Shown here one piece after another: positions 1 to 61,401 of a stretch of 61,401 nucleotides of DNA. Every line of letters begins with the position of its first letter. Within the stretch, counting starts at the first letter, position 1. A model generated the notes under the pieces. It was not told the DNA's origin, ran no database searches, and worked only from the letters and a program-made list of their open reading frames with translations. The translations under genes and the position numbers were made by a program. Source of the DNA: a virus (lineage: Duplodnaviria; Caudoviricetes); the IMG/VR virus record IMGVR_UViG_3300036805_000115, positions 1 to 61,401 of that record, one strand, 5' to 3'.

Positions 1-127
1 CCCTGGGATGTACGCCTTGTCCTCAAGGGACTCGAGTCCTACGTCGACGACAACGGGGTTGGCAAAGACGATATCGCCCTCATTGCCGCCGACGTGTTCC
101 CGCGCGACCTTTCCGCGAGCCCTCGCG
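1..127 (+). repeat. Terminal 127-bp direct repeat (copy 1), circular assembly overlap
   Basis: Identical to 61275..61401; the rep ORF reads in frame across the junction. Confidence 0.95.
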
Positions 128-822
128 ACACTCTCGCGAGGCTTTCCGAAGCCATTTCCATGCTCGCCGAGGCTGGCTTGATCGTCCGTTACGAGGTCGA
201 CAGGGAGAAGCTGGTCTACATCGACCGATGGAAGAGCATCCAGCGCATCGACAAACCAGGAAAGGGGCGATTCCCCAGGCCAGACGGCACTTTCAACTAC
301 TCCGAGAACGTGAATCGCGAGAGTTACGCGAAAGCTCGCGAGAGTGTCGCGAGGGCTCCTGAAACCATCGCGCCTGGAACAGGGGAACAGGGGAACAGGG
401 GAACAGGGGAAATCCCTGCCGCGGTTGGTAACTCAACTACAGACCGCGCGAGCGCACGCGATCTCGCCGCCGCCCTCGCCAGTACCGCTCACACCCCCGT
501 CGCACACCAACTCGTCGAGCGCTACGCCGGAACCTGCAACCGCCGGCCACCCACCGCGGTCTTATCCGAACTCGCCGTCCAAGTCGACGTGCTCCTCGGC
601 GAGAACTGGTCCCCAGCCGAACTCGAACCCGCCATCGCCGCATGGGGGGCGAAGGGCCTTCACCCGAAGACGCTGCCCTCCGTCGCCCACGAGATTGCCA
701 ATCGAGCATCCGACGGCGGCCGGCCACCGTCCGCGAACCAGACGGACGCCTACGCAGCCCAGTTCCTCGCCGGCAACGGCCAACCACCCGAACTCCGCGC
801 ACTCCCAGGAGGAGCGTCCTGA
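1..822 (+). CDS. Replication initiator protein, remainder (about 292 aa in total)
   Basis: In frame with 61218; wHTH-like LAEAGLIVRY...W...QRID segment and an internal repeat-rich linker. Confidence 0.8.
   Translation, partial: PWDVRLVLKGLESYVDDNGVGKDDIALIAADVFPRDLSASPRDTLARLSEAISMLAEAGLIVRYEVDREKLVYIDRWKSIQRIDKPGKGRFPRPDGTFNYSENVNRESYAKARESVARAPETIAPGTGEQGNRGTGEIPAAVGNSTTDRASARDLAAALASTAHTPVAHQLVERYAGTCNRRPPTAVLSELAVQVDVLLGENWSPAELEPAIAAWGAKGLHPKTLPSVAHEIANRASDGGRPPSANQTDAYAAQFLAGNGQPPELRALPGGAS
117..411. repeat. Probable replication origin inside rep: 24-bp perfect inverted repeat plus 4x GGAACAGG
   Basis: 117..140 is the exact reverse complement of 335..358; tandem 8-mers at 376..407. 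Confidence 0.55.
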
Positions 823-1151
823 TGCTCACCGACGACCAGATCCGGGCCCTGCTCACCGTTGCCATGGGCTACGACAACCGCCGCCCCGGCGACCTCAACG
901 TCGCCGCCTGGCGTGAAGCCTCAACTCGGGGCCGGTGGACTTTCGATGCCGCGGTGGAAGCGATCCACGCGCACTACGCCGAGTCGACGGACTTCCTGAT
1001 GCCTGGCCACATCACGAAACGAGTCCGGGGCGGGCAGCCGCCGCGGCACGTCGCGCTGCCACCCTCAGAGCCTGCGTCCGAGGAAACCCGGAGCCGGATC
1101 ATGCAGCTCGTCGGCAACTTCGGCCGTTTGCCGAAGGGATCCCGGCGATGA
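822..1151 (+). CDS. Putative helicase loader/inhibitor-like replication accessory protein
   Basis: ATG overlaps the rep stop; MLTDDQIRALLTVAMGYDNR...AW...A..AI..HY...MPGHI pattern; position right after rep. Confidence 0.5.
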   Translation: MLTDDQIRALLTVAMGYDNRRPGDLNVAAWREASTRGRWTFDAAVEAIHAHYAESTDFLMPGHITKRVRGGQPPRHVALPPSEPASEETRSRIMQLVGNFGRLPKGSRR

Positions 1152-1495
1152 CCACCACCACCGTGAAGCCGCACTGCATCGGCGCCGGCTGCGGGAACAC
1201 CGCCTACGCCCGGGGTCTCTGCCGCAAGCACTACGACCAGGAACGTCGCCTCGGCATCCTCGTCCCGATCGAGCAGCCGGACCGGGTGTGCGACCTCGAC
1301 GACTGCGAGAACCAGCATTTCGCTTGCGGCTACTGCCAAGCGCACTACACGAAGTGGCGGCGGTGGGGTGATCCGCTCGGGAAGCCGCGGCTGAGTGAGC
1401 ACGAGGTTGCTCGTCTCCGCCGCGATGTTGGTCTTCCGGAGACCGGCCCGACTCCCGAGCACCGTGCCCGGTGGCTCACGCAAGGAATCCCTTGA
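1148..1495 (+). CDS. Cys/His-rich protein with two C-x4-C...C-x2-HY Zn-binding repeats
   Basis: CIGAGC...GLCRKHY and CDLDDC...GYCQAHY; start overlaps the previous stop. Confidence 0.6.
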   Translation: MTTTTVKPHCIGAGCGNTAYARGLCRKHYDQERRLGILVPIEQPDRVCDLDDCENQHFACGYCQAHYTKWRRWGDPLGKPRLSEHEVARLRRDVGLPETGPTPEHRARWLTQGIP

Positions 1496-2009
1496 GGAGG
1501 CGTCGTGAGTGACAACGCCGGCCGCTGCGAGGTGTGCCAGGAGCCCGTCCCGACCGCCGAGCTGATCTCGCACATCTCCGTGAACCGCCCGGACCTCTAC
1601 GGCCCGTTCGAGACGTGGCCCGACGGTGGTGTCGTGATCGAGTACGACGAGGCCGCGATCACGCCCGAGAACCTGCTGGACGAACCGTGACACCCCGCGA
1701 CGCTCCCCGCCACGACCGCACCGGGGAGGTTGTTGATCCGGAGGTGGTGGAGCACCGGCCGGGCATCACCTGTATCGACGGCTGGCTGCCTGGCCACACC
1801 TTGGAGGACGACGAACCCAAGGCGTGTCTGGCGTGCAAGCCGCATTTGAACCCGGACAACCTCCGCCGCCGGAAGTACGGCCCCGCCGACCCGGGACCGG
1901 CTGAGAGCCACCAGGAGCGTTCGGAATGAGCGCCCGGGCGTGGTTTATCGCGGGAGGGGCCGAACGGGGCCAGACGGCTCAGGTGGGCGGCAGGGCGGCC
2001 GCGCGAAAG

Positions 2010-2240
2010 TCAGCGGGCCTTCTTCGGTCCGCGCTTCGCTGGCTCGATGCCCTGTTCGCGGGCCAGAACCCGGACATAGGCGGCCGTGAAGGGCGAAACG
2101 GCGGCGACGTCCGTGGGCCGTTCCCCGGCCTTGAGGGCGGCGATAACGGCTTCCTTCGCGTCCTCGCGGGCAGCGGCGTGTTTGGCCTCGGTCGCACGGT
2201 AGCGACGGGCTGCCTTGTCCAGTGCCTCCATCTCGTTCAT
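2010..2240 (-). CDS. Small HTH DNA-binding protein, antisense to flanking genes
   Basis: AVIAALKAGERPTDVAAVSPFTAAYVRVLAR HTH-like segment. Confidence 0.65.
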   Translation of the reverse strand: MNEMEALDKAARRYRATEAKHAAAREDAKEAVIAALKAGERPTDVAAVSPFTAAYVRVLAREQGIEPAKRGPKKAR

Positions 2241-2247
2241 GCGCCAC

Positions 2248-2317
2248 ACGGTATCGCAATTTCGTTGCGCGAACGAATGGAACGCGGTAGCGTGAATCGC
2301 AATACGGTATCGCAATT
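2248..2317. promoter_or_regulatory. Operator-like 14-bp direct repeat ACGGTATCGCAATT
   Basis: Exact copies at 2248..2261 and 2304..2317, partial copy at 2296, upstream of the HTH gene. Confidence 0.55.
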
Positions 2318-4010
2318 AGTTGGCGACGAAGATCGACATGCCGCACGCCCCGCCCCCTTGACCTGAAGGACACACAATGACCGAACAGAAGCGAGGCCGT
2401 TGCCCGGTGTGCGATCGGGACATGCTGCTGAAGAAGGATGGCACGTTGCGCCACCACGGCGGCCCTACCGGCAGCGGCGATTGGTTCCGGAACCGCTCGT
2501 ACCGGTGTGGTGGCGCTGGCCAGCTCCCGGTCCCCCTGCTGCGCGGGGAGGGTTGATCTCCAATGACCGCAAAGTCGAGCCTCTACGACGTGATCCGCCG
2601 GGTTCTGGACAGCGAGAACCATCCGTTCGCGCACGACACGACCAAGCGTCTGGTCGATGCCATTGATAGCGCTGGACTTCTCAGCTACCTGGATCTCGAC
2701 GAGGGGATCTGTACCTGTGGCAACCATTTCGACGGCGACAACCTGTGTGTCCCCAGCGCATGCGAACGGGAGGTCTGATCCGCGTGACCACCGAACAGGC
2801 CGAAACCCCGAACCCGAACCTTCTGCCCGACCTTCCCGGCAAGGTTCACGGCATCGTCCAGTTGGAGCCGTTCATCCGGATTCAGTGCGACGGTTGCGGC
2901 TTCATCCACGACGGTGAGCCAGGCAAGGCAGCGTTCGCGATCATCACCTGCGGGATCGTCTTCAGCCCTCGCCGCTACCGCGCCGTGAACGGCCAGCGCG
3001 ATACCCGTCGGCTTTGCCGTGACTGCCGCAAGTCGGAGTGGGGTGTCGACGCGTGACCAGTCCTTCCCCCAGTGAGGAACTACGGGCAGCAGCCCGGGTG
3101 ATTCGGGATCTCGCCGCCGAACCGCAACCCGGGCCTTGGCACTACGACGACACGTACGACCATGTGGCCACCGAGGGCGGCTCGTGGATCACCAACCCTG
3201 GCGGTTGCGACTACGACGACGCCCGTTGGATTGCCGCGTTCAGTCCCGCAATCGCCGAACCACTGGCGACATGGCTCGGCGAAGCCGCTTCCACGGTCGA
3301 ACTCCTTGCCCGCTGGGGCGACGAGGTCATACCGCAGATCTACGGCACGGCCCTCGCCTTCGCCCGCAGCATCCTTTCCTCTGTCCCCAAGGAGACCTGA
3401 GACATGACCGAATCGTTCGCTGTGCGGATCGCAAGGCTCACGGTCGAGCCGATCCACGACGCGCTGTGCGCCTGCGATGAGCCTGCCGCGCACGAGATCG
3501 AGGACTATCCCGCTGCCGCCCGTGAGGCCGCGCGCACCGTGTTGTGGGAGACGGTTGCCTGGCTCCGTACGCAGTCCGGTGCCGGGGATACGCGGGCCTG
3601 GCGGGATGCCTATGCGCAGGTTTCGAATGACCTTGAAGCCGAGATCGATGCGCTTGGGGAGTTGTGATGTCGGACTACACCCAACGAGAAGAACTGGCCG
3701 AGTTGATCGGCAATCAGATCCGGGTTGAGTACGGGGACGCGACGGGCGCCGATGACGCGGCGGATGCGGTTTTGGCTGCCGGTTGGCGCCGTGTTGGGGC
3801 TGTAGACGACGCCGAGGATGTCAATCACGTCGAGATCGACCCGGTCCGGAGCCTGGATGACATCGTGCGCCGCTACCGATTCCACTCGAAGCAGATCGTG
3901 TGCTCCGAGGATCATGACGACGCATACCTGCTGGTTGACGTGCTCCGCGAGACGTGGCACGCCGCCCGGTGCGCTCTCACTCAGGACACCAGTCAGACGG
4001 GAGAGACCCG

Positions 4011-5042
4011 ATGAGCGACACAACTGAACGCGACGAACTGGCCGCTGTGATCGACGCTGCCGTACCGCACGCGGAGGTTCCGGGTTTCCGGTTCACTCAC
4101 GCTGTCCGGGCCGCTGACGCCGCACAGGAGGCCGGGTTCCGGAAAGCCCCGGCCGCAAGCACGCAACTTCTCACGACTCGGCAGGCCGCCGAGGTGCTGG
4201 ATGTGTCGAGGCCAACCGTGGTCAAACTGCTAGAAGACGGAAAGATCCCCTTCACGAGATATGGCACGGCCCGCAGGATCCATCCGGGCGATCTCCTGGC
4301 GTATCAGGAACGGGCGCGGGTTGACCGGAAAGCGGCGTTGGCCGAGTTGAGTTACGAGTCGGCCCGCGACGGCACGGACGACGAATCGAATCAATTCTTC
4401 ACGACGCGCGGGGACGCCGCCCATGCCCAGGCCGCGAGAGAGCAGCCCGCGCAGTTCGACGTGGCGGAGTTCCGGAAGCGGTTCGAGACTGCGGAGCCGT
4501 TGACCGAGCAGAAGTGGCAGGACTTCGACGCCGCACTCGCCGAGTGCCGGGGTCACCGCCCGGCCGCGAGCGAAGACGTGACCGAACAAGCCGCGCGGAC
4601 TTTGGGCGAGCTTGAGGCGCGGCTAGACGGCATAGACCTTGAGACCCGCCCAGAGCTTGCCTGGGAACATTGGGGGAACCCGCGCCGAGCGAAGTATCGT
4701 GTTCGCGCTGCCGCTCTACGCAGTGCTGGCCTGCTGGCCGATGGCACCGACCGGCGACGCATCGAGAAAGCACTCGCGATTCTGCGAGGCGAGGATATTC
4801 AGACGGCGGATGACAGTTTCCGTATCTGGTCCGCCATTGCCGCCCTGACCGACACCGAGGACCCTGACTCCGGTCTTCTCGCAAGCCACCCAGTCACCGA
4901 CGAAGCAGACGCGCTGGAGATGATCGACGATCTGCGCGCGGAGTTCCGGTCCGCCGCCGACGTCTACGGCCCTGACTGGGCTCGTGGGGCCCTTGAAGCA
5001 CTTCACCGTGTCCGGACTGTTCTTGCTGGGGGACAGCCATGA
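4011..5042 (+). CDS. Mosaic protein with an excisionase-type HTH domain
   Basis: LLTTRQAAEVLDVSRPTVVKLLEDGKIPFTRYGTARRI. Confidence 0.7.
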   Translation: MSDTTERDELAAVIDAAVPHAEVPGFRFTHAVRAADAAQEAGFRKAPAASTQLLTTRQAAEVLDVSRPTVVKLLEDGKIPFTRYGTARRIHPGDLLAYQERARVDRKAALAELSYESARDGTDDESNQFFTTRGDAAHAQAAREQPAQFDVAEFRKRFETAEPLTEQKWQDFDAALAECRGHRPAASEDVTEQAARTLGELEARLDGIDLETRPELAWEHWGNPRRAKYRVRAAALRSAGLLADGTDRRRIEKALAILRGEDIQTADDSFRIWSAIAALTDTEDPDSGLLASHPVTDEADALEMIDDLRAEFRSAADVYGPDWARGALEALHRVRTVLAGGQP

Positions 5043-5404
5043 CCGCGGCTGAGCCCTTGCCGAAACGCGCGGTCGTCATCGTCGACCGGGACCTCCTGCG
5101 CGTCTTCGGCCAGTTCGCCGGCCTCCTGGGCCTGCAACTCGTTCAGCTTCACGATCACTGGACGATCGCTCCATCACGACGCGACAGCCCAATCCTCACT
5201 CGCCGGCAAGCCCAGATGCTTTTGGCGATCGCGGAGGGGAAAACGAACCAGCAGATCGCTGATGAATTAGTGGTATCGCTGGAAACCGTGAAGACCACGG
5301 TCCGGAATTTGTTGCGGCGTCTCGATGTGAAGTCCCGGCAGGAAGCTGTCGCGTACGCCGCACGCCATGGCCTTTTGCCTGCTTTCGCTTCGCCCGCTGC
5401 GTGA
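5039..5404 (+). CDS. LuxR-type HTH regulator
   Basis: LTRRQAQMLLAIAEGKTNQQIADELVVSLETVKT. Confidence 0.85.
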   Translation: MTAAEPLPKRAVVIVDRDLLRVFGQFAGLLGLQLVQLHDHWTIAPSRRDSPILTRRQAQMLLAIAEGKTNQQIADELVVSLETVKTTVRNLLRRLDVKSRQEAVAYAARHGLLPAFASPAA

Positions 5405-5779
5405 CCTGAAAGGACCCCCTGATGTCTGAGATTCAGCCCCCGCAGTATCCGACGCACAGGCATCTGCCTGTGGAACTGTTTCGCCGGGAGATGCCGGCAG
5501 GCGGCGGAACGTCATACGTCGCCCCGTCCACCCCGGACCGCGAAACCGAGATCCGGCCGTTGAGCGAGCAGTTCGCCGCCGCGATCGGTTCCGGCCACGG
5601 CCACGGGGTGATCTACCGCGACGTCATGAACATCGTCACTGCCCGTGAGGCCGCGCTCCAAGCCCGCCTTGACGCGGTGCTCGCGGTGTGCGACGCGGGC
5701 GAGCACCAGGCGATCCGTTGGGAGCAGCCGTACCCAGTCCCGGCGTGGGTGACCGACGTTCGCGCCGCCACTGAGGGGC

Positions 5780-6478
5780 GTGACAGCGATGCCCAGTGAC
5801 AGCACGCTGCCATTCTCGGTCGCACACGGCCACGCGGTCGCTCTGCGCACCTACGCCCGGAACGTCGAACGCGGCACGGTCCCAACCGACACCATGAGCC
5901 CGTCGAAGGTCGCCCGCCTGGCCGACGAGATCGCGGCTGCCGTGGAAGACATGCGGGACCTCGCTGCAGAGCATGAGCGTGAGGTGCGCGCCGCGCTCCA
6001 GGCTCGCATCGACAAGGCGCTGGCGCTGCACCGCGAGACCAAGATCTACGACGAGTGCGGCCACAAGCACAAGATGGCCGACGACTACACCGTGCCCGCT
6101 GGCCTGCACCTGATCGAGGAAGTAGGGCTCACCTGCGAGGACGGCTACCAGTACTCGATCTGCCGCGAGTGCTGCACCGACGACGGGTATCAGACCGAGA
6201 CCTGCGTCGACAACCACGAGCACGGAGGATCGGCCGCCTGCTGGCCGTGCCCCACCCATGCCTGCCTGGCTGGCGACACCACGCCAGCGGCGGAAGTGCA
6301 GATCGATACCCGCGACTGGGTGATGCTCGGCGAAACCATCATCGATGACCCCGAGGAATACAGGCTGGGCATTTTCGTCCCACATGGTGCTCTACCCGAG
6401 ATCATCGCCGCCTACCTCAAGGCCAACAAGATCACGGCTCCTGCGGCTGGCGACACCACGGAGGTCGACGATGCCTAG
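5780..6478 (+). CDS. Hypothetical Cys-rich phage protein
   Basis: Coupled ORF with CRECC...WPCPT motif. Confidence 0.55.
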   Translation: MTAMPSDSTLPFSVAHGHAVALRTYARNVERGTVPTDTMSPSKVARLADEIAAAVEDMRDLAAEHEREVRAALQARIDKALALHRETKIYDECGHKHKMADDYTVPAGLHLIEEVGLTCEDGYQYSICRECCTDDGYQTETCVDNHEHGGSAACWPCPTHACLAGDTTPAAEVQIDTRDWVMLGETIIDDPEEYRLGIFVPHGALPEIIAAYLKANKITAPAAGDTTEVDDA

Positions 6479-6712
6479 CACGCAGACGGTCTACCTGTGG
6501 CGCGGGTGGACGCACGACGGTGAATGCGAGCCTGGCGTCTGCCCGGTGAAGCCTCGCAAGGGACGCAAGCGGCCGTGCGGCTGCATCTCCCATGACCCCG
6601 TGGATCACCAGGCTGGCTGTGGCCATTGCGGCGCGGGTGAAGACGAGTGGTGCAAGCCGGGGTGCCCGATTGGTGAGGCCGACGCTAAGGCCGTCGAGGA
6701 AGGGCTGTCCAC

Positions 6713-7621
6713 ATGAGCACGCCACCCACCGACAGCGCACCCGACCTCGCCCAACGGCTCGTGCAGGTGGCCAACCTCCTGACACGAGACGCCGCGACCA
6801 TCGCAAACGTGCTCGACGCTGCCTCCAAGCTGCTCCAAGTTGCTCCAACAGTTGGAGCAGACGGGCAGACCTGGCCACAGCCGGGGGATCACGGGGGGCC
6901 TGCGCTGCGCCTCGACGACGGAACGGTGCACTGGCATGTGGCCGGGCAGGTTCGGCGCGACATCATCGCCACCCGCCAGGCCGGGACCGGGGACACGACA
7001 CCGGCAGGCGACGCGGACCGGGTGATTGCCGACGCGATCGCCAAGCATTGGGGCTACGCCGACGCCAACGAAGCTGCGCGCGACGGCAAGAACGGCGACC
7101 TCGCCGAACTCGCGGACGTGAGCAAGCAAGCCCTCGCCGCTGCTGGCCTGCTCACCACCCGCCCGGACTGGCAGGCCGCCTTCTGGGCCAAGCAGCGCGA
7201 GTTCACGCAGGAAACCCTGCGAGTGTCCGCGCTCCTCGCCCGCTGCGACCGCAACAACATCCCGCGCCACGTCGTTGGCGAAGCCCTGCTCGGATGGGAA
7301 GCAGCCCAGGAACACATCCGTGCAGCCGCCCAGCCCGCCCGCCAGGAACCCAGCCAGGGCGCGCCAGAGCCAGAGATCTGCAACGGCCTCGTCGGAGAGT
7401 GCACCCTTCCGAAGGACCACGAAGGTGCATGCGACGACCGCCAGGAACGCAGCCAGGACACCGAGGGGGCACGGCCTGAACCGTTCGCCACGCAGTCCGA
7501 CTGCTGCGACGACCTCGACTGCCCGTGCCACGACAACGACGACCCGATCGGCGACCAGTGGGCCGACGACGTAGCCGCAGCGGACCGCCCGGCCGCCGGT
7601 GAGGAGATTGACCGTGGATGA
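6713..7621 (+). CDS. Hypothetical mosaic phage protein
   Basis: ATGA overlap with the previous ORF, coding-like codon pattern. Confidence 0.55.
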   Translation: MSTPPTDSAPDLAQRLVQVANLLTRDAATIANVLDAASKLLQVAPTVGADGQTWPQPGDHGGPALRLDDGTVHWHVAGQVRRDIIATRQAGTGDTTPAGDADRVIADAIAKHWGYADANEAARDGKNGDLAELADVSKQALAAAGLLTTRPDWQAAFWAKQREFTQETLRVSALLARCDRNNIPRHVVGEALLGWEAAQEHIRAAAQPARQEPSQGAPEPEICNGLVGECTLPKDHEGACDDRQERSQDTEGARPEPFATQSDCCDDLDCPCHDNDDPIGDQWADDVAAADRPAAGEEIDRG

Positions 7622-7651
7622 CCTGATCCTGACCGCCGAAACGGAGAAGCA

Positions 7652-8317
7652 ATGAGTTACGCCGCCCCGATCCACGGCCTCGATTCCGACGCCGAACCCA
7701 CGAGCCCTGACGCCGCACGTAGCCTCGGGTACAGCCGCCCCCGCATCGTCTGTATCTGCGGATCGATGCGCTTCCAGAACAACATGCTCGAAGCGTCCAT
7801 TGACGAATCTCTGGCCGGGCGCATTGTGCTGCTTCCGCTGGTGAACATGAAACGTCCTGATTGGCGCTGGCCTGAAGAGCGCGTCGACGAGATCAAGGCT
7901 GATCTGGATCGGCTGCACTTCGCGAAGATCGACCGCGCCGACGAGGTTCTCGTTGTGAACCCGGGGGGCTATGTCGGCGACTCCACGACGCGGGAGATCG
8001 CCTATGCCGTGGAGCGCGGCAAGCCTGTGCGTTACCTCGTGGATCAAGGCATCGACGCTCCAAGTGAAACGGCCCCTGCGTTGGAAGTTCCCGTCGACGC
8101 TCCAAGCCAACTTGCCCGCCAGGAGCCCAGCCAGGACCCGAGCGACCTGGCGCCCTGGTACTGCCGATGCAGTTCCGACGAACCGTGCACATGCCCGGAC
8201 ACCGCCGCCACCGCAGGCACCAACCCGGCTTTCGTCGAGGACACCGGCGCGTGTGACGAGCCTGGCTGTCGAGCTTGCGGCCCCTTCCCGTTCCAGACAG
8301 AAAAGGACCCGACATGA
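7652..8317 (+). CDS. Nucleoside deoxyribosyltransferase/DUF4406-like Rossmannoid protein
   Basis: IVCICGSMRF...KIDRADEVLVVNPGGYVGDSTTREIAYA. Confidence 0.65.
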   Translation: MSYAAPIHGLDSDAEPTSPDAARSLGYSRPRIVCICGSMRFQNNMLEASIDESLAGRIVLLPLVNMKRPDWRWPEERVDEIKADLDRLHFAKIDRADEVLVVNPGGYVGDSTTREIAYAVERGKPVRYLVDQGIDAPSETAPALEVPVDAPSQLARQEPSQDPSDLAPWYCRCSSDEPCTCPDTAATAGTNPAFVEDTGACDEPGCRACGPFPFQTEKDPT

Positions 8318-9458
8318 CCGAGCAGCAACCGGGTAACTCCGATTTGCGGCTTGAGATCGCAGCTTTACTCGCGGAAGTACGTCTCGCGATGCCGGGCCCC
8401 GGAATCGGAGCGGGAGAAAACTTCCGCTATACCTCCGGCTACCAGCACCTCCGTATCCTTCCGGTCCTTCCGTCTGCCTGGGATCCCTCATCTCGCCAAG
8501 CTGAGTCACAGTGGGGCTTGAACTACGTAGCGTTCCGCTACGGGCAGTATGCGCGCCTGAGTGATCCGGGCCGATATGTCGTCGCCGCTTCCCAGGGCGA
8601 GGCTCCTGGCATTTCTTGGTCTCAACTCATGGCTGATATCGACGCGTTGGCGGGTTCGGGTGACCAGACAGGAGACACCGATGGCTGACGAGTCCGACTC
8701 GATCCCGGCCAAGCTGTCGAATGGTTGGGCGATCATCGGCGATGGAGCCGACAAACGTCTCGCCGCAATGGCCGGTGACATCCCGATTGACCGCGTGTAC
8801 CACGTCAGCGAGGTCATGGACCCGGAAGCGTGGGAGCAGTTGACACCTGCGAGACAGGCGGCCGTGAGACCGCCAGGAAAAAAGAGCCTGGGTAGCGGGG
8901 AGGAGACCGATGTCTGAGCATCCCGACGATCGTGTCTACGCCCAGATCCGTGCGGATGCGGAAGCCCGGGGCATCGTGGACCGTCCCGAGCTTCAGTGTG
9001 AGCGTGGTCTGGTGTGGTCGACGAAAGTACCGGCTGCTGAACCGTGGACTCAAGATCGTTCTATCGAAATTCCCGGGGGAAACACTCGCGAATGCAAACC
9101 GGAGGGATCATGAGGCAACTGATCGGAACAGCCGCCGCTATCGCCGCTGTCCTGGTGTTCTTCTACGGCATGGGGTGGATCGGATGAGTGAGCCGCGTGA
9201 ACTGCTCGCCATCTATGCCGACGAGACCGACTTCGAGCGGGGTGACCTGCTCGACGACCGCGAGCACGAAGCCCCGGCTGCGTTCGCCGCGCTCCGTGCC
9301 GTGCTCGACCTTCACAAGCCGGAACCGCTGGACGACATCGACCCGGAGTGCAGTTGCTGCCGCACAGACGAGCACAACGCCTCCGGCTGGCCATCAGCCG
9401 TCCGGGTCCCGTGGCCCTGCCCGACCGTGCAGGCCATTGCCACCGCGCTGGAGGCGAA

Positions 9459-9827
9459 GTGAGCGAGGACCTGGCGGGGAAGCTGCTGGCCGCAATTGGG
9501 GAGACGGAGCGGATCGCGCAGGAAGCGGGCGGCGTGTGGTCGCTACTGACCATCCCCGCTTGGTCGTTGCCCGGCGACAGCGGCGAAGTCAATCTCGGGG
9601 ACAAGGTTCTGGTCACGCCCGTTCCGGAAAGCGCAGCCCACATTGCCCGCCACGATCCGGCTTCCGTGCTTCGCCGTTGCGCAGCCGACAGGAAGATAGT
9701 CAAGGACTGCATGGTCAAGTCGCAGCCAGGCGACCCTGACCATCCATTCTGGTACCCGGCCAACTCCGTGGCCGAGAAGGTGCTGCCCGACCTGGCTTTC
9801 GGCTACGGCATCGAGGTAGGCGGATGA
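9459..9827 (+). CDS. DUF6221-like actinophage protein
   Basis: AAHIARHDPASVLRRCAADRKIV motif, shared with 41551..42048. Confidence 0.55.
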   Translation: MSEDLAGKLLAAIGETERIAQEAGGVWSLLTIPAWSLPGDSGEVNLGDKVLVTPVPESAAHIARHDPASVLRRCAADRKIVKDCMVKSQPGDPDHPFWYPANSVAEKVLPDLAFGYGIEVGG

Positions 9828-10532
9828 CCGTCTCCCGGGACAGGGGGTCCTTCGTGGAACAAGTCGAACGGGCCGAGGCGATGCTGTCCGGCGCCCGCCT
9901 CCGCGAACCCGACTCGGCGGAGCAGGCCCGGCGGCGGAAAGCCGCCCTCTACGTGGCGGGGCAAGCCCGCGACGCCGATGATTGCACGCTGCTGCTGGAT
10001 ACCCTCGGCTTGTTGGGGACACCGGACACGTACCGGTCCACGGTGCGAGGCAAGAAGATCAAGGTGGTGGGCGAATGAACGGGGTGGCGCGCCGCCGCAG
10101 GCTCAGGAGGACGGCATGAGCCCAGAGGACAACCTCTTGCCCGAGGACCGCGAGTGGCTGGCCGAGCATGGGTGGCGGGACACCAGTGCGGACTACCCAG
10201 CCATCGGGACGGAGGCGAGCGGCGGCGACGCTTTCCGTCGCCTGTTGGCCACATGGTGCATCGCGGTATGGACGTTCGTCGCCGTGGCTGGGATTGCCGC
10301 GATCTGGATCGACCCGGATGCGATCAACGCCGTTCTCGGCGTCGGCATCGTCGCGATCATCAGCACGATCGGCTACATCGCTGAGAGGTGGATTGGATGA
10401 AACGTTCGCGTTCGCGGTTCGGCCGCCGACGCCGAACGTGAAACAGGCCCCCGGCTGCCCACCGGAGGCCTGTCCCCTGTTCCCCACGAACCGACGCGAT
10501 TCCACTTCGGACTCTACCTGACGTGCCCGGGA

Positions 10533-11321
10533 GTGATCGTGAACCAGATCTGCACCGCCCCGTACTGCGACCGCCCCGCCCTGGATGCCTGGATTTGCCG
10601 GTCCTGCGAGAAAGGCCTGGAACATGACCTCACGGAGATCTCCATGCTGTGGCGTGAGCTGGCGGTGACCTTGACTCGGCAGGACGTGCTCGGCGGCGAC
10701 GGCGGCCGACGCTCCGCCGAGGTGGCGTTGGTGTTCAAGCCCAATGCTTCGGAGGCCCGGTGGGTGCTGGCCAACACCATCGGCACGTGGGCCCGGCTGT
10801 TGGCCGAATCCCACAGCTTGCAAGCCCCGCTGCACCCGGCGCGCTGGCTACTGCTCAACGTCCACAGCTTGGCGATGCACGAAGCCGCGGGCGAAGCAGT
10901 GGACGAGATCCGCACTGTGGTTCGCCTGGCGTATCGCACGATCGACCGGCCTCCGGAGTTCATGCTCGCCGGGGTGTGCGAGGCCGCAGTGGACGATGGG
11001 CGCTGCGTGGCCCAGCTCTACGCCCGGCCCGGCGATACCTCGACGATGTGCGAGGCGTGCGGCGCGGTGCACGAGGTGGCTGAGCGGCGGGAGGCGATGA
11101 TCCTGGCCGCCTCGGGACTGCTGGTGACTGCGACCGTCGCCCTGGGCTGGGTCAAGTTGCTGATGGACAAGACCATCCCGCAGGGCACGTGGGATTCGTG
11201 GAAATCCCGTGGCCGGGTGCTGGCTCACGGGATCTCGGCTGAGGGGTATCCGACGTACCGGTTCGGGGAAGTGCGGGACCTGGCGTTGACGTGGGTATCG
11301 AGAAAGGTGAAGGTGGCGTGA
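10533..11321 (+). CDS. Zn-finger plus C-terminal HTH protein, candidate late-gene activator
   Basis: Several CxxC pairs and a C-terminal HTH-like segment (TWDSWKSRG...YRFGEV); lies just before the late region. Confidence 0.55.
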   Translation: MIVNQICTAPYCDRPALDAWICRSCEKGLEHDLTEISMLWRELAVTLTRQDVLGGDGGRRSAEVALVFKPNASEARWVLANTIGTWARLLAESHSLQAPLHPARWLLLNVHSLAMHEAAGEAVDEIRTVVRLAYRTIDRPPEFMLAGVCEAAVDDGRCVAQLYARPGDTSTMCEACGAVHEVAERREAMILAASGLLVTATVALGWVKLLMDKTIPQGTWDSWKSRGRVLAHGISAEGYPTYRFGEVRDLALTWVSRKVKVA

Positions 11322-11711
11322 TGGACCGTCAACCGCCCGCTCCGATGGAGTGGCATCCGGCGTACCGCGAGCAAACCTGGCTGCTCGACTGGCTCGATGG
11401 CAAGCTATTCGGCGGCGGCCCGAGCGTGAATGTTCCGCTCGGCCGCAGGCCTCGCCTGGTCCTTCACGAGCCGAGCCTGGATGAGTTGCTGGCCGAGCAG
11501 CCGGACAGGATCACACTTCAGCGACAGAAGGCGCACGGCAAGGCGCCTTACGTCGGCCGCCCCTTCGTCTACGTGTGGCATTGTGCGACAGACAACCTGG
11601 GGCGCGGCATCGCAGGTGAGTCCAAGATCGTGTACACCGACGATGGGTTCTTCCATGACGACCCGTACGCCGTGCCCGAGGTGACGTGACACGCCGTGAC
11701 GCCGTGATCAT

Positions 11712-11740
11712 TGGACAACGCCCTGACCTGCGTGCAAGAT
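11712..11740 (+). promoter_or_regulatory. Sigma70-like promoter upstream of the tRNA
   Basis: TGGACA-N17-CAAGAT. Confidence 0.45.
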
Positions 11741-11780
11741 GTGCACCATCATCATGACCTTCGTGTCTCCGATGACCCAT

Positions 11781-11854
11781 CGCACCGTGGAGCAGTTCGG
11801 TAGCTCGCTGGGCTCATAACCCAAAGGTCGTCGGTTCGAATCCGACCGGTGCCA
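11781..11854 (+). tRNA. tRNA-fMet (initiator, anticodon CAT), no encoded CCA
   Basis: Full cloverleaf; C1:C72 mismatch, A11:U24 pair, three G:C pairs in the anticodon stem, loop CTCATAA, T-loop TTCGAAT. Confidence 0.92.
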
Positions 11855-11940
11855 CGGTTGCCGGTTCAAGTCCGGCCAGTCGTGAAGCTTCGCGTAGCTG
11901 ATGGCTGTAGCTCAACCCCGGGCTGAGACGCAACCCAGGT
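11855..11940 (+). ncRNA. Circularly permuted tRNA-like RNA (YrlA-like)
   Basis: T-arm GCCGG-TTCAAGT-CCGGC, then 7-bp acceptor-like stem CAGTCGT/ATGGCTG closed by a loop, then TAGCTCAA D-arm start; GGTTG/CAACC closing stem. Confidence 0.65.
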
Positions 11941-12357
11941 TGACAACGCTTCGAAGGGTAGCCGTGAGCGAAATCAACGAGGTTAAGGCGCAAGAGCAGC
12001 AGATCGAGCATCTGCACCTCGACCACGACGCAATGCTCCGCCGCCATGTCGAAGAAGTCCGGGGCCTCCTGGTCAAGATCTCTGGCGCCCATCAGCGCCT
12101 GAGCGACCTCAAGGCTGCCTTATGCGCCTGATCCGACGCTTCATCACCCGCTTCCACCGGAAGCCCCGCAAAGTGGGCCTGATGCAGTTCCTTCCTGCCG
12201 ACCATCGCCCGTACGCGCCCGCGCCGCTCCTGTCCGACGAGCAGCACGCCGAATTCATCCGGTACCTCACCAAGCGCTACGGGACACACGGCTGGTACGA
12301 CCAGGGCGGCGTCGGCAAGCCAATCCAGGTCGACGCCCTGAACGAATTGCCGCCGCT

Positions 12358-12651
12358 GTGACCAGCTACGCCCAGGGCGGCCACATCACCGGAGTACAGG
12401 GCAACCTCGACCCCATCCAGATCGACGCCCTCCAGATCCTCCACCTCGAACCGGGCGATGTGCTCGCCGTGAAGTTCGACCGGCCGCTGAGCCTGCAAGA
12501 AGCCCACGACGTGCGCGAGCAGGTCAAGCGCCTCCTACCGGACAACGAGGTGATGGTGCTCGACAAGGGCATCGAACTCACCGCCATCCGGTCCGAAGAC
12601 GTCAAGCGCGAACCGCCAGCGGATACGAGCTGGGTCGAGTTCGAGGGCTGA
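12358..12651 (+). CDS. Hypothetical protein, paralog of 13619..13843
   Basis: Shared HLEPGDVLAV...LP.(N/H)EV motif. Confidence 0.55.
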   Translation: MTSYAQGGHITGVQGNLDPIQIDALQILHLEPGDVLAVKFDRPLSLQEAHDVREQVKRLLPDNEVMVLDKGIELTAIRSEDVKREPPADTSWVEFEG

Positions 12652-13001
12652 TGTCCCGTTCGGCTGGCCGCAAGTCCGACCGTGCGTGGCGTCTCCTCGC
12701 CGAACAGGTCTACCGGGATGAGCGGGACTGCTGGCTCTGTGGCGGCTACGTGGACCAGAGACTCGACTACCGGCATCCGATGAGCCGCACCGCCGACCAC
12801 CTCGTCCAGATCCAGCACGGCGGCCCCGAGCACGACCGAGGCAACGTCAGGTTGGCGCACATGGCACACAACACGGCCCGCAGCAACGCGTTGCGCGGTC
12901 TGGCCAAAGAGGACTGCGCCTGCTCTGTCGGCCGCCCCTGCGATGTCCTCGTCCCCAGCCAGAAGCGCGGGTATGTGGCGCTCGAACCTGGAGCGGTATG
13001 A
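12651..13001 (+). CDS. HNH endonuclease (packaging-associated)
   Basis: CWLCG...TADHLV...NVRLAHMAHN; upstream of the terminase genes. Confidence 0.85.
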   Translation: MSRSAGRKSDRAWRLLAEQVYRDERDCWLCGGYVDQRLDYRHPMSRTADHLVQIQHGGPEHDRGNVRLAHMAHNTARSNALRGLAKEDCACSVGRPCDVLVPSQKRGYVALEPGAV

Positions 13002-13021
13002 CTCGGCGCCGCCCCTCTTCG

Positions 13022-13327
13022 TCAGCGCTTGGCGTGGACCGCAGTAGCAGGGTTGGACTCGCGTGCAACGAATGCGAAATAGCTATCTACCTGGCTCTGT
13101 TCGTCAGGTGTCTCGGCGACCTGCTTGAGCCATGCATCCAGGGTCGGCCGCGTGACGCCGAGCGACGTGCTCACAACGGTCTTGGTGAGCCCTGCGCGAA
13201 CGGCTATCGCTGCGCTGACTCTTCGCCCACGTTCTGCTCGCGCGAGCTGCTCAAGGGCCTGGCCGACGTCGCTCGCTGTGCCTGTGAGTTCCTCGATGTA
13301 GAACTTGGTGTCGTCGGTGGTGTTCAT
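13022..13327 (-). CDS. Small HTH protein, antisense cassette
   Basis: AVRAGLTKTVVSTSLGVTRPTLDAWL; own RBS (GGAAGGA). Confidence 0.7.
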   Translation of the reverse strand: MNTTDDTKFYIEELTGTASDVGQALEQLARAERGRRVSAAIAVRAGLTKTVVSTSLGVTRPTLDAWLKQVAETPDEQSQVDSYFAFVARESNPATAVHAKR

Positions 13328-13347
13328 CGGTGCGTCCTTCCGTGATG

Positions 13348-13397
13348 CGTAAAGCGACTATACGTCCGATGATGGCTGGTTGTAAAGCGTCTTTACG
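13348..13397 (-). promoter_or_regulatory. Promoter with two palindromic operators
   Basis: Minus strand TTTACA-N18-TATAGT overlapped by CGTAAAGCGACTATACG and TGTAAAGCGTCTTTACG. Confidence 0.6.
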
Positions 13398-13618
13398 TTG
13401 GTACGTGGCGCTCGACCCGAGTGGAGTGTGAGCGTGCCCAAGTTCGCTGTCCTCATCGAGTACGACCTTCCCGCACTCGGACAGGCCGAGAGCTTCGAGG
13501 GCGCGGTGCAGCCCCTACTGGACGCCCTGCGGGCTCTGACCCCGATCCCGCCAGCGAGCGTGACCGCTTTCGCCAAGGACGCGGCCGAGCGAGTCATCGA
13601 AGCCGGGAAGGACTAACC

Positions 13619-13843
13619 GTGGCCGAGCCCGACGCGGACCCGATCATCGGGGTGGTCGACGCGATCACCCGTATCCACCTCGAACCGGGCGATGTGCTGG
13701 CCGTGCGCTGCCCCAACATCACGACGGAACAGGCGGCCCGGATCCGCACACACATGGCCACCCTGGTCCCAGGCCACGAGGTGATCGTGGTCCCCGAGGG
13801 CGTCGAGTTCGCGGCCATCACCAACGTGCAGCTACTGCCCTAG
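13619..13843 (+). CDS. Hypothetical protein, paralog of 12358..12651
   Basis: IHLEPGDVLAV; 31/32 nt identity with 12440..12471. Confidence 0.55.
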   Translation: MAEPDADPIIGVVDAITRIHLEPGDVLAVRCPNITTEQAARIRTHMATLVPGHEVIVVPEGVEFAAITNVQLLP

Positions 13844-13845
13844 CC

Positions 13846-14325
13846 GTGCACATCGTGGTCCTCGCTGGCCCACCATGCGCCGGCAAGACCACACTCGCTC
13901 ACCGCCTCGCACAGTCTGACGACGTGGTACTCGACTACGACGACATAGCCAGGGACATGGGCTCACCCGCCTGGCACATCCACCCCGAGCCATGGCGCAG
14001 CAGGGCTGAGGCAGCCATGCAAGCCCTCATAGCCCAAGCCCACGTCTACCCATCGGATGGCACAGCCTGGACGCTCAGGACCACACCCAGACCCGAGCAG
14101 CGCATGGCCATGGTCAGGCAGTGGCAGGCACAGGTGTACGTCCTCAACCCAGGCCAAGCCGAGTGCAGGCGCAGGGCACAGGCCAACGGCAGACCGACAG
14201 GTACAGCCAAGCGCATCGGTACCTGGTATTGGCAGTACCGACCATCATCCATCGACCTTGATGCATCGATGCTCGATCCCTCGTCGCCACGACGTGTGGT
14301 CATGGTCGACCCAAGGTCGGTCTGA
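13846..14325 (+). CDS. P-loop ATPase/nucleotide kinase-like protein
   Basis: IVVLAGPPCAGKTT Walker A; ECRRRAQANGRP lid-like motif. Confidence 0.75.
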   Translation: MHIVVLAGPPCAGKTTLAHRLAQSDDVVLDYDDIARDMGSPAWHIHPEPWRSRAEAAMQALIAQAHVYPSDGTAWTLRTTPRPEQRMAMVRQWQAQVYVLNPGQAECRRRAQANGRPTGTAKRIGTWYWQYRPSSIDLDASMLDPSSPRRVVMVDPRSV

Positions 14326-14521
14326 GGGTGGTTGCCAAGTAACGGATGATCACACAGTCCTGTGTGGACATGGCATAAGCCTCTGACCTGCAGGAATGAA
14401 GATCACAAGTGCAAGGCTCTGACCTGCGGAAACAGAAATGATCTTGGTTTTTATGGATCATGGTTGGTGACCTCGCTCCCACGGCTCCCTAAATCTCCCC
14501 CCGGAACGATCTTGGAGTGCC
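14326..14521. other. Probable cos/packaging region
   Basis: Non-coding, lower-GC gap directly before the small terminase of an HK97-type module with HNH; contains two CTCTGACCTGC repeats. Confidence 0.45.
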
Positions 14522-15067
14522 GTGATGGCTGACAAGAAAGCCGCGGTTCGCGCCAAGATGTACCGGGATCGGAAGCGCCGTCATGAGCAGGGCGATCATA
14601 CCTGCTGCGTGGTCGGGAACTGTGTGGTCGTCACGCCGGAATCCATCACGTCACCCGTGACGCCTGACGGGCCCGTGACAGGCCGAGAGGCCGTAGTCGA
14701 TGAGATGGGGCTCTCGGCGCGGGGTAGGCGGCTCTGGGACGAGATGACGGCAGGTAATGACCCGTCTCCGCTGCATCGGGAGATGCTGCTCGAAGCGTGC
14801 CGGATGGCGGACAGGCTTGAACGCCTTGACCGGCACCTGAAGGGCGAGGACTGGCTGCGGTTCTGGTCGCGCAACGACGACGGGACTCGCGTCGAGGTGA
14901 TCGTCGACAAGCTCCTGACGGAGGCGCGCGAGCTGCAGAGCGCGTTCCGGATGGCCGTCACGGATCTGGTGAAGGCTTTCCCGCCGAAGAAGGAGCCGAA
15001 GGGCGGTGGGGTGCTTGCTGACCTCGCCGCCAAGCGTGCTGCTCGGAGCGCTCAAACCGCGGGTTGA
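14522..15067 (+). CDS. Terminase small subunit
   Basis: GRRLWDEM...LLEACRMADRLERL...EAR motif; overlaps the large subunit. Confidence 0.8.
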   Translation: MMADKKAAVRAKMYRDRKRRHEQGDHTCCVVGNCVVVTPESITSPVTPDGPVTGREAVVDEMGLSARGRRLWDEMTAGNDPSPLHREMLLEACRMADRLERLDRHLKGEDWLRFWSRNDDGTRVEVIVDKLLTEARELQSAFRMAVTDLVKAFPPKKEPKGGGVLADLAAKRAARSAQTAG

Positions 15068-16541
15068 GTCGAAGCCGCCGAACATCGTCGGCTCGTTGGG
15101 TGATCTCGCGGTCGACCTGATGGAGGCGGCCGGCAAGCCGCTGGAACCATGGCAGCAGGAGAGCGTCAACCTGATGATGTCGACGCGCCCAGACGGCAAA
15201 TGGGCCTGCTACGAGTACTGCGAGTGGGTCGCGCGGCAGAACGGCAAGGGCGGTCTGGGTGAGGCCCGCGTCCTCACGGGGTTCTTCGTGCTCGGCGAGG
15301 AGCTGATCATCTGGTCGGCGCACGAGTACAAGACCGCGATGGAAGCGTTCCGCAAGATCCGGCGCCTGATCAGGAATCTCGGGACGACGCTGAGTCCCAC
15401 GCTGGTCGACATCGATGGCGTTCTGGTGAAGATCTCGAACACCAACGGCGAAGAGGGCTTCGAACGGCTCGACACCGAACAGCGGATCAAGTTTGTCGCC
15501 AGGTCGAAGAGCTCCGGCCGCGGCTTCTCGGGCGATGTGAATGTGATCGACGAAGCTTTCGCCTACACCCCGGAGCAGGCCGAGGCGCTGGGGCCGACGC
15601 TTATCGCCCGACCGAACGCCCAGATCATCTACTTGTCCTCACCGCCCTTGAAGGGCGACGAAGGCCAGGTCATGTACGAGCTAAAGGACCGTGCCGAGGC
15701 CGGCGGTGACGATTCACTGGGTTACCGCGACTGGGGTCTTGAGGGCGATCTCGACGACCGTGCGGTCGACATCGAGGACGTCCAGAACTGGGCGAAGTCA
15801 AACCCGGCCCTCGGTCTTGGCCGGGTGACGCTGGAGACGATTCGCCGGCTGCGGCGAATGCTGTCGGCGAACAACGGCCGGGGCTTCGCGCGCGAAGTGC
15901 TCGGACTGTGGCCGAAACGCATCACGGGCGGCGGCGCGATCGACATGGTGCAGTGGGCGAAGCTTCTCGATGGTGCCTCGCGGCGCGATGGTGACATCGC
16001 GATCGCGGTCGACATCGCCCCGGAGCGGGACTACGCGGCGATCGCGATGTACGGGATCCGCACGGACGGCTTCGGGCACCTGCAGATCGTCGACTACCGG
16101 CCTGGGACTGACTGGTTACTTGATCGGATCGTCGAATGGCGCGAGGCATTGGATCCGGTTGCGATAGGAATGGGTCGCGCGACCGCCGCATCGCTCGAGG
16201 TGGAATTGAAAAAGCTCGGCATCCAGCGTCCCGAGGTCCCCGAGGAGCCGCTACGCGGCGAACTCGCGGTGACCAACGCGACGGAGATGACCGCCGCGAC
16301 GGGCCAACTGCTGGATGCGGTGAGACAGAGCACCCTCCGGCACACCGGCCAGCAGGAGTTGGACGCCTCGGCCGCAGGCGCGAAGACGAAGGTGCTGGGT
16401 GACACGCTCGCGTGGGCTCGCAAGGACGCCTCCGCGGACACCTCGCCTCTGGTGGCGGTAACCCTGGCCCGCTGGGCATACGAATCGCGGGCCCATCTGG
16501 TGCAGAACGCGAACTACGACGTGATGGAGAGCGTGTACTAG
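15006..16541 (+). CDS. Terminase large subunit
   Basis: VARQNGKG Walker A, GRGFSGDVNVIDEA Walker B, C-terminal AVDIAP nuclease motif; exact start uncertain. Confidence 0.95.
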   Translation: MGCLLTSPPSVLLGALKPRVESKPPNIVGSLGDLAVDLMEAAGKPLEPWQQESVNLMMSTRPDGKWACYEYCEWVARQNGKGGLGEARVLTGFFVLGEELIIWSAHEYKTAMEAFRKIRRLIRNLGTTLSPTLVDIDGVLVKISNTNGEEGFERLDTEQRIKFVARSKSSGRGFSGDVNVIDEAFAYTPEQAEALGPTLIARPNAQIIYLSSPPLKGDEGQVMYELKDRAEAGGDDSLGYRDWGLEGDLDDRAVDIEDVQNWAKSNPALGLGRVTLETIRRLRRMLSANNGRGFAREVLGLWPKRITGGGAIDMVQWAKLLDGASRRDGDIAIAVDIAPERDYAAIAMYGIRTDGFGHLQIVDYRPGTDWLLDRIVEWREALDPVAIGMGRATAASLEVELKKLGIQRPEVPEEPLRGELAVTNATEMTAATGQLLDAVRQSTLRHTGQQELDASAAGAKTKVLGDTLAWARKDASADTSPLVAVTLARWAYESRAHLVQNANYDVMESVY

Positions 16542-16732
16542 TGCCCGCCCGGAAAGATCTGATCGTCGAATCGCTCGAGGTGCTGGCGCTGCTCCTGTTC
16601 GCCGCCGCGGTCGCCGGGGCGCTGTGGGCGATCTACTGGCCTGGGGGGCTGTGCGCCGCGGCGGGTGTCATCGCCGCCGGCGCGTGGTTGATGGATCGGC
16701 CGCCGAAGCAACCCAGGGACTCGAGTCAGTGA
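16541..16732 (+). CDS. Small membrane protein between terminase and portal
   Basis: Two hydrophobic helices; GTG overlaps the terminase TAG. Confidence 0.6.
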   Translation: MPARKDLIVESLEVLALLLFAAAVAGALWAIYWPGGLCAAAGVIAAGAWLMDRPPKQPRDSSQ

Positions 16733-16744
16733 GGGCGGTGAGGC

Positions 16745-17935
16745 ATGTCGCTGTTCCGCCGGACCAGCAACGTCTTCGGCCCCACGCCTGAGGTGATGGT
16801 CAACGCCCGCCGCGCGTTGAGTAAGCCGGGGATGCCTGTCGTCACGAGCGACACGGCGATGCGGCACTCGGCGGTGTGGGCGTGTCTGCGACTGCGGGCG
16901 AATCTTGTGTCGACGATGCCGGTGGACGTGTTCCGACGGGTGAACGGCGAGCAGATCGAGGTGCCGAAGCCGCCGGTTCTGGTCAACCCGGGCGGGGAGC
17001 GGGTGGAGCTGCAGGAGTGGCTGTACTCGTCTCAGGTAGATCTTGACCGCGGCGGGAACGCGTTCGGGTTGATCACCGAGCGGGACGGTGGCGGGTTGCC
17101 TCGCCGGATCGACCTCCAGCCGCTGGGTGAGTGTTCGTTCGTGGTGCGGGACGGCAAGGAGATGTACCGCATCGCGGGGAAGCTGTACGACCCGAAAGAC
17201 GTGTGGCACGAACGGCAGTACACCGTGTCGGGGCTTCCGGTGGGGTTGTCGCCGGTCGCGTACTCGGCGTGGTCGATCTCGGAATACCTGTCGATTCAGG
17301 ACTTCGCGCTGGACTGGTTCGGCAACGGCGGGGTTCCGCTCGCGCACCTGAAGAACGTTCAGAAGACGTTGACGTCGGAGCAGTCGAGCGCCGTCAAGGA
17401 ACGCTACAGCGCATCGGTCCGATCGGGGGAAATCTTCGTCACCGGCAGCGACTGGGAATACAACATGATCCAGGCTGAGCAGGCCGGATCGGCGTGGCTT
17501 GAGGCGAAACAGTTCTCCATCGGCGACATTGCCCGGTTCTTCGACTGCCCTGGTGATTTGATCGACGCCGCGGTGCAGTCGGGCAACATCACCTACGCGT
17601 CCATCACGCAACGGAACCTGCAGTTCCTGATCATGCATCTGGGGCCGGCGGTGATCCGGCGGGAAACCGCCCTCGGGCGGCTGTTGTCGAAGCCGCGGTA
17701 CGTGAAGCTCAACACCGATGCCTTGCTGCGTCTGGACCCGTTGACGCGCGCACAGATGATCAAAACGCAGATCGATGCACGCACCCGCACCCCCGACGAG
17801 GCGCGCGAGCTCGACAACCTCCCCGCGTTGACTCAGGAGCAGGTGGATCAGTTCCTCACGTTCTGGCCGCCGCGTGGTTCCACGGTCGAACCCGGCAGCG
17901 GACTTGAGTCCGTTGCACCAGTGAGCGCGCCGTAA
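16745..17935 (+). CDS. Portal protein (HK97 family)
   Basis: SAVWAC, GNAF, GLSPV, IARFF, TPDEARELDNLP. Confidence 0.95.
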   Translation: MSLFRRTSNVFGPTPEVMVNARRALSKPGMPVVTSDTAMRHSAVWACLRLRANLVSTMPVDVFRRVNGEQIEVPKPPVLVNPGGERVELQEWLYSSQVDLDRGGNAFGLITERDGGGLPRRIDLQPLGECSFVVRDGKEMYRIAGKLYDPKDVWHERQYTVSGLPVGLSPVAYSAWSISEYLSIQDFALDWFGNGGVPLAHLKNVQKTLTSEQSSAVKERYSASVRSGEIFVTGSDWEYNMIQAEQAGSAWLEAKQFSIGDIARFFDCPGDLIDAAVQSGNITYASITQRNLQFLIMHLGPAVIRRETALGRLLSKPRYVKLNTDALLRLDPLTRAQMIKTQIDARTRTPDEARELDNLPALTQEQVDQFLTFWPPRGSTVEPGSGLESVAPVSAP

Positions 17936-18717
17936 TGCTGAGCGAAGGAGTTAATCAGGTGGATCCCAATGTGCTCCAGCGCCGTGCGGCCGCGGTCACC
18001 GAGAATCCGGGCGAGATCCCGAACGGGGCGTGGCACCGCCAGCCCTTCTCGGCGCAGATGCGCGCCGAGACGGTGATCTGGAACGGTGCGGAGAAGGTCA
18101 AGCTCACCGGTAACGCCTCAGTGGTGGAGAAGGCATACCGGATGTATGACATGTTCGGCGAGTACGACGAGATCGTCGACCAGGGCGCTTTCGCGAAGAC
18201 GCTCTCCCGGAAGCCGGACGTGGCCTACCTGGTGAACCACTCCGGTGTCACCATGGCCCGCACCACCTCCGGGTCTCTGTTGCTCTCGGCGGACTCGCAG
18301 GGGCTGCAGACGGAGGCGTACGTCAACCCGAAACGGGTCGACGTGAACGACCTCCTGCTCGCCATCGAAGACCGCGACGTCACGGAAATGTCGTTCGCGT
18401 TCCGCATCATCGATGGCCAGTGGAACGACGACTACTCCGTGTTCCGGATCCTCGAGGTCGACCTCGACCGGGGTGACGTGTCCGCGGTGAACTACGGCGC
18501 CAACCCGTACACGTCGGTCGCGGCGAGGCAGACCGAGATCCTCAACGACCTGCAGCGGCTCCCGTCAGGTGCCCAACGTGCCGCGGTAGAGATGCTGCAG
18601 GAAACCCGCGAACGGCCCGTTGAGGATCCGCCCGCCGAGGTTCCAGAGGTTCCGGCATCCGAGGTCCCGCCGCAGGGACGGTCGATCCAACTGATCCAGG
18701 CCCTGCTCGAACTCTGA
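17935..18717 (+). CDS. Prohead protease (HK97 family)
   Basis: EIVDQGAF..L...YLVNH...EMSFAF...DVSAVNYGANP. Confidence 0.92.
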   Translation: MLSEGVNQVDPNVLQRRAAAVTENPGEIPNGAWHRQPFSAQMRAETVIWNGAEKVKLTGNASVVEKAYRMYDMFGEYDEIVDQGAFAKTLSRKPDVAYLVNHSGVTMARTTSGSLLLSADSQGLQTEAYVNPKRVDVNDLLLAIEDRDVTEMSFAFRIIDGQWNDDYSVFRILEVDLDRGDVSAVNYGANPYTSVAARQTEILNDLQRLPSGAQRAAVEMLQETRERPVEDPPAEVPEVPASEVPPQGRSIQLIQALLEL

Positions 18718-18733
18718 AAACTTCCCACGCTAA

Positions 18734-18832
18734 GCCGACACTCAGATCGGTAAGCGCGCGGATTGGTTCCACCAGTACGCCGACACTCAGATCGGTAACT
18801 GCCCCTCGCATGGACGGCACTCAGACCGGGAT
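18734..18832 (+). repeat. Three hairpins sharing the loop CACTCAGA in the capsid gene leader
   Basis: GCCGA-CACTCAGA-TCGGT at 18734 and 18779; CGG-CACTCAGA-CCG near 18815. Confidence 0.75.
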
Positions 18833-18878
18833 CGCGAGCCCACTGTCAACTTCTGCAACTCGAAAGGGAGGTTTCGTC

Positions 18879-20291
18879 GTGGTTATCGACGAAATCATCA
18901 CCAAGATCGAGGTGGAGCAGGACATGGCGACGAAGGCCCGCGACAAGGCCATCGCCGAAGTCCAGGCCATCGTGGCCTCGGCCACCCAGGAAGGCCGCTC
19001 CACCCTCACTCAGGACGAGGACGCGCGCGTCAAGGAACTGTTCGACATCAAGGAGCGCAAGGCCAACGACCTGGTTGGTATCGCCTCCAAGCTCGAGAAC
19101 GCCAAGCGCGCCAAGACCGCCGAGCTCGAGGTCACCACCAAGAGCGAAGAGCGCCATTCGACCGGTGTCGAGACCCGCAAGTACGACCAGGTCGCCCGGG
19201 TTGGCTCCGAGGAGCGCACCTACCACAAGGGCAGCGACCGCAAGGGTTCGCAGTTCGTGCGGGACGTCGCGAAGCAGTTCCTGTTCCGCGACCTCGAGGC
19301 CGAGCAGCGTCTCGTCCGGCACATGCAGGAGGAGCGCGTCGAGCGCGCGCAGTACCTCGCGCGTGCGGCCGGCACCGGTGCGTTCTCCGGTCTGGTGGTT
19401 CCGCAGTACCTGACGGACATGTACGCCCCTGCGGTGGCGAACCTCCGCCCGTTCGCGGACATCTGCAACCACCACGACCTCCCGTCGGAGGGCATGACGG
19501 TCAACATTTCCCGCATCACCACTGCTTCGTCGGTGGCGCTGCAGACGACGGAGAACACGGCCGTCTCCGAGACCGACATGGACGACACGCTCCTCACGGA
19601 GAACGTCCAGACCGCGTCGGGTCAGCAGACCCTGTCCCGGCAGGCACTCGAGCGCGGCACCGGCGTCGAGGAGGTCGCCTTGGGTGACCTGTTCAAGCGG
19701 TACGCCACCACGCTCGACAACACGCTGATCAACCAGGCCACGACCGGTTTGGCCGCGGTCGCGACGACCACGACCTACACCGACGCGTCGCCGACGGTCC
19801 CGGAGCTGTACCCGAAGCTCCTGGGTGCCGCGGCGGGCGTGGAGGCGGCGCTGCTGGGTCAGGCGGTCCCGTCGCACGTGATCATGCACTCCCGCCGGTG
19901 GTACTGGATGCAGTCGCAGGTCGGCCCGAACTGGCCGACGATCCAGCAGCCGGGTATCGATGTTCAGGCCGCTGGCGTGAACAACGCCGTCCGGTACGGC
20001 TCCGGCTCGCGCGGTGTTCTGCCGAACGGGATGTCGGCGGTGGTGGACAACAACGTGTCCACCGCGGGCGGCACGGGCACCAACGAGGACGCCATCTTCG
20101 TGGTGCCCCAGGACGAGTGCCACTTGTGGGAGGACCCGCAGGCGCCGGTGTTCATCCGGGCGGAGCAGGCCAAGGCCGCGAGCCTCGGTGTCCTGCTAGT
20201 CCTGTACGGGTACTTCGCCTACAGCTTGCGTCGCTACTCCGGTGGGATGCAGTCGATCACGGGCACCGGCCTCCAGCTCCCTGTCTTCTAG
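18879..20291 (+). CDS. Major capsid protein (HK97 fold, N-terminal delta domain)
   Basis: RBS GGGAGG; coiled-coil N-terminus, GLVVPQY motif; position after the protease. Confidence 0.92.
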   Translation: MVIDEIITKIEVEQDMATKARDKAIAEVQAIVASATQEGRSTLTQDEDARVKELFDIKERKANDLVGIASKLENAKRAKTAELEVTTKSEERHSTGVETRKYDQVARVGSEERTYHKGSDRKGSQFVRDVAKQFLFRDLEAEQRLVRHMQEERVERAQYLARAAGTGAFSGLVVPQYLTDMYAPAVANLRPFADICNHHDLPSEGMTVNISRITTASSVALQTTENTAVSETDMDDTLLTENVQTASGQQTLSRQALERGTGVEEVALGDLFKRYATTLDNTLINQATTGLAAVATTTTYTDASPTVPELYPKLLGAAAGVEAALLGQAVPSHVIMHSRRWYWMQSQVGPNWPTIQQPGIDVQAAGVNNAVRYGSGSRGVLPNGMSAVVDNNVSTAGGTGTNEDAIFVVPQDECHLWEDPQAPVFIRAEQAKAASLGVLLVLYGYFAYSLRRYSGGMQSITGTGLQLPVF

Positions 20292-20302
20292 ATCACCTAC
20301 CG

Positions 20303-20334
20303 CCTCGGGGTCGGCCAAACGGTCGGCCCCGAGG
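20303..20334 (+). terminator. GC-rich hairpin after the capsid gene
   Basis: CCTCGGGGTCGGCC-AAAC-GGTCGGCCCCGAGG. Confidence 0.6.
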
Positions 20335-20351
20335 AGATTTGGATTCCGGTT

Positions 20352-20651
20352 ATGGCTGTTCGAAGTGATCTCGTCGCCGAGATCGACACCACGCTCTCCG
20401 GTTCTGGGACGCTGACGGGCGCCTGGATTGACTCCGGCGACGTGCAGTCGGTGCACATGGTCTACGGGTTCACAGGATCTCCGAGCCCGGTCGTCTCCCT
20501 CGACCAATCGATCGACGGTACGACCGTGTTCTCGTCAGACCCGTGGAGTTTCGATTCCAGCCGTGTCATTGCGGCCCGGTTCTTCAGGCTTTCCGTAGCT
20601 GGAGGCGGCGCGGGCGCTACCTTCCGGGCCTCTGTGCGAGTGGTTTCCTGA
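20352..20651 (+). CDS. Small beta-rich virion decoration-like protein
   Basis: Ser/Thr/Gly-rich, ends ARFFRL.V; follows the capsid gene. Confidence 0.5.
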   Translation: MAVRSDLVAEIDTTLSGSGTLTGAWIDSGDVQSVHMVYGFTGSPSPVVSLDQSIDGTTVFSSDPWSFDSSRVIAARFFRLSVAGGGAGATFRASVRVVS

Positions 20652-21031
20652 TGGCCACCGTGGTCACGAACAGCACATCCTTCCCAAACATCGCAACCCT
20701 GTCCTCGGCGCAAACCGGGAACGGGCAGTCCACGAACATCGTGGACCGCGGAGGCTCCACGGCCCCCGCTCTGGTGACGATCGTGACCACAGTCGGCGCC
20801 ACCCCCACCTGCACCTACCTGCTCGAGGTGTCTGCGGATGGGGTCGACTGGTTCCCCGGGGCGTACGCGGATGTCGCCACCCCCGCAACTACGGCGGTCG
20901 CGACGTTCGCGATCACCACTGCGACCACGACCAGGAAAATCATGGTCGCCGGTCAGCCGTGGCGGTACCTGCGGGCCACGTTCAGCGCCAACACGAACGT
21001 CACCAGCACCGTGTCTGTGTGGACGTACTGA
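20651..21031 (+). CDS. Thr-rich beta-sandwich decoration-like protein
   Basis: LEVSADGVDW...WRYLRA motif. Confidence 0.55.
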   Translation: MATVVTNSTSFPNIATLSSAQTGNGQSTNIVDRGGSTAPALVTIVTTVGATPTCTYLLEVSADGVDWFPGAYADVATPATTAVATFAITTATTTRKIMVAGQPWRYLRATFSANTNVTSTVSVWTY

Positions 21032-21546
21032 AACTCGTCAGGTCGTGGCCCGCACGAATCCCCGAAGGTCGGTCCTATGTGGTCGACCAGCTCGACCGGG
21101 TCGTCATCGACAACCACGACTACCGGGCCCTTGAGGGACTCGACGACGACGTGCTGCTCTTGGAGTGGGACATCGCTGTCGGCAAAGAGGACCTCGAGTC
21201 GTTCGCGCGCCAAGCGAAAGCAACTCCGGCTGGCGTGCTGGTGGCGCCGTACCTTCTGTACACCCCGGAGCCGGTGTGGGCGCACCGATCGTGGCCCGGC
21301 GGATTGACACCTGAGGGTGCCTCGCCGGTCTACACGGGCGCAGCGTTCTGCAACCTGTTCGGGCTCGGCATGGCCTACCTTCCGCGAGCTCTCATTCAAG
21401 GGTTCTGCAGCTCGGGGTGGGCGAACCACTTCGGTGACGTCGAGTTCTCCACGTGGCACTACCACAACGTCAAGAAGGAAGTCCCGATCGCATGGGCGAT
21501 TCAGCCTGTGCATCTCAACCATCCTGGAGTGACCCGTGTCGGATGA
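21019..21546 (+). CDS. Putative minimal GT-A fold glycosyltransferase
   Basis: VLLLEWDI (DxD-like), FGLGMAYLPR, GDVEF and a C-terminal VHL, in GT2 motif order. Confidence 0.5.
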   Translation: MDVLKLVRSWPARIPEGRSYVVDQLDRVVIDNHDYRALEGLDDDVLLLEWDIAVGKEDLESFARQAKATPAGVLVAPYLLYTPEPVWAHRSWPGGLTPEGASPVYTGAAFCNLFGLGMAYLPRALIQGFCSSGWANHFGDVEFSTWHYHNVKKEVPIAWAIQPVHLNHPGVTRVG

Positions 21547-21763
21547 CGCCAACGCCAAGACCATCGCCGCGCTGCTGCGCGAACGCTCCGCCCTCCTCGG
21601 CCGCGGCAAGGACGAGCGTGTCGAGCAGGTCGACGCCGAGCTCAAGGCCCGCGGCTACGAAGCGCCGAAGACCGCCGAGGAGCCGCCGAAGCCGGCGGAG
21701 GACCCGAAGCGGCAGACCCCGCAGGGGCGCTCCAGCAAGCCGCAGCAGAACACCAAGGACTGA
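21536..21763 (+). CDS. Small head-associated hypothetical protein
   Basis: IAALLRER...VEQVDAEL with a charged tail. Confidence 0.55.
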   Translation: MSDDANAKTIAALLRERSALLGRGKDERVEQVDAELKARGYEAPKTAEEPPKPAEDPKRQTPQGRSSKPQQNTKD

Positions 21764-21789
21764 GCGACGATTCGGGCGGGGGTACCGAT

Positions 21790-22692
21790 TTGAGCCTCAT
21801 CGCGGCCTACTCGTTCGACGAGTCGGGCAACACGGTGCTGGACATGTCCGGCAACGGCCGGGACTTCGCGTTGACCACGGACGCGCAGCGCGTCGCCGGG
21901 CACATGGGCGGCGGTGTCCAGCCCGCCACCACCACGGGGGTGCAGCTGCCGGACATGGGCCAGACCGATGAGCGCACGGTGTGCATGTGGGTCAAGGGCT
22001 CCATTCCGGACGGTTGGCCGGTCAGGTGGTACGACCCGTCCGCCGCTGGCGGTAGCGGTGGCGGGGTGTGGGGGATCCTGTTCCTCGGCGGCGTACCGAT
22101 CATCCGGGCCCGCAACGGGGCGGACGATTTCACGGATGCGACTGCGGCGTGGCCGGACACCACGAACTGGCACCACATCGCCGGGACGTTCGGTGGTGGT
22201 GCGGTGAAGTTGTACCTCGACGGCGTGTTGGCGGATCAGCAGTCTCTCGTTGGCCCGATCCGGATAGCGAACGCGCCGACCTTGTTCGGCGGGTGGAATC
22301 TCGCTGGGAGTTTCGACGATCTGCGGATCTACGATGCGGCACTCGGCGCCTCGTCGATCACCGCGTCGATGGCGCCGGTGCGGTCAAGTGACCTCGCGTC
22401 TGCGGGGGCATTGGCGATCGACGCGGCCTTCCTGGCCCGGGTCACCGCCGCGGCGCAGCAGTATGGCGTGCAGGTCGCGAAAGCCGTGCTGGCGAACCCT
22501 GACGGGTCGAGCCAGAAGGACAAGGCGCGCTTCAACCTGTCCCGCACCTGTCTCGCCAGCCCGGCGGCGATCGGCCAGCAGTTCGCGTGGGCCATCGGTT
22601 CCGACGCCGCGGTGGATTCGACGATCGACGACGACACGATCCGCTCCATGGTCGTGGATGTCTGGAACATCGTCGCCGGGGTGCCGATTTAA
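21790..22692 (+). CDS. LamG/concanavalin A-like domain virion protein
   Basis: YSFDESG..DMSGNG, WHHIAGTF, LYLDG, FDDLRIYDAAL. Confidence 0.85.
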   Translation: MSLIAAYSFDESGNTVLDMSGNGRDFALTTDAQRVAGHMGGGVQPATTTGVQLPDMGQTDERTVCMWVKGSIPDGWPVRWYDPSAAGGSGGGVWGILFLGGVPIIRARNGADDFTDATAAWPDTTNWHHIAGTFGGGAVKLYLDGVLADQQSLVGPIRIANAPTLFGGWNLAGSFDDLRIYDAALGASSITASMAPVRSSDLASAGALAIDAAFLARVTAAAQQYGVQVAKAVLANPDGSSQKDKARFNLSRTCLASPAAIGQQFAWAIGSDAAVDSTIDDDTIRSMVVDVWNIVAGVPI

Positions 22693-23379
22693 GTGTCCGC
22701 TCGCTCGGACGCCGCGACCGACCGGGTCACGATCGCGTCCGCTCCCGCCGCGGGTCCCATAACGGTCTGCACGTGGGCCAAGCTGGTCACCCAGGGCACG
22801 AGCACGCTCGACACCATCGTCCGCTGGGATGCGAGCGGCACCACCTCGCTCATCATGTCCCTGCGTGGTGCCAGCGGGCTGACGCCGGGTATCTACTCTG
22901 CGGCGAGCACTACGGGCGTCCTCGCCTCATCCGATGTCACGCTCGGCACCTGGGTTTTCATCGCCGGGACCAGGGATGGGTCTTCCAACGCCCAGATCTT
23001 CTGGGGCACCAACCCGGCCAGCCTGTCGAAGGTCACCGGCACTGTGAACACGTCCGGGACACCTTCGTCGGTGAACCTATTCGGGCGCAGCACGTCGGAC
23101 GCCACGGACTGGTTCAACGGCTCCCTAGCACACTTTCGGGTGTGGACCACCGTCCTCACGGACGCAGAAGTCGCCGCCGAGGGCGCCAGCGCAACGTTGG
23201 TGAAGACGGCCAGTGCGTGGAGTGCGTGGGAGTTCGCCAACGCCGCGCTCACCGACTCGTCCGGCAACAGTCGGAACCTCACCGCCGGCAGCACCGGTCT
23301 CACGGCGGACGCAGATCCGCTCGCTTCGGCGCCGTTCGTGCCGATCTACTCGCTGTCCCCGTACGGCAGCTTCCACTGA
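22693..23379 (+). CDS. Second LamG-like domain protein
   Basis: TWVFIAGTRD, FNGSLAHFRVW..VLTDAEV, DSSGNSR. Confidence 0.8.
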   Translation: MSARSDAATDRVTIASAPAAGPITVCTWAKLVTQGTSTLDTIVRWDASGTTSLIMSLRGASGLTPGIYSAASTTGVLASSDVTLGTWVFIAGTRDGSSNAQIFWGTNPASLSKVTGTVNTSGTPSSVNLFGRSTSDATDWFNGSLAHFRVWTTVLTDAEVAAEGASATLVKTASAWSAWEFANAALTDSSGNSRNLTAGSTGLTADADPLASAPFVPIYSLSPYGSFH

Positions 23380-23610
23380 AAGGACGGTCGATGGCGAAGG
23401 TTCCGAGCGCCGATGAGGTCGTGGCCAAGCTGGACGAGATCAAGGCCGCGATGACCGAACTGTTCCCCCGGAACGCGGCCCGGCTTCACCAGCTCGATCA
23501 CCATCTTTCGACCGCCGCAATGGCGGTCGAGCACTTGTTCGACGAGCAGGTGCGTGCCGACTTCGCCCGCGCGGAACGCATCCGCAAAGCCGAGAACGAG
23601 GAGTAGGAAC

Positions 23611-24123
23611 ATGGGCCGTTTCAAGGGTGCTGTCGAGTCGCAGGCCGCGCAGCTTGCGGGTACGCCGGCGACCACTACGTTCAACGGGTATTTCGCGGCA
23701 ATCGTCGCGGGCGCCTCCGCGAACTTCAAACTGCGCCGTGTGATCCTCGGCGTGCGCGCCGGCGCCGCTGTGCCGACATCGCAGCAGTACACGGTGGCGA
23801 TCTACCGCCAAACCGTCCGCGTCGTCGGCACGGGTTTCTCGACGGTGACGATGCAGAACATGGATCCGCGCGGCGCAGCGTCGGCGATCACGGGCATCGA
23901 TGTCACCACTGCGACCACGGCTGGCACGACCGGGCCGACGATCGGCGCGAACCCGCTGGAGCGGATCACCCTCAACACCCAGTCGGCCGCGGATCTGCCG
24001 TACGAGCTTCTTGAGGAGCTGATCTGCGACCAGGGCACGGCGAACGGGCTGGCGTTCGTGAACATCGGCAGTGCGCTCCCGGCCTCGCATCTGTTCACGC
24101 TCAGCGTCGAAGCAGAAGAGTGA
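23611..24123 (+). CDS. Hypothetical virion protein
   Basis: Ala/Thr-rich beta-type ORF in the structural operon. Confidence 0.55.
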   Translation: MGRFKGAVESQAAQLAGTPATTTFNGYFAAIVAGASANFKLRRVILGVRAGAAVPTSQQYTVAIYRQTVRVVGTGFSTVTMQNMDPRGAASAITGIDVTTATTAGTTGPTIGANPLERITLNTQSAADLPYELLEELICDQGTANGLAFVNIGSALPASHLFTLSVEAEE

Positions 24124-24134
24124 CCTCGTAGGTC

Positions 24135-24971
24135 ATGTCCCGTCGCTGGCGTGATCCGCTCGTCTCGCGTCGGCGACGGCTTGAGGCGCCCTGGATACCA
24201 CCGGCATCTCCAGCTGCGCCGCAGATGCCTCCGCAGACGCTGGCGACGAAGCGGCGACTGCCCCCAGCGCGGCACGGGCGATCGTTCTTCGCGCCATCCG
24301 CCGGCGACCTGCAGCTAACACTCCCGCTGCGGCGGCGGCCAGTCGCCGTGCGGCGCCGGGGAAGCATGTTCGAGACGCCGTGGGCGCCTCAGGTTGTCCC
24401 AGCGGCGCCGACCTTCGTTCCGGACGAGCTTCAGCGCTCGGTGCGGATGGTCACTGTCCGGCGAGGACGGTTCGCGGCGCCACCGTGGCCGCAGCAGCAG
24501 GCGACCGCGCCGCCGGATATGCCGCCGAGCTTCGTGCGACAGAACGCGATGCGGGCTCGTCCGCAGCGGCGTGGCCGGTTCCTGCCGAGTCTGGCGGCTG
24601 CACCGGGGATTCCTCAGCGGCTACGGCTGACGGTTCGCCGCCAGCTACCCGGCCGGCGCGGGAAGTTCTCCCGGCCGCTGCCGGTGGTGTCGCTCGCGGG
24701 CCCGGGCCCGCTGGTACCCAAGCTGTCACGGTCGACGCAGCGGCGACTGGTTATCCCGCGCCGTGGGCACTTCCTGGCCGTGCCGCTGATCGGCGCGACC
24801 CCGGCAAGCCCCGGCTTCGTCTGCCAGGACTTCGACGCCACTGTCTCGGTCGACGCGTACTCGGGCTCCGTCTCAGTCGACGCCTACGCGGCCGCCATCT
24901 CGGTCGATGCCTACAGCGCCACCGTCTCCGTCGACACCTACGGCGGTACAGCAACCAACTGCGGGAGGTGA
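24135..24971 (+). CDS. Arg/Pro-rich repeat protein with C-terminal (V/I)SVD(A/T)Yxxx repeats
   Basis: Recurring RRGxF motif; four 27-nt repeats near 24843..24950; fills the gap between coupled genes. Confidence 0.55.
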   Translation: MSRRWRDPLVSRRRRLEAPWIPPASPAAPQMPPQTLATKRRLPPARHGRSFFAPSAGDLQLTLPLRRRPVAVRRRGSMFETPWAPQVVPAAPTFVPDELQRSVRMVTVRRGRFAAPPWPQQQATAPPDMPPSFVRQNAMRARPQRRGRFLPSLAAAPGIPQRLRLTVRRQLPGRRGKFSRPLPVVSLAGPGPLVPKLSRSTQRRLVIPRRGHFLAVPLIGATPASPGFVCQDFDATVSVDAYSGSVSVDAYAAAISVDAYSATVSVDTYGGTATNCGR

Positions 24972-24972
24972 C

Positions 24973-25317
24973 ATGGCAGCCAAGCAGGACATCTCCCTGA
25001 ACGAGAACAACGACGAGAACGTCAACGTCGTCGCCACCACCAACGTCCCCACCGCCGGAACGATCCTCAACCTCACCGGCTTGACGTTCGAAGCGTTCCT
25101 GAAGCCCACCAAGGGCAGCGGGGACGCCGACGCCGGAGTTTGGAAGGGAACCCTCGGCTCCGGGGTGACCGTCACCGACGCGGCAAACGGGAAACTCACC
25201 GTCTCCATCCCGGCCGCGAACATCACTGTCACTCAGGGATGGTGGCGGGTGGATGCCCTCTCCGGCGGGCTGCGGAAAACCATCGTGTACGGCGTCGTGA
25301 CGGTGGTGGATCTCTGA
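24973..25317 (+). CDS. BppU-N-like beta-sandwich virion protein
   Basis: LNLTG...VTVTDAANGKLTVSI...G.VTV pattern. Confidence 0.6.
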   Translation: MAAKQDISLNENNDENVNVVATTNVPTAGTILNLTGLTFEAFLKPTKGSGDADAGVWKGTLGSGVTVTDAANGKLTVSIPAANITVTQGWWRVDALSGGLRKTIVYGVVTVVDL

Positions 25318-26126
25318 TGGCCATCGACCTCGGCGACCTCATACGCCTTGAGTTCACCAACACAGCCCCCGGTTCTGGTGCGCTGGTGAACCCCGACACG
25401 GTGACGGTCACAGTGACCCTGCCGGATGGCACCGCGTTGGCCCCGCAGACTGTTGCCCCGGCCAGCACGGGCAAGTTCCAGTACGACTACCTCACCACCG
25501 TGGCCGGCCGGCACACGGTGCGCTGGCTGGGCATTGGCACGAATCCGGGCGCCTACACGGATGCGTTCGATGTCCGGCCCGCCGGCTCCGGCTACATCCT
25601 GTCCCTACAGGACGCCAAGACCCAGTTGAACATCACCGGCACGACACGGGATGAGGAACTGCGGCGCTACCTCGAAGCCGTCACCGGGACGGTGGAGAAA
25701 TTCCTCGGCCAGAAGATCGTGCGCTCCACCATCACCGAGGAACACCACGCCTCCGGGCGGATCGCCCTCAACTGGAGCCCCGTCATTTCCCTCACCTCCA
25801 TGGCGCGGGTCGACGGCACCTACACGTGGGACGTCAACACCCTCCACGTATCCCCAGCGGGCGTGGTGTCTTCACCGCTCGGTGTCGCCCCCTACGGCGA
25901 CGTGAGGACCACTTACGTGGCTGGCATGTCGATCGTCCCTGAGGACTACGCCCTCGCCTCCCTGATCATCCTGCAGCACGTCTGGCAGACCAAGCGTGGC
26001 GACAAGGGCGCGCCCCGCACCGGGGGGATGGCGGACACGGCGAACATCGGTACCGGCCACATCGGCTACTTCATCCCCAACGCCGCAATGGAATTGCTCG
26101 GCGGCGGAATCCCGGGGATCGCCTGA
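25317..26126 (+). CDS. Head-tail adaptor with an N-terminal Ig-like domain
   Basis: LSLQDAKTQLNI...DEEL...A...VE; TYVAG...VPED. Confidence 0.75.
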   Translation: MAIDLGDLIRLEFTNTAPGSGALVNPDTVTVTVTLPDGTALAPQTVAPASTGKFQYDYLTTVAGRHTVRWLGIGTNPGAYTDAFDVRPAGSGYILSLQDAKTQLNITGTTRDEELRRYLEAVTGTVEKFLGQKIVRSTITEEHHASGRIALNWSPVISLTSMARVDGTYTWDVNTLHVSPAGVVSSPLGVAPYGDVRTTYVAGMSIVPEDYALASLIILQHVWQTKRGDKGAPRTGGMADTANIGTGHIGYFIPNAAMELLGGGIPGIA

Positions 26127-26596
26127 TGGTGTCGACGAAGTTGTTCGACTCGATCAACGCGATCGTCACCACCCTGCAGGCGGCCGGCATCACGGTCATC
26201 GACGGGCCTGAGGTTGCAGACGTCGAACTCGCCGCAGCCGTGTTCGTCGGCTATGACGCCGACCCTGAGGGCGAGTTCGCGGCCGCCACTCTCAACCAGG
26301 ACTGGTCGGACGCGACGGGTTCGGGGCGGCGCGACGAGCAACTCGAGGTCATGTGCTGCGCCGTGGTGCTCGACGGCGAATCGGCGGCGTGGAAGCCGGT
26401 CCGCGACAAGGCGAAGGCGCTGCTGACCGCCGTAGAGACAGCTCTGCGCGCGGATCCTTCACTTGGCCAGCTTGCGAGTGGGACCACGCAGTACTACTTC
26501 GCCGGGTTTCGGCCCATGGCCGCCTACCAGGAACCCACCCCGGCGGGCTACCAATTCCGGTTCACCTTCGCCGTTTCGATCAAGACCCGCGTGTAA
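26126..26596 (+). CDS. Tail terminator-like protein
   Basis: AVETALRADPSLG motif; position. Confidence 0.6.
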   Translation: MVSTKLFDSINAIVTTLQAAGITVIDGPEVADVELAAAVFVGYDADPEGEFAAATLNQDWSDATGSGRRDEQLEVMCCAVVLDGESAAWKPVRDKAKALLTAVETALRADPSLGQLASGTTQYYFAGFRPMAAYQEPTPAGYQFRFTFAVSIKTRV

Positions 26597-26605
26597 AGGA
26601 GCGTC

Positions 26606-26896
26606 ATGACCGTCAAATTCAGGCTGCGCAAGGAGCAGTTGGCGGTGGACCTGTTCAAGCCCGCAGGCCACTACGACAGCTTCAAGGTCGAGCCCGGCGG
26701 CCCCGTCGACGTGCCCGGAGAGCTCGTGACGTCACGTCCCGAGCCGAAAGACGGCGAAGAGCCGCTGCCCCCGCTGCCCGACGACGCGTATGTCGTCGCC
26801 AACGGTGGCGAGGAGAAGTCGTGGCCCCACTCGCTGTGGGAGCTCGTGACCGACAAGCCGGCCGCGAAGGCCCCGGCCGTGAAGGAGGAGAGCTGA
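26606..26896 (+). CDS. Hypothetical protein before the major tail gene
   Basis: RBS AAGGAG, coding-like. Confidence 0.6.
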   Translation: MTVKFRLRKEQLAVDLFKPAGHYDSFKVEPGGPVDVPGELVTSRPEPKDGEEPLPPLPDDAYVVANGGEEKSWPHSLWELVTDKPAAKAPAVKEES

Positions 26897-26897
26897 G

Positions 26898-27929
26898 ATG
26901 GCTACGGGGTCCGCGCTTGATGCGCAGCTGATGGTCAAAGCCGAGACGACGTGGGGCACGCCGGTCACGGTCGACAGGGCCTACGAGTTCACCGACGAGT
27001 CGCTGAACCAGGACATCACCTACACCGACTCGGCCGGGTTGCGGGTGGGGACGACGTTCAAGCGCACCGCCCGCACCAAGCAGGCCCGATTCTCCGTCGG
27101 CGGGGACATTTCGATGGAGATCCCCACCCTGGGTGCAGGGCTTCTGGTGAAGCACATGCTGGGGTCGGCGGTCACCACCACGACCCTGATCTCAGGCACG
27201 GCGTACAAGCAGGTACACGTCCCGGCCGGCATGGCTGGGCTGGGTTTGACCGTGCAGGTGGGGCGCCCGGAGCCGGTGTCGCCGTACACGTCCAGGCCGT
27301 TCACCTATGAGGGCTGCAAGATCTCCAAGTGGGAGATCAGCCTCAAGGACGGCGGGCTGGCGATGCTGAAGCTCACCGTCGATGGGCAGGCGGAATCCAC
27401 CGCCACAGCTTTGGCGACGGCGGCGTTCCTGTCGGGCACGCAGGTCTACAGCTTCAACCAGGCGACGATCAAGCTGGGCGGGACTGCGACGACCGCGTCG
27501 GGGGAAACCACGATTGCCAGTGGGGTTCCGCTGGCGACAGTGGCGAAGTCCATCACCATCTCCGGCAGCAACGCCATCGCGGATGACCGGTACGGCATCG
27601 GCAACGCCGGGCAGAAGAAAGAGCAACTGCAAAACGGCATCCAGACGGTCAACGTGAAGCTGGACTCGGAGTTCTCCAAGGCGGAGTTGTACGACCTGTA
27701 CACCGCGGGGACACCCACCCCGATCCAGTTCGACCTCACCGGCGCGGCGATCGGGGCGTCCAACTACCTGTTCTCGGTGATCCTTCCCAGCTGCATCTTG
27801 AAGAAGGCCCCGCCTTCGATCAAGGGCGCGGACATCGTGCAGATGTCGACGGAATGGGAGGCCGAGTGGGACGAGACGAACCCGCCGATCCAGATCAAGA
27901 TCGTGTCGACTGAGTCCACCTCGATCTGA
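26898..27929 (+). CDS. Major tail (tube) protein
   Basis: ETTWGTPV, LTVQVGRP, YEGCKISKWEIS; precedes chaperone and tape measure genes. Confidence 0.85.
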   Translation: MATGSALDAQLMVKAETTWGTPVTVDRAYEFTDESLNQDITYTDSAGLRVGTTFKRTARTKQARFSVGGDISMEIPTLGAGLLVKHMLGSAVTTTTLISGTAYKQVHVPAGMAGLGLTVQVGRPEPVSPYTSRPFTYEGCKISKWEISLKDGGLAMLKLTVDGQAESTATALATAAFLSGTQVYSFNQATIKLGGTATTASGETTIASGVPLATVAKSITISGSNAIADDRYGIGNAGQKKEQLQNGIQTVNVKLDSEFSKAELYDLYTAGTPTPIQFDLTGAAIGASNYLFSVILPSCILKKAPPSIKGADIVQMSTEWEAEWDETNPPIQIKIVSTESTSI

Positions 27930-28510
27930 TGCCGCCGATCCGGCTCAGCTTGGCGGCACAAAACGTGCAGGCATATCGCGCGTTGAGTAAGCGTCTCCGC
28001 CAGGGGAAGCCGGATCTGCGGAAGAAGCTCCGCGCCAGCATCAACGAAGCGGGGAAGCCGGTGCTGGACGAGGTGAAGGAACGCATCCAGACGCTGCATG
28101 TGTCCAGCGGCCATGGTGGCGGCGCGAGGCGTCGGCAGATGTTCGCCATGGTCGAGGCGGGGCGGCGGGCGCACGCACGGGGTGCGGACGTGCGGGGCGC
28201 GGCTCTGCGGGCGTCGAAGCGTTCGACAGGACTACGTACGCGTATCGCGGCGGCGACGAAGTTGCAGATCACCGCCAAAGGCGTGCGGTTCGTCGTCAAC
28301 TCGTCCCAACTTCCCGAAAGCCAGCGGACGCTGCCACGGCACCTGGACTCACCGAAGGGTTGGCGGCACCCGGTGTTCGGGAACAGAGAGGTGTGGGTGG
28401 ACCAGAAGGGTGGTCCGTGGTTCGCGGACACAATCAAACGCCGCGCGCCGGAGTTTCGCAGCGCCATCGTCAAGGCGATGGACGATATCTCGCAAGAAAT
28501 AGAGGGGTAG
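27929..28510 (+). CDS. HK97 gp10-like neck/tail protein
   Basis: Basic protein with GWRHPVFGNREVWVDQ..PWF. Confidence 0.65.
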   Translation: MPPIRLSLAAQNVQAYRALSKRLRQGKPDLRKKLRASINEAGKPVLDEVKERIQTLHVSSGHGGGARRRQMFAMVEAGRRAHARGADVRGAALRASKRSTGLRTRIAAATKLQITAKGVRFVVNSSQLPESQRTLPRHLDSPKGWRHPVFGNREVWVDQKGGPWFADTIKRRAPEFRSAIVKAMDDISQEIEG

Positions 28511-28513
28511 AAA

Positions 28514-28906
28514 GTGCTGATCTACAAATTTGAAGGCAAAGAATACGAATACGACCAGAAGATGACCGTCGAAGACGCCATTTTCATTTTTGAAAAGTCG
28601 GGCAAGGGCGTCAACGAGATCGGGCCCCAGTTGCAGATCGGGAACCCGCTGGTCATCGCCTCCTTCGTCTACCTGCTGCGCCGCCGGGCCGGGGAGGCGG
28701 TGCGCTGGGAGGACATGAAAAAAGCCAATATCAATACCTTCGACCTGGTGCCCGACGAGAACATGAGGCAGGCCGTTCGTGACCGCCTGGAAGGCCTTCG
28801 GAAACTCGGCCTCGACGGAAACGCCGACGAGATCATCGAGCAGGCGGAGAAGGCAAACCCTACGAAGCGTGGCACGACCCGGAAGCGCGCCGCGTCCAGT
28901 ACCTGA
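28514..28906 (+). CDS. Tail assembly chaperone (G-like)
   Basis: Directly before the tape measure gene; carries the slippery site. Confidence 0.8.
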   Translation: MLIYKFEGKEYEYDQKMTVEDAIFIFEKSGKGVNEIGPQLQIGNPLVIASFVYLLRRRAGEAVRWEDMKKANINTFDLVPDENMRQAVRDRLEGLRKLGLDGNADEIIEQAEKANPTKRGTTRKRAASST

Positions 28907-29022
28907 TCCCGTTCGCCGCGAGGTTCGGTTTCAAACCCTGGGATGTCGACAGGCTCACGCTCGACGAATTCGACCATTTCGCCCGCGTCATCGATGAATT
29001 GATCGCGGCGGCAACTGAATAG
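28855..29022 (+). CDS. -1 frameshift extension of the tail chaperone (GT-like)
   Basis: In-frame A AAC CCT (X XXY YYZ) at 28855..28861; the -1 frame reads YEAWHDPEARRVQYLIPFAARFGFKPWDVDRLTLDEF to TAG 29022. Confidence 0.8.
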   Translation, partial: KPYEAWHDPEARRVQYLIPFAARFGFKPWDVDRLTLDEFDHFARVIDELIAAATE

Positions 29023-29027
29023 AGGGG

Positions 29028-32000
29028 GTGGCGATGGCCAGCGATCTGTCGTTCAACATCGTCGCCCTCGACCAGGCTGGCGCGACGTTCATCCGGCTGG
29101 CCGAGCAGGTCGATCACCTCTCGGAGAAGCTGGACCGGCTCGACCACAAGGACGTCACCGCCACCGTCAACGTCAAGACCGACGAATCAACCAAGGCACT
29201 CGACTCCTTCAGTAACCGCTTCGCGCTCCTCACCGGGGCGATCGTCGCCGGGTCCCCGGTGGCGGGGGCGGCGATCCTCGGCGGGATCGGCGCGAGCTTC
29301 ATCGGCATCGCCGCCCTGGCCGAAAAGTCCAATGCGGACGTGCAGGCCAGTTACAAAAACCTGTGGTCCTCGGTTGTTTCCATCGCGAAACAGGGTTCCG
29401 ATCCGCTGGTCGCGAACTTCGTGTCGTCGGCGAACGCGATGGAAGCCGAAGCACAGAAACTCGCCCCGCAGCTGCAGCAGGCGTTCTCCTACGCGGGCCC
29501 CGATCTGGTCGCCCTGACGCGCGGTGTCGACGATTTCGCCGACCGCAGCATGCCGGGCATCACCGCGGCCGCAGCGAACAGCCTGCCGGTGTTCCAGGGG
29601 GTCGCGTCCGCCGCCGACGCGCTCGGCCAGTCGGTGGGGCAATCCCTCTCCTCCGCGAGCCAGTACTCCACCCAATACGGGGTTGTGATCAGCTCGCTGG
29701 GGCAGGTCGCCGGCTCGGTTCTGACCGGGGTGGTGTCGCTGGTCAATGACGTCGCTGTGGTGTGGGCGCAAAACTCGGGCCCGATCGTGGCCGACGTCCG
29801 GCAGATCATCGGCGTGGTTACGGACCTCGGCCAGGGTGCGCTACCGATCGTGTCCAGTGGCGTCGCCGTCGTGGCCGCGACCATTCACGACCTGCTCTCC
29901 ATCCTCGGCCCCGTCGCTCCCATCCTCGGCACGGTCGGCGGGGTGGCGCTCACCACGTGGGCTGCGTTCAAGACCGCCGGTCTGGTCACGGCGGGCGTGA
30001 ATTCCCTGGCGATGAGCGTTGTCAGCCTCGGTGGCGAGATGGAAGCCGGGGCAGCCAAGGCCGCCGCCCAGGCCGCCGCCCTGCAAGGGGTAGCGGTTGA
30101 ATCGTCGACTACTGCGGTCGCCGTCCGGGCGGCGGGCGCGGCGACAGCGACAGCCAGCCTCCAGGTCGGTGCCGGACTGTCCGCGATCGCCGGTCCACTC
30201 GGAATCATGGCTGCCGTGACGCTCGGCGTGCTGACGCTGGGCAGCGCGATGTCCTCGTCGGGGAACGATTCGCTGCAGTTGTCTGGCGGCATGGACGGTG
30301 TGACGGCCGCGTTGCAGCGCTCGCACGGCGCGTTCGACCAGGCCGCCCAGGATGCCTTGAAGGCCGACCCGGCCTACAAGGCCGCCTCGGATTCCGCGTC
30401 GCAGCTCGGCATTTCGCAGGACACCCTGTTCGCCGCGATCACCAAGGGCGGTCCGGCCCTCGACGATTTGCGCAGCAAGGTCGCGGCATCCGGCGAGGCG
30501 GGCTGGCACGCGATCCCCGCATACCAGGCCCTGGTCACGAACTTCTCGGACATGCGGATCGGCGCCGGCGGAACTATCGAGGCCATCGATGGCCAGGGGC
30601 GGGCCGCGCAGAACCTGGCGCCCCAGTTGGATGCGTTGGCGCACCAGTTCGGGATCAGCACGGCAGTCGCGGCGGACTCCGCGGCGAAACAGGACTCCGC
30701 TTCAGCGGCACTGTCCACATCGAGCGGATATGCGGAAGCCGCAGCCGGTACGGCGAGTCTTCTGGGGCTGAGCCTGGCGCAAGTCACCACCGGCTATCAG
30801 GGCGTGATCTCCGCGGGCGGTGTCGCGAACGCCACCGTGGCGGGTACGTCCGAGGCCTTCTTGAAGAACACCCTCGCCGTGGCCCAGTCCGCGACAGAGA
30901 TGCAGGACCACTTCGTGCAGGCCGACCGGCAGGTTGCGCAATCCAGCCAAGCTGTCGCGGACGCCCAGCACGGGGTCGCGCAGGCCGCCCAGTCCGTCGC
31001 GGACGCCCAGCACGGCGTGGAGCAGGCCGAGCGCGGCGTTGTGGACGCCCAACAGGGCGTGGCGAACGCGGCGCACGCTGTCGAGCAGGCCCAACGGTCC
31101 CTGGGTGACGCCTACGCCGGGGTGACGACGGCGGAGCAGAACTACACCAGGGCACAGGAGTCCGCGCGAGAAGCCCAGGACAGCCTGAACAAGGCCCGCG
31201 AGCAGGCGATCCAGGACCTGAAGGATCTGCAACTGCAGATGCAGGACCAGGTGCTCACCGAGGAGCAGGCCGCCGTCAAGCTGTTCGACGCCCAGACGAC
31301 TGCCGCGGCGGCGGGTGTCACCCCGGACAACGCGAAGGACATCGCCTCGCAGGACGTGACCGCCGGGAACGAGGCCCAGATGAAGGTCGCGTTCGACCTC
31401 ATCTCCGCCCAGAACGCTCTGAACAACGCCCAGAACAACGGTGTGAAACTTCGGGAGCAGGTCACGGCCGCCGAAAAGGCAGGCGTCGACGGGGCTTCCG
31501 GGGTGGTGTCCGCGCAGAAGGCGCTGCGCAGCGCCCAGGACCAGGTCGCATCGTCCGCGACGGCGTTGACGAAGGCGCATCAGTCGGTGCAGGACGCCGA
31601 ATACGGTGTTCAGCAAGCCGAGCTGGGGCTGCAGAAAGCGCATCAGCAGGTGACAGACGCCGGGTGGGCGCTGCAGAAGGCCCACCTCGGTGTTCGGGAC
31701 GCCCAGTATCAGCAGACCCGCGCGTCGCAGCAACTCACCCAAGCCTCCCTGCAGCTGCGGGACGCACAGGACCAGTCGTCGCGGTCGCTGGACATCCACA
31801 CCGCCGCCGGGCAGCGAAACATCCAGATGATCTTGCAGATGTGGGATTCGCTCACCAAGAGCGGGCTGCCCATTCAGGACCAGTACAGGCAGGCCATCGA
31901 CAACGTCGCCGGCGCGTTCGGGATTTCCCGCGACAAGGCATCGGATTACCTCAAGCAGCTGGGCCTGATCCCGAAGGACTTCCAGTACAGCGTCACCGCG

Positions 32001-33041
32001 ATCACGCAGGTGGACCGCAACAACTTCGACTCGTGGTTGAAGGGTGTTCTGTCGACCGGCGGGTATGCGATGGACTCCCGCAACCAGCAGAAAACCATCG
32101 GCGGCACCGGGTATGCGGGTGGTGGCTACACCGGTGACGGCGGCAAGTGGGATCCCGCGGGCATCGTCCACAAGGGCGAGTGGGTCGTCCCTCAGGAGCA
32201 GGTTCACCCGGGAACAATGCCCTTGCTGCAAGCCATCAACCAGGGTCTGGTGCGCGGCGGCGACGGGGCAGCCATGCTCGGCTACGCCGGTGGTGGTCTC
32301 GTGGACGCTGCCGCGAAATCCGTGTACATGGGCGCCAACCTTGGCGCCGCGTATCTGGCGACGAGCAACGCCCGCGGCGTCATGGGGTTCCCGGCCATGC
32401 CCGCCCTGCCGAAGTACGACCCAGCTTCCGCGATCGTGGGCCTCGCCGGGGTGGCGGTGTCGGGTGCCCGCGGGTCGAACCGGAACATCGTGCTGGAGAC
32501 CTGGAAGCAGTTCGGCTGGACGTCCCCGGCGGAGATCGCCGCCACGGACTACTTGCTGATGCGGGAGTCTGGCTACAACAACCTGGCCCAGAACCCGACC
32601 TCCACGGCGTTTGGCATGTTCCAGTTCCTCAACAGCACGTGGGCTGGCTACGGGGTTCCCAAGACTGCGGACCCTGCGCTCCAGGCTCTGGGGGGTGGCC
32701 GGTACATCTCCTCCCGGTATGGGGATCCGCTGGGCGCCGCCGCGCATGAGCGAGCCCTCAACTGGTACGGCGTGGGCGGCCTGGTGAAGAAGCCTGCCGC
32801 CTACGACAACGGGGGCCCGCTCATGCCGGGCTGGTCCACGGTTTTCAACGGCACCGGGGCACCTGAGAACGTGCGCACCTCGGCACAGGAGGACCAGCTG
32901 TTGGCGGAGCTTCGCGGGATCCGCAAGGCACTGGGGAAGGCCGGAAACACCTACAACATGCCGATCCACAACGCCCGGAATCAGGAAATGGACCTGCAGG
33001 CGCAGATGCGGCGCATGGAAATCACGGCGGGAATTCTGTGA
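29028..33041 (+). CDS. Tape measure protein with a C-terminal lytic transglycosylase domain
   Basis: 1337 aa, Ala-rich helical; GGYTGDGG..PAGIVHKGE; MRESGYNNLAQNPTSTAFGMFQFL..TW. Confidence 0.95.
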   Translation: MAMASDLSFNIVALDQAGATFIRLAEQVDHLSEKLDRLDHKDVTATVNVKTDESTKALDSFSNRFALLTGAIVAGSPVAGAAILGGIGASFIGIAALAEKSNADVQASYKNLWSSVVSIAKQGSDPLVANFVSSANAMEAEAQKLAPQLQQAFSYAGPDLVALTRGVDDFADRSMPGITAAAANSLPVFQGVASAADALGQSVGQSLSSASQYSTQYGVVISSLGQVAGSVLTGVVSLVNDVAVVWAQNSGPIVADVRQIIGVVTDLGQGALPIVSSGVAVVAATIHDLLSILGPVAPILGTVGGVALTTWAAFKTAGLVTAGVNSLAMSVVSLGGEMEAGAAKAAAQAAALQGVAVESSTTAVAVRAAGAATATASLQVGAGLSAIAGPLGIMAAVTLGVLTLGSAMSSSGNDSLQLSGGMDGVTAALQRSHGAFDQAAQDALKADPAYKAASDSASQLGISQDTLFAAITKGGPALDDLRSKVAASGEAGWHAIPAYQALVTNFSDMRIGAGGTIEAIDGQGRAAQNLAPQLDALAHQFGISTAVAADSAAKQDSASAALSTSSGYAEAAAGTASLLGLSLAQVTTGYQGVISAGGVANATVAGTSEAFLKNTLAVAQSATEMQDHFVQADRQVAQSSQAVADAQHGVAQAAQSVADAQHGVEQAERGVVDAQQGVANAAHAVEQAQRSLGDAYAGVTTAEQNYTRAQESAREAQDSLNKAREQAIQDLKDLQLQMQDQVLTEEQAAVKLFDAQTTAAAAGVTPDNAKDIASQDVTAGNEAQMKVAFDLISAQNALNNAQNNGVKLREQVTAAEKAGVDGASGVVSAQKALRSAQDQVASSATALTKAHQSVQDAEYGVQQAELGLQKAHQQVTDAGWALQKAHLGVRDAQYQQTRASQQLTQASLQLRDAQDQSSRSLDIHTAAGQRNIQMILQMWDSLTKSGLPIQDQYRQAIDNVAGAFGISRDKASDYLKQLGLIPKDFQYSVTAITQVDRNNFDSWLKGVLSTGGYAMDSRNQQKTIGGTGYAGGGYTGDGGKWDPAGIVHKGEWVVPQEQVHPGTMPLLQAINQGLVRGGDGAAMLGYAGGGLVDAAAKSVYMGANLGAAYLATSNARGVMGFPAMPALPKYDPASAIVGLAGVAVSGARGSNRNIVLETWKQFGWTSPAEIAATDYLLMRESGYNNLAQNPTSTAFGMFQFLNSTWAGYGVPKTADPALQALGGGRYISSRYGDPLGAAAHERALNWYGVGGLVKKPAAYDNGGPLMPGWSTVFNGTGAPENVRTSAQEDQLLAELRGIRKALGKAGNTYNMPIHNARNQEMDLQAQMRRMEITAGIL

Positions 33042-33913
33042 GCGCGGAGATCACGCAGTGGGTAGATCCGTTCGGGGTCATCACCACCCTCGACATCGAC
33101 TGGGACGCGACGGGTCGTTTCATGCCCACGGTCGCCCACGAGGAAGACGGCATCCCCGGCGAACCGGGCGCGATCCACAGGGCGTCCCGGCACGCGATCC
33201 GAGAGTTCACGATCAAGCATCTGGTGACGGCCGCCGACGAACCCTCTCTACGGCAAGCGGTTCGGGCCTTGGTGAAGGCCATGAACCCGGCCCGCGACGA
33301 CGACCCGTCGGCCGGGCCGGGCGCGATCCGGGTCACCGCCCCGGACAGTGTGGTTCGGGAAATCCCCTGCTACTACTCCGCAGGCCTGGAAATGCAGGAG
33401 CAGGAGGAGATGTCGGGCCCACAGATGCAGGCCGCGGCCATCACGTTCCGGTCGTATGAGCCGTACTGGCGGGACGTGTCGGACACCGTCGCCGGGCCGT
33501 TCACGGTGGGCGTGACGCCGACGTTTTTCCCGATCTTCCCGGTTCGGTTGACGTCCTCGCAGATAGCTGTCGACACGACGGTCGACAACGACGGCGACGT
33601 GAACTGCTGGCCCGTGTGGACCATCACCGGGACCGGGGCGGTCATCACCCTGCGGAACCTCACCACCGGGTTGGCCACCGTGTTCACGACTACCGCTCTC
33701 GGGCTTGGTGAGTCCATCACGATCGACACCCGCCCCACGCAGAAGTCCGTGACCAAACAGGACGGCACGAACCTGTTCTGGGACCTCGATATCTCCTCCG
33801 AACTGTGGCCGCTGATCCCCGGTTCAAACGAGATCAGGTTGGAGATGGCGTCGGTCACCTCCGGGGTTTCGGCGCTGCAGGGCAACTACCGGCAGAGGTA
33901 CCTCACCCCATGA
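33038..33913 (+). CDS. Distal tail (Dit-like) protein
   Basis: EPYW, NDGDVNCWPVWTITG, LIPGSNEI. Confidence 0.8.
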   Translation: MSAEITQWVDPFGVITTLDIDWDATGRFMPTVAHEEDGIPGEPGAIHRASRHAIREFTIKHLVTAADEPSLRQAVRALVKAMNPARDDDPSAGPGAIRVTAPDSVVREIPCYYSAGLEMQEQEEMSGPQMQAAAITFRSYEPYWRDVSDTVAGPFTVGVTPTFFPIFPVRLTSSQIAVDTTVDNDGDVNCWPVWTITGTGAVITLRNLTTGLATVFTTTALGLGESITIDTRPTQKSVTKQDGTNLFWDLDISSELWPLIPGSNEIRLEMASVTSGVSALQGNYRQRYLTP

Positions 33914-35064
33914 CCACCGGGTGGACGATCTACGTCCGGGACCAGAACTACCGGCGCCAGGGCCAGATTGACGACTACCGCGAAGCGACGCTCACCCCGG
34001 TCTACAACGACGTCGGGACTTGGTCGATCACCCTCGACCGCCGCGCCGCGCAAGCCGCGAAACTCACCACCCCGGGCTGGGGTATCACCGTGATGCGCCG
34101 TGACGCGTCGGCCCCCGTCTTCGCCGGGCCTGCTGCCTATTCGAAGAGCACCGTAACCGAGGACGAAGAAACCCTGCAGGTGACTGGCTTCACCGATGAC
34201 GTGTGGCTGCGGCGGCGCTTGGTGTCGCCGAGCCCTTCCGAGTCGGCCCCGCCGTATTCGAACGCCTCCGATGACCAGACCGGCACAGTTTCCACCGTCC
34301 TGAGGCACTACGTGGACGTGAACCTTGGCCCGAACGCGATCGCACCGCGGCGGCTCAACGGTTTGGTGATCGCCGCCGACCCGCTATTGGGGTCTTCAGT
34401 GAGTGCGTCGGGGCGCTGGGACGGGCTGCTGGAGTTCATGCAGAACCTGGCGGTCACCGGGGATGTGGGGTTCCGGATCGTGCAGTCAGGGTTCGCCTTG
34501 CTGTTCCAGATCTACAGGGGCACCGACCGCTCAGGCACGGTGAAATTCTCCCGGCCACTGGAGACGTTGACCGGGCACGAGTACGAGATCACCGCCCCCA
34601 CCAACAACCACGCTTTCATCGGCGGCACCGGCGATGGTGTCACCCGCGTCATGCAGCAACTGTCCGATTCGGACTCGATCGCCGACTGGGGCCGGATCGA
34701 AGGCCCGCTGACGAACTCGTCCGACACGGCGAACGTCACGCAAATGACGCAGGACGGCAACGACGCCCTCGCGCAAGGCGCCACGCAAACCACCCTCTCC
34801 ATCACCCCACTGGAAAAGGCGGGTGTCCGGTACGGCATCGACTACCAGCTCGGGGACACCGTCGCAGTCCAGATCGAAGACGGCCCGGGCGGGGTGATCA
34901 ACGACAAGCTTCGATCGGTTGAGATCCACCTCGTCAAGGACGGGCCTCAGACGGTGAAGCCCGCGATCGGGACACCGCGCGCGGCCGACGTGCTCCGCAT
35001 GAGCAACACCTACCGCTTCCTGGCCAATCTCGCCAAGCGGATGACGACCATGGAGAAGCACTGA
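33910..35064 (+). CDS. Minor tail protein (ReqiPepy6 Gp37-like/Tal)
   Basis: YNDVGTW, DWGRIE, YGIDYQLGDTV. Confidence 0.8.
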   Translation: MTTGWTIYVRDQNYRRQGQIDDYREATLTPVYNDVGTWSITLDRRAAQAAKLTTPGWGITVMRRDASAPVFAGPAAYSKSTVTEDEETLQVTGFTDDVWLRRRLVSPSPSESAPPYSNASDDQTGTVSTVLRHYVDVNLGPNAIAPRRLNGLVIAADPLLGSSVSASGRWDGLLEFMQNLAVTGDVGFRIVQSGFALLFQIYRGTDRSGTVKFSRPLETLTGHEYEITAPTNNHAFIGGTGDGVTRVMQQLSDSDSIADWGRIEGPLTNSSDTANVTQMTQDGNDALAQGATQTTLSITPLEKAGVRYGIDYQLGDTVAVQIEDGPGGVINDKLRSVEIHLVKDGPQTVKPAIGTPRAADVLRMSNTYRFLANLAKRMTTMEKH

Positions 35065-36092
35065 TGGCGATCGCCTTTGACACCTACGCGCCGTTCGACA
35101 GCGGACCGGGTTCCAACGTCACCGAGGACGGCTGGCGGGCGATGCAGCGGCGCATGTCCGTCTCCGGCGTGGTGCGCAATGTGCTGTCCGAGATGCTGGT
35201 TTTCGGTGACAGCACCGGGATGCAGGTCAAGATCTCCGCTGGGGAGGTGTGGGTCGAGGGCTACTGGGGCCAGCTGGCCTCCACAAAGACCGCCGGGATT
35301 GTCACCGCCCACGCCACCCTGACCCGCTACGACCTGGTCATCGCCGTGGTCGACTGGACCAACAACGTCATCCAGTACGACGTGCTCACCGGCACACCTT
35401 CCTCGACACCCGTTGTCCCTCCGCTGACACAGAACTCATCCCTGTGGCAGATCCCGCTCGCGGTGGTCACGGTCGGCCCGGCGGTCAGCACGATCACCGC
35501 CGGGAACGTCCAGGACGCGCGGGAATGGGGCGGGGCGGTCACCGCCACCACCACTGACGACTGGTTGCTCTACGGCGACCGGGCCGGGACCTGCCGGCGG
35601 CTTGAGGTCACCGACACGAACGTCCACAACGACGGCATCGTCTACTACTCCCGGATGCACTCCCTGCAGACGCAGGTGTGTTCGAAGATCAGAATGTTCC
35701 CCACCACGTTGGCGGTCGGTGGAACGGTGGCGGTGAGGATCTTCCACGGCTACCGGGTCGACAAGCTGTCGGATTTCGTCGACATGACTACCGCGAACTT
35801 CACGTACTCCGGCTTGGCGGCCGTGAACCTCGTGCACGAGGGTGTTTTCCCGGCCACGACGTTCCGGGCCGGTGAGGTCATCGTGATCTGCTACCGCTAC
35901 GCAGGTGGCAGCACCTCGCCCGTCGTGGCCACTACCGCGCCAGGCGCGGCGATCACGAACATCGGCGGACTGATCACCCCCACCGCGAATCCCGTGACCG
36001 GCTTCAAAACCGTGGCTATGCCCAGCTCGCTGAACCTCACCGACGGCACCTGGAGCCAGAGGAACAGGGTGTTCTGGGCGGCGCTGGCCTGA
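35064..36092 (+). CDS. Minor tail / receptor-binding protein
   Basis: RYDLVI...GTP..TPVVP.L....WQIPLA.V N-terminal domain. Confidence 0.7.
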   Translation: MAIAFDTYAPFDSGPGSNVTEDGWRAMQRRMSVSGVVRNVLSEMLVFGDSTGMQVKISAGEVWVEGYWGQLASTKTAGIVTAHATLTRYDLVIAVVDWTNNVIQYDVLTGTPSSTPVVPPLTQNSSLWQIPLAVVTVGPAVSTITAGNVQDAREWGGAVTATTTDDWLLYGDRAGTCRRLEVTDTNVHNDGIVYYSRMHSLQTQVCSKIRMFPTTLAVGGTVAVRIFHGYRVDKLSDFVDMTTANFTYSGLAAVNLVHEGVFPATTFRAGEVIVICYRYAGGSTSPVVATTAPGAAITNIGGLITPTANPVTGFKTVAMPSSLNLTDGTWSQRNRVFWAALA

Positions 36093-36107
36093 TGGGAAGG
36101 GGGCTGG

Positions 36108-36590
36108 GTGGAGTGGCTTCCGACCGCAGGACCCTACGGGGCACTCGGAGCGATCATCCTCTATCTGGTGCGGCTGCTGCTGACCACAGACCGGCGGCAC
36201 GCCGCCGAAATGAAGCGCGTCGGCGAATATCACGCTTCCGAGATGAGGCGGATCAACACTGCGCACGATCAGGAGATCGGCGAGCTGCGGGGCGATATCG
36301 CGAGTTTGCGTTCGGACATCGCGGACCTGAAGACGGCGCTCGAAATCGAGACCGACGCGCGCCGCAGAGCAGAGGAAGCGTTCCACCAGTTCCGCACGGG
36401 AGGCACCTATGCCGGATACCGTGAAGGGCCGCCGACGAGTGGGGATCGTCCTGGCGATCCTGGCGATCATCATCGCCCTGTTCGCGGTGTGGAAGGCCCT
36501 GGAGCGCGACCAGACAGCGACGGACCTGGGGCAGCAGGTATCGAAGGCATGCACCCTCGATCAGGGCGACGCGCAGCGGAAGGGGCTTGA
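36108..36590 (+). CDS. Membrane-anchored coiled-coil protein (lysis cassette)
   Basis: N-terminal TM then coiled coil; 3' end overlaps the next gene by about 180 nt. Confidence 0.6.
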   Translation: MEWLPTAGPYGALGAIILYLVRLLLTTDRRHAAEMKRVGEYHASEMRRINTAHDQEIGELRGDIASLRSDIADLKTALEIETDARRRAEEAFHQFRTGGTYAGYREGPPTSGDRPGDPGDHHRPVRGVEGPGARPDSDGPGAAGIEGMHPRSGRRAAEGA

Positions 36591-36921
36591 CTGCGCGCAG
36601 GCGCAATCCGTCGCCGGTTCGCCGGTCATCGTGACCGTCCCGCCGCGAACCAGCGTCATCCCGATCCCCGGCCCGTTGACGGTGCTCACCGAAACCCAGC
36701 AGGTCCCTCTGCCGTTGCCGACCATTTCGCTCGTCCAGCTTCCGGGCGCGACGGACACCGTCATCACGATCACCCCAGGCCCCACGGTGACCGACACCGT
36801 GACCGCGCCTCCGCAAACCCAGACGGAGACCCAGACCCAGACGGTCACCGAAACCCAGACGGAGACGCAGACAGTCACCGAGACACCAAGCAGCTCCCCA
36901 GTCCTTCCGCTGGGGCCTTGA
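36409..36921 (+). CDS. Membrane protein with a Thr-rich repeat stalk
   Basis: N-terminal TM, Cys pair, TQTETQTQTVTE repeats; RBS GGAGG. Confidence 0.65.
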   Translation: MPDTVKGRRRVGIVLAILAIIIALFAVWKALERDQTATDLGQQVSKACTLDQGDAQRKGLDCAQAQSVAGSPVIVTVPPRTSVIPIPGPLTVLTETQQVPLPLPTISLVQLPGATDTVITITPGPTVTDTVTAPPQTQTETQTQTVTETQTETQTVTETPSSSPVLPLGP

Positions 36922-36934
36922 GAGGGGTAACCGC

Positions 36935-37876
36935 ATGACCGAACCGACCCGGGTCGCCGGCAAGCTCGGCAGACTCCCGCACGACCCCGACAGGCCCGCG
37001 CTGAAACTCGGGCCGTTCCTGACGGGCGCGCTCTCCCCGAACCCGACGGCCATCGACTGGCTCTCGAGCGTCAAGGTGTGGCCGATGTACGGCAACGACC
37101 GGTACGGGGACTGTGTGTGGGCCGAGATCGGGCACCACATCGAGGTCGTCACCACCTACGGGCAGGGCGCGAACGTCACTGTCTCCGACGCGGCGATCCT
37201 CAAGGGCTACTCGGACGTCACCGGCTTCGACCCGGCCGACCCGTCGACAGATCAGGGCACTGTCATCGCCGACGCCTTGTCGTACTGGCGCAAGACCGGA
37301 GTCGGCGGCCACAAGATCCTCGCCTACGCGAAGGTCGACCACGCTAACCCCGCCGAGGTCGAGGCCGCGATCAACCTCTTCGGCGCGGTCATGGTGGGAG
37401 TGAACTTCCCCAAGTCGGCGATGGACCAGTTCAACGCCGGGAAACCCTGGGATGTTGTCCCGCACGACGGCGGGATCGAAGGCGGTCACGCGATCCTCGT
37501 CGGCGCCTACCAGCCCGGCGAGTACGACGGCGTGACATGGGGCGCGCGCGAGCCGATCACCGACGCCTGGTGGTTCAAGTACGTCGAGGAGTGCTGGGCG
37601 GTCATCGCCCCCGAGTGGATCAACGCCCAGGGCGTCTCACCGAAGGGGATCGACCTGCATGGGCTGGGTGAGTACTTCGCCACCCTGACCGGCCAGGCGA
37701 ACCCGTTTCCCCAGCCCGCTCCCGGCCCCACCCCGGGCCCGGTGCCGCCTGTGGCAGACGCTGACGCGGCTCTGGCGGCAGTTCTGGAGCCGTGGGTGAA
37801 ACATCGCCACACCGGGGAAAACCACGTGGTGCAGGTCGAAGCCCTGCAGTGGCTGTCCGCGAAAGGCTTCGCCTGA
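36935..37876 (+). CDS. Papain-like (C1-type) cysteine peptidase
   Basis: NDRYGDCVWA (Cys), GGHAILVGAY (His), TWG. Confidence 0.7.
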   Translation: MTEPTRVAGKLGRLPHDPDRPALKLGPFLTGALSPNPTAIDWLSSVKVWPMYGNDRYGDCVWAEIGHHIEVVTTYGQGANVTVSDAAILKGYSDVTGFDPADPSTDQGTVIADALSYWRKTGVGGHKILAYAKVDHANPAEVEAAINLFGAVMVGVNFPKSAMDQFNAGKPWDVVPHDGGIEGGHAILVGAYQPGEYDGVTWGAREPITDAWWFKYVEECWAVIAPEWINAQGVSPKGIDLHGLGEYFATLTGQANPFPQPAPGPTPGPVPPVADADAALAAVLEPWVKHRHTGENHVVQVEALQWLSAKGFA

Positions 37877-38886
37877 TGCTCATCGACGTCAGCCACCACC
37901 AGAACGACGCGGGCCCCATCAACTGGGCCACCGCCGATCCGGCCATCGACGGTGGCTACGTCAAGATCACCGAAGGCGCCGGCTACGTCGACCCGAAATG
38001 GCGCCTCAATCACGACGGGCTCGTCGGCATCGGCGACTACGTCGGCGGCTACCACTTCGCCAGCCTCGGCGATCCCGAGGCGGAAGCGAACCACTTCGCC
38101 GACATCTACCTCGCGGCGTCGTGGAACCTGCGGCCCGTGCTCGACATCGAGTCCGCCGGCTCGACCGCGACGTGGCTCAAAGCGTTCCGTGCGCAGTTCC
38201 GCAAGCGGGTCGGGGCGAACGCGTTCCGGGTCTACACCTCGTACTCGCTGCTGAAAGGCGCGCTCGCCCCGGCTGGGTGGATCGACGCCGACACCGACAT
38301 CTGGGCTGCGCGCTACAACACCACGCTCGGCTGGACCCATCCGCAACTGGTGCTGTGGCAGAACTCGTCAACCGCAGCGGTCCCCGGATTCGTGGGCTCC
38401 GTGGACGTCGACCAGTACCAGAACGGCTGGACCCCGGCCGCCGATCAAGGAGCCGACATGACCCCCGATCAGATTGCGGATCTCTTCAACCGACTGAAGT
38501 GGCTGGAGCAGAGTCAGCGCACCATCTCCAGTCAGTTCACCGGCAACCCGAACGGCGACCCTGCCTTCAGCGCGGACATGAAACCGATCCCGCTCACCCC
38601 GTGGGGCTGGAAGCAGCTGGACGGGAATGGCCTGGTCGACGGGATCGCGAACATCCCGAACAAGGTCTGGGCCCAACAGCTCAAGACTCCGGGGTGGGAA
38701 GACCCGAACCGCGCGGTCGCCGCTGGGGTGATCGTCGGGAACGCCGACGCCCACACGAACCAGGTCCTCGACGCGATCGGGAAACTCTCGGTCGGCGGCG
38801 TCGACGTGAACGCACTTGCCGACGCGCTCACGAGCGCGCTCGGTCCGGAGGTGGCGAAAGCCATCGGAGAGAAACTGGTGGCCTGA
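37876..38886 (+). CDS. Endolysin, GH25 muramidase
   Basis: IDVSHHQ, KITEG, GGYHF, VLDIE, LWQ.S, VDVD. Confidence 0.92.
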   Translation: MLIDVSHHQNDAGPINWATADPAIDGGYVKITEGAGYVDPKWRLNHDGLVGIGDYVGGYHFASLGDPEAEANHFADIYLAASWNLRPVLDIESAGSTATWLKAFRAQFRKRVGANAFRVYTSYSLLKGALAPAGWIDADTDIWAARYNTTLGWTHPQLVLWQNSSTAAVPGFVGSVDVDQYQNGWTPAADQGADMTPDQIADLFNRLKWLEQSQRTISSQFTGNPNGDPAFSADMKPIPLTPWGWKQLDGNGLVDGIANIPNKVWAQQLKTPGWEDPNRAVAAGVIVGNADAHTNQVLDAIGKLSVGGVDVNALADALTSALGPEVAKAIGEKLVA

Positions 38887-39149
38887 TGTCCGACAAACTC
38901 ACCTCGTGGCTGCGCACAATCCTGCCCGTGGCGTGGTCCCTGCTCGTGTCCTGGCTCATCGCCAAGGGCCTGCCGCACGAGCTGACCGACTGGCTCTCAG
39001 GCCTCGGCGACCAGGTCGTGAACCTGGTCATCGCCGGGGTGCTGTACGGCTTCGCCCGCTGGCTTGAACCGCACCTGCCGAACTGGCTGACTGCCGTGTT
39101 CTTCGGCTCGACCCGCCAGCCCAGCTACGTGCAGATCCCGCGCCTCTAG
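38886..39149 (+). CDS. Holin-like membrane protein
   Basis: Two TM segments, coupled to the endolysin. Confidence 0.7.
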   Translation: MSDKLTSWLRTILPVAWSLLVSWLIAKGLPHELTDWLSGLGDQVVNLVIAGVLYGFARWLEPHLPNWLTAVFFGSTRQPSYVQIPRL

Positions 39150-39186
39150 ACCGGACCGCCCACTACCCCTCGGGCTGGTCCAGAAA

Positions 39187-39225
39187 GCCCCCCGCGTTCC
39201 TTCGGGAGCGCGGGGGGCGTTTTTT
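39187..39225 (+). terminator. Rho-independent terminator ending the late operon
   Basis: GCCCCCCGCGTTCC-TTCG-GGAGCGCGGGGGGC followed by a T-tract. Confidence 0.9.
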
Positions 39226-39230
39226 CGTGC

Positions 39231-39692
39231 CTACGAACCGAGTGTCAACGTCAAGACGGCGTGGACCTGGGACGCGTCGACAACCTGCCTGCCGCGGGCC
39301 GACACGCTCACCACGTAGGTGGGCAGGCCATCAGGCACATCCGGAACCTCGAAGGCGAACTCACACGCCGACAGCACATCCATCGCCGGGATGCCCGCGA
39401 CCGGGATCGCGTCCCGGTGGGTGAAGTGCGGGACCCCAGTCGCCAGGGCGCCGGTGCCGATGGTCGCCCCGGTCGCGTTCTGCACCGTCACTGCGGTACC
39501 GGGCTGCATGTCGGAGTAGCCGCCCGCGCCGCGGCAGGTCTGGCCGGTGGAGTCCTGGAGCACCCCGGAGGCGTCGGTGAGGTCAACGGTGCCGGACAGC
39601 GTGAAAGTCTCCACTGCCGCTGGCGTAGAAGGGGCGGAGGAGCAGCCTGTCAGCGTAACGACGGCCGCGGCGATGAGGACGAGGCGTTTCAC
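39231..39692 (-). CDS. Lipoprotein
   Basis: Signal peptide with LTGC lipobox; CRGAGGYSDM.PG..VTV. Confidence 0.75.
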   Translation of the reverse strand: MKRLVLIAAAVVTLTGCSSAPSTPAAVETFTLSGTVDLTDASGVLQDSTGQTCRGAGGYSDMQPGTAVTVQNATGATIGTGALATGVPHFTHRDAIPVAGIPAMDVLSACEFAFEVPDVPDGLPTYVVSVSARGRQVVDASQVHAVLTLTLGS

Positions 39693-40550
39693 GCCCGGAA
39701 GTCGGCGGCCCGGCCCGCCGCGTTACGGCTGCCCATTGAGGAGCGTTTGTCGCGGGCGTCGCGTCGGGCGGCCATCATGTCCGGCCACGTCCCACCCTTG
39801 CGTCCGCCGGCGATCCAAAGCCCGGCGGCGATGAGTCCCACGAGCACGGCTGCGTCCTTGATGCGTCGCTTCACGACGTTCCTTTCGGTGGGGACCTATA
39901 GCGGAACCCCCGACCCTGCAGGGGCAGCATCGGGGGTTCCTCACACGCCGGGCTGTGCGGCATCCGCGTGCTCGGTTCAGGAAACGCGGACACCCCGGCG
40001 CAGTCAGGGGATGTTGTGGTTCATGTAGTTGGCGGTGGGGCACGGCCAGGGGTAGCTGCAGGATGCGCAGTGTTGGCCGTGGTGCTCCCGGCATTTCTTG
40101 TGCTCGCTGGTCGCCGCATGTCCGGCCAGGATCTCGACGTGACCGTCGGCGCCGGCGATGTGGATGTCGCCGTTGAACGATTCGAAGATGTCGGGCATCA
40201 GTCGCCTTCCTTCTCTAGTTCGGCGACGGCGCGCGGGTCGGTCTCGACGACCTTGCAGATGCGGCACTGGGGCGGGTTTTTCATGGCGCGGTCCCAGCTG
40301 GTCTGTTCACCCTGGAGGCCGCATCCGGTGCGGAGTGCCCGGGCGCGGGTCTTCATGGTCGTCACAACGGTCAGGTGGTCGCCCTGAGCGAAGGGCCGCC
40401 ATTGGGCCTTCGCTGTCCGGGGTGTGTTGGTGGACACAGCCGACCAGGGTAGTACCCACACGTATGCATAGGGAAGCACACGTGAGCAAACGTTGAGATG
40501 CGGACGCGTTCCTTGGGAAAGGTGCGCAGGCCGACGCGTACGTTGATCAT

Positions 40551-40802
40551 GTGAGCCGACGCCAGTTCGTACCCGAGCCAGACGGCCCGGTCTACCTGTA
40601 CGTGCAGCTGGCGGACTACCTTGCTGAGCTGATCTCGGCCGGAGAACTGCCGGTCGGCGGGCGGCTACCGGGCGAGCGGGACATGGTTGAGGAGTACGGC
40701 GTCTCGATTCGCACTGTTCGCCGGGCGGTGGAAGAACTGAGGGACCGTGATTTGGTGCAGACGGTGCCGGTCAAGGGGACGTTCGTGGTGAAGCGGGACT
40801 AG
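40551..40802 (+). CDS. Stand-alone GntR-family wHTH regulator
   Basis: YVQLAD...G.RLPGERDM...GVS..TVRRA...GTFV. Confidence 0.9.
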   Translation: MSRRQFVPEPDGPVYLYVQLADYLAELISAGELPVGGRLPGERDMVEEYGVSIRTVRRAVEELRDRDLVQTVPVKGTFVVKRD

Positions 40803-40803
40803 G

Positions 40804-40853
40804 TGTGTAGCGCGCTTGACAGGGTGTCCCGTAGATGTGTAGCGTGCTTTACA
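40804..40853 (+). promoter_or_regulatory. Promoter with two operator repeats
   Basis: TTGACA-N18-TAGCGT overlapped by TGTGTAGCGCGCTTGACA and TGTGTAGCGTGCTTTACA. Confidence 0.65.
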
Positions 40854-40882
40854 TACCGGGTACCGCGAGCACGGAGGACACC

Positions 40883-41308
40883 ATGACCACCACCTACGCC
40901 GCCCACATCGTCACAGACGCAGACCAGGGCTACGGCGACCCCGAGATCGTCATCATGACCGACGCCGCCGACGATGGATCAGCAGATTTCATCGCCAGCT
41001 ATCCACTCGACGGAACGGTCGAGCCCGACGCGGTACTCGCCGACAGCAACTGGCGCACGGTTGGCGAGCCGACCGAGGTGGACCGTGGATACACCATCGT
41101 GTCGGTCGTGCCCGCCGATGCGCTGATGCTGATCGGCCAGGCGACATTCTCGCGAGGACAAGCCGACCATGAGGCGCGGCGCAGGCAAACGGCATGGGAG
41201 ACGCTGGTCCGGGACGCGATGCTCGATGGCGGCTCGGCGGTCGCGATCGCCGAGGTGGCTGGAATCTCGCGGGAGCGGGTGTACCAGATCAAAGACGGAC
41301 GCCGCTGA
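40883..41308 (+). CDS. Protein with a C-terminal HTH
   Basis: GGSAVAIAEVAGISRERVYQI; RBS GGAGG. Confidence 0.75.
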   Translation: MTTTYAAHIVTDADQGYGDPEIVIMTDAADDGSADFIASYPLDGTVEPDAVLADSNWRTVGEPTEVDRGYTIVSVVPADALMLIGQATFSRGQADHEARRRQTAWETLVRDAMLDGGSAVAIAEVAGISRERVYQIKDGRR

Positions 41309-41550
41309 CGCGCGCGCCGCAATCCGCCAGCCAGCCTCACCTAGTTGGCCCGTCCTCGCGCGGGTCGCCATATCCCGGTGGCGGTGTCCACCCCTCGGCC
41401 AGCACCGCGGCTACAGCGCGCTCGGCGTCGCCGACCAGGAACGGCACGGTGCGTCGCGTGACCGAAGACTGCACACGCTTGTGGATCGCGTGGGCCAGCC
41501 GCTCACGCTCGCGCTCGAACCCGGCCACCTGCCCACCTGCTGCTCCTCGG

Positions 41551-42048
41551 TCAAGGCTTCCACTCCTCACGGCAATCCGGGTGTCCGGCGTGCGGCAGAG
41601 CGAGCAGGCGCAGGGTGGGGCAGCCAGTCGCAGGACCGATCACCGTCGGCGGCGTTCCGGGCGGGGTCATTTGATGCCACCGGTGGCCACATTCGGCGCA
41701 CTTCCGGGTGTCCCAGTACCAGTTCTCCAGATGCTTGTCCGGATGGTGGAGGTCGATGATCCGCCGTTTGGCGTCCACCTCGGCCAGCACACGGGCCGGA
41801 TCATGGCGGGCGACGTGTTCACTTTGGCCGTCGAGGTCGCTCATGACGTAGATCTGCTCGTTGAAAAGCACGGACGCGTTGTCCACGTCAATCGCGGTCA
41901 CGTTCTGCCCAGCTCCGTTGGCGTAGGACAGGCGGCGACCGCCGACGACCTTCCAACGCCTCCGGTCCCCGAAGTCGAACAGCCAGCGGTTGGCGATCTC
42001 CTCGTCCTCGTCGAGTCGGGCGCGGAGGAACGCGATCAGGTCATCCAC
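41551..42048 (-). CDS. DUF6221-like protein
   Basis: MDDLIAFLRARLDEDE...HVARHDPARVLAEVDAKRRI...TLRLLALP. Confidence 0.75.
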   Translation of the reverse strand: MDDLIAFLRARLDEDEEIANRWLFDFGDRRRWKVVGGRRLSYANGAGQNVTAIDVDNASVLFNEQIYVMSDLDGQSEHVARHDPARVLAEVDAKRRIIDLHHPDKHLENWYWDTRKCAECGHRWHQMTPPGTPPTVIGPATGCPTLRLLALPHAGHPDCREEWKP

Positions 42049-42511
42049 GAGCAGGTTCCCTTCCGATCTCTTCGCGCCAGCGATGCCCGCATGTACGGCA
42101 TTCTCGATCTATCTGCACACTCAGCAGTTCCCGGCGCACCACCCGGGTTTCGATCTCGATGGGCGCCGACATGTCCGCGACGACCTGAGCCGCGTCTGGC
42201 CCGACGATTTCGCCCACCCTTACCGCCTGGCCAGTGTGCTCACGATGGATCTCGCCGAACAAGTGATGCAGGCTTGTGAGACACCTCGGACACGTCGTCC
42301 ACGCCTGCACCTTGTCCACGGGCTCAAGTCGAGGGCAGTTATGGATGTACTCATGGGTCGCGTACAGGCGCCTGTCGTCGAGATCCTTGACGATATAGAC
42401 GGCGCCGCCACCTCGAAATTGGTCGCGCTTGTTGACCGCGTGCACCGTCATCGGACCGTGCGTCGGGTCAACGAACCGGTATCCAGGCGGGAACGCAATC
42501 AGGTCATCCAC
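42041..42511 (-). CDS. Hypothetical Zn-ribbon protein
   Basis: CPRC...ECRTCGHRW; begins with the same MDDLIAF as its neighbour. Confidence 0.55.
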   Translation of the reverse strand: MDDLIAFPPGYRFVDPTHGPMTVHAVNKRDQFRGGGAVYIVKDLDDRRLYATHEYIHNCPRLEPVDKVQAWTTCPRCLTSLHHLFGEIHREHTGQAVRVGEIVGPDAAQVVADMSAPIEIETRVVRRELLSVQIDRECRTCGHRWREEIGREPARG

Positions 42512-43441
42512 GGGAGCTGTTCCGTTCCATCCAGGGTGACCCGTCTATGCGCATCGCTCCGCACGCGCACCGGTCGACGCCATCAACGCGGCTGCTTGTC
42601 TGCGCCCAGCAACGGTGCCAGCGACGAGGCACCTTCGCCTCAAACCACGGCACCCCATCCTTATGCGTGATCCCCCGCCCGGCCTCAGCCTCGGCCAGTC
42701 CGGCCCGCAGGTCGCGCGGTATCGCCCAACCCTCATTGTCGAACTCCGTCGCGTCCAGTTCGTCCACGGGTTCCCGCTGGTCGCTGGCGTACAGGCTTGT
42801 CCACGCCTGCGCTTCATCGCCCTCTAGCCTCTTCCCCGATGGCAGAATGAGACCAGCGTCCGGTCCGAAATTTGCGCCGCCGAGGATCCGCAGTACGGCT
42901 TCGTCCTCGTCCATCGTTACCCCTCTTCTCGTCTCAGCCCGGGCTTTGCCATTCCGGCAACGACCGGATGGTGATGATGTCCGGCAAGGTCAGGCCATCC
43001 TTGCGCTTACCGTGATCTCGACACCACTTCTCGACGACCTGATCACGAGCGAGGATCAAACCTGCGTAGTCGGGTGCGGTGGACACCATCACGTCGCGAA
43101 CCTGGTCGGATCGCACGGTCTGGAACTCGTCGTGCGTGCCTCCGAACGGGATCCACTGTGGCCTCACATCCGCGATCATCCCCGCGTCGATCGTGACGCC
43201 CGGGTTCCGCACCGCCCGGCCACGCAGGTCCGCGACCCAGGCCCGACCGTTCGGCCCGGCGACCGCCCGTAACTCGCCCTGCGGCGTGCCACTGATCCGC
43301 GCCAACTCGACTGGGGCCCGGGCAGGCCTGATCCCGATCTTTCTGTGCCATCCGATGGTCACGGGCACCCCTCTTCTCGTCTCATCAGTCTGGCACCCAA
43401 GTGCCGCCGCGCCCCGAAGAACGCGGCGGCACTGGAGGCAA

Positions 43442-43666
43442 TCAACTGGGGCACTTGTCATTGACGCCGATCACGACGGCCGCCGACGGTGTCACCTGGA
43501 CCGCCTTCGTGTGGTTGGTGTGCCACCGCTCGTGGCACGTGACCGTCGTGCCCCGCACCGAATCCACCCTCCACTCCGGGGAGATCCCCACCAGGAAGAC
43601 GCCGAACACGAACAAGCCAACGAGGACGAGAAACGAGACTGCGACCTTCGATCCGATACCGGTCAT
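43442..43666 (-). CDS. Small membrane protein of the transfer operon
   Basis: N-terminal TM; coupled to the transglycosylase gene. Confidence 0.55.
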   Translation of the reverse strand: MTGIGSKVAVSFLVLVGLFVFGVFLVGISPEWRVDSVRGTTVTCHERWHTNHTKAVQVTPSAAVVIGVNDKCPS

Positions 43667-44172
43667 GACCTGTACTCCTTCGCTTTCCCGAGCACGTCAT
43701 TCACGTACTCGGATGAGTGGTTGTAAGAGAAAATTGCCTTCTGCAACTGGCCGGTGGAGGCGCCGTCGTCGCAGAGCTTGTGAGCCGCCGCCGGGATGGC
43801 GTTCCGCGGGTCGTAGATGGACGGACCCACGTCGGGGTGCCGTTTCCGCACCCCGTCCCACGTCGGCTGCAGGAACTGCATCGGCCCCTTCGCCCCCGCG
43901 AAGTTCGCGCCGGAATGCACCCCCGGCAACTTCGACTGGCCGTGGTTCGTCTCCACGTAGCCGATCGCCGCGAGCGATGCCCAATCCAGTCCCTTGCACT
44001 TCGGGGCGGACTGGTACAGGGCGTAGTAGTCAGCCGGGATGCCGTGCGCACTGCTGCCGCTCGCGGCACCACCGGACGGGTTGATCGCCTCAGCGGCAGG
44101 CTTGGAGAGGGCGACGACAGCAACCGCGACCACAAGCCACGGCCATGCGCCGCCCGAGGATTTCGGGGACAC
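43663..44172 (-). CDS. Secreted lytic transglycosylase (SLT family)
   Basis: Signal peptide; LAAIGYVETNHG, GAKGPMQFL..TW, AIFSYN.S..YV..V. Confidence 0.88.
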   Translation of the reverse strand: MSPKSSGGAWPWLVVAVAVVALSKPAAEAINPSGGAASGSSAHGIPADYYALYQSAPKCKGLDWASLAAIGYVETNHGQSKLPGVHSGANFAGAKGPMQFLQPTWDGVRKRHPDVGPSIYDPRNAIPAAAHKLCDDGASTGQLQKAIFSYNHSSEYVNDVLGKAKEYRS

Positions 44173-44271
44173 TGGGGTCTCCTGGTGCTCGAATGGGTAC
44201 GGGGACTCCCCGGCCGGGCGCGCGTTCCGCCAAGATCGATCGCGCCCGGGCGGGGCCTTACTGTGAGTCGT

Positions 44272-44454
44272 TCACCAATCCGGCTTCTCGCCGCGTCGCT
44301 GCGCCATGCGCCGCAAGGCGGCCGCGTCCGAACTGGTCGTGTCCTTGTTGCCGTCCTGGTCAATCGGACCCTTGTAGCCCGACTCGCGCAGGTCGAAGAA
44401 CTTCTTGTCCTTCGGCGTCTCCGGCTTGCGGTCCCAACGTCGTGACTTGCCCAT
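44272..44454 (-). CDS. Small basic hypothetical protein in the transfer operon
   Basis: DKKFFDLRESGYKGPIDQDG. Confidence 0.5.
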   Translation of the reverse strand: MGKSRRWDRKPETPKDKKFFDLRESGYKGPIDQDGNKDTTSSDAAALRRMAQRRGEKPDW

Positions 44455-44673
44455 CTCGATCACTCCTTCCACCGGCCGCGCTGGATCCATTCCAGGTCGG
44501 CCTTCAGTCGCGCCTTCCGCCGGTTCTCCGGAGTCTCGGCTTCAGCCTTCGCCGCCGCGGCCCGCGCGCGAGCTTTCTTCGCGATCTCAGCGTCCAACCT
44601 GGCGTCCTCCGCCAGCCGCTTCTTCAACTGCCGACGACTCACCCGATCCATGCCATCTCCTTCCTCGTGATCG

Positions 44674-44798
44674 AAAGTGGAACAAGGAGTGGACCACCGG
44701 CAGGCAAGTGGAAACCAACTCCGGCAGCCACTTGCCCCGTCCACTCGTACTGACCTGCAGAAACAGGGGAAAAGTGGATGAAGGGGAACGAGTGGAAC
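44674..44798. repeat. clt-like locus: clustered AGTGGA repeats directly downstream of traB
   Basis: AGTGGA at 44676, 44688, 44707, 44773, 44791; reverse copies at about 44728 and 44740; 9-bp inverted repeat GGCAAGTGG/CCACTTGCC. Confidence 0.6.
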
Positions 44799-44808
44799 GG
44801 CATCCAGA

Positions 44809-46983
44809 TCACCCCCGATCCGGGTCGTTTTCGCGGCGCGCGATCGCGGCCCGAACCTCAGCCAGGCGCACCATCGGCGACCCGTCCTTCAGCCGAACCG
44901 GCACACCCTGCTGCTGCCGCAACTGCCCGGCCAGAGCCTCACCCGACAACCCTGAGTAGGCGTCGGACATGTCCCGCAGCCTGCGCGCGACCTGGGGTGC
45001 GTACTCGTCCTCCCCGCGCAGCGCGGCCAGGACATCGGCCAGCAGATCCCGCACCTCCGCGGTCTCGCCGACCTCCACGGTTGTCGCCCACCGCCGGGCC
45101 TCCAGCGCGTGCTCAGCCACAGCAAACCCGTCGCTGCCGGAGATGTAGTGCGTGAACACCGTCTCCGAGGACTGCCCCTGCGGGATCGGCACACCGGGCC
45201 CGGTCACGATCACCACCCCGCGGTTCTCTGGGCGCAGCTCGTGCGGGGCGGCGCCAGCGCCGAACGCCTCATCGCCCATCGCCATGCGAGCCTGCTTGTC
45301 ATCCGCCAGCTTGAGGCTGGCCCGGATGTGCGCGCCGTCGCGGGCGAGTTTGGGAAAGTTCTGGTCAGTGGGGTTCTGGGTGCCCTGCCACAGCAGCACG
45401 TTCACCGCCCGGCCCTGGTTCTGGATCTTGCGCACCGCGGCAAGGAACCTGCTGTTGTTGGCCTTCCCGCCGTACGGCACCTTCTGCTCGTCGACCGCGG
45501 GGCACGTGTACGCGACCTGCGCTTCGTCGACGATGAAGACGATCGGATGGAACCCCAGCAGCCCCTCCGGCACGCCGTCCGGGTACTTGTCCGAGTCGAA
45601 CCCCTGCAGGCGTGACTCCAGCTCGTCGACCCCGTCTTCAAGCATCTCGGTCGCATTCACAACGTGCGTGTCGGTGGGGCCCTTGACGTACTCGGTGCAG
45701 AAAGGGCGCAGCGGGTTCCAGTCCCCGATGCCTTTCAGGTCGGCGCATCGGAACTCGACGGTCGGATCGTGCGCCAGCCACAACGCCAAGGCGCGAAGTG
45801 CAGCGGTCTTCCCCATGTTCGACAGACCGGTGATGAGCAGGTGCTTCTGCCAGAGATTGACCCCCACGACCCGGTCACGGAGGTTCTTCCCCCACGGCGC
45901 CGTGTCCCGCGCCATCGACACCCGGCCGGGCGGGTTCGTCACCAGCGGGGACGGCTCGATCGGCTCGGCCAGCGCACCGGGATCGGCGATCCACAGCTGC
46001 AGCGCGCGGGCCTGCTGCGGGACCGTGAGGAACAACTCGTGCTCGTGGCGCCCCAGATTCTCGGCGAGCCGCTGACGACGCTTCTTAATGTCGCCGGTGG
46101 AGATCCCCGAGGGGAACTGCACCGTCACTTCGACGCCGCGCCCGGCGAGGACGATCGTTGACAGCATCCCCGCCCCGCCGTCCTCCATCGCGTCGATCTT
46201 CTTGCGAAGCTCCGAAATCCCCAGGTCACGTACCGCTTTCACCACGATCGCCGGGGTGACGTGGTCGAGGTCCGCGCGCCGCTGCGCCGGAGTCTGCAGC
46301 CATACCGGCGGGGTGGCGTGCTTCCTGCCCTCCCGCCATGCGGCGAACACCAGCAGAAACGGTGCGGCGATCAGGAACGGCGTCCACACCCAGGCGACCA
46401 CCTGCGCGATCGTGAACACCGTGTCGATGACACCCATCACCACGGACCCGAACCGTCCGCCGGCCAGCTGGGCGACGACACCCGCGACCAGCGTGAACAC
46501 GACCACCACCACGAACACGATCACTGCGGTCGTCACGTAACCACGCACGATCTTGGGCAGGGCCTCACGCCGCTCCGAGCGCGACACCAGCGCCGCCTCC
46601 TGCCGGTCCATCCACTCGGCGAGCGCGACCTTGTCCCCGGCCTGCTCCGCGGCGCGGACCTGCCGGCGGTAGACGCGCATCGTGGACGCGTCGAGCCCCC
46701 GATGCCACCACGACGCCACGCCCTGCAGGACCGCGACAGCATGACGACCGAGCCCGCGGGCGACCCTGTGGGTCCGGTCGTCCTTCGCTATCCGCACCAC
46801 CGGCGTCGCGATGCGCCGAGCGATCGCAATCCGCGGCTGCGGCTCGGTGACGAGCTCTCCCTCAAGCGGGCCGTCAGCCTCAACAGGCTGAGCTGCAGCC
46901 CGCTTCTCGATCTCCTTTCCGGGTTCGACCCGGTCCGGGTCGTCCGGTTCCCGGCCACGGAAAGGAATGACCCTGCCGCTCAT
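44809..46983 (-). CDS. traB: TraB-like FtsK/SpoIIIE conjugative dsDNA translocase
   Basis: N-terminal TM pair; HLLITGLSNMGKT Walker A, ADLKG, IVFIVDEAQ Walker B, QGRAV..GTQNP; C-terminal wHTH-like domain (RDLLADV...). Confidence 0.85.
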   Translation of the reverse strand: MSGRVIPFRGREPDDPDRVEPGKEIEKRAAAQPVEADGPLEGELVTEPQPRIAIARRIATPVVRIAKDDRTHRVARGLGRHAVAVLQGVASWWHRGLDASTMRVYRRQVRAAEQAGDKVALAEWMDRQEAALVSRSERREALPKIVRGYVTTAVIVFVVVVVFTLVAGVVAQLAGGRFGSVVMGVIDTVFTIAQVVAWVWTPFLIAAPFLLVFAAWREGRKHATPPVWLQTPAQRRADLDHVTPAIVVKAVRDLGISELRKKIDAMEDGGAGMLSTIVLAGRGVEVTVQFPSGISTGDIKKRRQRLAENLGRHEHELFLTVPQQARALQLWIADPGALAEPIEPSPLVTNPPGRVSMARDTAPWGKNLRDRVVGVNLWQKHLLITGLSNMGKTAALRALALWLAHDPTVEFRCADLKGIGDWNPLRPFCTEYVKGPTDTHVVNATEMLEDGVDELESRLQGFDSDKYPDGVPEGLLGFHPIVFIVDEAQVAYTCPAVDEQKVPYGGKANNSRFLAAVRKIQNQGRAVNVLLWQGTQNPTDQNFPKLARDGAHIRASLKLADDKQARMAMGDEAFGAGAAPHELRPENRGVVIVTGPGVPIPQGQSSETVFTHYISGSDGFAVAEHALEARRWATTVEVGETAEVRDLLADVLAALRGEDEYAPQVARRLRDMSDAYSGLSGEALAGQLRQQQGVPVRLKDGSPMVRLAEVRAAIARRENDPDRG

Positions 46984-47732
46984 TCCTCATCAGCCCCGTC
47001 AGCTGATGCGACAGCCCGCCGGTCGTTCGTCACCATGCGCGCCAGCACTGACGCCAGGCCGAGCACGGCGACCGGGACACAGGCCACCAGGGCGGTGATG
47101 CCCCACGGTGCGGTGTGCACCCCGGCGGCAGACATGACGTGGTAGCCGACCTGCGCGAGCGCGCCCACCGTCAGGCTGATGAGCGCCGACCACCCGGCAA
47201 ACCTGGTGGTCCGGGCGCTGTACATCCCAGATGCGAGCCAGCAACCGACCGCGTACGCCCCGTACGCCTCGACGCTGATGGGCAGGACGATCGCGCTGTT
47301 GAGCCTGACGTCATCAGCCAGGCCGGGAAGGAGCTGGATGTCGCCGAACCCGGTCATCTGGCCGAGTCCGACCCAGCCGCCCCACACGGAGACGCCCGCG
47401 CCGAGCGCGATGACGAGGAGCGGCCAGGTGTGCCGGAGATGCGGGAACCGGCCGCCGCGTGGGGCCTGGTCGTCAGCTGTCGTGTCCTGCTGGCCGCTGC
47501 CGCCGTCCTCGCGCCTGATCGTCTTGAGTGCCGTCTGCACGGCGTGGCTGGTGAGTCCCGTGAGTTTGACGAGCGTCGGTCGCCCGGGGGATCCCTCTCC
47601 GCGGTCCACTGCGTCGGCGATGGCCTGACGCACGATGTCGACCGGTGATGGCTCGACGACCGTCAGGTCCGCGCGGTGCTCGTCGTTGCGTGCCGGTGAT
47701 CGTTCCGGGTCCGGCTGGGGACTACGGTTCAC
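46980..47732 (-). CDS. Spd-like multi-TM spread protein with an N-terminal HTH-like segment
   Basis: About four TM segments, VWGGWVGLG...LPISVEAY...VACVPVAVLG; ATGA-coupled to traB. Confidence 0.6.
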   Translation of the reverse strand: MNRSPQPDPERSPARNDEHRADLTVVEPSPVDIVRQAIADAVDRGEGSPGRPTLVKLTGLTSHAVQTALKTIRREDGGSGQQDTTADDQAPRGGRFPHLRHTWPLLVIALGAGVSVWGGWVGLGQMTGFGDIQLLPGLADDVRLNSAIVLPISVEAYGAYAVGCWLASGMYSARTTRFAGWSALISLTVGALAQVGYHVMSAAGVHTAPWGITALVACVPVAVLGLASVLARMVTNDRRAVASADGADEE

Positions 47733-47872
47733 GTGGGTCCACTCCTTGGGTGGATCAAGGGCCTCGGGCGCGGTGAGGTCGCTGCCCGGGGCCCGCCTGC
47801 ACTACTACTTGCTGCCGTCCGTCGGCCCGGTCCGTCGTATGCCGCTTCGACACCCCACTCCGAGGTGCTGGC

Positions 47873-48151
47873 TCATCGCGTCCAGTCCTTGACGTTGCCG
47901 CAGTAGATGTCCTTGGCCGCGAGCTGCTCGTTCACCGTTGCACCCCGCATGGCCTCGGCCATCAGCCGGTTCGCCCGGGAGCCGTCTTTCATCGCGCCGT
48001 AGGCGGCGCGTTCGTCGGCGCGCCACGCTGCGACGAGCTGTCGCACCTTGTCTGCCCGCGGGCCCGGCGTACGGGGCTGCCGGCGCGGCCACAGCGCGGC
48101 GGTCACGACCACCGCCCCGATGGTGAGCCACACGACGGTCTGGGTGGTCAT
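47873..48151 (-). CDS. Small membrane-anchored protein, first gene of the transfer operon
   Basis: N-terminal TM; RBS AAGGAG. Confidence 0.55.
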   Translation of the reverse strand: MTTQTVVWLTIGAVVVTAALWPRRQPRTPGPRADKVRQLVAAWRADERAAYGAMKDGSRANRLMAEAMRGATVNEQLAAKDIYCGNVKDWTR

Positions 48152-48244
48152 CGCTTCTCCTTCGCTGCCGTGGACCCGGCCGGTGGAATCCGGGGGCGGG
48201 ATCAACCACCGGCCGGGCTGCGCCGCCAACTTCCAGCGGCACAG

Positions 48245-48286
48245 GTGACATCATATGACCTCATGTGATGTTATGTCACGTGTCAC
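48245..48286. promoter_or_regulatory. Kor-type operator/divergent promoter region
   Basis: GTGACAT...ATGTCAC inverted repeat plus extra TGAC/GTCAC boxes between the tra operon and the GntR gene. Confidence 0.55.
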
Positions 48287-48318
48287 GGAGAAATATTCGG
48301 ACATGAGAAGTCACTAGG

Positions 48319-48600
48319 ATGTCGACCATGCAGAGGGACGAGGACCGCAGTGACCGGCTCGACAAAGACGGGCCGGTCACGCTGTCACATCAGGTGGCTG
48401 ACGACATCCGGGCCGACATCGGCGACGGGAAGCTCGCTGCCGGCGAACGACTTCCGCCGCTTGCGGATCTGTGCGAGATCTACGGGGTGTCCGCGCCGAC
48501 CATCCGGAGCGCGGTCGAGGAGCTGGCGCGCGACGGGAAGGTGTCGGTGGTCCGCGGCAAGGGAACTTTCGTGGCCGGTTCTGACACAAACCCTACATAA
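48319..48600 (+). CDS. GntR-family repressor (KorSA/TraR-like)
   Basis: QVADDIRADI..G....GERLP...YGVSAPTIR.A...GKGTFV; divergent from the traB operon. Confidence 0.85.
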   Translation: MSTMQRDEDRSDRLDKDGPVTLSHQVADDIRADIGDGKLAAGERLPPLADLCEIYGVSAPTIRSAVEELARDGKVSVVRGKGTFVAGSDTNPT

Positions 48601-48737
48601 ATGACAGCACATGGGTGCAGATGAGCGCACGCGAGAGCAAAGACAATTGCTCGCGCCGCAACCTCTGAACGGGCAAAGAACAAATGAGAACAACTGTAAG
48701 CGCCTGAGCGCAAACCTAGAAAATCAAGACCCATTGC

Positions 48738-48774
48738 TCAGCGGGTTCGGGGTTCGAGTCCCTGTTGGCGCACC
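48738..48774 (+). other. attP core matching the 3' half of a tRNA, most like tRNA-Lys(CTT)
   Basis: TCAGCGGGTTCGGGGTTCGAGTCCCTGTTGGCGCACC (T-arm plus acceptor strand) about 70 bp past the integrase stop; no 5' half present. Confidence 0.8.
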
Positions 48775-48847
48775 GAGGCCCAGGTCAACGACCTGGACCC
48801 TTCGCTTTTCTAGATCCACATCTCCAGTTCTGACAGAAACCCGACAT

Positions 48848-50044
48848 TTACTCGGCCTCCCCATCGTCATCGAACATCGACTCCAGGGCCGCCGCGGACG
48901 CGGCGTTCGCGATCCGCTTCGGCCGGTAGTGTCGCTCCACAACCTCCGGCGTGTTGCCCAACTGGTCGGCGATGGCGTTGTTCGACAGCCCTGCCTCGTC
49001 CAGGACATGGCTCACCGTCTTGCGCCACACGTGCGCCGTGACCCAGTCGAAGCCGCACTCGTTCATCGCGAGCCGGATCCGCTTGTTCGTGTTCCGCGGA
49101 TCGAGCCAGCCGCCCGTCCCCGACGGAAACAGCGGCCCACCTCTCGCGGCGAGCCTTCCCCACATCGGCACCGACCAGTTCGGCACCGCCAGCAGCAGCG
49201 GCGGCTGGCGGCCCTTGCGTCCAGGGAACCGCAAGAGGCCGGCGCCCTTCTGTCGCACAATGTGGTGTCTGATGTGGACGGTTTGCGTCATCGTGTCGAC
49301 GTCGTCACCGTCGAGGGCCAGTAGCTCTCCCAATCGCACGCCAGTGGCGAGCATGGCCCGCACCAGGTCGGGCAGCTGGCGCCATACGTCCGCTCGCGTC
49401 CCCAGGGAGCGTCCCCGCTTATCCGCTGCGCGCTCGACCGCGAACGCCTCAAGCCTCTCCAGGAGGTCGTCGCGCTGTTCGCGAGTCATCGCCTTGACCT
49501 CGCGCTGCTCCTGGCGGGTCAACTGCGCCAGCGACTTCACCGGGTTCGCGTCCATCGCGCCGAACCGCACCGCATATCCACACACCGACGACAGCACCGA
49601 CTTCACCGACGCCGCCGTGGGGTAGCTCTTCTCGAGCGCCTTCTTCACCAGCCTGTCGCAAGCGAAGGCGCGAAGCTCCCTTGCCTGAAGCTGGCCGATG
49701 GCGGGTTTGATCCACAGCCGGATGTAGCGCTCGTACGTTTCGGCCGTCGTCGGCGACTTCTTGTTCAATCGCTGGCTTTCGGCGAAGTCCGCGATCCACA
49801 GGTCGCAGATCCGCGCCATGCGGGTCTCAGACTTGATCTCCTGGCTGCGGATCTCGTCCGCCATGTCCCGCAGCGCTTCCTTGAGCCGGTCTTCGGCGGC
49901 CGTCTTCGTCGGGCCGCGGCGGCCCACCGGTTTGTAGGCGCCGTCGACCATGCGGAAGCGGGTAAACGCTTCCCAGGTCTTGGGGGCGACACGCTTGGTT
50001 TTGATTCTGCCGTAGGTGCCGACGGGGGTGGGTGGTCGTCCCAT
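48848..50044 (-). CDS. int: Tyrosine integrase
   Basis: ATGVRLGELLAL (R), HVWRKT (HxxR), QLGN...HY (Tyr). Confidence 0.95.
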   Translation of the reverse strand: MGRPPTPVGTYGRIKTKRVAPKTWEAFTRFRMVDGAYKPVGRRGPTKTAAEDRLKEALRDMADEIRSQEIKSETRMARICDLWIADFAESQRLNKKSPTTAETYERYIRLWIKPAIGQLQARELRAFACDRLVKKALEKSYPTAASVKSVLSSVCGYAVRFGAMDANPVKSLAQLTRQEQREVKAMTREQRDDLLERLEAFAVERAADKRGRSLGTRADVWRQLPDLVRAMLATGVRLGELLALDGDDVDTMTQTVHIRHHIVRQKGAGLLRFPGRKGRQPPLLLAVPNWSVPMWGRLAARGGPLFPSGTGGWLDPRNTNKRIRLAMNECGFDWVTAHVWRKTVSHVLDEAGLSNNAIADQLGNTPEVVERHYRPKRIANAASAAALESMFDDDGEAE

Positions 50045-50140
50045 GTGTCGAGTCCTCCGTTTCAGCACGAGTATGCTCGCCGGTTTGCGAAATCGAGGGA
50101 AGAGCGGGGCTGCGCAGGGTCCGGACGCGCGCCCTCGCGT

Positions 50141-50515
50141 CTATCGTCGATCGCGGATATCGGGAAGGAAGCTGATCGTTTCGGTATCGGCTCTGCGGAG
50201 TTTCGGGATGGCCCACTCCACGAGATCCTCGGTGTTGCGGTCGTCGATACGGCGGTGCACCTCGCCGAAGCGCACATCGACGCGTTTGGCAAGCAGCCGG
50301 GACCATGCGAACCCGGCGGCGGCGAGCGCGATGATGACGATGGTCGCGACCTGCCAGTTGGGGATCGCTTCGGGTGCGATCATCGCCAGATAGATGATGA
50401 AGCTGCTGAGGATGCTAATGGTCCCCGGCAGGACGTACGCCTCACCGCCTAGTCGCACCGGATCTTCATTGTCATGATGAGGGCTCCCCGTAACACTGCT
50501 CCGTTGCATGTTCAC
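50141..50515 (-). CDS. Two-TM membrane protein between repressor and integrase
   Basis: Two hydrophobic helices; lies in the lysogeny operon. Confidence 0.55.
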   Translation of the reverse strand: MNMQRSSVTGSPHHDNEDPVRLGGEAYVLPGTISILSSFIIYLAMIAPEAIPNWQVATIVIIALAAAGFAWSRLLAKRVDVRFGEVHRRIDDRNTEDLVEWAIPKLRRADTETISFLPDIRDRR

Positions 50516-50635
50516 TCACTTGCTGTTGGTTAGTCACTCCATGTGTGGTGGTGACGTTGGTCCCCCGGTAGATCGTTGATCCACACTCGGTCGTTAATGG
50601 TCCAGTAGCTTTCGGACAGTTGCACCCGGCAAATT

Positions 50636-51076
50636 TCACCCGGACGCAGCATTTTCTCCCCCGCTGGGGTTAGCAGGGTGCCCTCCTCGCGGGTTAGCCC
50701 GATTGACCCAATCTATGAATCCCTGCGGGCCGAGTTCCCGCGCCAGAAGGCGAAGCTGGTCCTTCGTGTAAACCTGTTCACCGTGGACATACGACTCGGT
50801 TTCCGCCTGCTCGGCGGGGTTGTCGGTGAGGGTCTTTAGCTCTCCACTGAGGACACGCTGCATCCTTCCAAGTGGAATGTGCAAGGCGAGTTCGATCTGG
50901 TTGTAGATCGACTCCGAGAACCTCTTCTTGCCGCGCTCGATCTCGTACATGGTGGTACGGCCAACGCCTGCCACTTCTGCCAGATCGTCTGCGTTCTTGA
51001 ACGTCGGCCTGCGCAGGTTCCTGATGAGGACGCCCAGGCGTTTCCGCCGGGCCTCCTGCGTCTCCTCGTGCTCCAC
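50636..51076 (-). CDS. Immunity repressor (XRE/Cro-C1 HTH)
   Basis: LGVLIRNLR...DDLAEVAGVGRTTMYEIERG; divergent from the early lytic genes. Confidence 0.8.
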   Translation of the reverse strand: MEHEETQEARRKRLGVLIRNLRRPTFKNADDLAEVAGVGRTTMYEIERGKKRFSESIYNQIELALHIPLGRMQRVLSGELKTLTDNPAEQAETESYVHGEQVYTKDQLRLLARELGPQGFIDWVNRANPRGGHPANPSGGENAASG

Positions 51077-51129
51077 ACCAGAACAGTGGACTGGCCTAGG
51101 CCTATGGCGCAAACGCGCCCGACCAGCAC

Positions 51130-51275
51130 CTTTGACACTTCTGACAGTTCTGTCCACAGGCAAAAGTGTACATCTTGCACTGACAGTCCTGTCACTACGC
51201 CATTCGATGACAGTTACCGAACCGTTGCTTGGCATATTTGACACTTTTGGCAGATTCGACATAGAGTCCTGTCAT
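51130..51275. promoter_or_regulatory. Lysis/lysogeny switch operators
   Basis: Repeated TGACA/TGTCA boxes, e.g. CTGACAGTTCTGTC, CTGACAGTCCTGTCA, and TTGACACTT twice. Confidence 0.6.
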
Positions 51276-51540
51276 GCCGATCGCGAAGCCCCGCAAAGGC
51301 GAGCGGCCCCCGACAAAGCCGCAACCCGCGAAGGCTCCCGACCCCAAGCGACCAGTACGGAACGGTGACTAATGACCGACCAAGCCGGATACAGACGGGC
51401 ACTTCGAGTCCGCAAGGGCAGCCAGAAGACCCTCCCGATCCCGGTGGCCGTCCTCGCGCAGCTCGTCGCCGAGCGAGCGCCACGCGTCCTGGTCGAACAC
51501 CTCGGAGGCGAAATGGTCCAGGCGATCAAGGATGCCCCGA

Positions 51541-51744
51541 ATGTCTGACCCCACCGACGAAGGCCGCGACGCCTACCGCACCGAGGAAGCCGCCAAACGG
51601 CTCGGCATCTCCTACGACACCCTCATGCGCCTCATCAGGGCCGGGAAGCTCGGCGCCGTCACCACCGGCAAGCGCTACGTCGTCCCCGCGCAGGAGATCC
51701 AGCGGTTCCTCGCGCCAGCAGTGAAGACGGAGACCACGGCATGA
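51541..51744 (+). CDS. Excisionase-like HTH protein
   Basis: AYRTEEAAKRLGISYDTLMRLIRAGKL.A...G.RYVVP. Confidence 0.8.
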   Translation: MSDPTDEGRDAYRTEEAAKRLGISYDTLMRLIRAGKLGAVTTGKRYVVPAQEIQRFLAPAVKTETTA

Positions 51745-52607
51745 CGCAGCTCGAATTCGCCGGCGCCGAACTGGAGCCGATGCCGCGAACCGACCGGGAT
51801 CGCTTCGGTGACCGGGTCGACGTGCTCGACAAGGTCAAGGCGCTCCGGCTGCTGCCGGACCGGGTACATGTGACGCTCGAGCTCGTCGCGAACTACTACG
51901 AGGTGCCCGCCGACGCGATCGAAGCGTGTCTGCGAGACAACCGGGCTGAGCTCGAAAGCAACGGGTACGAAGCCCTTGCGGGCGAACGACTCTCCGCCTT
52001 CAAGGCGGAATGTGGCTACCAGTCACGGGCGCCGCGGCTCGGCGTCTTCAACCGGCGGGCCGTCATGCGTGTCGGATTCCTGCTCCGCGACTCGGCCGTT
52101 GCCCGCGACGTCCGCGACGCTGTTCAGGACAGCTACGAAACCCCGGCGCGGATCGCGTTCGACCCGACGGACCTCGATTCGCTTGAGCGGTTGACCGTGG
52201 CCGCGACGGCCGCGATCTCGATGGCCCGGCAGGAAAAGCGGCGCGCCGAGCTGGCGGAGGCGAAGGTCGCGGAGCTCGAGCCGAAGGCGGATCTGGCGGA
52301 CACGTTCCTGATCGCCGACGGTTCCACGCGCCTGGTTCGCGAGGCCGCGAAGTTGCTGGGCTTGAAGGAGCGGGACCTGCGCCGGTTCCTGCTGGACGAG
52401 CGGCTGATTTTCCCGAAGCACGCGCAGTGCGGGGTCGTGTCCTACGACTTCTACGCCAAGTTCGCGCACTACTTCGTGGCGAAAGAGAAGGTCATCGATC
52501 ACACGTGGGGCAGCTGTAGCCACTACACGCTGCGGATCACCGCTCGGGGGATCGAGCTGATCAAGAACCGGCTGGCTCGCCAGGTCGCCATACGAGCCCC
52601 CCAGTAA
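51741..52607 (+). CDS. Antirepressor (C-terminal ANT/KilAC-like domain)
   Basis: KVAELEPKA..AD.F...VREAAKLLG..E..L..FL...T..ITARG. Confidence 0.85.
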   Translation: MTQLEFAGAELEPMPRTDRDRFGDRVDVLDKVKALRLLPDRVHVTLELVANYYEVPADAIEACLRDNRAELESNGYEALAGERLSAFKAECGYQSRAPRLGVFNRRAVMRVGFLLRDSAVARDVRDAVQDSYETPARIAFDPTDLDSLERLTVAATAAISMARQEKRRAELAEAKVAELEPKADLADTFLIADGSTRLVREAAKLLGLKERDLRRFLLDERLIFPKHAQCGVVSYDFYAKFAHYFVAKEKVIDHTWGSCSHYTLRITARGIELIKNRLARQVAIRAPQ

Positions 52608-53084
52608 ATGGGTCGGCCCGGGGGAGATGTCCACCAAGACGCCCCGGGCCGGGCCCAGCCACTCACTCACGGAAGGAGCAGCTAGTGGCCAGGCACAAGA
52701 AGGGTACCAAGCCCGCGCGAGAGGTGCGGGTGCTCGACGAGGCACACGGGTTCGGGCACGTGGAGCCGATGCCCCGGCATCTGATTGAGGAGCAGGCGGA
52801 GTCGGACTTCGCGGCGCGGGGCACCGACTACGAGGGCCGTCACCGCAAGTCCGATGTGGACGACGACGAGGTCGTCGCGGCGCTGGAAGGGGTGGCGGCG
52901 TGAAGCTCAAGACCGGTAAGCGGTTCCGCAAGGTGCAGCTGCACAGGTTCGACGACGCGGGTATGCGGCGGTTCTACCGCTGGGCCGAGCACAGCATGTA
53001 CGACCGGGTGCGTTTCCGGGGCCGGGACACCATCGGCCGTGGTCTGATCCCGGCGTCGAAGGCTGGCCGTGGGCGGTGGCGTCG

Positions 53085-53483
53085 ATGACCGAGTACCTGA
53101 TCGCCTACACCGGGCCACGTGGCGGGCCGCGCCGTTTCAAGGCCATCGAGGCGGACACCGCGCAGGAAGCCCGCGACAAGTTCGTGGATACGGGCAAGGG
53201 TTTCGTCAAGGACGTGTACGCCCCAGTCCCGCGCGATCGGTTCGGCACCTTCGAAGACCCCGCCAAGGTCTCCGATCAACAACTGCGGCAGTGGGACGAA
53301 GCTGCACGGGAGACCCGCGACGAGTACGCCGCGAAGTGTCAGGCTGCCGAACCCGGCGACGTCATGATCTCCCGGTACCGGACACAGGAGTCGTACTACA
53401 GCTCGGTCCTGACTGCTCTGCACATCTGGACTGACGGCGCCTACGGCCAGTCCCTGGAGCAGCAGCGGGGTGAGCAGCCGTGA
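53085..53483 (+). CDS. Hypothetical protein (LHxxxDGAYGQ family)
   Basis: C-terminus resembles that of 54147..54368. Confidence 0.55.
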   Translation: MTEYLIAYTGPRGGPRRFKAIEADTAQEARDKFVDTGKGFVKDVYAPVPRDRFGTFEDPAKVSDQQLRQWDEAARETRDEYAAKCQAAEPGDVMISRYRTQESYYSSVLTALHIWTDGAYGQSLEQQRGEQP

Positions 53484-54146
53484 CGCGACGCATCCTCAGG
53501 TACCCACTCGAACCCCGGGACGAGCAGATCCTCCTGCTCCCGGAGGGCGCGCAGATCCTCGACGCGCAGTGGCAGCAGATCGCGCTGTGCGTCTGGGCGC
53601 TGGTCGATCCCGAGGAGACGAGGGTCGACGACCGGCAGATCGTGATCGTCGGCACCGGCGAGACGGTCCCCGAGGGCGACCTGCGGTTCATCGCCACAGT
53701 GCAGGAGCCAGGCTCGGTCCCGTTCGTGTGGCACGTATTTGAGGTGACGGCATGAGCCGCGATCACCGCAGCCTCTACAGCGCCACCGAGATCTTGGCGC
53801 TACACAACGTGCCGATCCTGCCCGGTGGACGCCTCCGCGACGTCCCGCGCCGCCTGGCCGGGATGGACACCGTGATCATCGAAGCGCTGAAACCGCCGCC
53901 CTGGGACACGATCCCGGCCAGCGTCCTGGACCTAGTGCAGGAACTGGACCGGCTCGGCGCGGACGTGGTCGTGAGGCCGGACATCCACGAGCAGGGCCCC
54001 TGCGAGCGCTGCCAGGTGATGGGCGCAGTCGCGAACGTCCGGATCTACGACGGCGGCCTGGACTACGACCTGACGTGTCGTGGCTGCGCGCCGGCCCGGG
54101 TCGGGCTGTGCGTATCGGGCCGTGTCGAGGTCGAGGTGTGTGCGGG

Positions 54147-54368
54147 ATGACCGAGGCACGCATGACCCACGAACAGATCGAGCACCTGGCGGCGACTTTC
54201 GCGGCACTGCGGGACAGCGCGGCCAGATGGGCGGACAAGTACCCCGCCTCGCGCGAGGAGTACCTGAACCGGTCCGAGGCGTATGGCGGGGCGCTGCATG
54301 TGCTTCACGTCCACAGCGACGGCGCCTACGGGCAGACGGTTTCCGAGCAGCAGAAAGAAGCTTCGTGA
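54147..54368 (+). CDS. Hypothetical protein (LHxxxDGAYGQ family)
   Basis: ALHVLHVHSDGAYGQ. Confidence 0.55.
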   Translation: MTEARMTHEQIEHLAATFAALRDSAARWADKYPASREEYLNRSEAYGGALHVLHVHSDGAYGQTVSEQQKEAS

Positions 54369-54755
54369 TGTATGTGTCCACCTTCGGTTCCGAAACCGTT
54401 ACCGGTGTCGTCCGCAATTTCGACTGGTCCGCTGTTGGCTGGATCGTCGTCATCGTCGCTGTGGCCCTGATCGGCACTGCGGCCCTGGTGTCTTCCCGTA
54501 AGGGAGGCCGCAAATGAACAAGATCGTGAAGTACTCCCTGGCCGGTGCCGCCGGGCTCATCGTGGCCGGTGTCATCGCCGGGGCAGTGTCCGGTGACAGC
54601 AAACCGCAGCAGCAGATGGGTCCGGTGGGTTCGGTCGTGGCGAGCGTCGCCGCCCCTGCCCACCAGGCCCTGGCGCCCGTCGGTCAAGCTGCCGCCGGAC
54701 TGGCCACTTCGTTCAGCGACCCCGGCACCGGGGCGCATGCCAAGGGCGGTACGTC

Positions 54756-55130
54756 ATGACCGACACCGTGACCGTCCACATCCCCGCAGGGGTCGGCTCC
54801 TGCATGAAAGGCAGCGTGTTCGCCACGTTCCTGTGGCGGGCCGACGAACCATTGCGGGTCGCCCTGGCGTTCGCCACCGGGTTCCGCTGGATCATCGAGC
54901 GCGACGTCCTCGCTGGGGGGTTGCGCCGTCAGGTTGGCGACCCCCGATATGACCAGTTCCTGATCCAGCCCGCCACCGCCGGGATCGTCATCCACGACAT
55001 CGCCACCGGCGTGATGCTGGTATTCGACCGGGAAGCCCTGCGGGACGCGCTCCTCAAATCGGCGCGCATCGATCCGATCGGGTTCGTGGACATCGAGGAC
55101 ACCCTCGGAACAGTCGAGGGGGTCCGATGA
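54756..55130 (+). CDS. SsgA-like (SALP) protein
   Basis: W.ADEPLRV.L.F...RWIIERDVLAGGL...VG....REAL..L..S...P.G follows the SALP pattern; divergent. Confidence 0.55.
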   Translation: MTDTVTVHIPAGVGSCMKGSVFATFLWRADEPLRVALAFATGFRWIIERDVLAGGLRRQVGDPRYDQFLIQPATAGIVIHDIATGVMLVFDREALRDALLKSARIDPIGFVDIEDTLGTVEGVR

Positions 55131-55425
55131 TCCACGAGGTCCGCGAGTCCCCGGAGGGCGTGCTCGCCATCTACGACATCCGCTTCTACGGCGGCAAAAA
55201 CCGTCCCTGGTCCGTTCTATGGACCCCGCCCGGCCACCGCGCCCACTGGCCCACCCAGTCCCTCGCCCAGCAGGAAGTCGCGACCTGGGCCGTCATGCAC
55301 GCCGAACACCGCAAGCCCGGGACTGTCCCGTGTGGCCAGCCCGATGTGCGTTGCGGCGCGCTCGGCGGCGGCGCCCGGTGCGGCGGATGCCGCGAACGCA
55401 CCCACGCCACGGAAGGAACACCAGC

Positions 55426-56214
55426 GTGACCCCGCCAAAACGCGGCATCGAACGCGTCGAATACCCCAACTACCACAGATACAAAATCGACGGCCGGTGG
55501 GCCATCGGCGTCACCACCGCACTCAAGGGCATCCCCAAGGACGATGCCCTCAAACGGTGGGCCGCCCGGCTCGTCGCCGAATACGCCGTCGACAACCTCG
55601 ACCGAGTTCGCGCGATGATCGCCGAGACCAGCCCCGCGTTCGCCGCGAACTACCTCAAGGAACTCCCCAACGAGCGCCGCGACAGCGCAGCGATCCGCGG
55701 GACCGAGGTCCACGGCCTCGCCGAGAAGTACATCCGCAACGAGGAAATCGAAGTCCCCGAACACCTCTACCCCTACGTCGAGGGGTACGCGGCGTTCATC
55801 CAGGACTACCAGCCGACCTCGCTGCATGAGGAGCTGGTCGTGGCCTCGCGGGAGCACATGATCGCTGGGACTCTCGACTCCATCCAGGACATCCCCAGCC
55901 TGGGCAGGTGCTTGGTCGACTACAAGACCTCGAACCGGGTCTACGGCCAGCATGCCCTGCAGGTCGCGGCATACCGATGGATGGAGGTCTACCTCGACGA
56001 CGAGGGCACCGAGCGCCAGATGATCCCGGTGGAGAAGTGCTTCATCCTCCACATCAAGCCACATGACTACGAGCTCATCCCGGCCCAGGCCGACGAGGTG
56101 GCGTTCGCGAAGTTCTTGACAGCCAAGGACAACTACCTCCAAAACGTCCAGTCCAACAAGCTGGACAAGCTCCTCGGTGCCGCGCTCGACCCGCCGGCGA
56201 GGGAGTTCGCGTGA
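55426..56214 (+). CDS. PD-(D/E)XK exonuclease (RecE/Cas4-like recombination nuclease)
   Basis: GVTT.L, AAIRGTEVH, AGTLD...LVDYKT...LQVAAY. Confidence 0.85.
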   Translation: MTPPKRGIERVEYPNYHRYKIDGRWAIGVTTALKGIPKDDALKRWAARLVAEYAVDNLDRVRAMIAETSPAFAANYLKELPNERRDSAAIRGTEVHGLAEKYIRNEEIEVPEHLYPYVEGYAAFIQDYQPTSLHEELVVASREHMIAGTLDSIQDIPSLGRCLVDYKTSNRVYGQHALQVAAYRWMEVYLDDEGTERQMIPVEKCFILHIKPHDYELIPAQADEVAFAKFLTAKDNYLQNVQSNKLDKLLGAALDPPAREFA

Positions 56215-56846
56215 ACGTCCACGAGGCACTGATTCAGGTGCGCAAAGAGGTCGGCGGGATCGCCAAGGCCGACCGCAACACGTCGCAGAACTTCTTCTTC
56301 CGGGGAATTGACGCGATCCTCAACAAGGTCGGACCGGCGATGGTGGATCAGGGAGTGAACTGCTACCCGGATCTCAAGTCCCTCGACTCGCGGGATGTTG
56401 TGACCGGCAAGGGCACGAAGATGCGCGAGGTCACCCTCTGGGTGTCCTACCGATACGTCGGGCCCGAGGGTGACGACGTTGTGATCACGGTGCCAGGGGA
56501 AGCGTCGGACGCCGGGGACAAGGCGGTGTCGAAGGCGATGTCCGTCGCGCTGCGCACCGCGCACCTGCAGGCGTTGCAGATCCCGACTCGCGAGGCCGAC
56601 CCGGATAAGCATTCGATGACCCGCGGCGTCGACCCGTTGACGAAGGTCAAGAACGACATCTGGGCAGAGGCGCGCAAGCAGGGGTGGATCACCCAGGGCG
56701 AGAACGGTGAGGAGTACCAGCAACTTCACGACGACTATGCCCTGTGGAGCCAGGGGGGCGACATCGCCGAAGCCGAGCTGGAGATGTTGAAGAAGTACCT
56801 CGGCCACCTACTGCCGAAGCGGACGATGAAGCGGGGTGACTCGTGA
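56211..56846 (+). CDS. ERF-family single-strand annealing protein
   Basis: IAK..RN..QNF.FRGID...GEASDAGDKAVSKAMS.A. Confidence 0.85.
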   Translation: MNVHEALIQVRKEVGGIAKADRNTSQNFFFRGIDAILNKVGPAMVDQGVNCYPDLKSLDSRDVVTGKGTKMREVTLWVSYRYVGPEGDDVVITVPGEASDAGDKAVSKAMSVALRTAHLQALQIPTREADPDKHSMTRGVDPLTKVKNDIWAEARKQGWITQGENGEEYQQLHDDYALWSQGGDIAEAELEMLKKYLGHLLPKRTMKRGDS

Positions 56847-57199
56847 GCGAGTTGACCCCGAACCAGGTTGCAGCCCAGCTGGCGAAGCTGGCCCGTGAAC
56901 TGGATGACCTGGTGGCCGCGATCGACGACGCGGAGAAGCGCGCCGTGAACGCCCGCGAGGACTTCACGATGGCCTACGCCCGGGCGTTCCTCACCGCCGA
57001 GGGTTCGATGGAGGTCCGGAAACACAAGGCCACCGAAGACACCCACGACGCCCGGATCGGTGCGGAGCTGGCCGAGCAGATCGTGAAGGGTGTCCGCCGG
57101 CAGATCGACACGGTAAAGATCCGGATCGACGTGGGCCGCTCCCTGGGTGCCGCGCTGCGGGCGGAGATCGGTCTTTCGCAGTCGGGATACCAGCCGTGA
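56843..57199 (+). CDS. Conserved actinophage coiled-coil protein
   Basis: ID.GRSLGAALRAE C-terminus; follows ERF. Confidence 0.6.
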   Translation: MSELTPNQVAAQLAKLARELDDLVAAIDDAEKRAVNAREDFTMAYARAFLTAEGSMEVRKHKATEDTHDARIGAELAEQIVKGVRRQIDTVKIRIDVGRSLGAALRAEIGLSQSGYQP

Positions 57200-57522
57200 G
57201 CGAAACAATGTGCCGGAAGGTCGTCCGGGCCCGCTCAGGCGGGACCTGCGAGGTGTGCGGGAAACGCCCCGGTGAGTCGATGCATCACCGCAAGAACCGT
57301 TCCCAGGGCGGGAAATGGACCCCAGGAAACATCCTGCACACATGTGGCGATGGTGTCCGCCTGTGTCATGGGTGGATCACTGAACATCCCGCGCTGGCGC
57401 ACTCGTCGGGGCACGCCGTGAAGTCCTGGGAAGACCCGCTTGAGGTGCCCGTGGTCCTCCATCACGGCCTTGTCCTGTTGGACGACGCCGGTTCTTTCAC
57501 CCCTGCCTTGGAGTTGTCATGA
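57196..57522 (+). CDS. HNH endonuclease
   Basis: CEVCG...HHRKNRSQGG...N...C....CHGWI. Confidence 0.85.
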   Translation: MSETMCRKVVRARSGGTCEVCGKRPGESMHHRKNRSQGGKWTPGNILHTCGDGVRLCHGWITEHPALAHSSGHAVKSWEDPLEVPVVLHHGLVLLDDAGSFTPALELS

Positions 57523-57643
57523 CGTCCTTCACCCCATCCACAAACCAGGTACCGGCCGGTTGGCTACTGGCCACGATCGGCGCGCTCGCACTCCTGGCCC
57601 TGCTGTTGGGGTACGGCGTGCCCCTACTCCTCGGGGGTGCGAT

Positions 57644-58612
57644 GTGAGCACAAAGATCGAGTGGACAGACGAAAGTTGGAATCCGATCACCGGGTGCACG
57701 AAGGTCTCGCCCGGCTGCGATCACTGCTACGCGGAGACGCTCTACAACCGGTTCAACGGGCCGGGCGCGTTTGACACGGTGACGCTGCACCCGGACCGGC
57801 TGACGAAACCGCTGTCGTGGCGGAAGCTGCGGAAGGTGTTCGTCAACTCCATGTCCGACCTGTTCCACAAGGACGTGCCCGACGAGTACATCCTCGACGC
57901 GTGGAAGGTGATGGCGCGGACGCCGCAGCACACCTACCAGATCCTCACCAAGCGGCACGCACGAATGCGCGCGTTCGTCCGCCGCCTGGCGTTTGCTGGA
58001 CCGACCCGCGAGGAGCGCGCGGCGGGCATCGCCGGACGTGTCCCCTACCTGTTCGCAAGCGGCGACGAGAACCAGCGGATGGGTGCAGTGCATCCACTCG
58101 CCAACGTGTGGCTCGGGGTGAGCGTGGAGGACCAGCAGCGTGCCGACCTTCGCATCCCAGCGCTGCTCGACACCCCGGCGGCCGTGCGGTTCCTGTCCTG
58201 CGAACCGCTGCTCGGGCCGGTCGACCTGACAAGCATCCGAGCCGTCGATTGGGTCATCTGCGGCGGCGAGTCTGGACCCGGTGCACGGCCGATGCACCCC
58301 GAGTGGGCCCGCGCTCTTCGGGATCAGTGCCAGCAGGCCGGGGTGCCATTCCACTTCAAGCAGTGGGGACAGTTCCAGCCGCAGTTCGTGCAGCGCTACA
58401 GCGAACTGCTGGCGTTCTCGGACCCCAGTCGCGGATGTGTCATCGAGCCCGACGCCCGAATCTCCGCCGCGTGGACGATGTCCGGCCGCGACCTTCGCGA
58501 CGACGGCGTCACGCCGCGCGGTGTGCCCATGCTCAACGTCGGCAAGGGGCGGGCAGGCCGCGTCCTTGACGGTCGCACCTGGGACGAGTTTCCCAGGGGT
58601 GGTGCAGCGTGA
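57644..58612 (+). CDS. Phage Gp37/Gp68 (DUF5131) radical-SAM-like protein
   Basis: KIEWTDESWNPITGCTKVSPGCDHCYA, FVNSMSDLFH, WVICGGESG, FKQWG. Confidence 0.92.
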   Translation: MSTKIEWTDESWNPITGCTKVSPGCDHCYAETLYNRFNGPGAFDTVTLHPDRLTKPLSWRKLRKVFVNSMSDLFHKDVPDEYILDAWKVMARTPQHTYQILTKRHARMRAFVRRLAFAGPTREERAAGIAGRVPYLFASGDENQRMGAVHPLANVWLGVSVEDQQRADLRIPALLDTPAAVRFLSCEPLLGPVDLTSIRAVDWVICGGESGPGARPMHPEWARALRDQCQQAGVPFHFKQWGQFQPQFVQRYSELLAFSDPSRGCVIEPDARISAAWTMSGRDLRDDGVTPRGVPMLNVGKGRAGRVLDGRTWDEFPRGGAA

Positions 58613-58871
58613 CCGCCCCTTCTCGCCCGATCGTCCGCGCTGGCACGCGGCGAGGCCCGTCCGCGCCACTGGCCCGCCGAGAGCAGCCCGCAGCCTTCCC
58701 GCTCGTGACCGTCGACGAAAGCCCCGCACAGTCCCGATGGGGGCGCCTGTGGGACCTGCTGGTCGACCTCGCACTCGGCTTCGGCATGGCCTCCCTGATC
58801 GTCGTCGCCGGGTTGATCGTCGCGCTGCTCGGGGTTTTGTGGCTGCTACACCAGACAGGGGCGTGGTGACG

Positions 58872-59270
58872 ATGCTGGCCCTGGCCCTCCTCGCGCATCT
58901 CGTCGGCGACTACCTCATCCAGTCGGACTGGATGGCCACGGAGAAGACGAAACGCTGGTGGCCCGCGATCGCGCATGCCGTCACCTACGGCATCCCGTTC
59001 GCGTTCCTGGCCCCGAGCATCTCGGCGTGGCTGGTCATCGTGATCACCCACGCCGTGATCGACCACTATCGCCTGGCCCGACATGTTGTGTGGGTCAAGA
59101 ACTTCCTTGGCCCGCGCCGCACATGGCGCTCGTGGGAAGAGTGCAAAGCGACTGGCTATCCGGCCGACCGTCCAGTGTGGCTCACCACTTGGCTGATGAT
59201 CATCGCCGACAACACGATCCACCTGCTCATCAACACCGCCGCGATCGTGCTGCTGGGAGGCCTGCCGTGA
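58872..59270 (+). CDS. DUF3307 membrane protein
   Basis: AHLVGDYLIQSDWMA..K...H...THAVID...DNTIH. Confidence 0.85.
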   Translation: MLALALLAHLVGDYLIQSDWMATEKTKRWWPAIAHAVTYGIPFAFLAPSISAWLVIVITHAVIDHYRLARHVVWVKNFLGPRRTWRSWEECKATGYPADRPVWLTTWLMIIADNTIHLLINTAAIVLLGGLP

Positions 59271-59681
59271 ACAACCTCCCGGGCGCTTTCGCCACCGGCT
59301 TCTACAACGCCTCCACCGTCTTCCTCTTCGCCCATGCCTTCATGCCCATCACCCCACTTGTGGTCGCCGCCGATGTCACCGCCCGCTGGGGCGATCGGTT
59401 CATGGCAGCCCAGCAGCGTGCCGACTCCACTCGCGGTATCGAACCGTGGGGAAAGGACCAGCAATGACCACCGAGACCAAGGCACTCCCGGAGCGTCACC
59501 GCCAGGCACGCAACATCAACGAGGGCATGGAGGTGTGGGATGGCACGCAGGAGCGGTGGATCGAGGTCACCTCTGCGCTGCACATCCTGTCCCCGATGGC
59601 GGTATCCACGTTCACGCTGGCCGACGGACGCGAGTTGTCGGGACACCCCAACACAAAGATCATGACCCGACGGTTGGCGTC

Positions 59682-59945
59682 GTGACCGAGACCATCGCCG
59701 ATGCGATCCGCGCCGCCGCCCGGCAGCACACCGAGATCGCCGCGCTCGCACACCGCCTCACCCCACGCGAACGGACCCTGCTCCGCCTCGTCGCCCACGG
59801 CAAGACCAACAAGGCCATCGCCCGCGAACTCAACATCACCCCCGGCACCGTCGGGGTCGGCGTCTCCCGGCTCCTCGGCAAACTCGACGCCCGCGACCGG
59901 GCCAATGCTGTCCACATCGGATGGCAGATCGGAATCCTGACGTGA
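59682..59945 (+). CDS. Stand-alone LuxR-type HTH regulator
   Basis: LTPRERTLLRLVAHGKTNKAIAREL.ITPGTV. Confidence 0.85.
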   Translation: MTETIADAIRAAARQHTEIAALAHRLTPRERTLLRLVAHGKTNKAIARELNITPGTVGVGVSRLLGKLDARDRANAVHIGWQIGILT

Positions 59946-60831
59946 GCGGAAGGCCCAACCGCGGCGACCTATACGAGCACACCATCACCGGTGAGATCGC
60001 CGCATACCGAGGCACGACCACAACCCTCGCAGGAGAACCCCTCCTGATCCTGCACAGCGCCAAGTGGGGCGAGTGCAGATGGAGTACCGCCCGAGCTCGC
60101 CGATACACGCCACCCAAGGCCGTGGACAAGCAGAACCAGGGCACCTGAACCGCCAGCTGGCCTCGCGCCGCCGCACCGGACCGCGAGGCCAACTGGAACC
60201 AACCACCAGAGAGGGGGCAACACCGTGACTACCGCAGCACGGCAACCGACCGAAGCGCAGCGCGCGATGGAGAGGCTTCTGCGAGCCGCGAGTGAGGCCG
60301 AAGACGCCGCCGAAGCCGCCCGCGAACTCGCCGCCGAAGTCCAGGACTCGATCGAATCGGAAGAGTTCGACTATCTCGACGAGGACGCGCTCTACGACCT
60401 GAGAGAACTACCGACTGTGGTCCGCAAGCATCACGACAACTCCCACGCCGGCCCGTTCCAGTGGTGCCGCAACCCGGTGTGCCGACACGTCGCCGAAGTG
60501 GGGCTCTCGTGACCGACATCAATCCCGTCACCGAAGGGCGCAGTGAAGCTGCGGCTTGCCCAGCCATCGGGAAGTTTGAAGCACTCGAACTCGGCGAGCT
60601 CGCCGCCGTCGACGCACTGGACTTGATCGCCGATGTCCACGACATCGACCCACGCCAGGTGTACGGACGCCTCACCTTGTGGGCCCGCGATCATCCCCAG
60701 CGTCTTGTCACTGCCGCATTCGCCTTGGCCGCATTCCACGACCCAGAAACCCCGGGCTCGGCGCTTGAGCGCAACGTGCTCGCCGCCCGCCAGCCCGAGG
60801 CGTATAGAAGCGAGAAAGAGACAGCTGCCTG

Positions 60832-61221
60832 ATGCCACCCAAGCCTGAGTTCGTCGATCGCCGCAGCTTCACGCTGCCGAGGCTGATCTATAGCGGCGAC
60901 ATGCTGGACCCGCACGAGATTCACGAGGCCGCGCCGATGGGATGGTCGGTTGCCTTCGTCTATCACGTGTTCGACACCGCCGGCGAGGTGCTCTACGTGG
61001 GCTTCACGGAGACGCCGTTGAACCGATGGCAGGCCCACCGGCGAAAGGCCAATTGGTGGGACTCGGCCACCATGTTGAATCTTTACCAGGTCGACGGGAG
61101 GGATCGGAACACGGCTCAGAACGGGGCTCGACGTTGGGAGTCGCGGGCCATCCACGGCGCGCTTCCCCGGTTCAACCGCCTCGGGCCCGCAAGCCTGCCT
61201 TCGAAGGCGGCGGCTAAGTGA
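60832..61221 (+). CDS. GIY-YIG nuclease-like protein
   Basis: FVYHVF...VLYVG.T....RW..H...WW...E..AI....P.FN. Confidence 0.75.
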   Translation: MPPKPEFVDRRSFTLPRLIYSGDMLDPHEIHEAAPMGWSVAFVYHVFDTAGEVLYVGFTETPLNRWQAHRRKANWWDSATMLNLYQVDGRDRNTAQNGARRWESRAIHGALPRFNRLGPASLPSKAAAK

Positions 61222-61401
61222 GGATTCGATCCACCAAGCCCGAGTTCTGGCGTTCCAAGACCATCGCGGCGATCCCCTGGGATGTACGCCTTGTCCTCAA
61301 GGGACTCGAGTCCTACGTCGACGACAACGGGGTTGGCAAAGACGATATCGCCCTCATTGCCGCCGACGTGTTCCCGCGCGACCTTTCCGCGAGCCCTCGC
61401 G
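61218..61401 (+). CDS. Replication initiator protein, N-terminal part (continues at position 1)
   Basis: GTG overlaps the upstream TGA; MRIRSTKPEFWRS...YVDDNGVG is a typical actinophage replication-initiator N-terminus. Confidence 0.8.
   Translation, partial: MRIRSTKPEFWRSKTIAAIPWDVRLVLKGLESYVDDNGVGKDDIALIAADVFPRDLSASPR
61275..61401 (+). repeat. Terminal 127-bp direct repeat (copy 2)
   Basis: Identical to 1..127. Confidence 0.95.

Follow-up and report, generated by a model that had tools for sequence, protein, structure and literature searches.

Can a temperate tailed phage own a second route of spread, taken from the conjugative elements of actinomycetes, in addition to its virions? This question is raised by IMG/VR record IMGVR_UViG_3300036805_000115, whose 61,401 nucleotides (the whole stretch of DNA analysed here, hereafter the window) carry an operon with a TraB-type ATPase gene close to the phage attachment site. 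The explanation that we favour, with a probability of roughly one half, is that the phage captured an AICE-type cassette whose TraB moves the whole circular phage genome between hyphae, as a second route besides virions. If this is true, a naked double-stranded phage genome would be pumped through cross-walls and into the hyphae nearby.

The phage genome and its integrity

The record corresponds to a whole, circularly assembled temperate siphophage of about 61.4 kb from soil, the ends of the window being identical over 127 bp. According to PHROG and Pfam matches, the terminase, portal, protease, major capsid, tape measure, tail proteins, endolysin, integrase and repressor are all present, and the replication initiator is of a phage type (phrog_2149). 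Virion, lysis and early modules are all in the window, and CheckV completeness is 100. As originally predicted, this is a tailed temperate phage with its genome complete, and beside attP it has a cassette of the TraB type with a kor-tra-like layout. A candidate CI-like immunity repressor with an XRE-type HTH is encoded at 50636..51262 on the minus strand (HTH_31, E 2.4e-5, below the cut-off); repeated operator-like palindromes are located by its gene (51100-51280), together with a rightward promoter-like site (51238-51267).

The attP core (about 48738..48777, plus strand) resembles the 3' end of tRNA-Lys(CTT) and occurs once in the window. Over 36-46 nt, it is 91-97% identical to sequences in 17 phage records (16 of them small Gordonia phages), and its best genomic matches fall in tRNA-Lys(CTT) genes. 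Since the exact core is absent from the 401 sampled genomes of the class, we infer the mycelial lifestyle of the presumed actinomycete host from the relatives of the cassette only. Two 24-nt direct repeats revealed by a repeat search (48575..48598 and 48824..48847, plus strand; 88% alike) flank the core as candidate arm-type sites. The sole integrase of the record, a tyrosine integrase (48848..50068, minus strand; Pfam and PHROG matches), is part of the phage backbone; syntenic integrases, 39-41% identical to it, are found in two backbone relatives (G453 and G454), both of them without TraB. Neither ParA nor ParB appears among the family matches (Pfam on part of the ORFs, PHROGs on nearly all), which do include an Xis-like HTH gene. 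The integrase, the attP and the Xis-like gene point to integration, and not to extrachromosomal plasmid upkeep.

It could be argued that the cassette does not belong to this phage, either because phage and AICE sequences from one soil sample were assembled into a chimera or because an AICE with its own att sites is nested in the phage. Indeed, the phage sequence is present in one run only, probably the source sample, and in run X1 the assembly graph has branch points at 42008-42047, 44378-44414 and 45379-45408, with short high-depth unitigs at the first two of these places. Nevertheless, read depth in run X1 is even (17-27) across 36-54 kb, and a 12.5-kb contig built by a different assembler starts within traB, takes in attP, int and the repressor, and runs on in the early region as far as position 54000 or beyond. 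Moreover, the ORFs at the breaks at 44378-44414 and 45379-45408 encode full-length proteins with homologues. As for a nested AICE, the window contains no second integrase and no second att core, just as had been predicted, and no direct repeats flank the cassette. Other circular records, in addition, also combine traB and virion genes. An artefact of either type is hence extremely improbable. No RNA run with the phage sequence was found and no lysogen is known.

The transfer cassette beside attP

The minus-strand tra operon sits between the lysis genes and attP/int, and a short GntR gene diverges from it; ORFs and Pfam matches recovered, in place, every operon gene and the divergent regulator that had been predicted beside attP. 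The operon begins with a gene for a 118-aa protein (47873..48229; GC3 0.88), which has no Pfam, NCBIfam or PHROG match and no tblastn relatives among the compared loci, and whose sole, weakly hydrophobic stretch scores 1.58 (hand sum), just under the Kyte-Doolittle cut-off of 1.6 by which hydrophobic segments were defined. The gene of a 250-aa membrane protein (46980..47732) comes next and overlaps the start of traB by 4 bp (translational coupling), and traB itself (44809..46983) encodes a 724-aa FtsK-like protein of the TraB type, a putative membrane-anchored dsDNA translocase.

Beyond traB, there is a small basic ORF read from the sequence (44460..44744; no family match), which probably starts in fact downstream of a ribosome-binding site, near 44655, and a gene for a conserved 72-aa protein (44272..44490), seen near traB in other elements (tblastn, 50-74% identity in loci L005, L022, L050 and L073). 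They are followed by the gene of a 169-aa SLT-type lytic transglycosylase, predicted to be secreted or membrane-anchored (43663..44172; Pfam SLT, E 1.5e-5, 24.9 bits vs a cut-off of 21.3; N-terminal hydrophobic segment at residues 12-30), and by an ORF that overlaps its stop and encodes a 74-aa single-pass membrane protein with one strong hydrophobic segment (43442..43666). Among the compared relatives, neither a homologue of the SLT gene nor counterparts of the small membrane genes were found beside traB, so that a role of these genes in transfer is a guess. Four co-oriented downstream genes (41551..43461, minus strand), for proteins of 175, 136 and 156 aa and a 165-aa DUF6221 protein (E 1.6e-32), may share a transcription unit with the tra operon; in phage record G012, too, a DUF6221 gene is found 3' of traB. 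The far end of the cargo region encodes, on the plus strand, a second short GntR-family regulator of 83 aa (40551..40802; Pfam GntR, E 3.3e-16).

The relationships of the ATPase were established by several means. It matches phrog_1358 (E 9e-19), while its Pfam FtsK_SpoIIIE (PF01580) score of 23.4 bits is just below the 24-bit cut-off. BLASTP gave E values of 9e-18 and 7e-17 against the TraB proteins of pSVH1 and pSG5, respectively, at an identity of only 24-25%, vs 0.047 against E. coli FtsK and 0.006 against the FtsK-like protein of mycobacteriophage Wanda. Its nearest relatives (45-61% identity) belong to AICE-like elements of Pseudonocardiales and Streptomyces, and the Tra protein encoded by NZ_CP108827.1, an AICE-like Streptomyces plasmid of 13.5 kb, shares 44% identity with it. 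By tblastn, 20 plasmid records were matched vs 0 phage records, no match at E 1e-5 being present among 50,697 phage records. In a FastTree tree of 135 rows, actinomycete chromosomal FtsK not being among them, the protein falls, with a local support of 100, in a clade with one Amycolatopsis and two metagenome proteins. Judged by BLASTP and tree, as the original prediction anticipated, the ATPase belongs with the TraB proteins of plasmids and AICEs, and not with FtsK or phage FtsK-like proteins.

Regarding its architecture, 15 aligned sequences show no variation in the Walker A and Walker B residues, and an AF2 model (pLDDT 65.9) matches TcpA (1.8e-11) and the FtsK motor (3e-10); a PDB sequence search was empty. 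Hydrophobic segments at residues 153-171 and 181-213, which form long helices in the model, predict an N-terminal membrane anchor. The last 98 residues were modelled (pLDDT 83) as three consecutive helices, two strands and a helix. Residues 647-719 of this C-terminus form a predicted winged helix, whose top Foldseek matches are all winged-helix DNA binders, none of them significant (E 0.14 or worse).

In the 250-aa protein, two hydrophobic segments are strong and about two more are weaker. The gene immediately preceding traB encodes a homologue of this protein in Kutzneria and in a Lentzea element, a canonical AICE (45-57% identity), and likewise in phage record G044; from these comparisons, the protein is a conserved traB-adjacent membrane partner in some AICEs, possibly DUF2637-like according to weak leads. 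It had been predicted to be Spd-like, which is right as to position and membrane topology, but an identity as SpdB or SpdB2 was discarded in view of the lack of detectable similarity.

The divergent gene (48319..48600, plus strand) encodes a 93-aa GntR-family winged HTH protein (Pfam GntR, E 2.6e-19), with 38% identity to the HTH of pSVH1 TraR over 50 aa. TraR has been described as a GntR repressor, traB and traR forming kil-kor pairs (PMC4447253). The phage protein consists of the HTH only, without the UTRA effector domain that TraR has, and is a candidate TraR/Kor repressor of the cassette. Upstream of the operon, a promoter-like site on the minus strand (48245..48279) has a -35/-10 pair matching at 10/12 positions. 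The arms of a 7-nt inverted repeat (48245-48251 and 48273-48279) overlap this pair and make up a candidate operator, in line with the palindrome originally predicted. The 7-mer is not enriched genome-wide (9 found vs 6.6 expected).

An addition to the original prediction is the array located 11 nt past the traB stop, where five same-strand copies of GTTCCACT (at most 1 mismatch) are packed within 123 bp (44676-44798, minus strand). The clt regions of known systems have been described as direct 8-bp repeats bound by TraB (PMC4447253). With the same repeat method, 7 copies are detected behind traB of pSVH1. At the corresponding post-traB position, at least five copies of an 8-mer are found in 76/129 relatives vs 60/645 control windows, figures to be read bearing in mind that the GTTCCACT motif was picked after sequence inspection and that many of the 129 loci are close kin, so that 76/129 overstates the independent support. 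The array is hence proposed as a candidate clt. Its 8-mer also occurs in iterons within the replication-initiator gene.

Capture of the cassette and its possible functions

None of the five backbone relatives of at least 59 kb (among 80 listed) has TraB. Backbone relatives share virion genes and the integrase with the window, and in the corresponding slot they contain pairs of DUF5753 and DUF397 genes. This unrelated cargo indicates that the slot behaves as a moron site and, together with the lack of TraB in the relatives, argues for a captured cassette and against a nested AICE. By this comparison, the variable slot between the lysis genes and attP/int holds a captured AICE-derived transfer cassette.

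The very same slot fits a less eventful history, in which part of an AICE was gained by illegitimate recombination and its intact genes serve the lysogen or nobody: they might, for instance, help to mobilise chromosomal DNA, keep out other AICEs that arrive, or merely be awaiting decay, the phage genome itself not being moved. That the nearest relatives of the cassette are non-phage elements and that its GntR protein is truncated relative to TraR would agree with such a passenger. But all cassette ORFs are open, with a host-like GC3 of 0.82-0.88, and the catalytic residues are conserved. Besides, since a candidate clt array is present on the phage DNA, the phage circle is a plausible substrate if TraB is active. 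The distribution of TraB adds a further objection: a portal gene was found in 26/47 TraB-bearing IMG/VR records, and at least 15 changes of the portal label are needed on the TraB tree. Such a presence of TraB homologues in many independent phage lineages is not what neutral hitch-hiking would be likely to produce. A mere passenger is, on the whole, unlikely.

Where traB lies in those phages suggests yet another function. In 17 of the 26 portal-bearing records (hand count), traB precedes the portal gene by 3-11 kb in the same orientation, at the end of the early arm and just before HNH-terminase, a position suggestive of expression in the lytic programme. TraB and its partners could then act within the phage cycle, in lytic growth or in lysogeny. 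They might serve superinfection exclusion, with incoming DNA being blocked or driven out, or they might do no more than move replicating phage DNA across the cross-walls of a mycelium that is already infected, new individuals not being entered. FtsK-like genes of unknown role have in fact been noted in cultured Streptomyces phages, in the published descriptions available, and they are annotated in mycobacteriophage records. The cassette of the window, however, has its own divergent regulator and promoter-like site, outside the early and late operons, and it has its relatives among AICE transfer genes, which likewise come with clt-like repeats. Furthermore, intramycelial spreading belongs to the TraB/Spd mechanism and overlaps the explanation that we favour. 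A role confined to the phage cycle is thus distinctly improbable.

Under the favoured explanation, namely transfer of the phage genome by its own TraB, the GntR protein would keep the tra operon off, as in kil-kor systems. Once repression is lifted, and provided that the phage DNA is circular (excised or freshly injected), TraB hexamers in the membrane would dock on the repeats through their predicted C-terminal winged helix. They would then pump the entire phage genome, as double-stranded DNA, across septal cross-walls or into an adjoining hypha, with help at the wall from the membrane partner and the transglycosylase. In the recipient, the genome would replicate from its own origin and integrate at tRNA-Lys by means of its own integrase. 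We infer, hence, a contact-dependent DNA transfer by the phage TraB which, followed by replication and integration in the recipient, would provide a receptor-independent route in addition to the virion route.

Phage traB genes occur in two architectures: in the early arm, or in a cassette beside attP. The minus-strand cassette behind tail and lysis genes is common to the window and G044 only, among the annotated records. From here, a broader and rather doubtful proposal can be put forward, i.e., that temperate tailed phages of mycelial actinomycetes routinely use captured TraB/clt as a receptor-independent infection route, which would have arisen many times. As part of this proposal, the 8-mer common to the docking repeats and the initiator-gene iterons of the window phage might allow a single DNA word to link transfer with renewed replication in the recipient.

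Comparison with known systems

As in pSVH1 and pSG5, the cassette has (i) a divergent GntR regulator; (ii) membrane protein genes upstream of traB; (iii) 8-bp direct repeats behind traB; and (iv) an FtsK-like TraB with a membrane anchor, which ends in a winged helix in the plasmids and in a tentatively predicted one in the phage. Unlike them, the phage has no homologues of SpdB2, SpdB3 or Spd79, nor any other recognisable Spd protein, its regulator lacks UTRA, and its repeat motif is different. The carrier also differs: a 61-kb phage vs a 12-kb plasmid.

The closest relatives are the AICEs of Pseudonocardiales (pMEA-like elements; the Lentzea atacamensis element, L068) and NZ_CP108827.1, with identities of 44-59% for TraB and 45-57% for the 250-aa partner. 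The order of tra operon, GntR gene, attP and int is the same. AICEs replicate by RepSA, RepAM or Prim-Pol modules and are devoid of virion genes, whereas the phage has a phage-type initiator and an integrase syntenic with those of phage relatives, not with AICE integrases. AICEs have been defined by the combination of Int, Tra and a replication module, be it RepSA, RepAM/DUF3631 or Prim-Pol (PMC3218068). The window contains Int and Tra; of the absence of an AICE replication module claimed in the original prediction, what stands is that the Prim-Pol and DUF3631/RepAM profiles had no match in the record, the DUF3631 search having been run without a positive control. With its phage-type replication, the element was not assigned to the AICE class. 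The 61-kb molecule exceeds classic AICE substrates in size.

The TraB-bearing IMG/VR phages G025, G012 and G044, circular records with both traB and virion genes, are likewise complete temperate siphophages with a TraB of the same family (34-44% identity). In most TraB-bearing IMG/VR phages, in contrast, traB is found in the early arm upstream of HNH-terminase, and their TraB falls in another clade than that of the window.

The remaining comparison concerns the plasmid-phages of Streptomyces, among them pZL12, reportedly about 90 kb long. Both pZL12/phiZL12 (Zhong et al., 2010, J Bacteriol 192:3747) and pFP4 (Chen et al., 2012, Plasmid 68:170) have been described as conjugating as episomal DNA and also forming infective particles (PMC3583192, PMC4170104). 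These published cases, together with the 26/47 records mentioned above, contradict the uniqueness that the original prediction implied. Like them, the window phage combines tailed-phage virion genes and a Streptomyces-type tra gene on one replicon. But while pZL12 and pFP4 are extrachromosomal plasmid prophages, the window phage has a tyrosine integrase and a tRNA-Lys attP, with no partition genes found; and the cassette that it carries as cargo beside attP resembles that of AICEs in its make-up (GntR, membrane partner, TraB, candidate clt). In any case, the window phage is an integrating variant of the kind of plasmid-phage already known from pZL12 and pFP4.

The phage genome and its variable slot

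The window is a full temperate siphophage genome (61,401 bases, CheckV completeness 100), and its terminal 127 bases are identical at both ends, which implies a circular assembly of about 61.3 kb. Open reading frames were picked by third-position GC and then scanned against PHROGs and Pfam, and the following groups could be distinguished: (i) small and large terminase (13846-16541); (ii) portal, S78 protease and major capsid (16745-20291); (iii) connector and tail genes, among them a 1337-aa tape measure (29028-33041), Dit and Gp37-like tail proteins; (iv) a GH25 endolysin (37792-38886), after which lies a strong terminator-like hairpin (39187-39218); (v) a leftward gene block (39231 to 51262); and (vi) rightward early genes that encode an Xis-like HTH protein, an antirepressor, an exonuclease, Erf, an HNH protein and a replication initiator (94-822). 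The virion, lysis and replication genes, which appeared intact in the original prediction, are all present. The large terminase has at most 37% identity to that of any cultured phage. The phage also carries a tRNA-Met (CAT) gene (11781-11855).

In IMG/VR, 275 relatives of the major capsid protein were found, and those of highest identity belong to the phage records G453 (96%; 59.6 kb) and G454 (91%; 61.1 kb, circular). Both records have in common with the window, in the same order, the virion module, a lipoprotein gene, the integrase (39-41% identity) and the Xis-like gene, while none of the genes of the transfer cassette is shared: the slot between lipoprotein and integrase holds instead pairs of HTH-DUF5753 and DUF397 genes (L253:12124-13172; L248:1669-2747). 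At the nucleotide level, the alignment to these backbone relatives spans only about 20% of the window, which corresponds to the virion module. Among the best 80 of the 275 capsid relatives, five records are 59 kb or longer, and a search of these five gave no TraB homologue; two of those best 80 (G014 and G018, judged by contig name) carry TraB homologues of another clade. Since the integrase and the virion order are common to the TraB-free G453 and G454, the integrase and attP belong to the phage, and the cassette is cargo that occupies a variable slot.

A chimeric join of phage and cassette is argued against by the assembly data, which come from the only run that holds the window sequence, a soil metagenome; this run is probably the source sample and, in consequence, the check is not independent of the sample or its DNA. 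Its contigs, made with a different assembler, together cover 36-54 kb with even depth (17-27). One of 12.5 kb has an end within traB, takes in the GntR gene, attP, the integrase and the repressor, and reaches position 54000 or beyond in the early region. The assembly graph breaks at 42008-42047, 44378-44414 and 45379-45408; at the later two breaks, the open reading frames read through as full-length proteins with homologues. The short unitigs at 42008-42047 and 44378-44414 have a depth of about 62-64-fold, versus about 20 for the phage, and mark words that further elements of this soil sample also contain; one of these high-depth unitigs lies within a conserved 72-aa gene near traB.

The TraB-type cassette

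All the genes that the original prediction had named were found in their places. The minus-strand operon encodes, in this order, a 118-aa protein, a 250-aa membrane protein (46980-47732), a 724-aa ATPase (traB, 44809-46983; its start is overlapped 4 bp by the preceding gene) and, past a 150-bp spacer, two small ORFs, an SLT transglycosylase with a hydrophobic segment at its N-terminus and a 74-aa membrane protein. Downstream of the latter there are four further co-oriented genes, the last of which encodes a DUF6221 protein. Divergent from the operon lies a gene for a 93-aa GntR HTH protein (48319-48600, plus strand).

Against profiles, the ATPase falls just below the threshold of Pfam FtsK_SpoIIIE and matches phrog_1358 (E 9e-19). 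Its tblastn search returned no match at E 1e-5 among phage records and 20 plasmid records, including those of the Streptomyces plasmids pSVH1 and pSG5, with Tra of an AICE-like Streptomyces plasmid (13.5 kb) as best plasmid match (44% over 78%). In pairwise BLASTP, about 400 residues were aligned with the characterised TraB proteins of pSVH1 (9e-18) and pSG5 (7e-17), while only the Walker A region was aligned with E. coli FtsK (0.047) and the FtsK-like protein of mycobacteriophage Wanda (0.006). A large protein search yielded 2305 relatives, the closest being two metagenome proteins, P0002 (61%) and P0003 (59%), followed at 45-55% by many from Pseudonocardiales, Streptosporangiales and Streptomyces. 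A FastTree phylogeny (135 rows, one row dropped, local supports only) united the ATPase, these two proteins and one of Amycolatopsis pithecellobii (59%) in a clade with local support of 100, with pSVH1 and pSG5 as sister to the whole family and the root on E. coli FtsK and Wanda. The ATPase therefore groups, as had been expected of it, with plasmid and AICE TraB and away from these two FtsK-type proteins, in a tree built without actinomycete chromosomal FtsK.

An AlphaFold model based on 15 sequences (mean pLDDT 65.9) matches the coupling protein TcpA of pCW3 (1.8e-11) and FtsK motor domains (3e-10); the Walker A and B residues are invariant in the alignment, and a membrane anchor is provided by hydrophobic segments at residues 153-213. 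When the C-terminal 98 residues were modelled by themselves (pLDDT 83), they formed three helices followed by a beta hairpin and one more helix; their best Foldseek matches are winged-helix DNA binders, none of them significant. A PDB sequence search with the TraB profile gave no matches.

Regarding the origin of the cassette, homologues of the 250-aa protein are found immediately upstream of traB at two Kutzneria loci and one Lentzea locus (45-57% identity). The Lentzea locus is a canonical AICE, with a GntR regulator that carries a UTRA domain (that of the window is a 93-aa HTH protein instead), the 250-aa-type membrane protein, TraB, Prim-Pol and a tyrosine integrase. Because this partner sits beside an AICE traB, and no homologues of the window virion proteins were found within 10 kb of TraB in the best 80 genome loci, the kin of the cassette are AICE genes. 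The Amycolatopsis locus with the nearest isolate TraB (L063) was considered as a possible phage and rejected, as its neighbourhood has no phage genes and the genome no PF04860 portal. The description of the 250-aa protein as Spd-like applies to its position and membrane topology only: pairwise comparison revealed no similarity to SpdB or SpdB2, and its likeness to DUF2637 (BLAST E 0.38; Atlas scores 0.81-0.83) is a lead only.

In the spacer between the GntR gene and the operon, a promoter-like site for the operon matches at 10 of 12 positions and is overlapped by a 7-nt inverted repeat. This repeat is a candidate for the operator palindrome of the original prediction; its 7-mer is not enriched across the window. 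Beyond the integrase there is a gene for a candidate immunity repressor of the XRE type, accompanied by operator-like palindromes, so the GntR protein is not needed as phage repressor. The runs that contain the window sequence include no RNA run. At the end of the cargo region nearest the lysis genes, the plus strand (40551-41308) encodes another GntR protein of short form (83 aa) and an HTH protein, and the phage record G012 likewise has short GntR genes near its integrase, as well as a DUF6221 gene after traB. Two adjacent paralogous genes (41551-42048 and 42041-42511), one of them encoding a DUF6221 protein, share a 5' repeat of 23 nt (42027-42049 and 42490-42512; 96% identical), and the early region has a third gene (9348-9827), with a weak relationship to the same PHROG.

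Clt regions hold direct 8-bp repeats recognised by the cognate TraB, according to PMC4447253. In the window, 123 bases beginning 11 nt past the traB stop (44676-44798) contain five same-strand copies of one 8-mer with at most one mismatch; on both strands of the whole window, the same 8-mer has 56 such matches. These repeats are missed by exact k-mer clustering and were seen by reading the sequence with one mismatch allowed. Since the motif was picked after inspection, a blind comparison was made in which the best 8-mer was counted in the 200 nt past the stop at 129 loci with a TraB homologue and in 645 random windows of the same loci. Five or more copies occurred in 76 of the 129 post-traB windows and in 60 of the 645 controls (means of 4.59 and 3.27 copies), many of the 129 loci being close kin and, hence, not independent. 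Many relatives have in common with the window the spacing of two or three copies near the stop and another group 55-90 nt on, and pSVH1 has seven copies by the same count. Inside the replication-initiator gene, four 8-bp units in tandem (376-411) are probably origin iterons. In minus-strand reading, the unit contains the same 8-mer as one clt-like repeat copy, and the iteron 12-mer recurs with one mismatch outside the array only at 44760-44771, in the clt region, and at 10472-10483; this sharing could be chance or a link of transfer with replication.

Integration site and recurrence in other phages

To the right of the GntR gene lies attP, a sequence with one copy in the window and a likeness to the 3' end of a tRNA-Lys(CTT) gene. 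Its core (48738-48781) matches 17 phage records at 91-97% identity over 36-46 nt, and 16 of the 17 are small Gordonia phages (16-18 kb). In most of the annotated records the core lies under a gene annotated as immunity repressor, as would be expected if immunity in those phages depended on integration and the tRNA-Lys target were a common one. The exact 32-nt core was absent from 401 sampled genomes of the class; among five genomes, the best match was an Amycolatopsis tRNA-Lys (88%). As originally predicted, there is a single core and a single tyrosine integrase, right after it (48848-50068, minus strand), and a repeat search of the window returned neither a second att site nor repeats flanking the cassette. 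Two 24-nt direct repeats flank the attP core (48575-48598 and 48824-48847). They share a short word with the immunity-region palindromes at 51100-51280 and, for this reason, may bind the repressor rather than, or besides, the integrase.

TraB homologues recur in other phage records. A viral scan with the single ATPase protein gave no matches, and a metagenome scan with the TraB alignment A2 nothing above 50% identity; an alignment-based scan of IMG/VR found 47 records at 32-49% identity. A PF04860 portal is present in 26 of the 47 (25 of these above the cut-off) and in 13 of the 19 of at least 90% completeness; at 13 of the 47 loci, a homologue of the window terminase lies within 10 kb of traB. 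Two circular, fully annotated records, G025 (35.8 kb) and G012 (41.6 kb), are complete small temperate siphophages in which the TraB homologue (L051:13973-16093 and L054:10905-13052, respectively) is the last early gene before HNH-terminase, on the main phage strand; G025 also encodes a serine integrase and a full-length GntR/UTRA regulator. By hand arithmetic, traB ends the early arm before HNH-terminase in 17 of the 26 portal-bearing records, and in the other nine, as in the window, traB is either far away from the portal gene or encoded on the strand opposite to it. The circular record G044 (28.8 kb) resembles the window: past its tail genes, on the opposite strand, it carries traB and a homologue of the 250-aa protein. 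On the TraB tree, the portal label changes at least 15 times. This recurrence, in several clades, suggests selection rather than accident.

Possible transfer and relation to plasmid-phages

That a genuine TraB-type cassette resides on a genuine phage genome is held with a probability of roughly 0.9; whether the cassette moves the phage genome is evenly poised. If it does, the GntR protein would repress the operon, TraB would dock on the repeat array, the phage circle would be transferred between hyphae, and the transglycosylase and the small membrane proteins would have roles in transfer. A working cassette would take the prophage to new cells without virions, receptors or lysis, and so permit escape from receptor-based resistance and a compartment-by-compartment spread through the mycelium. 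The boundary between phages, AICEs and plasmids would then be blurred, with consequences for the movement of prophages and their genes among antibiotic-producing soil actinomycetes. The window offers a clean test case: integrase and attP are single, the cassette is self-contained and regulated, and its candidate clt is defined.

The literature was found to hold no integrating tailed prophage with a TraB cassette, in a coverage that excludes most subscription journals, so that such a prophage may already have been described. The accessible parts of reviews on AICEs (PMC2440964; PMC3218068) treat prophages as a separate class and do not mention virion genes on Tra-bearing elements, and those of papers on cultured Streptomyces phages name FtsK-like genes in passing only. 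The published precedents are two extrachromosomal plasmid-phages only, pZL12 and pFP4 (2012), as set out by Thoma et al. (PMC4170104, on pFP4) and by Wang et al. Given these precedents, the finding is not without parallel, though useful as an experimental test case, and the phage of the window is an integrating form of the known plasmid-phage kind, of which both published examples are extrachromosomal.
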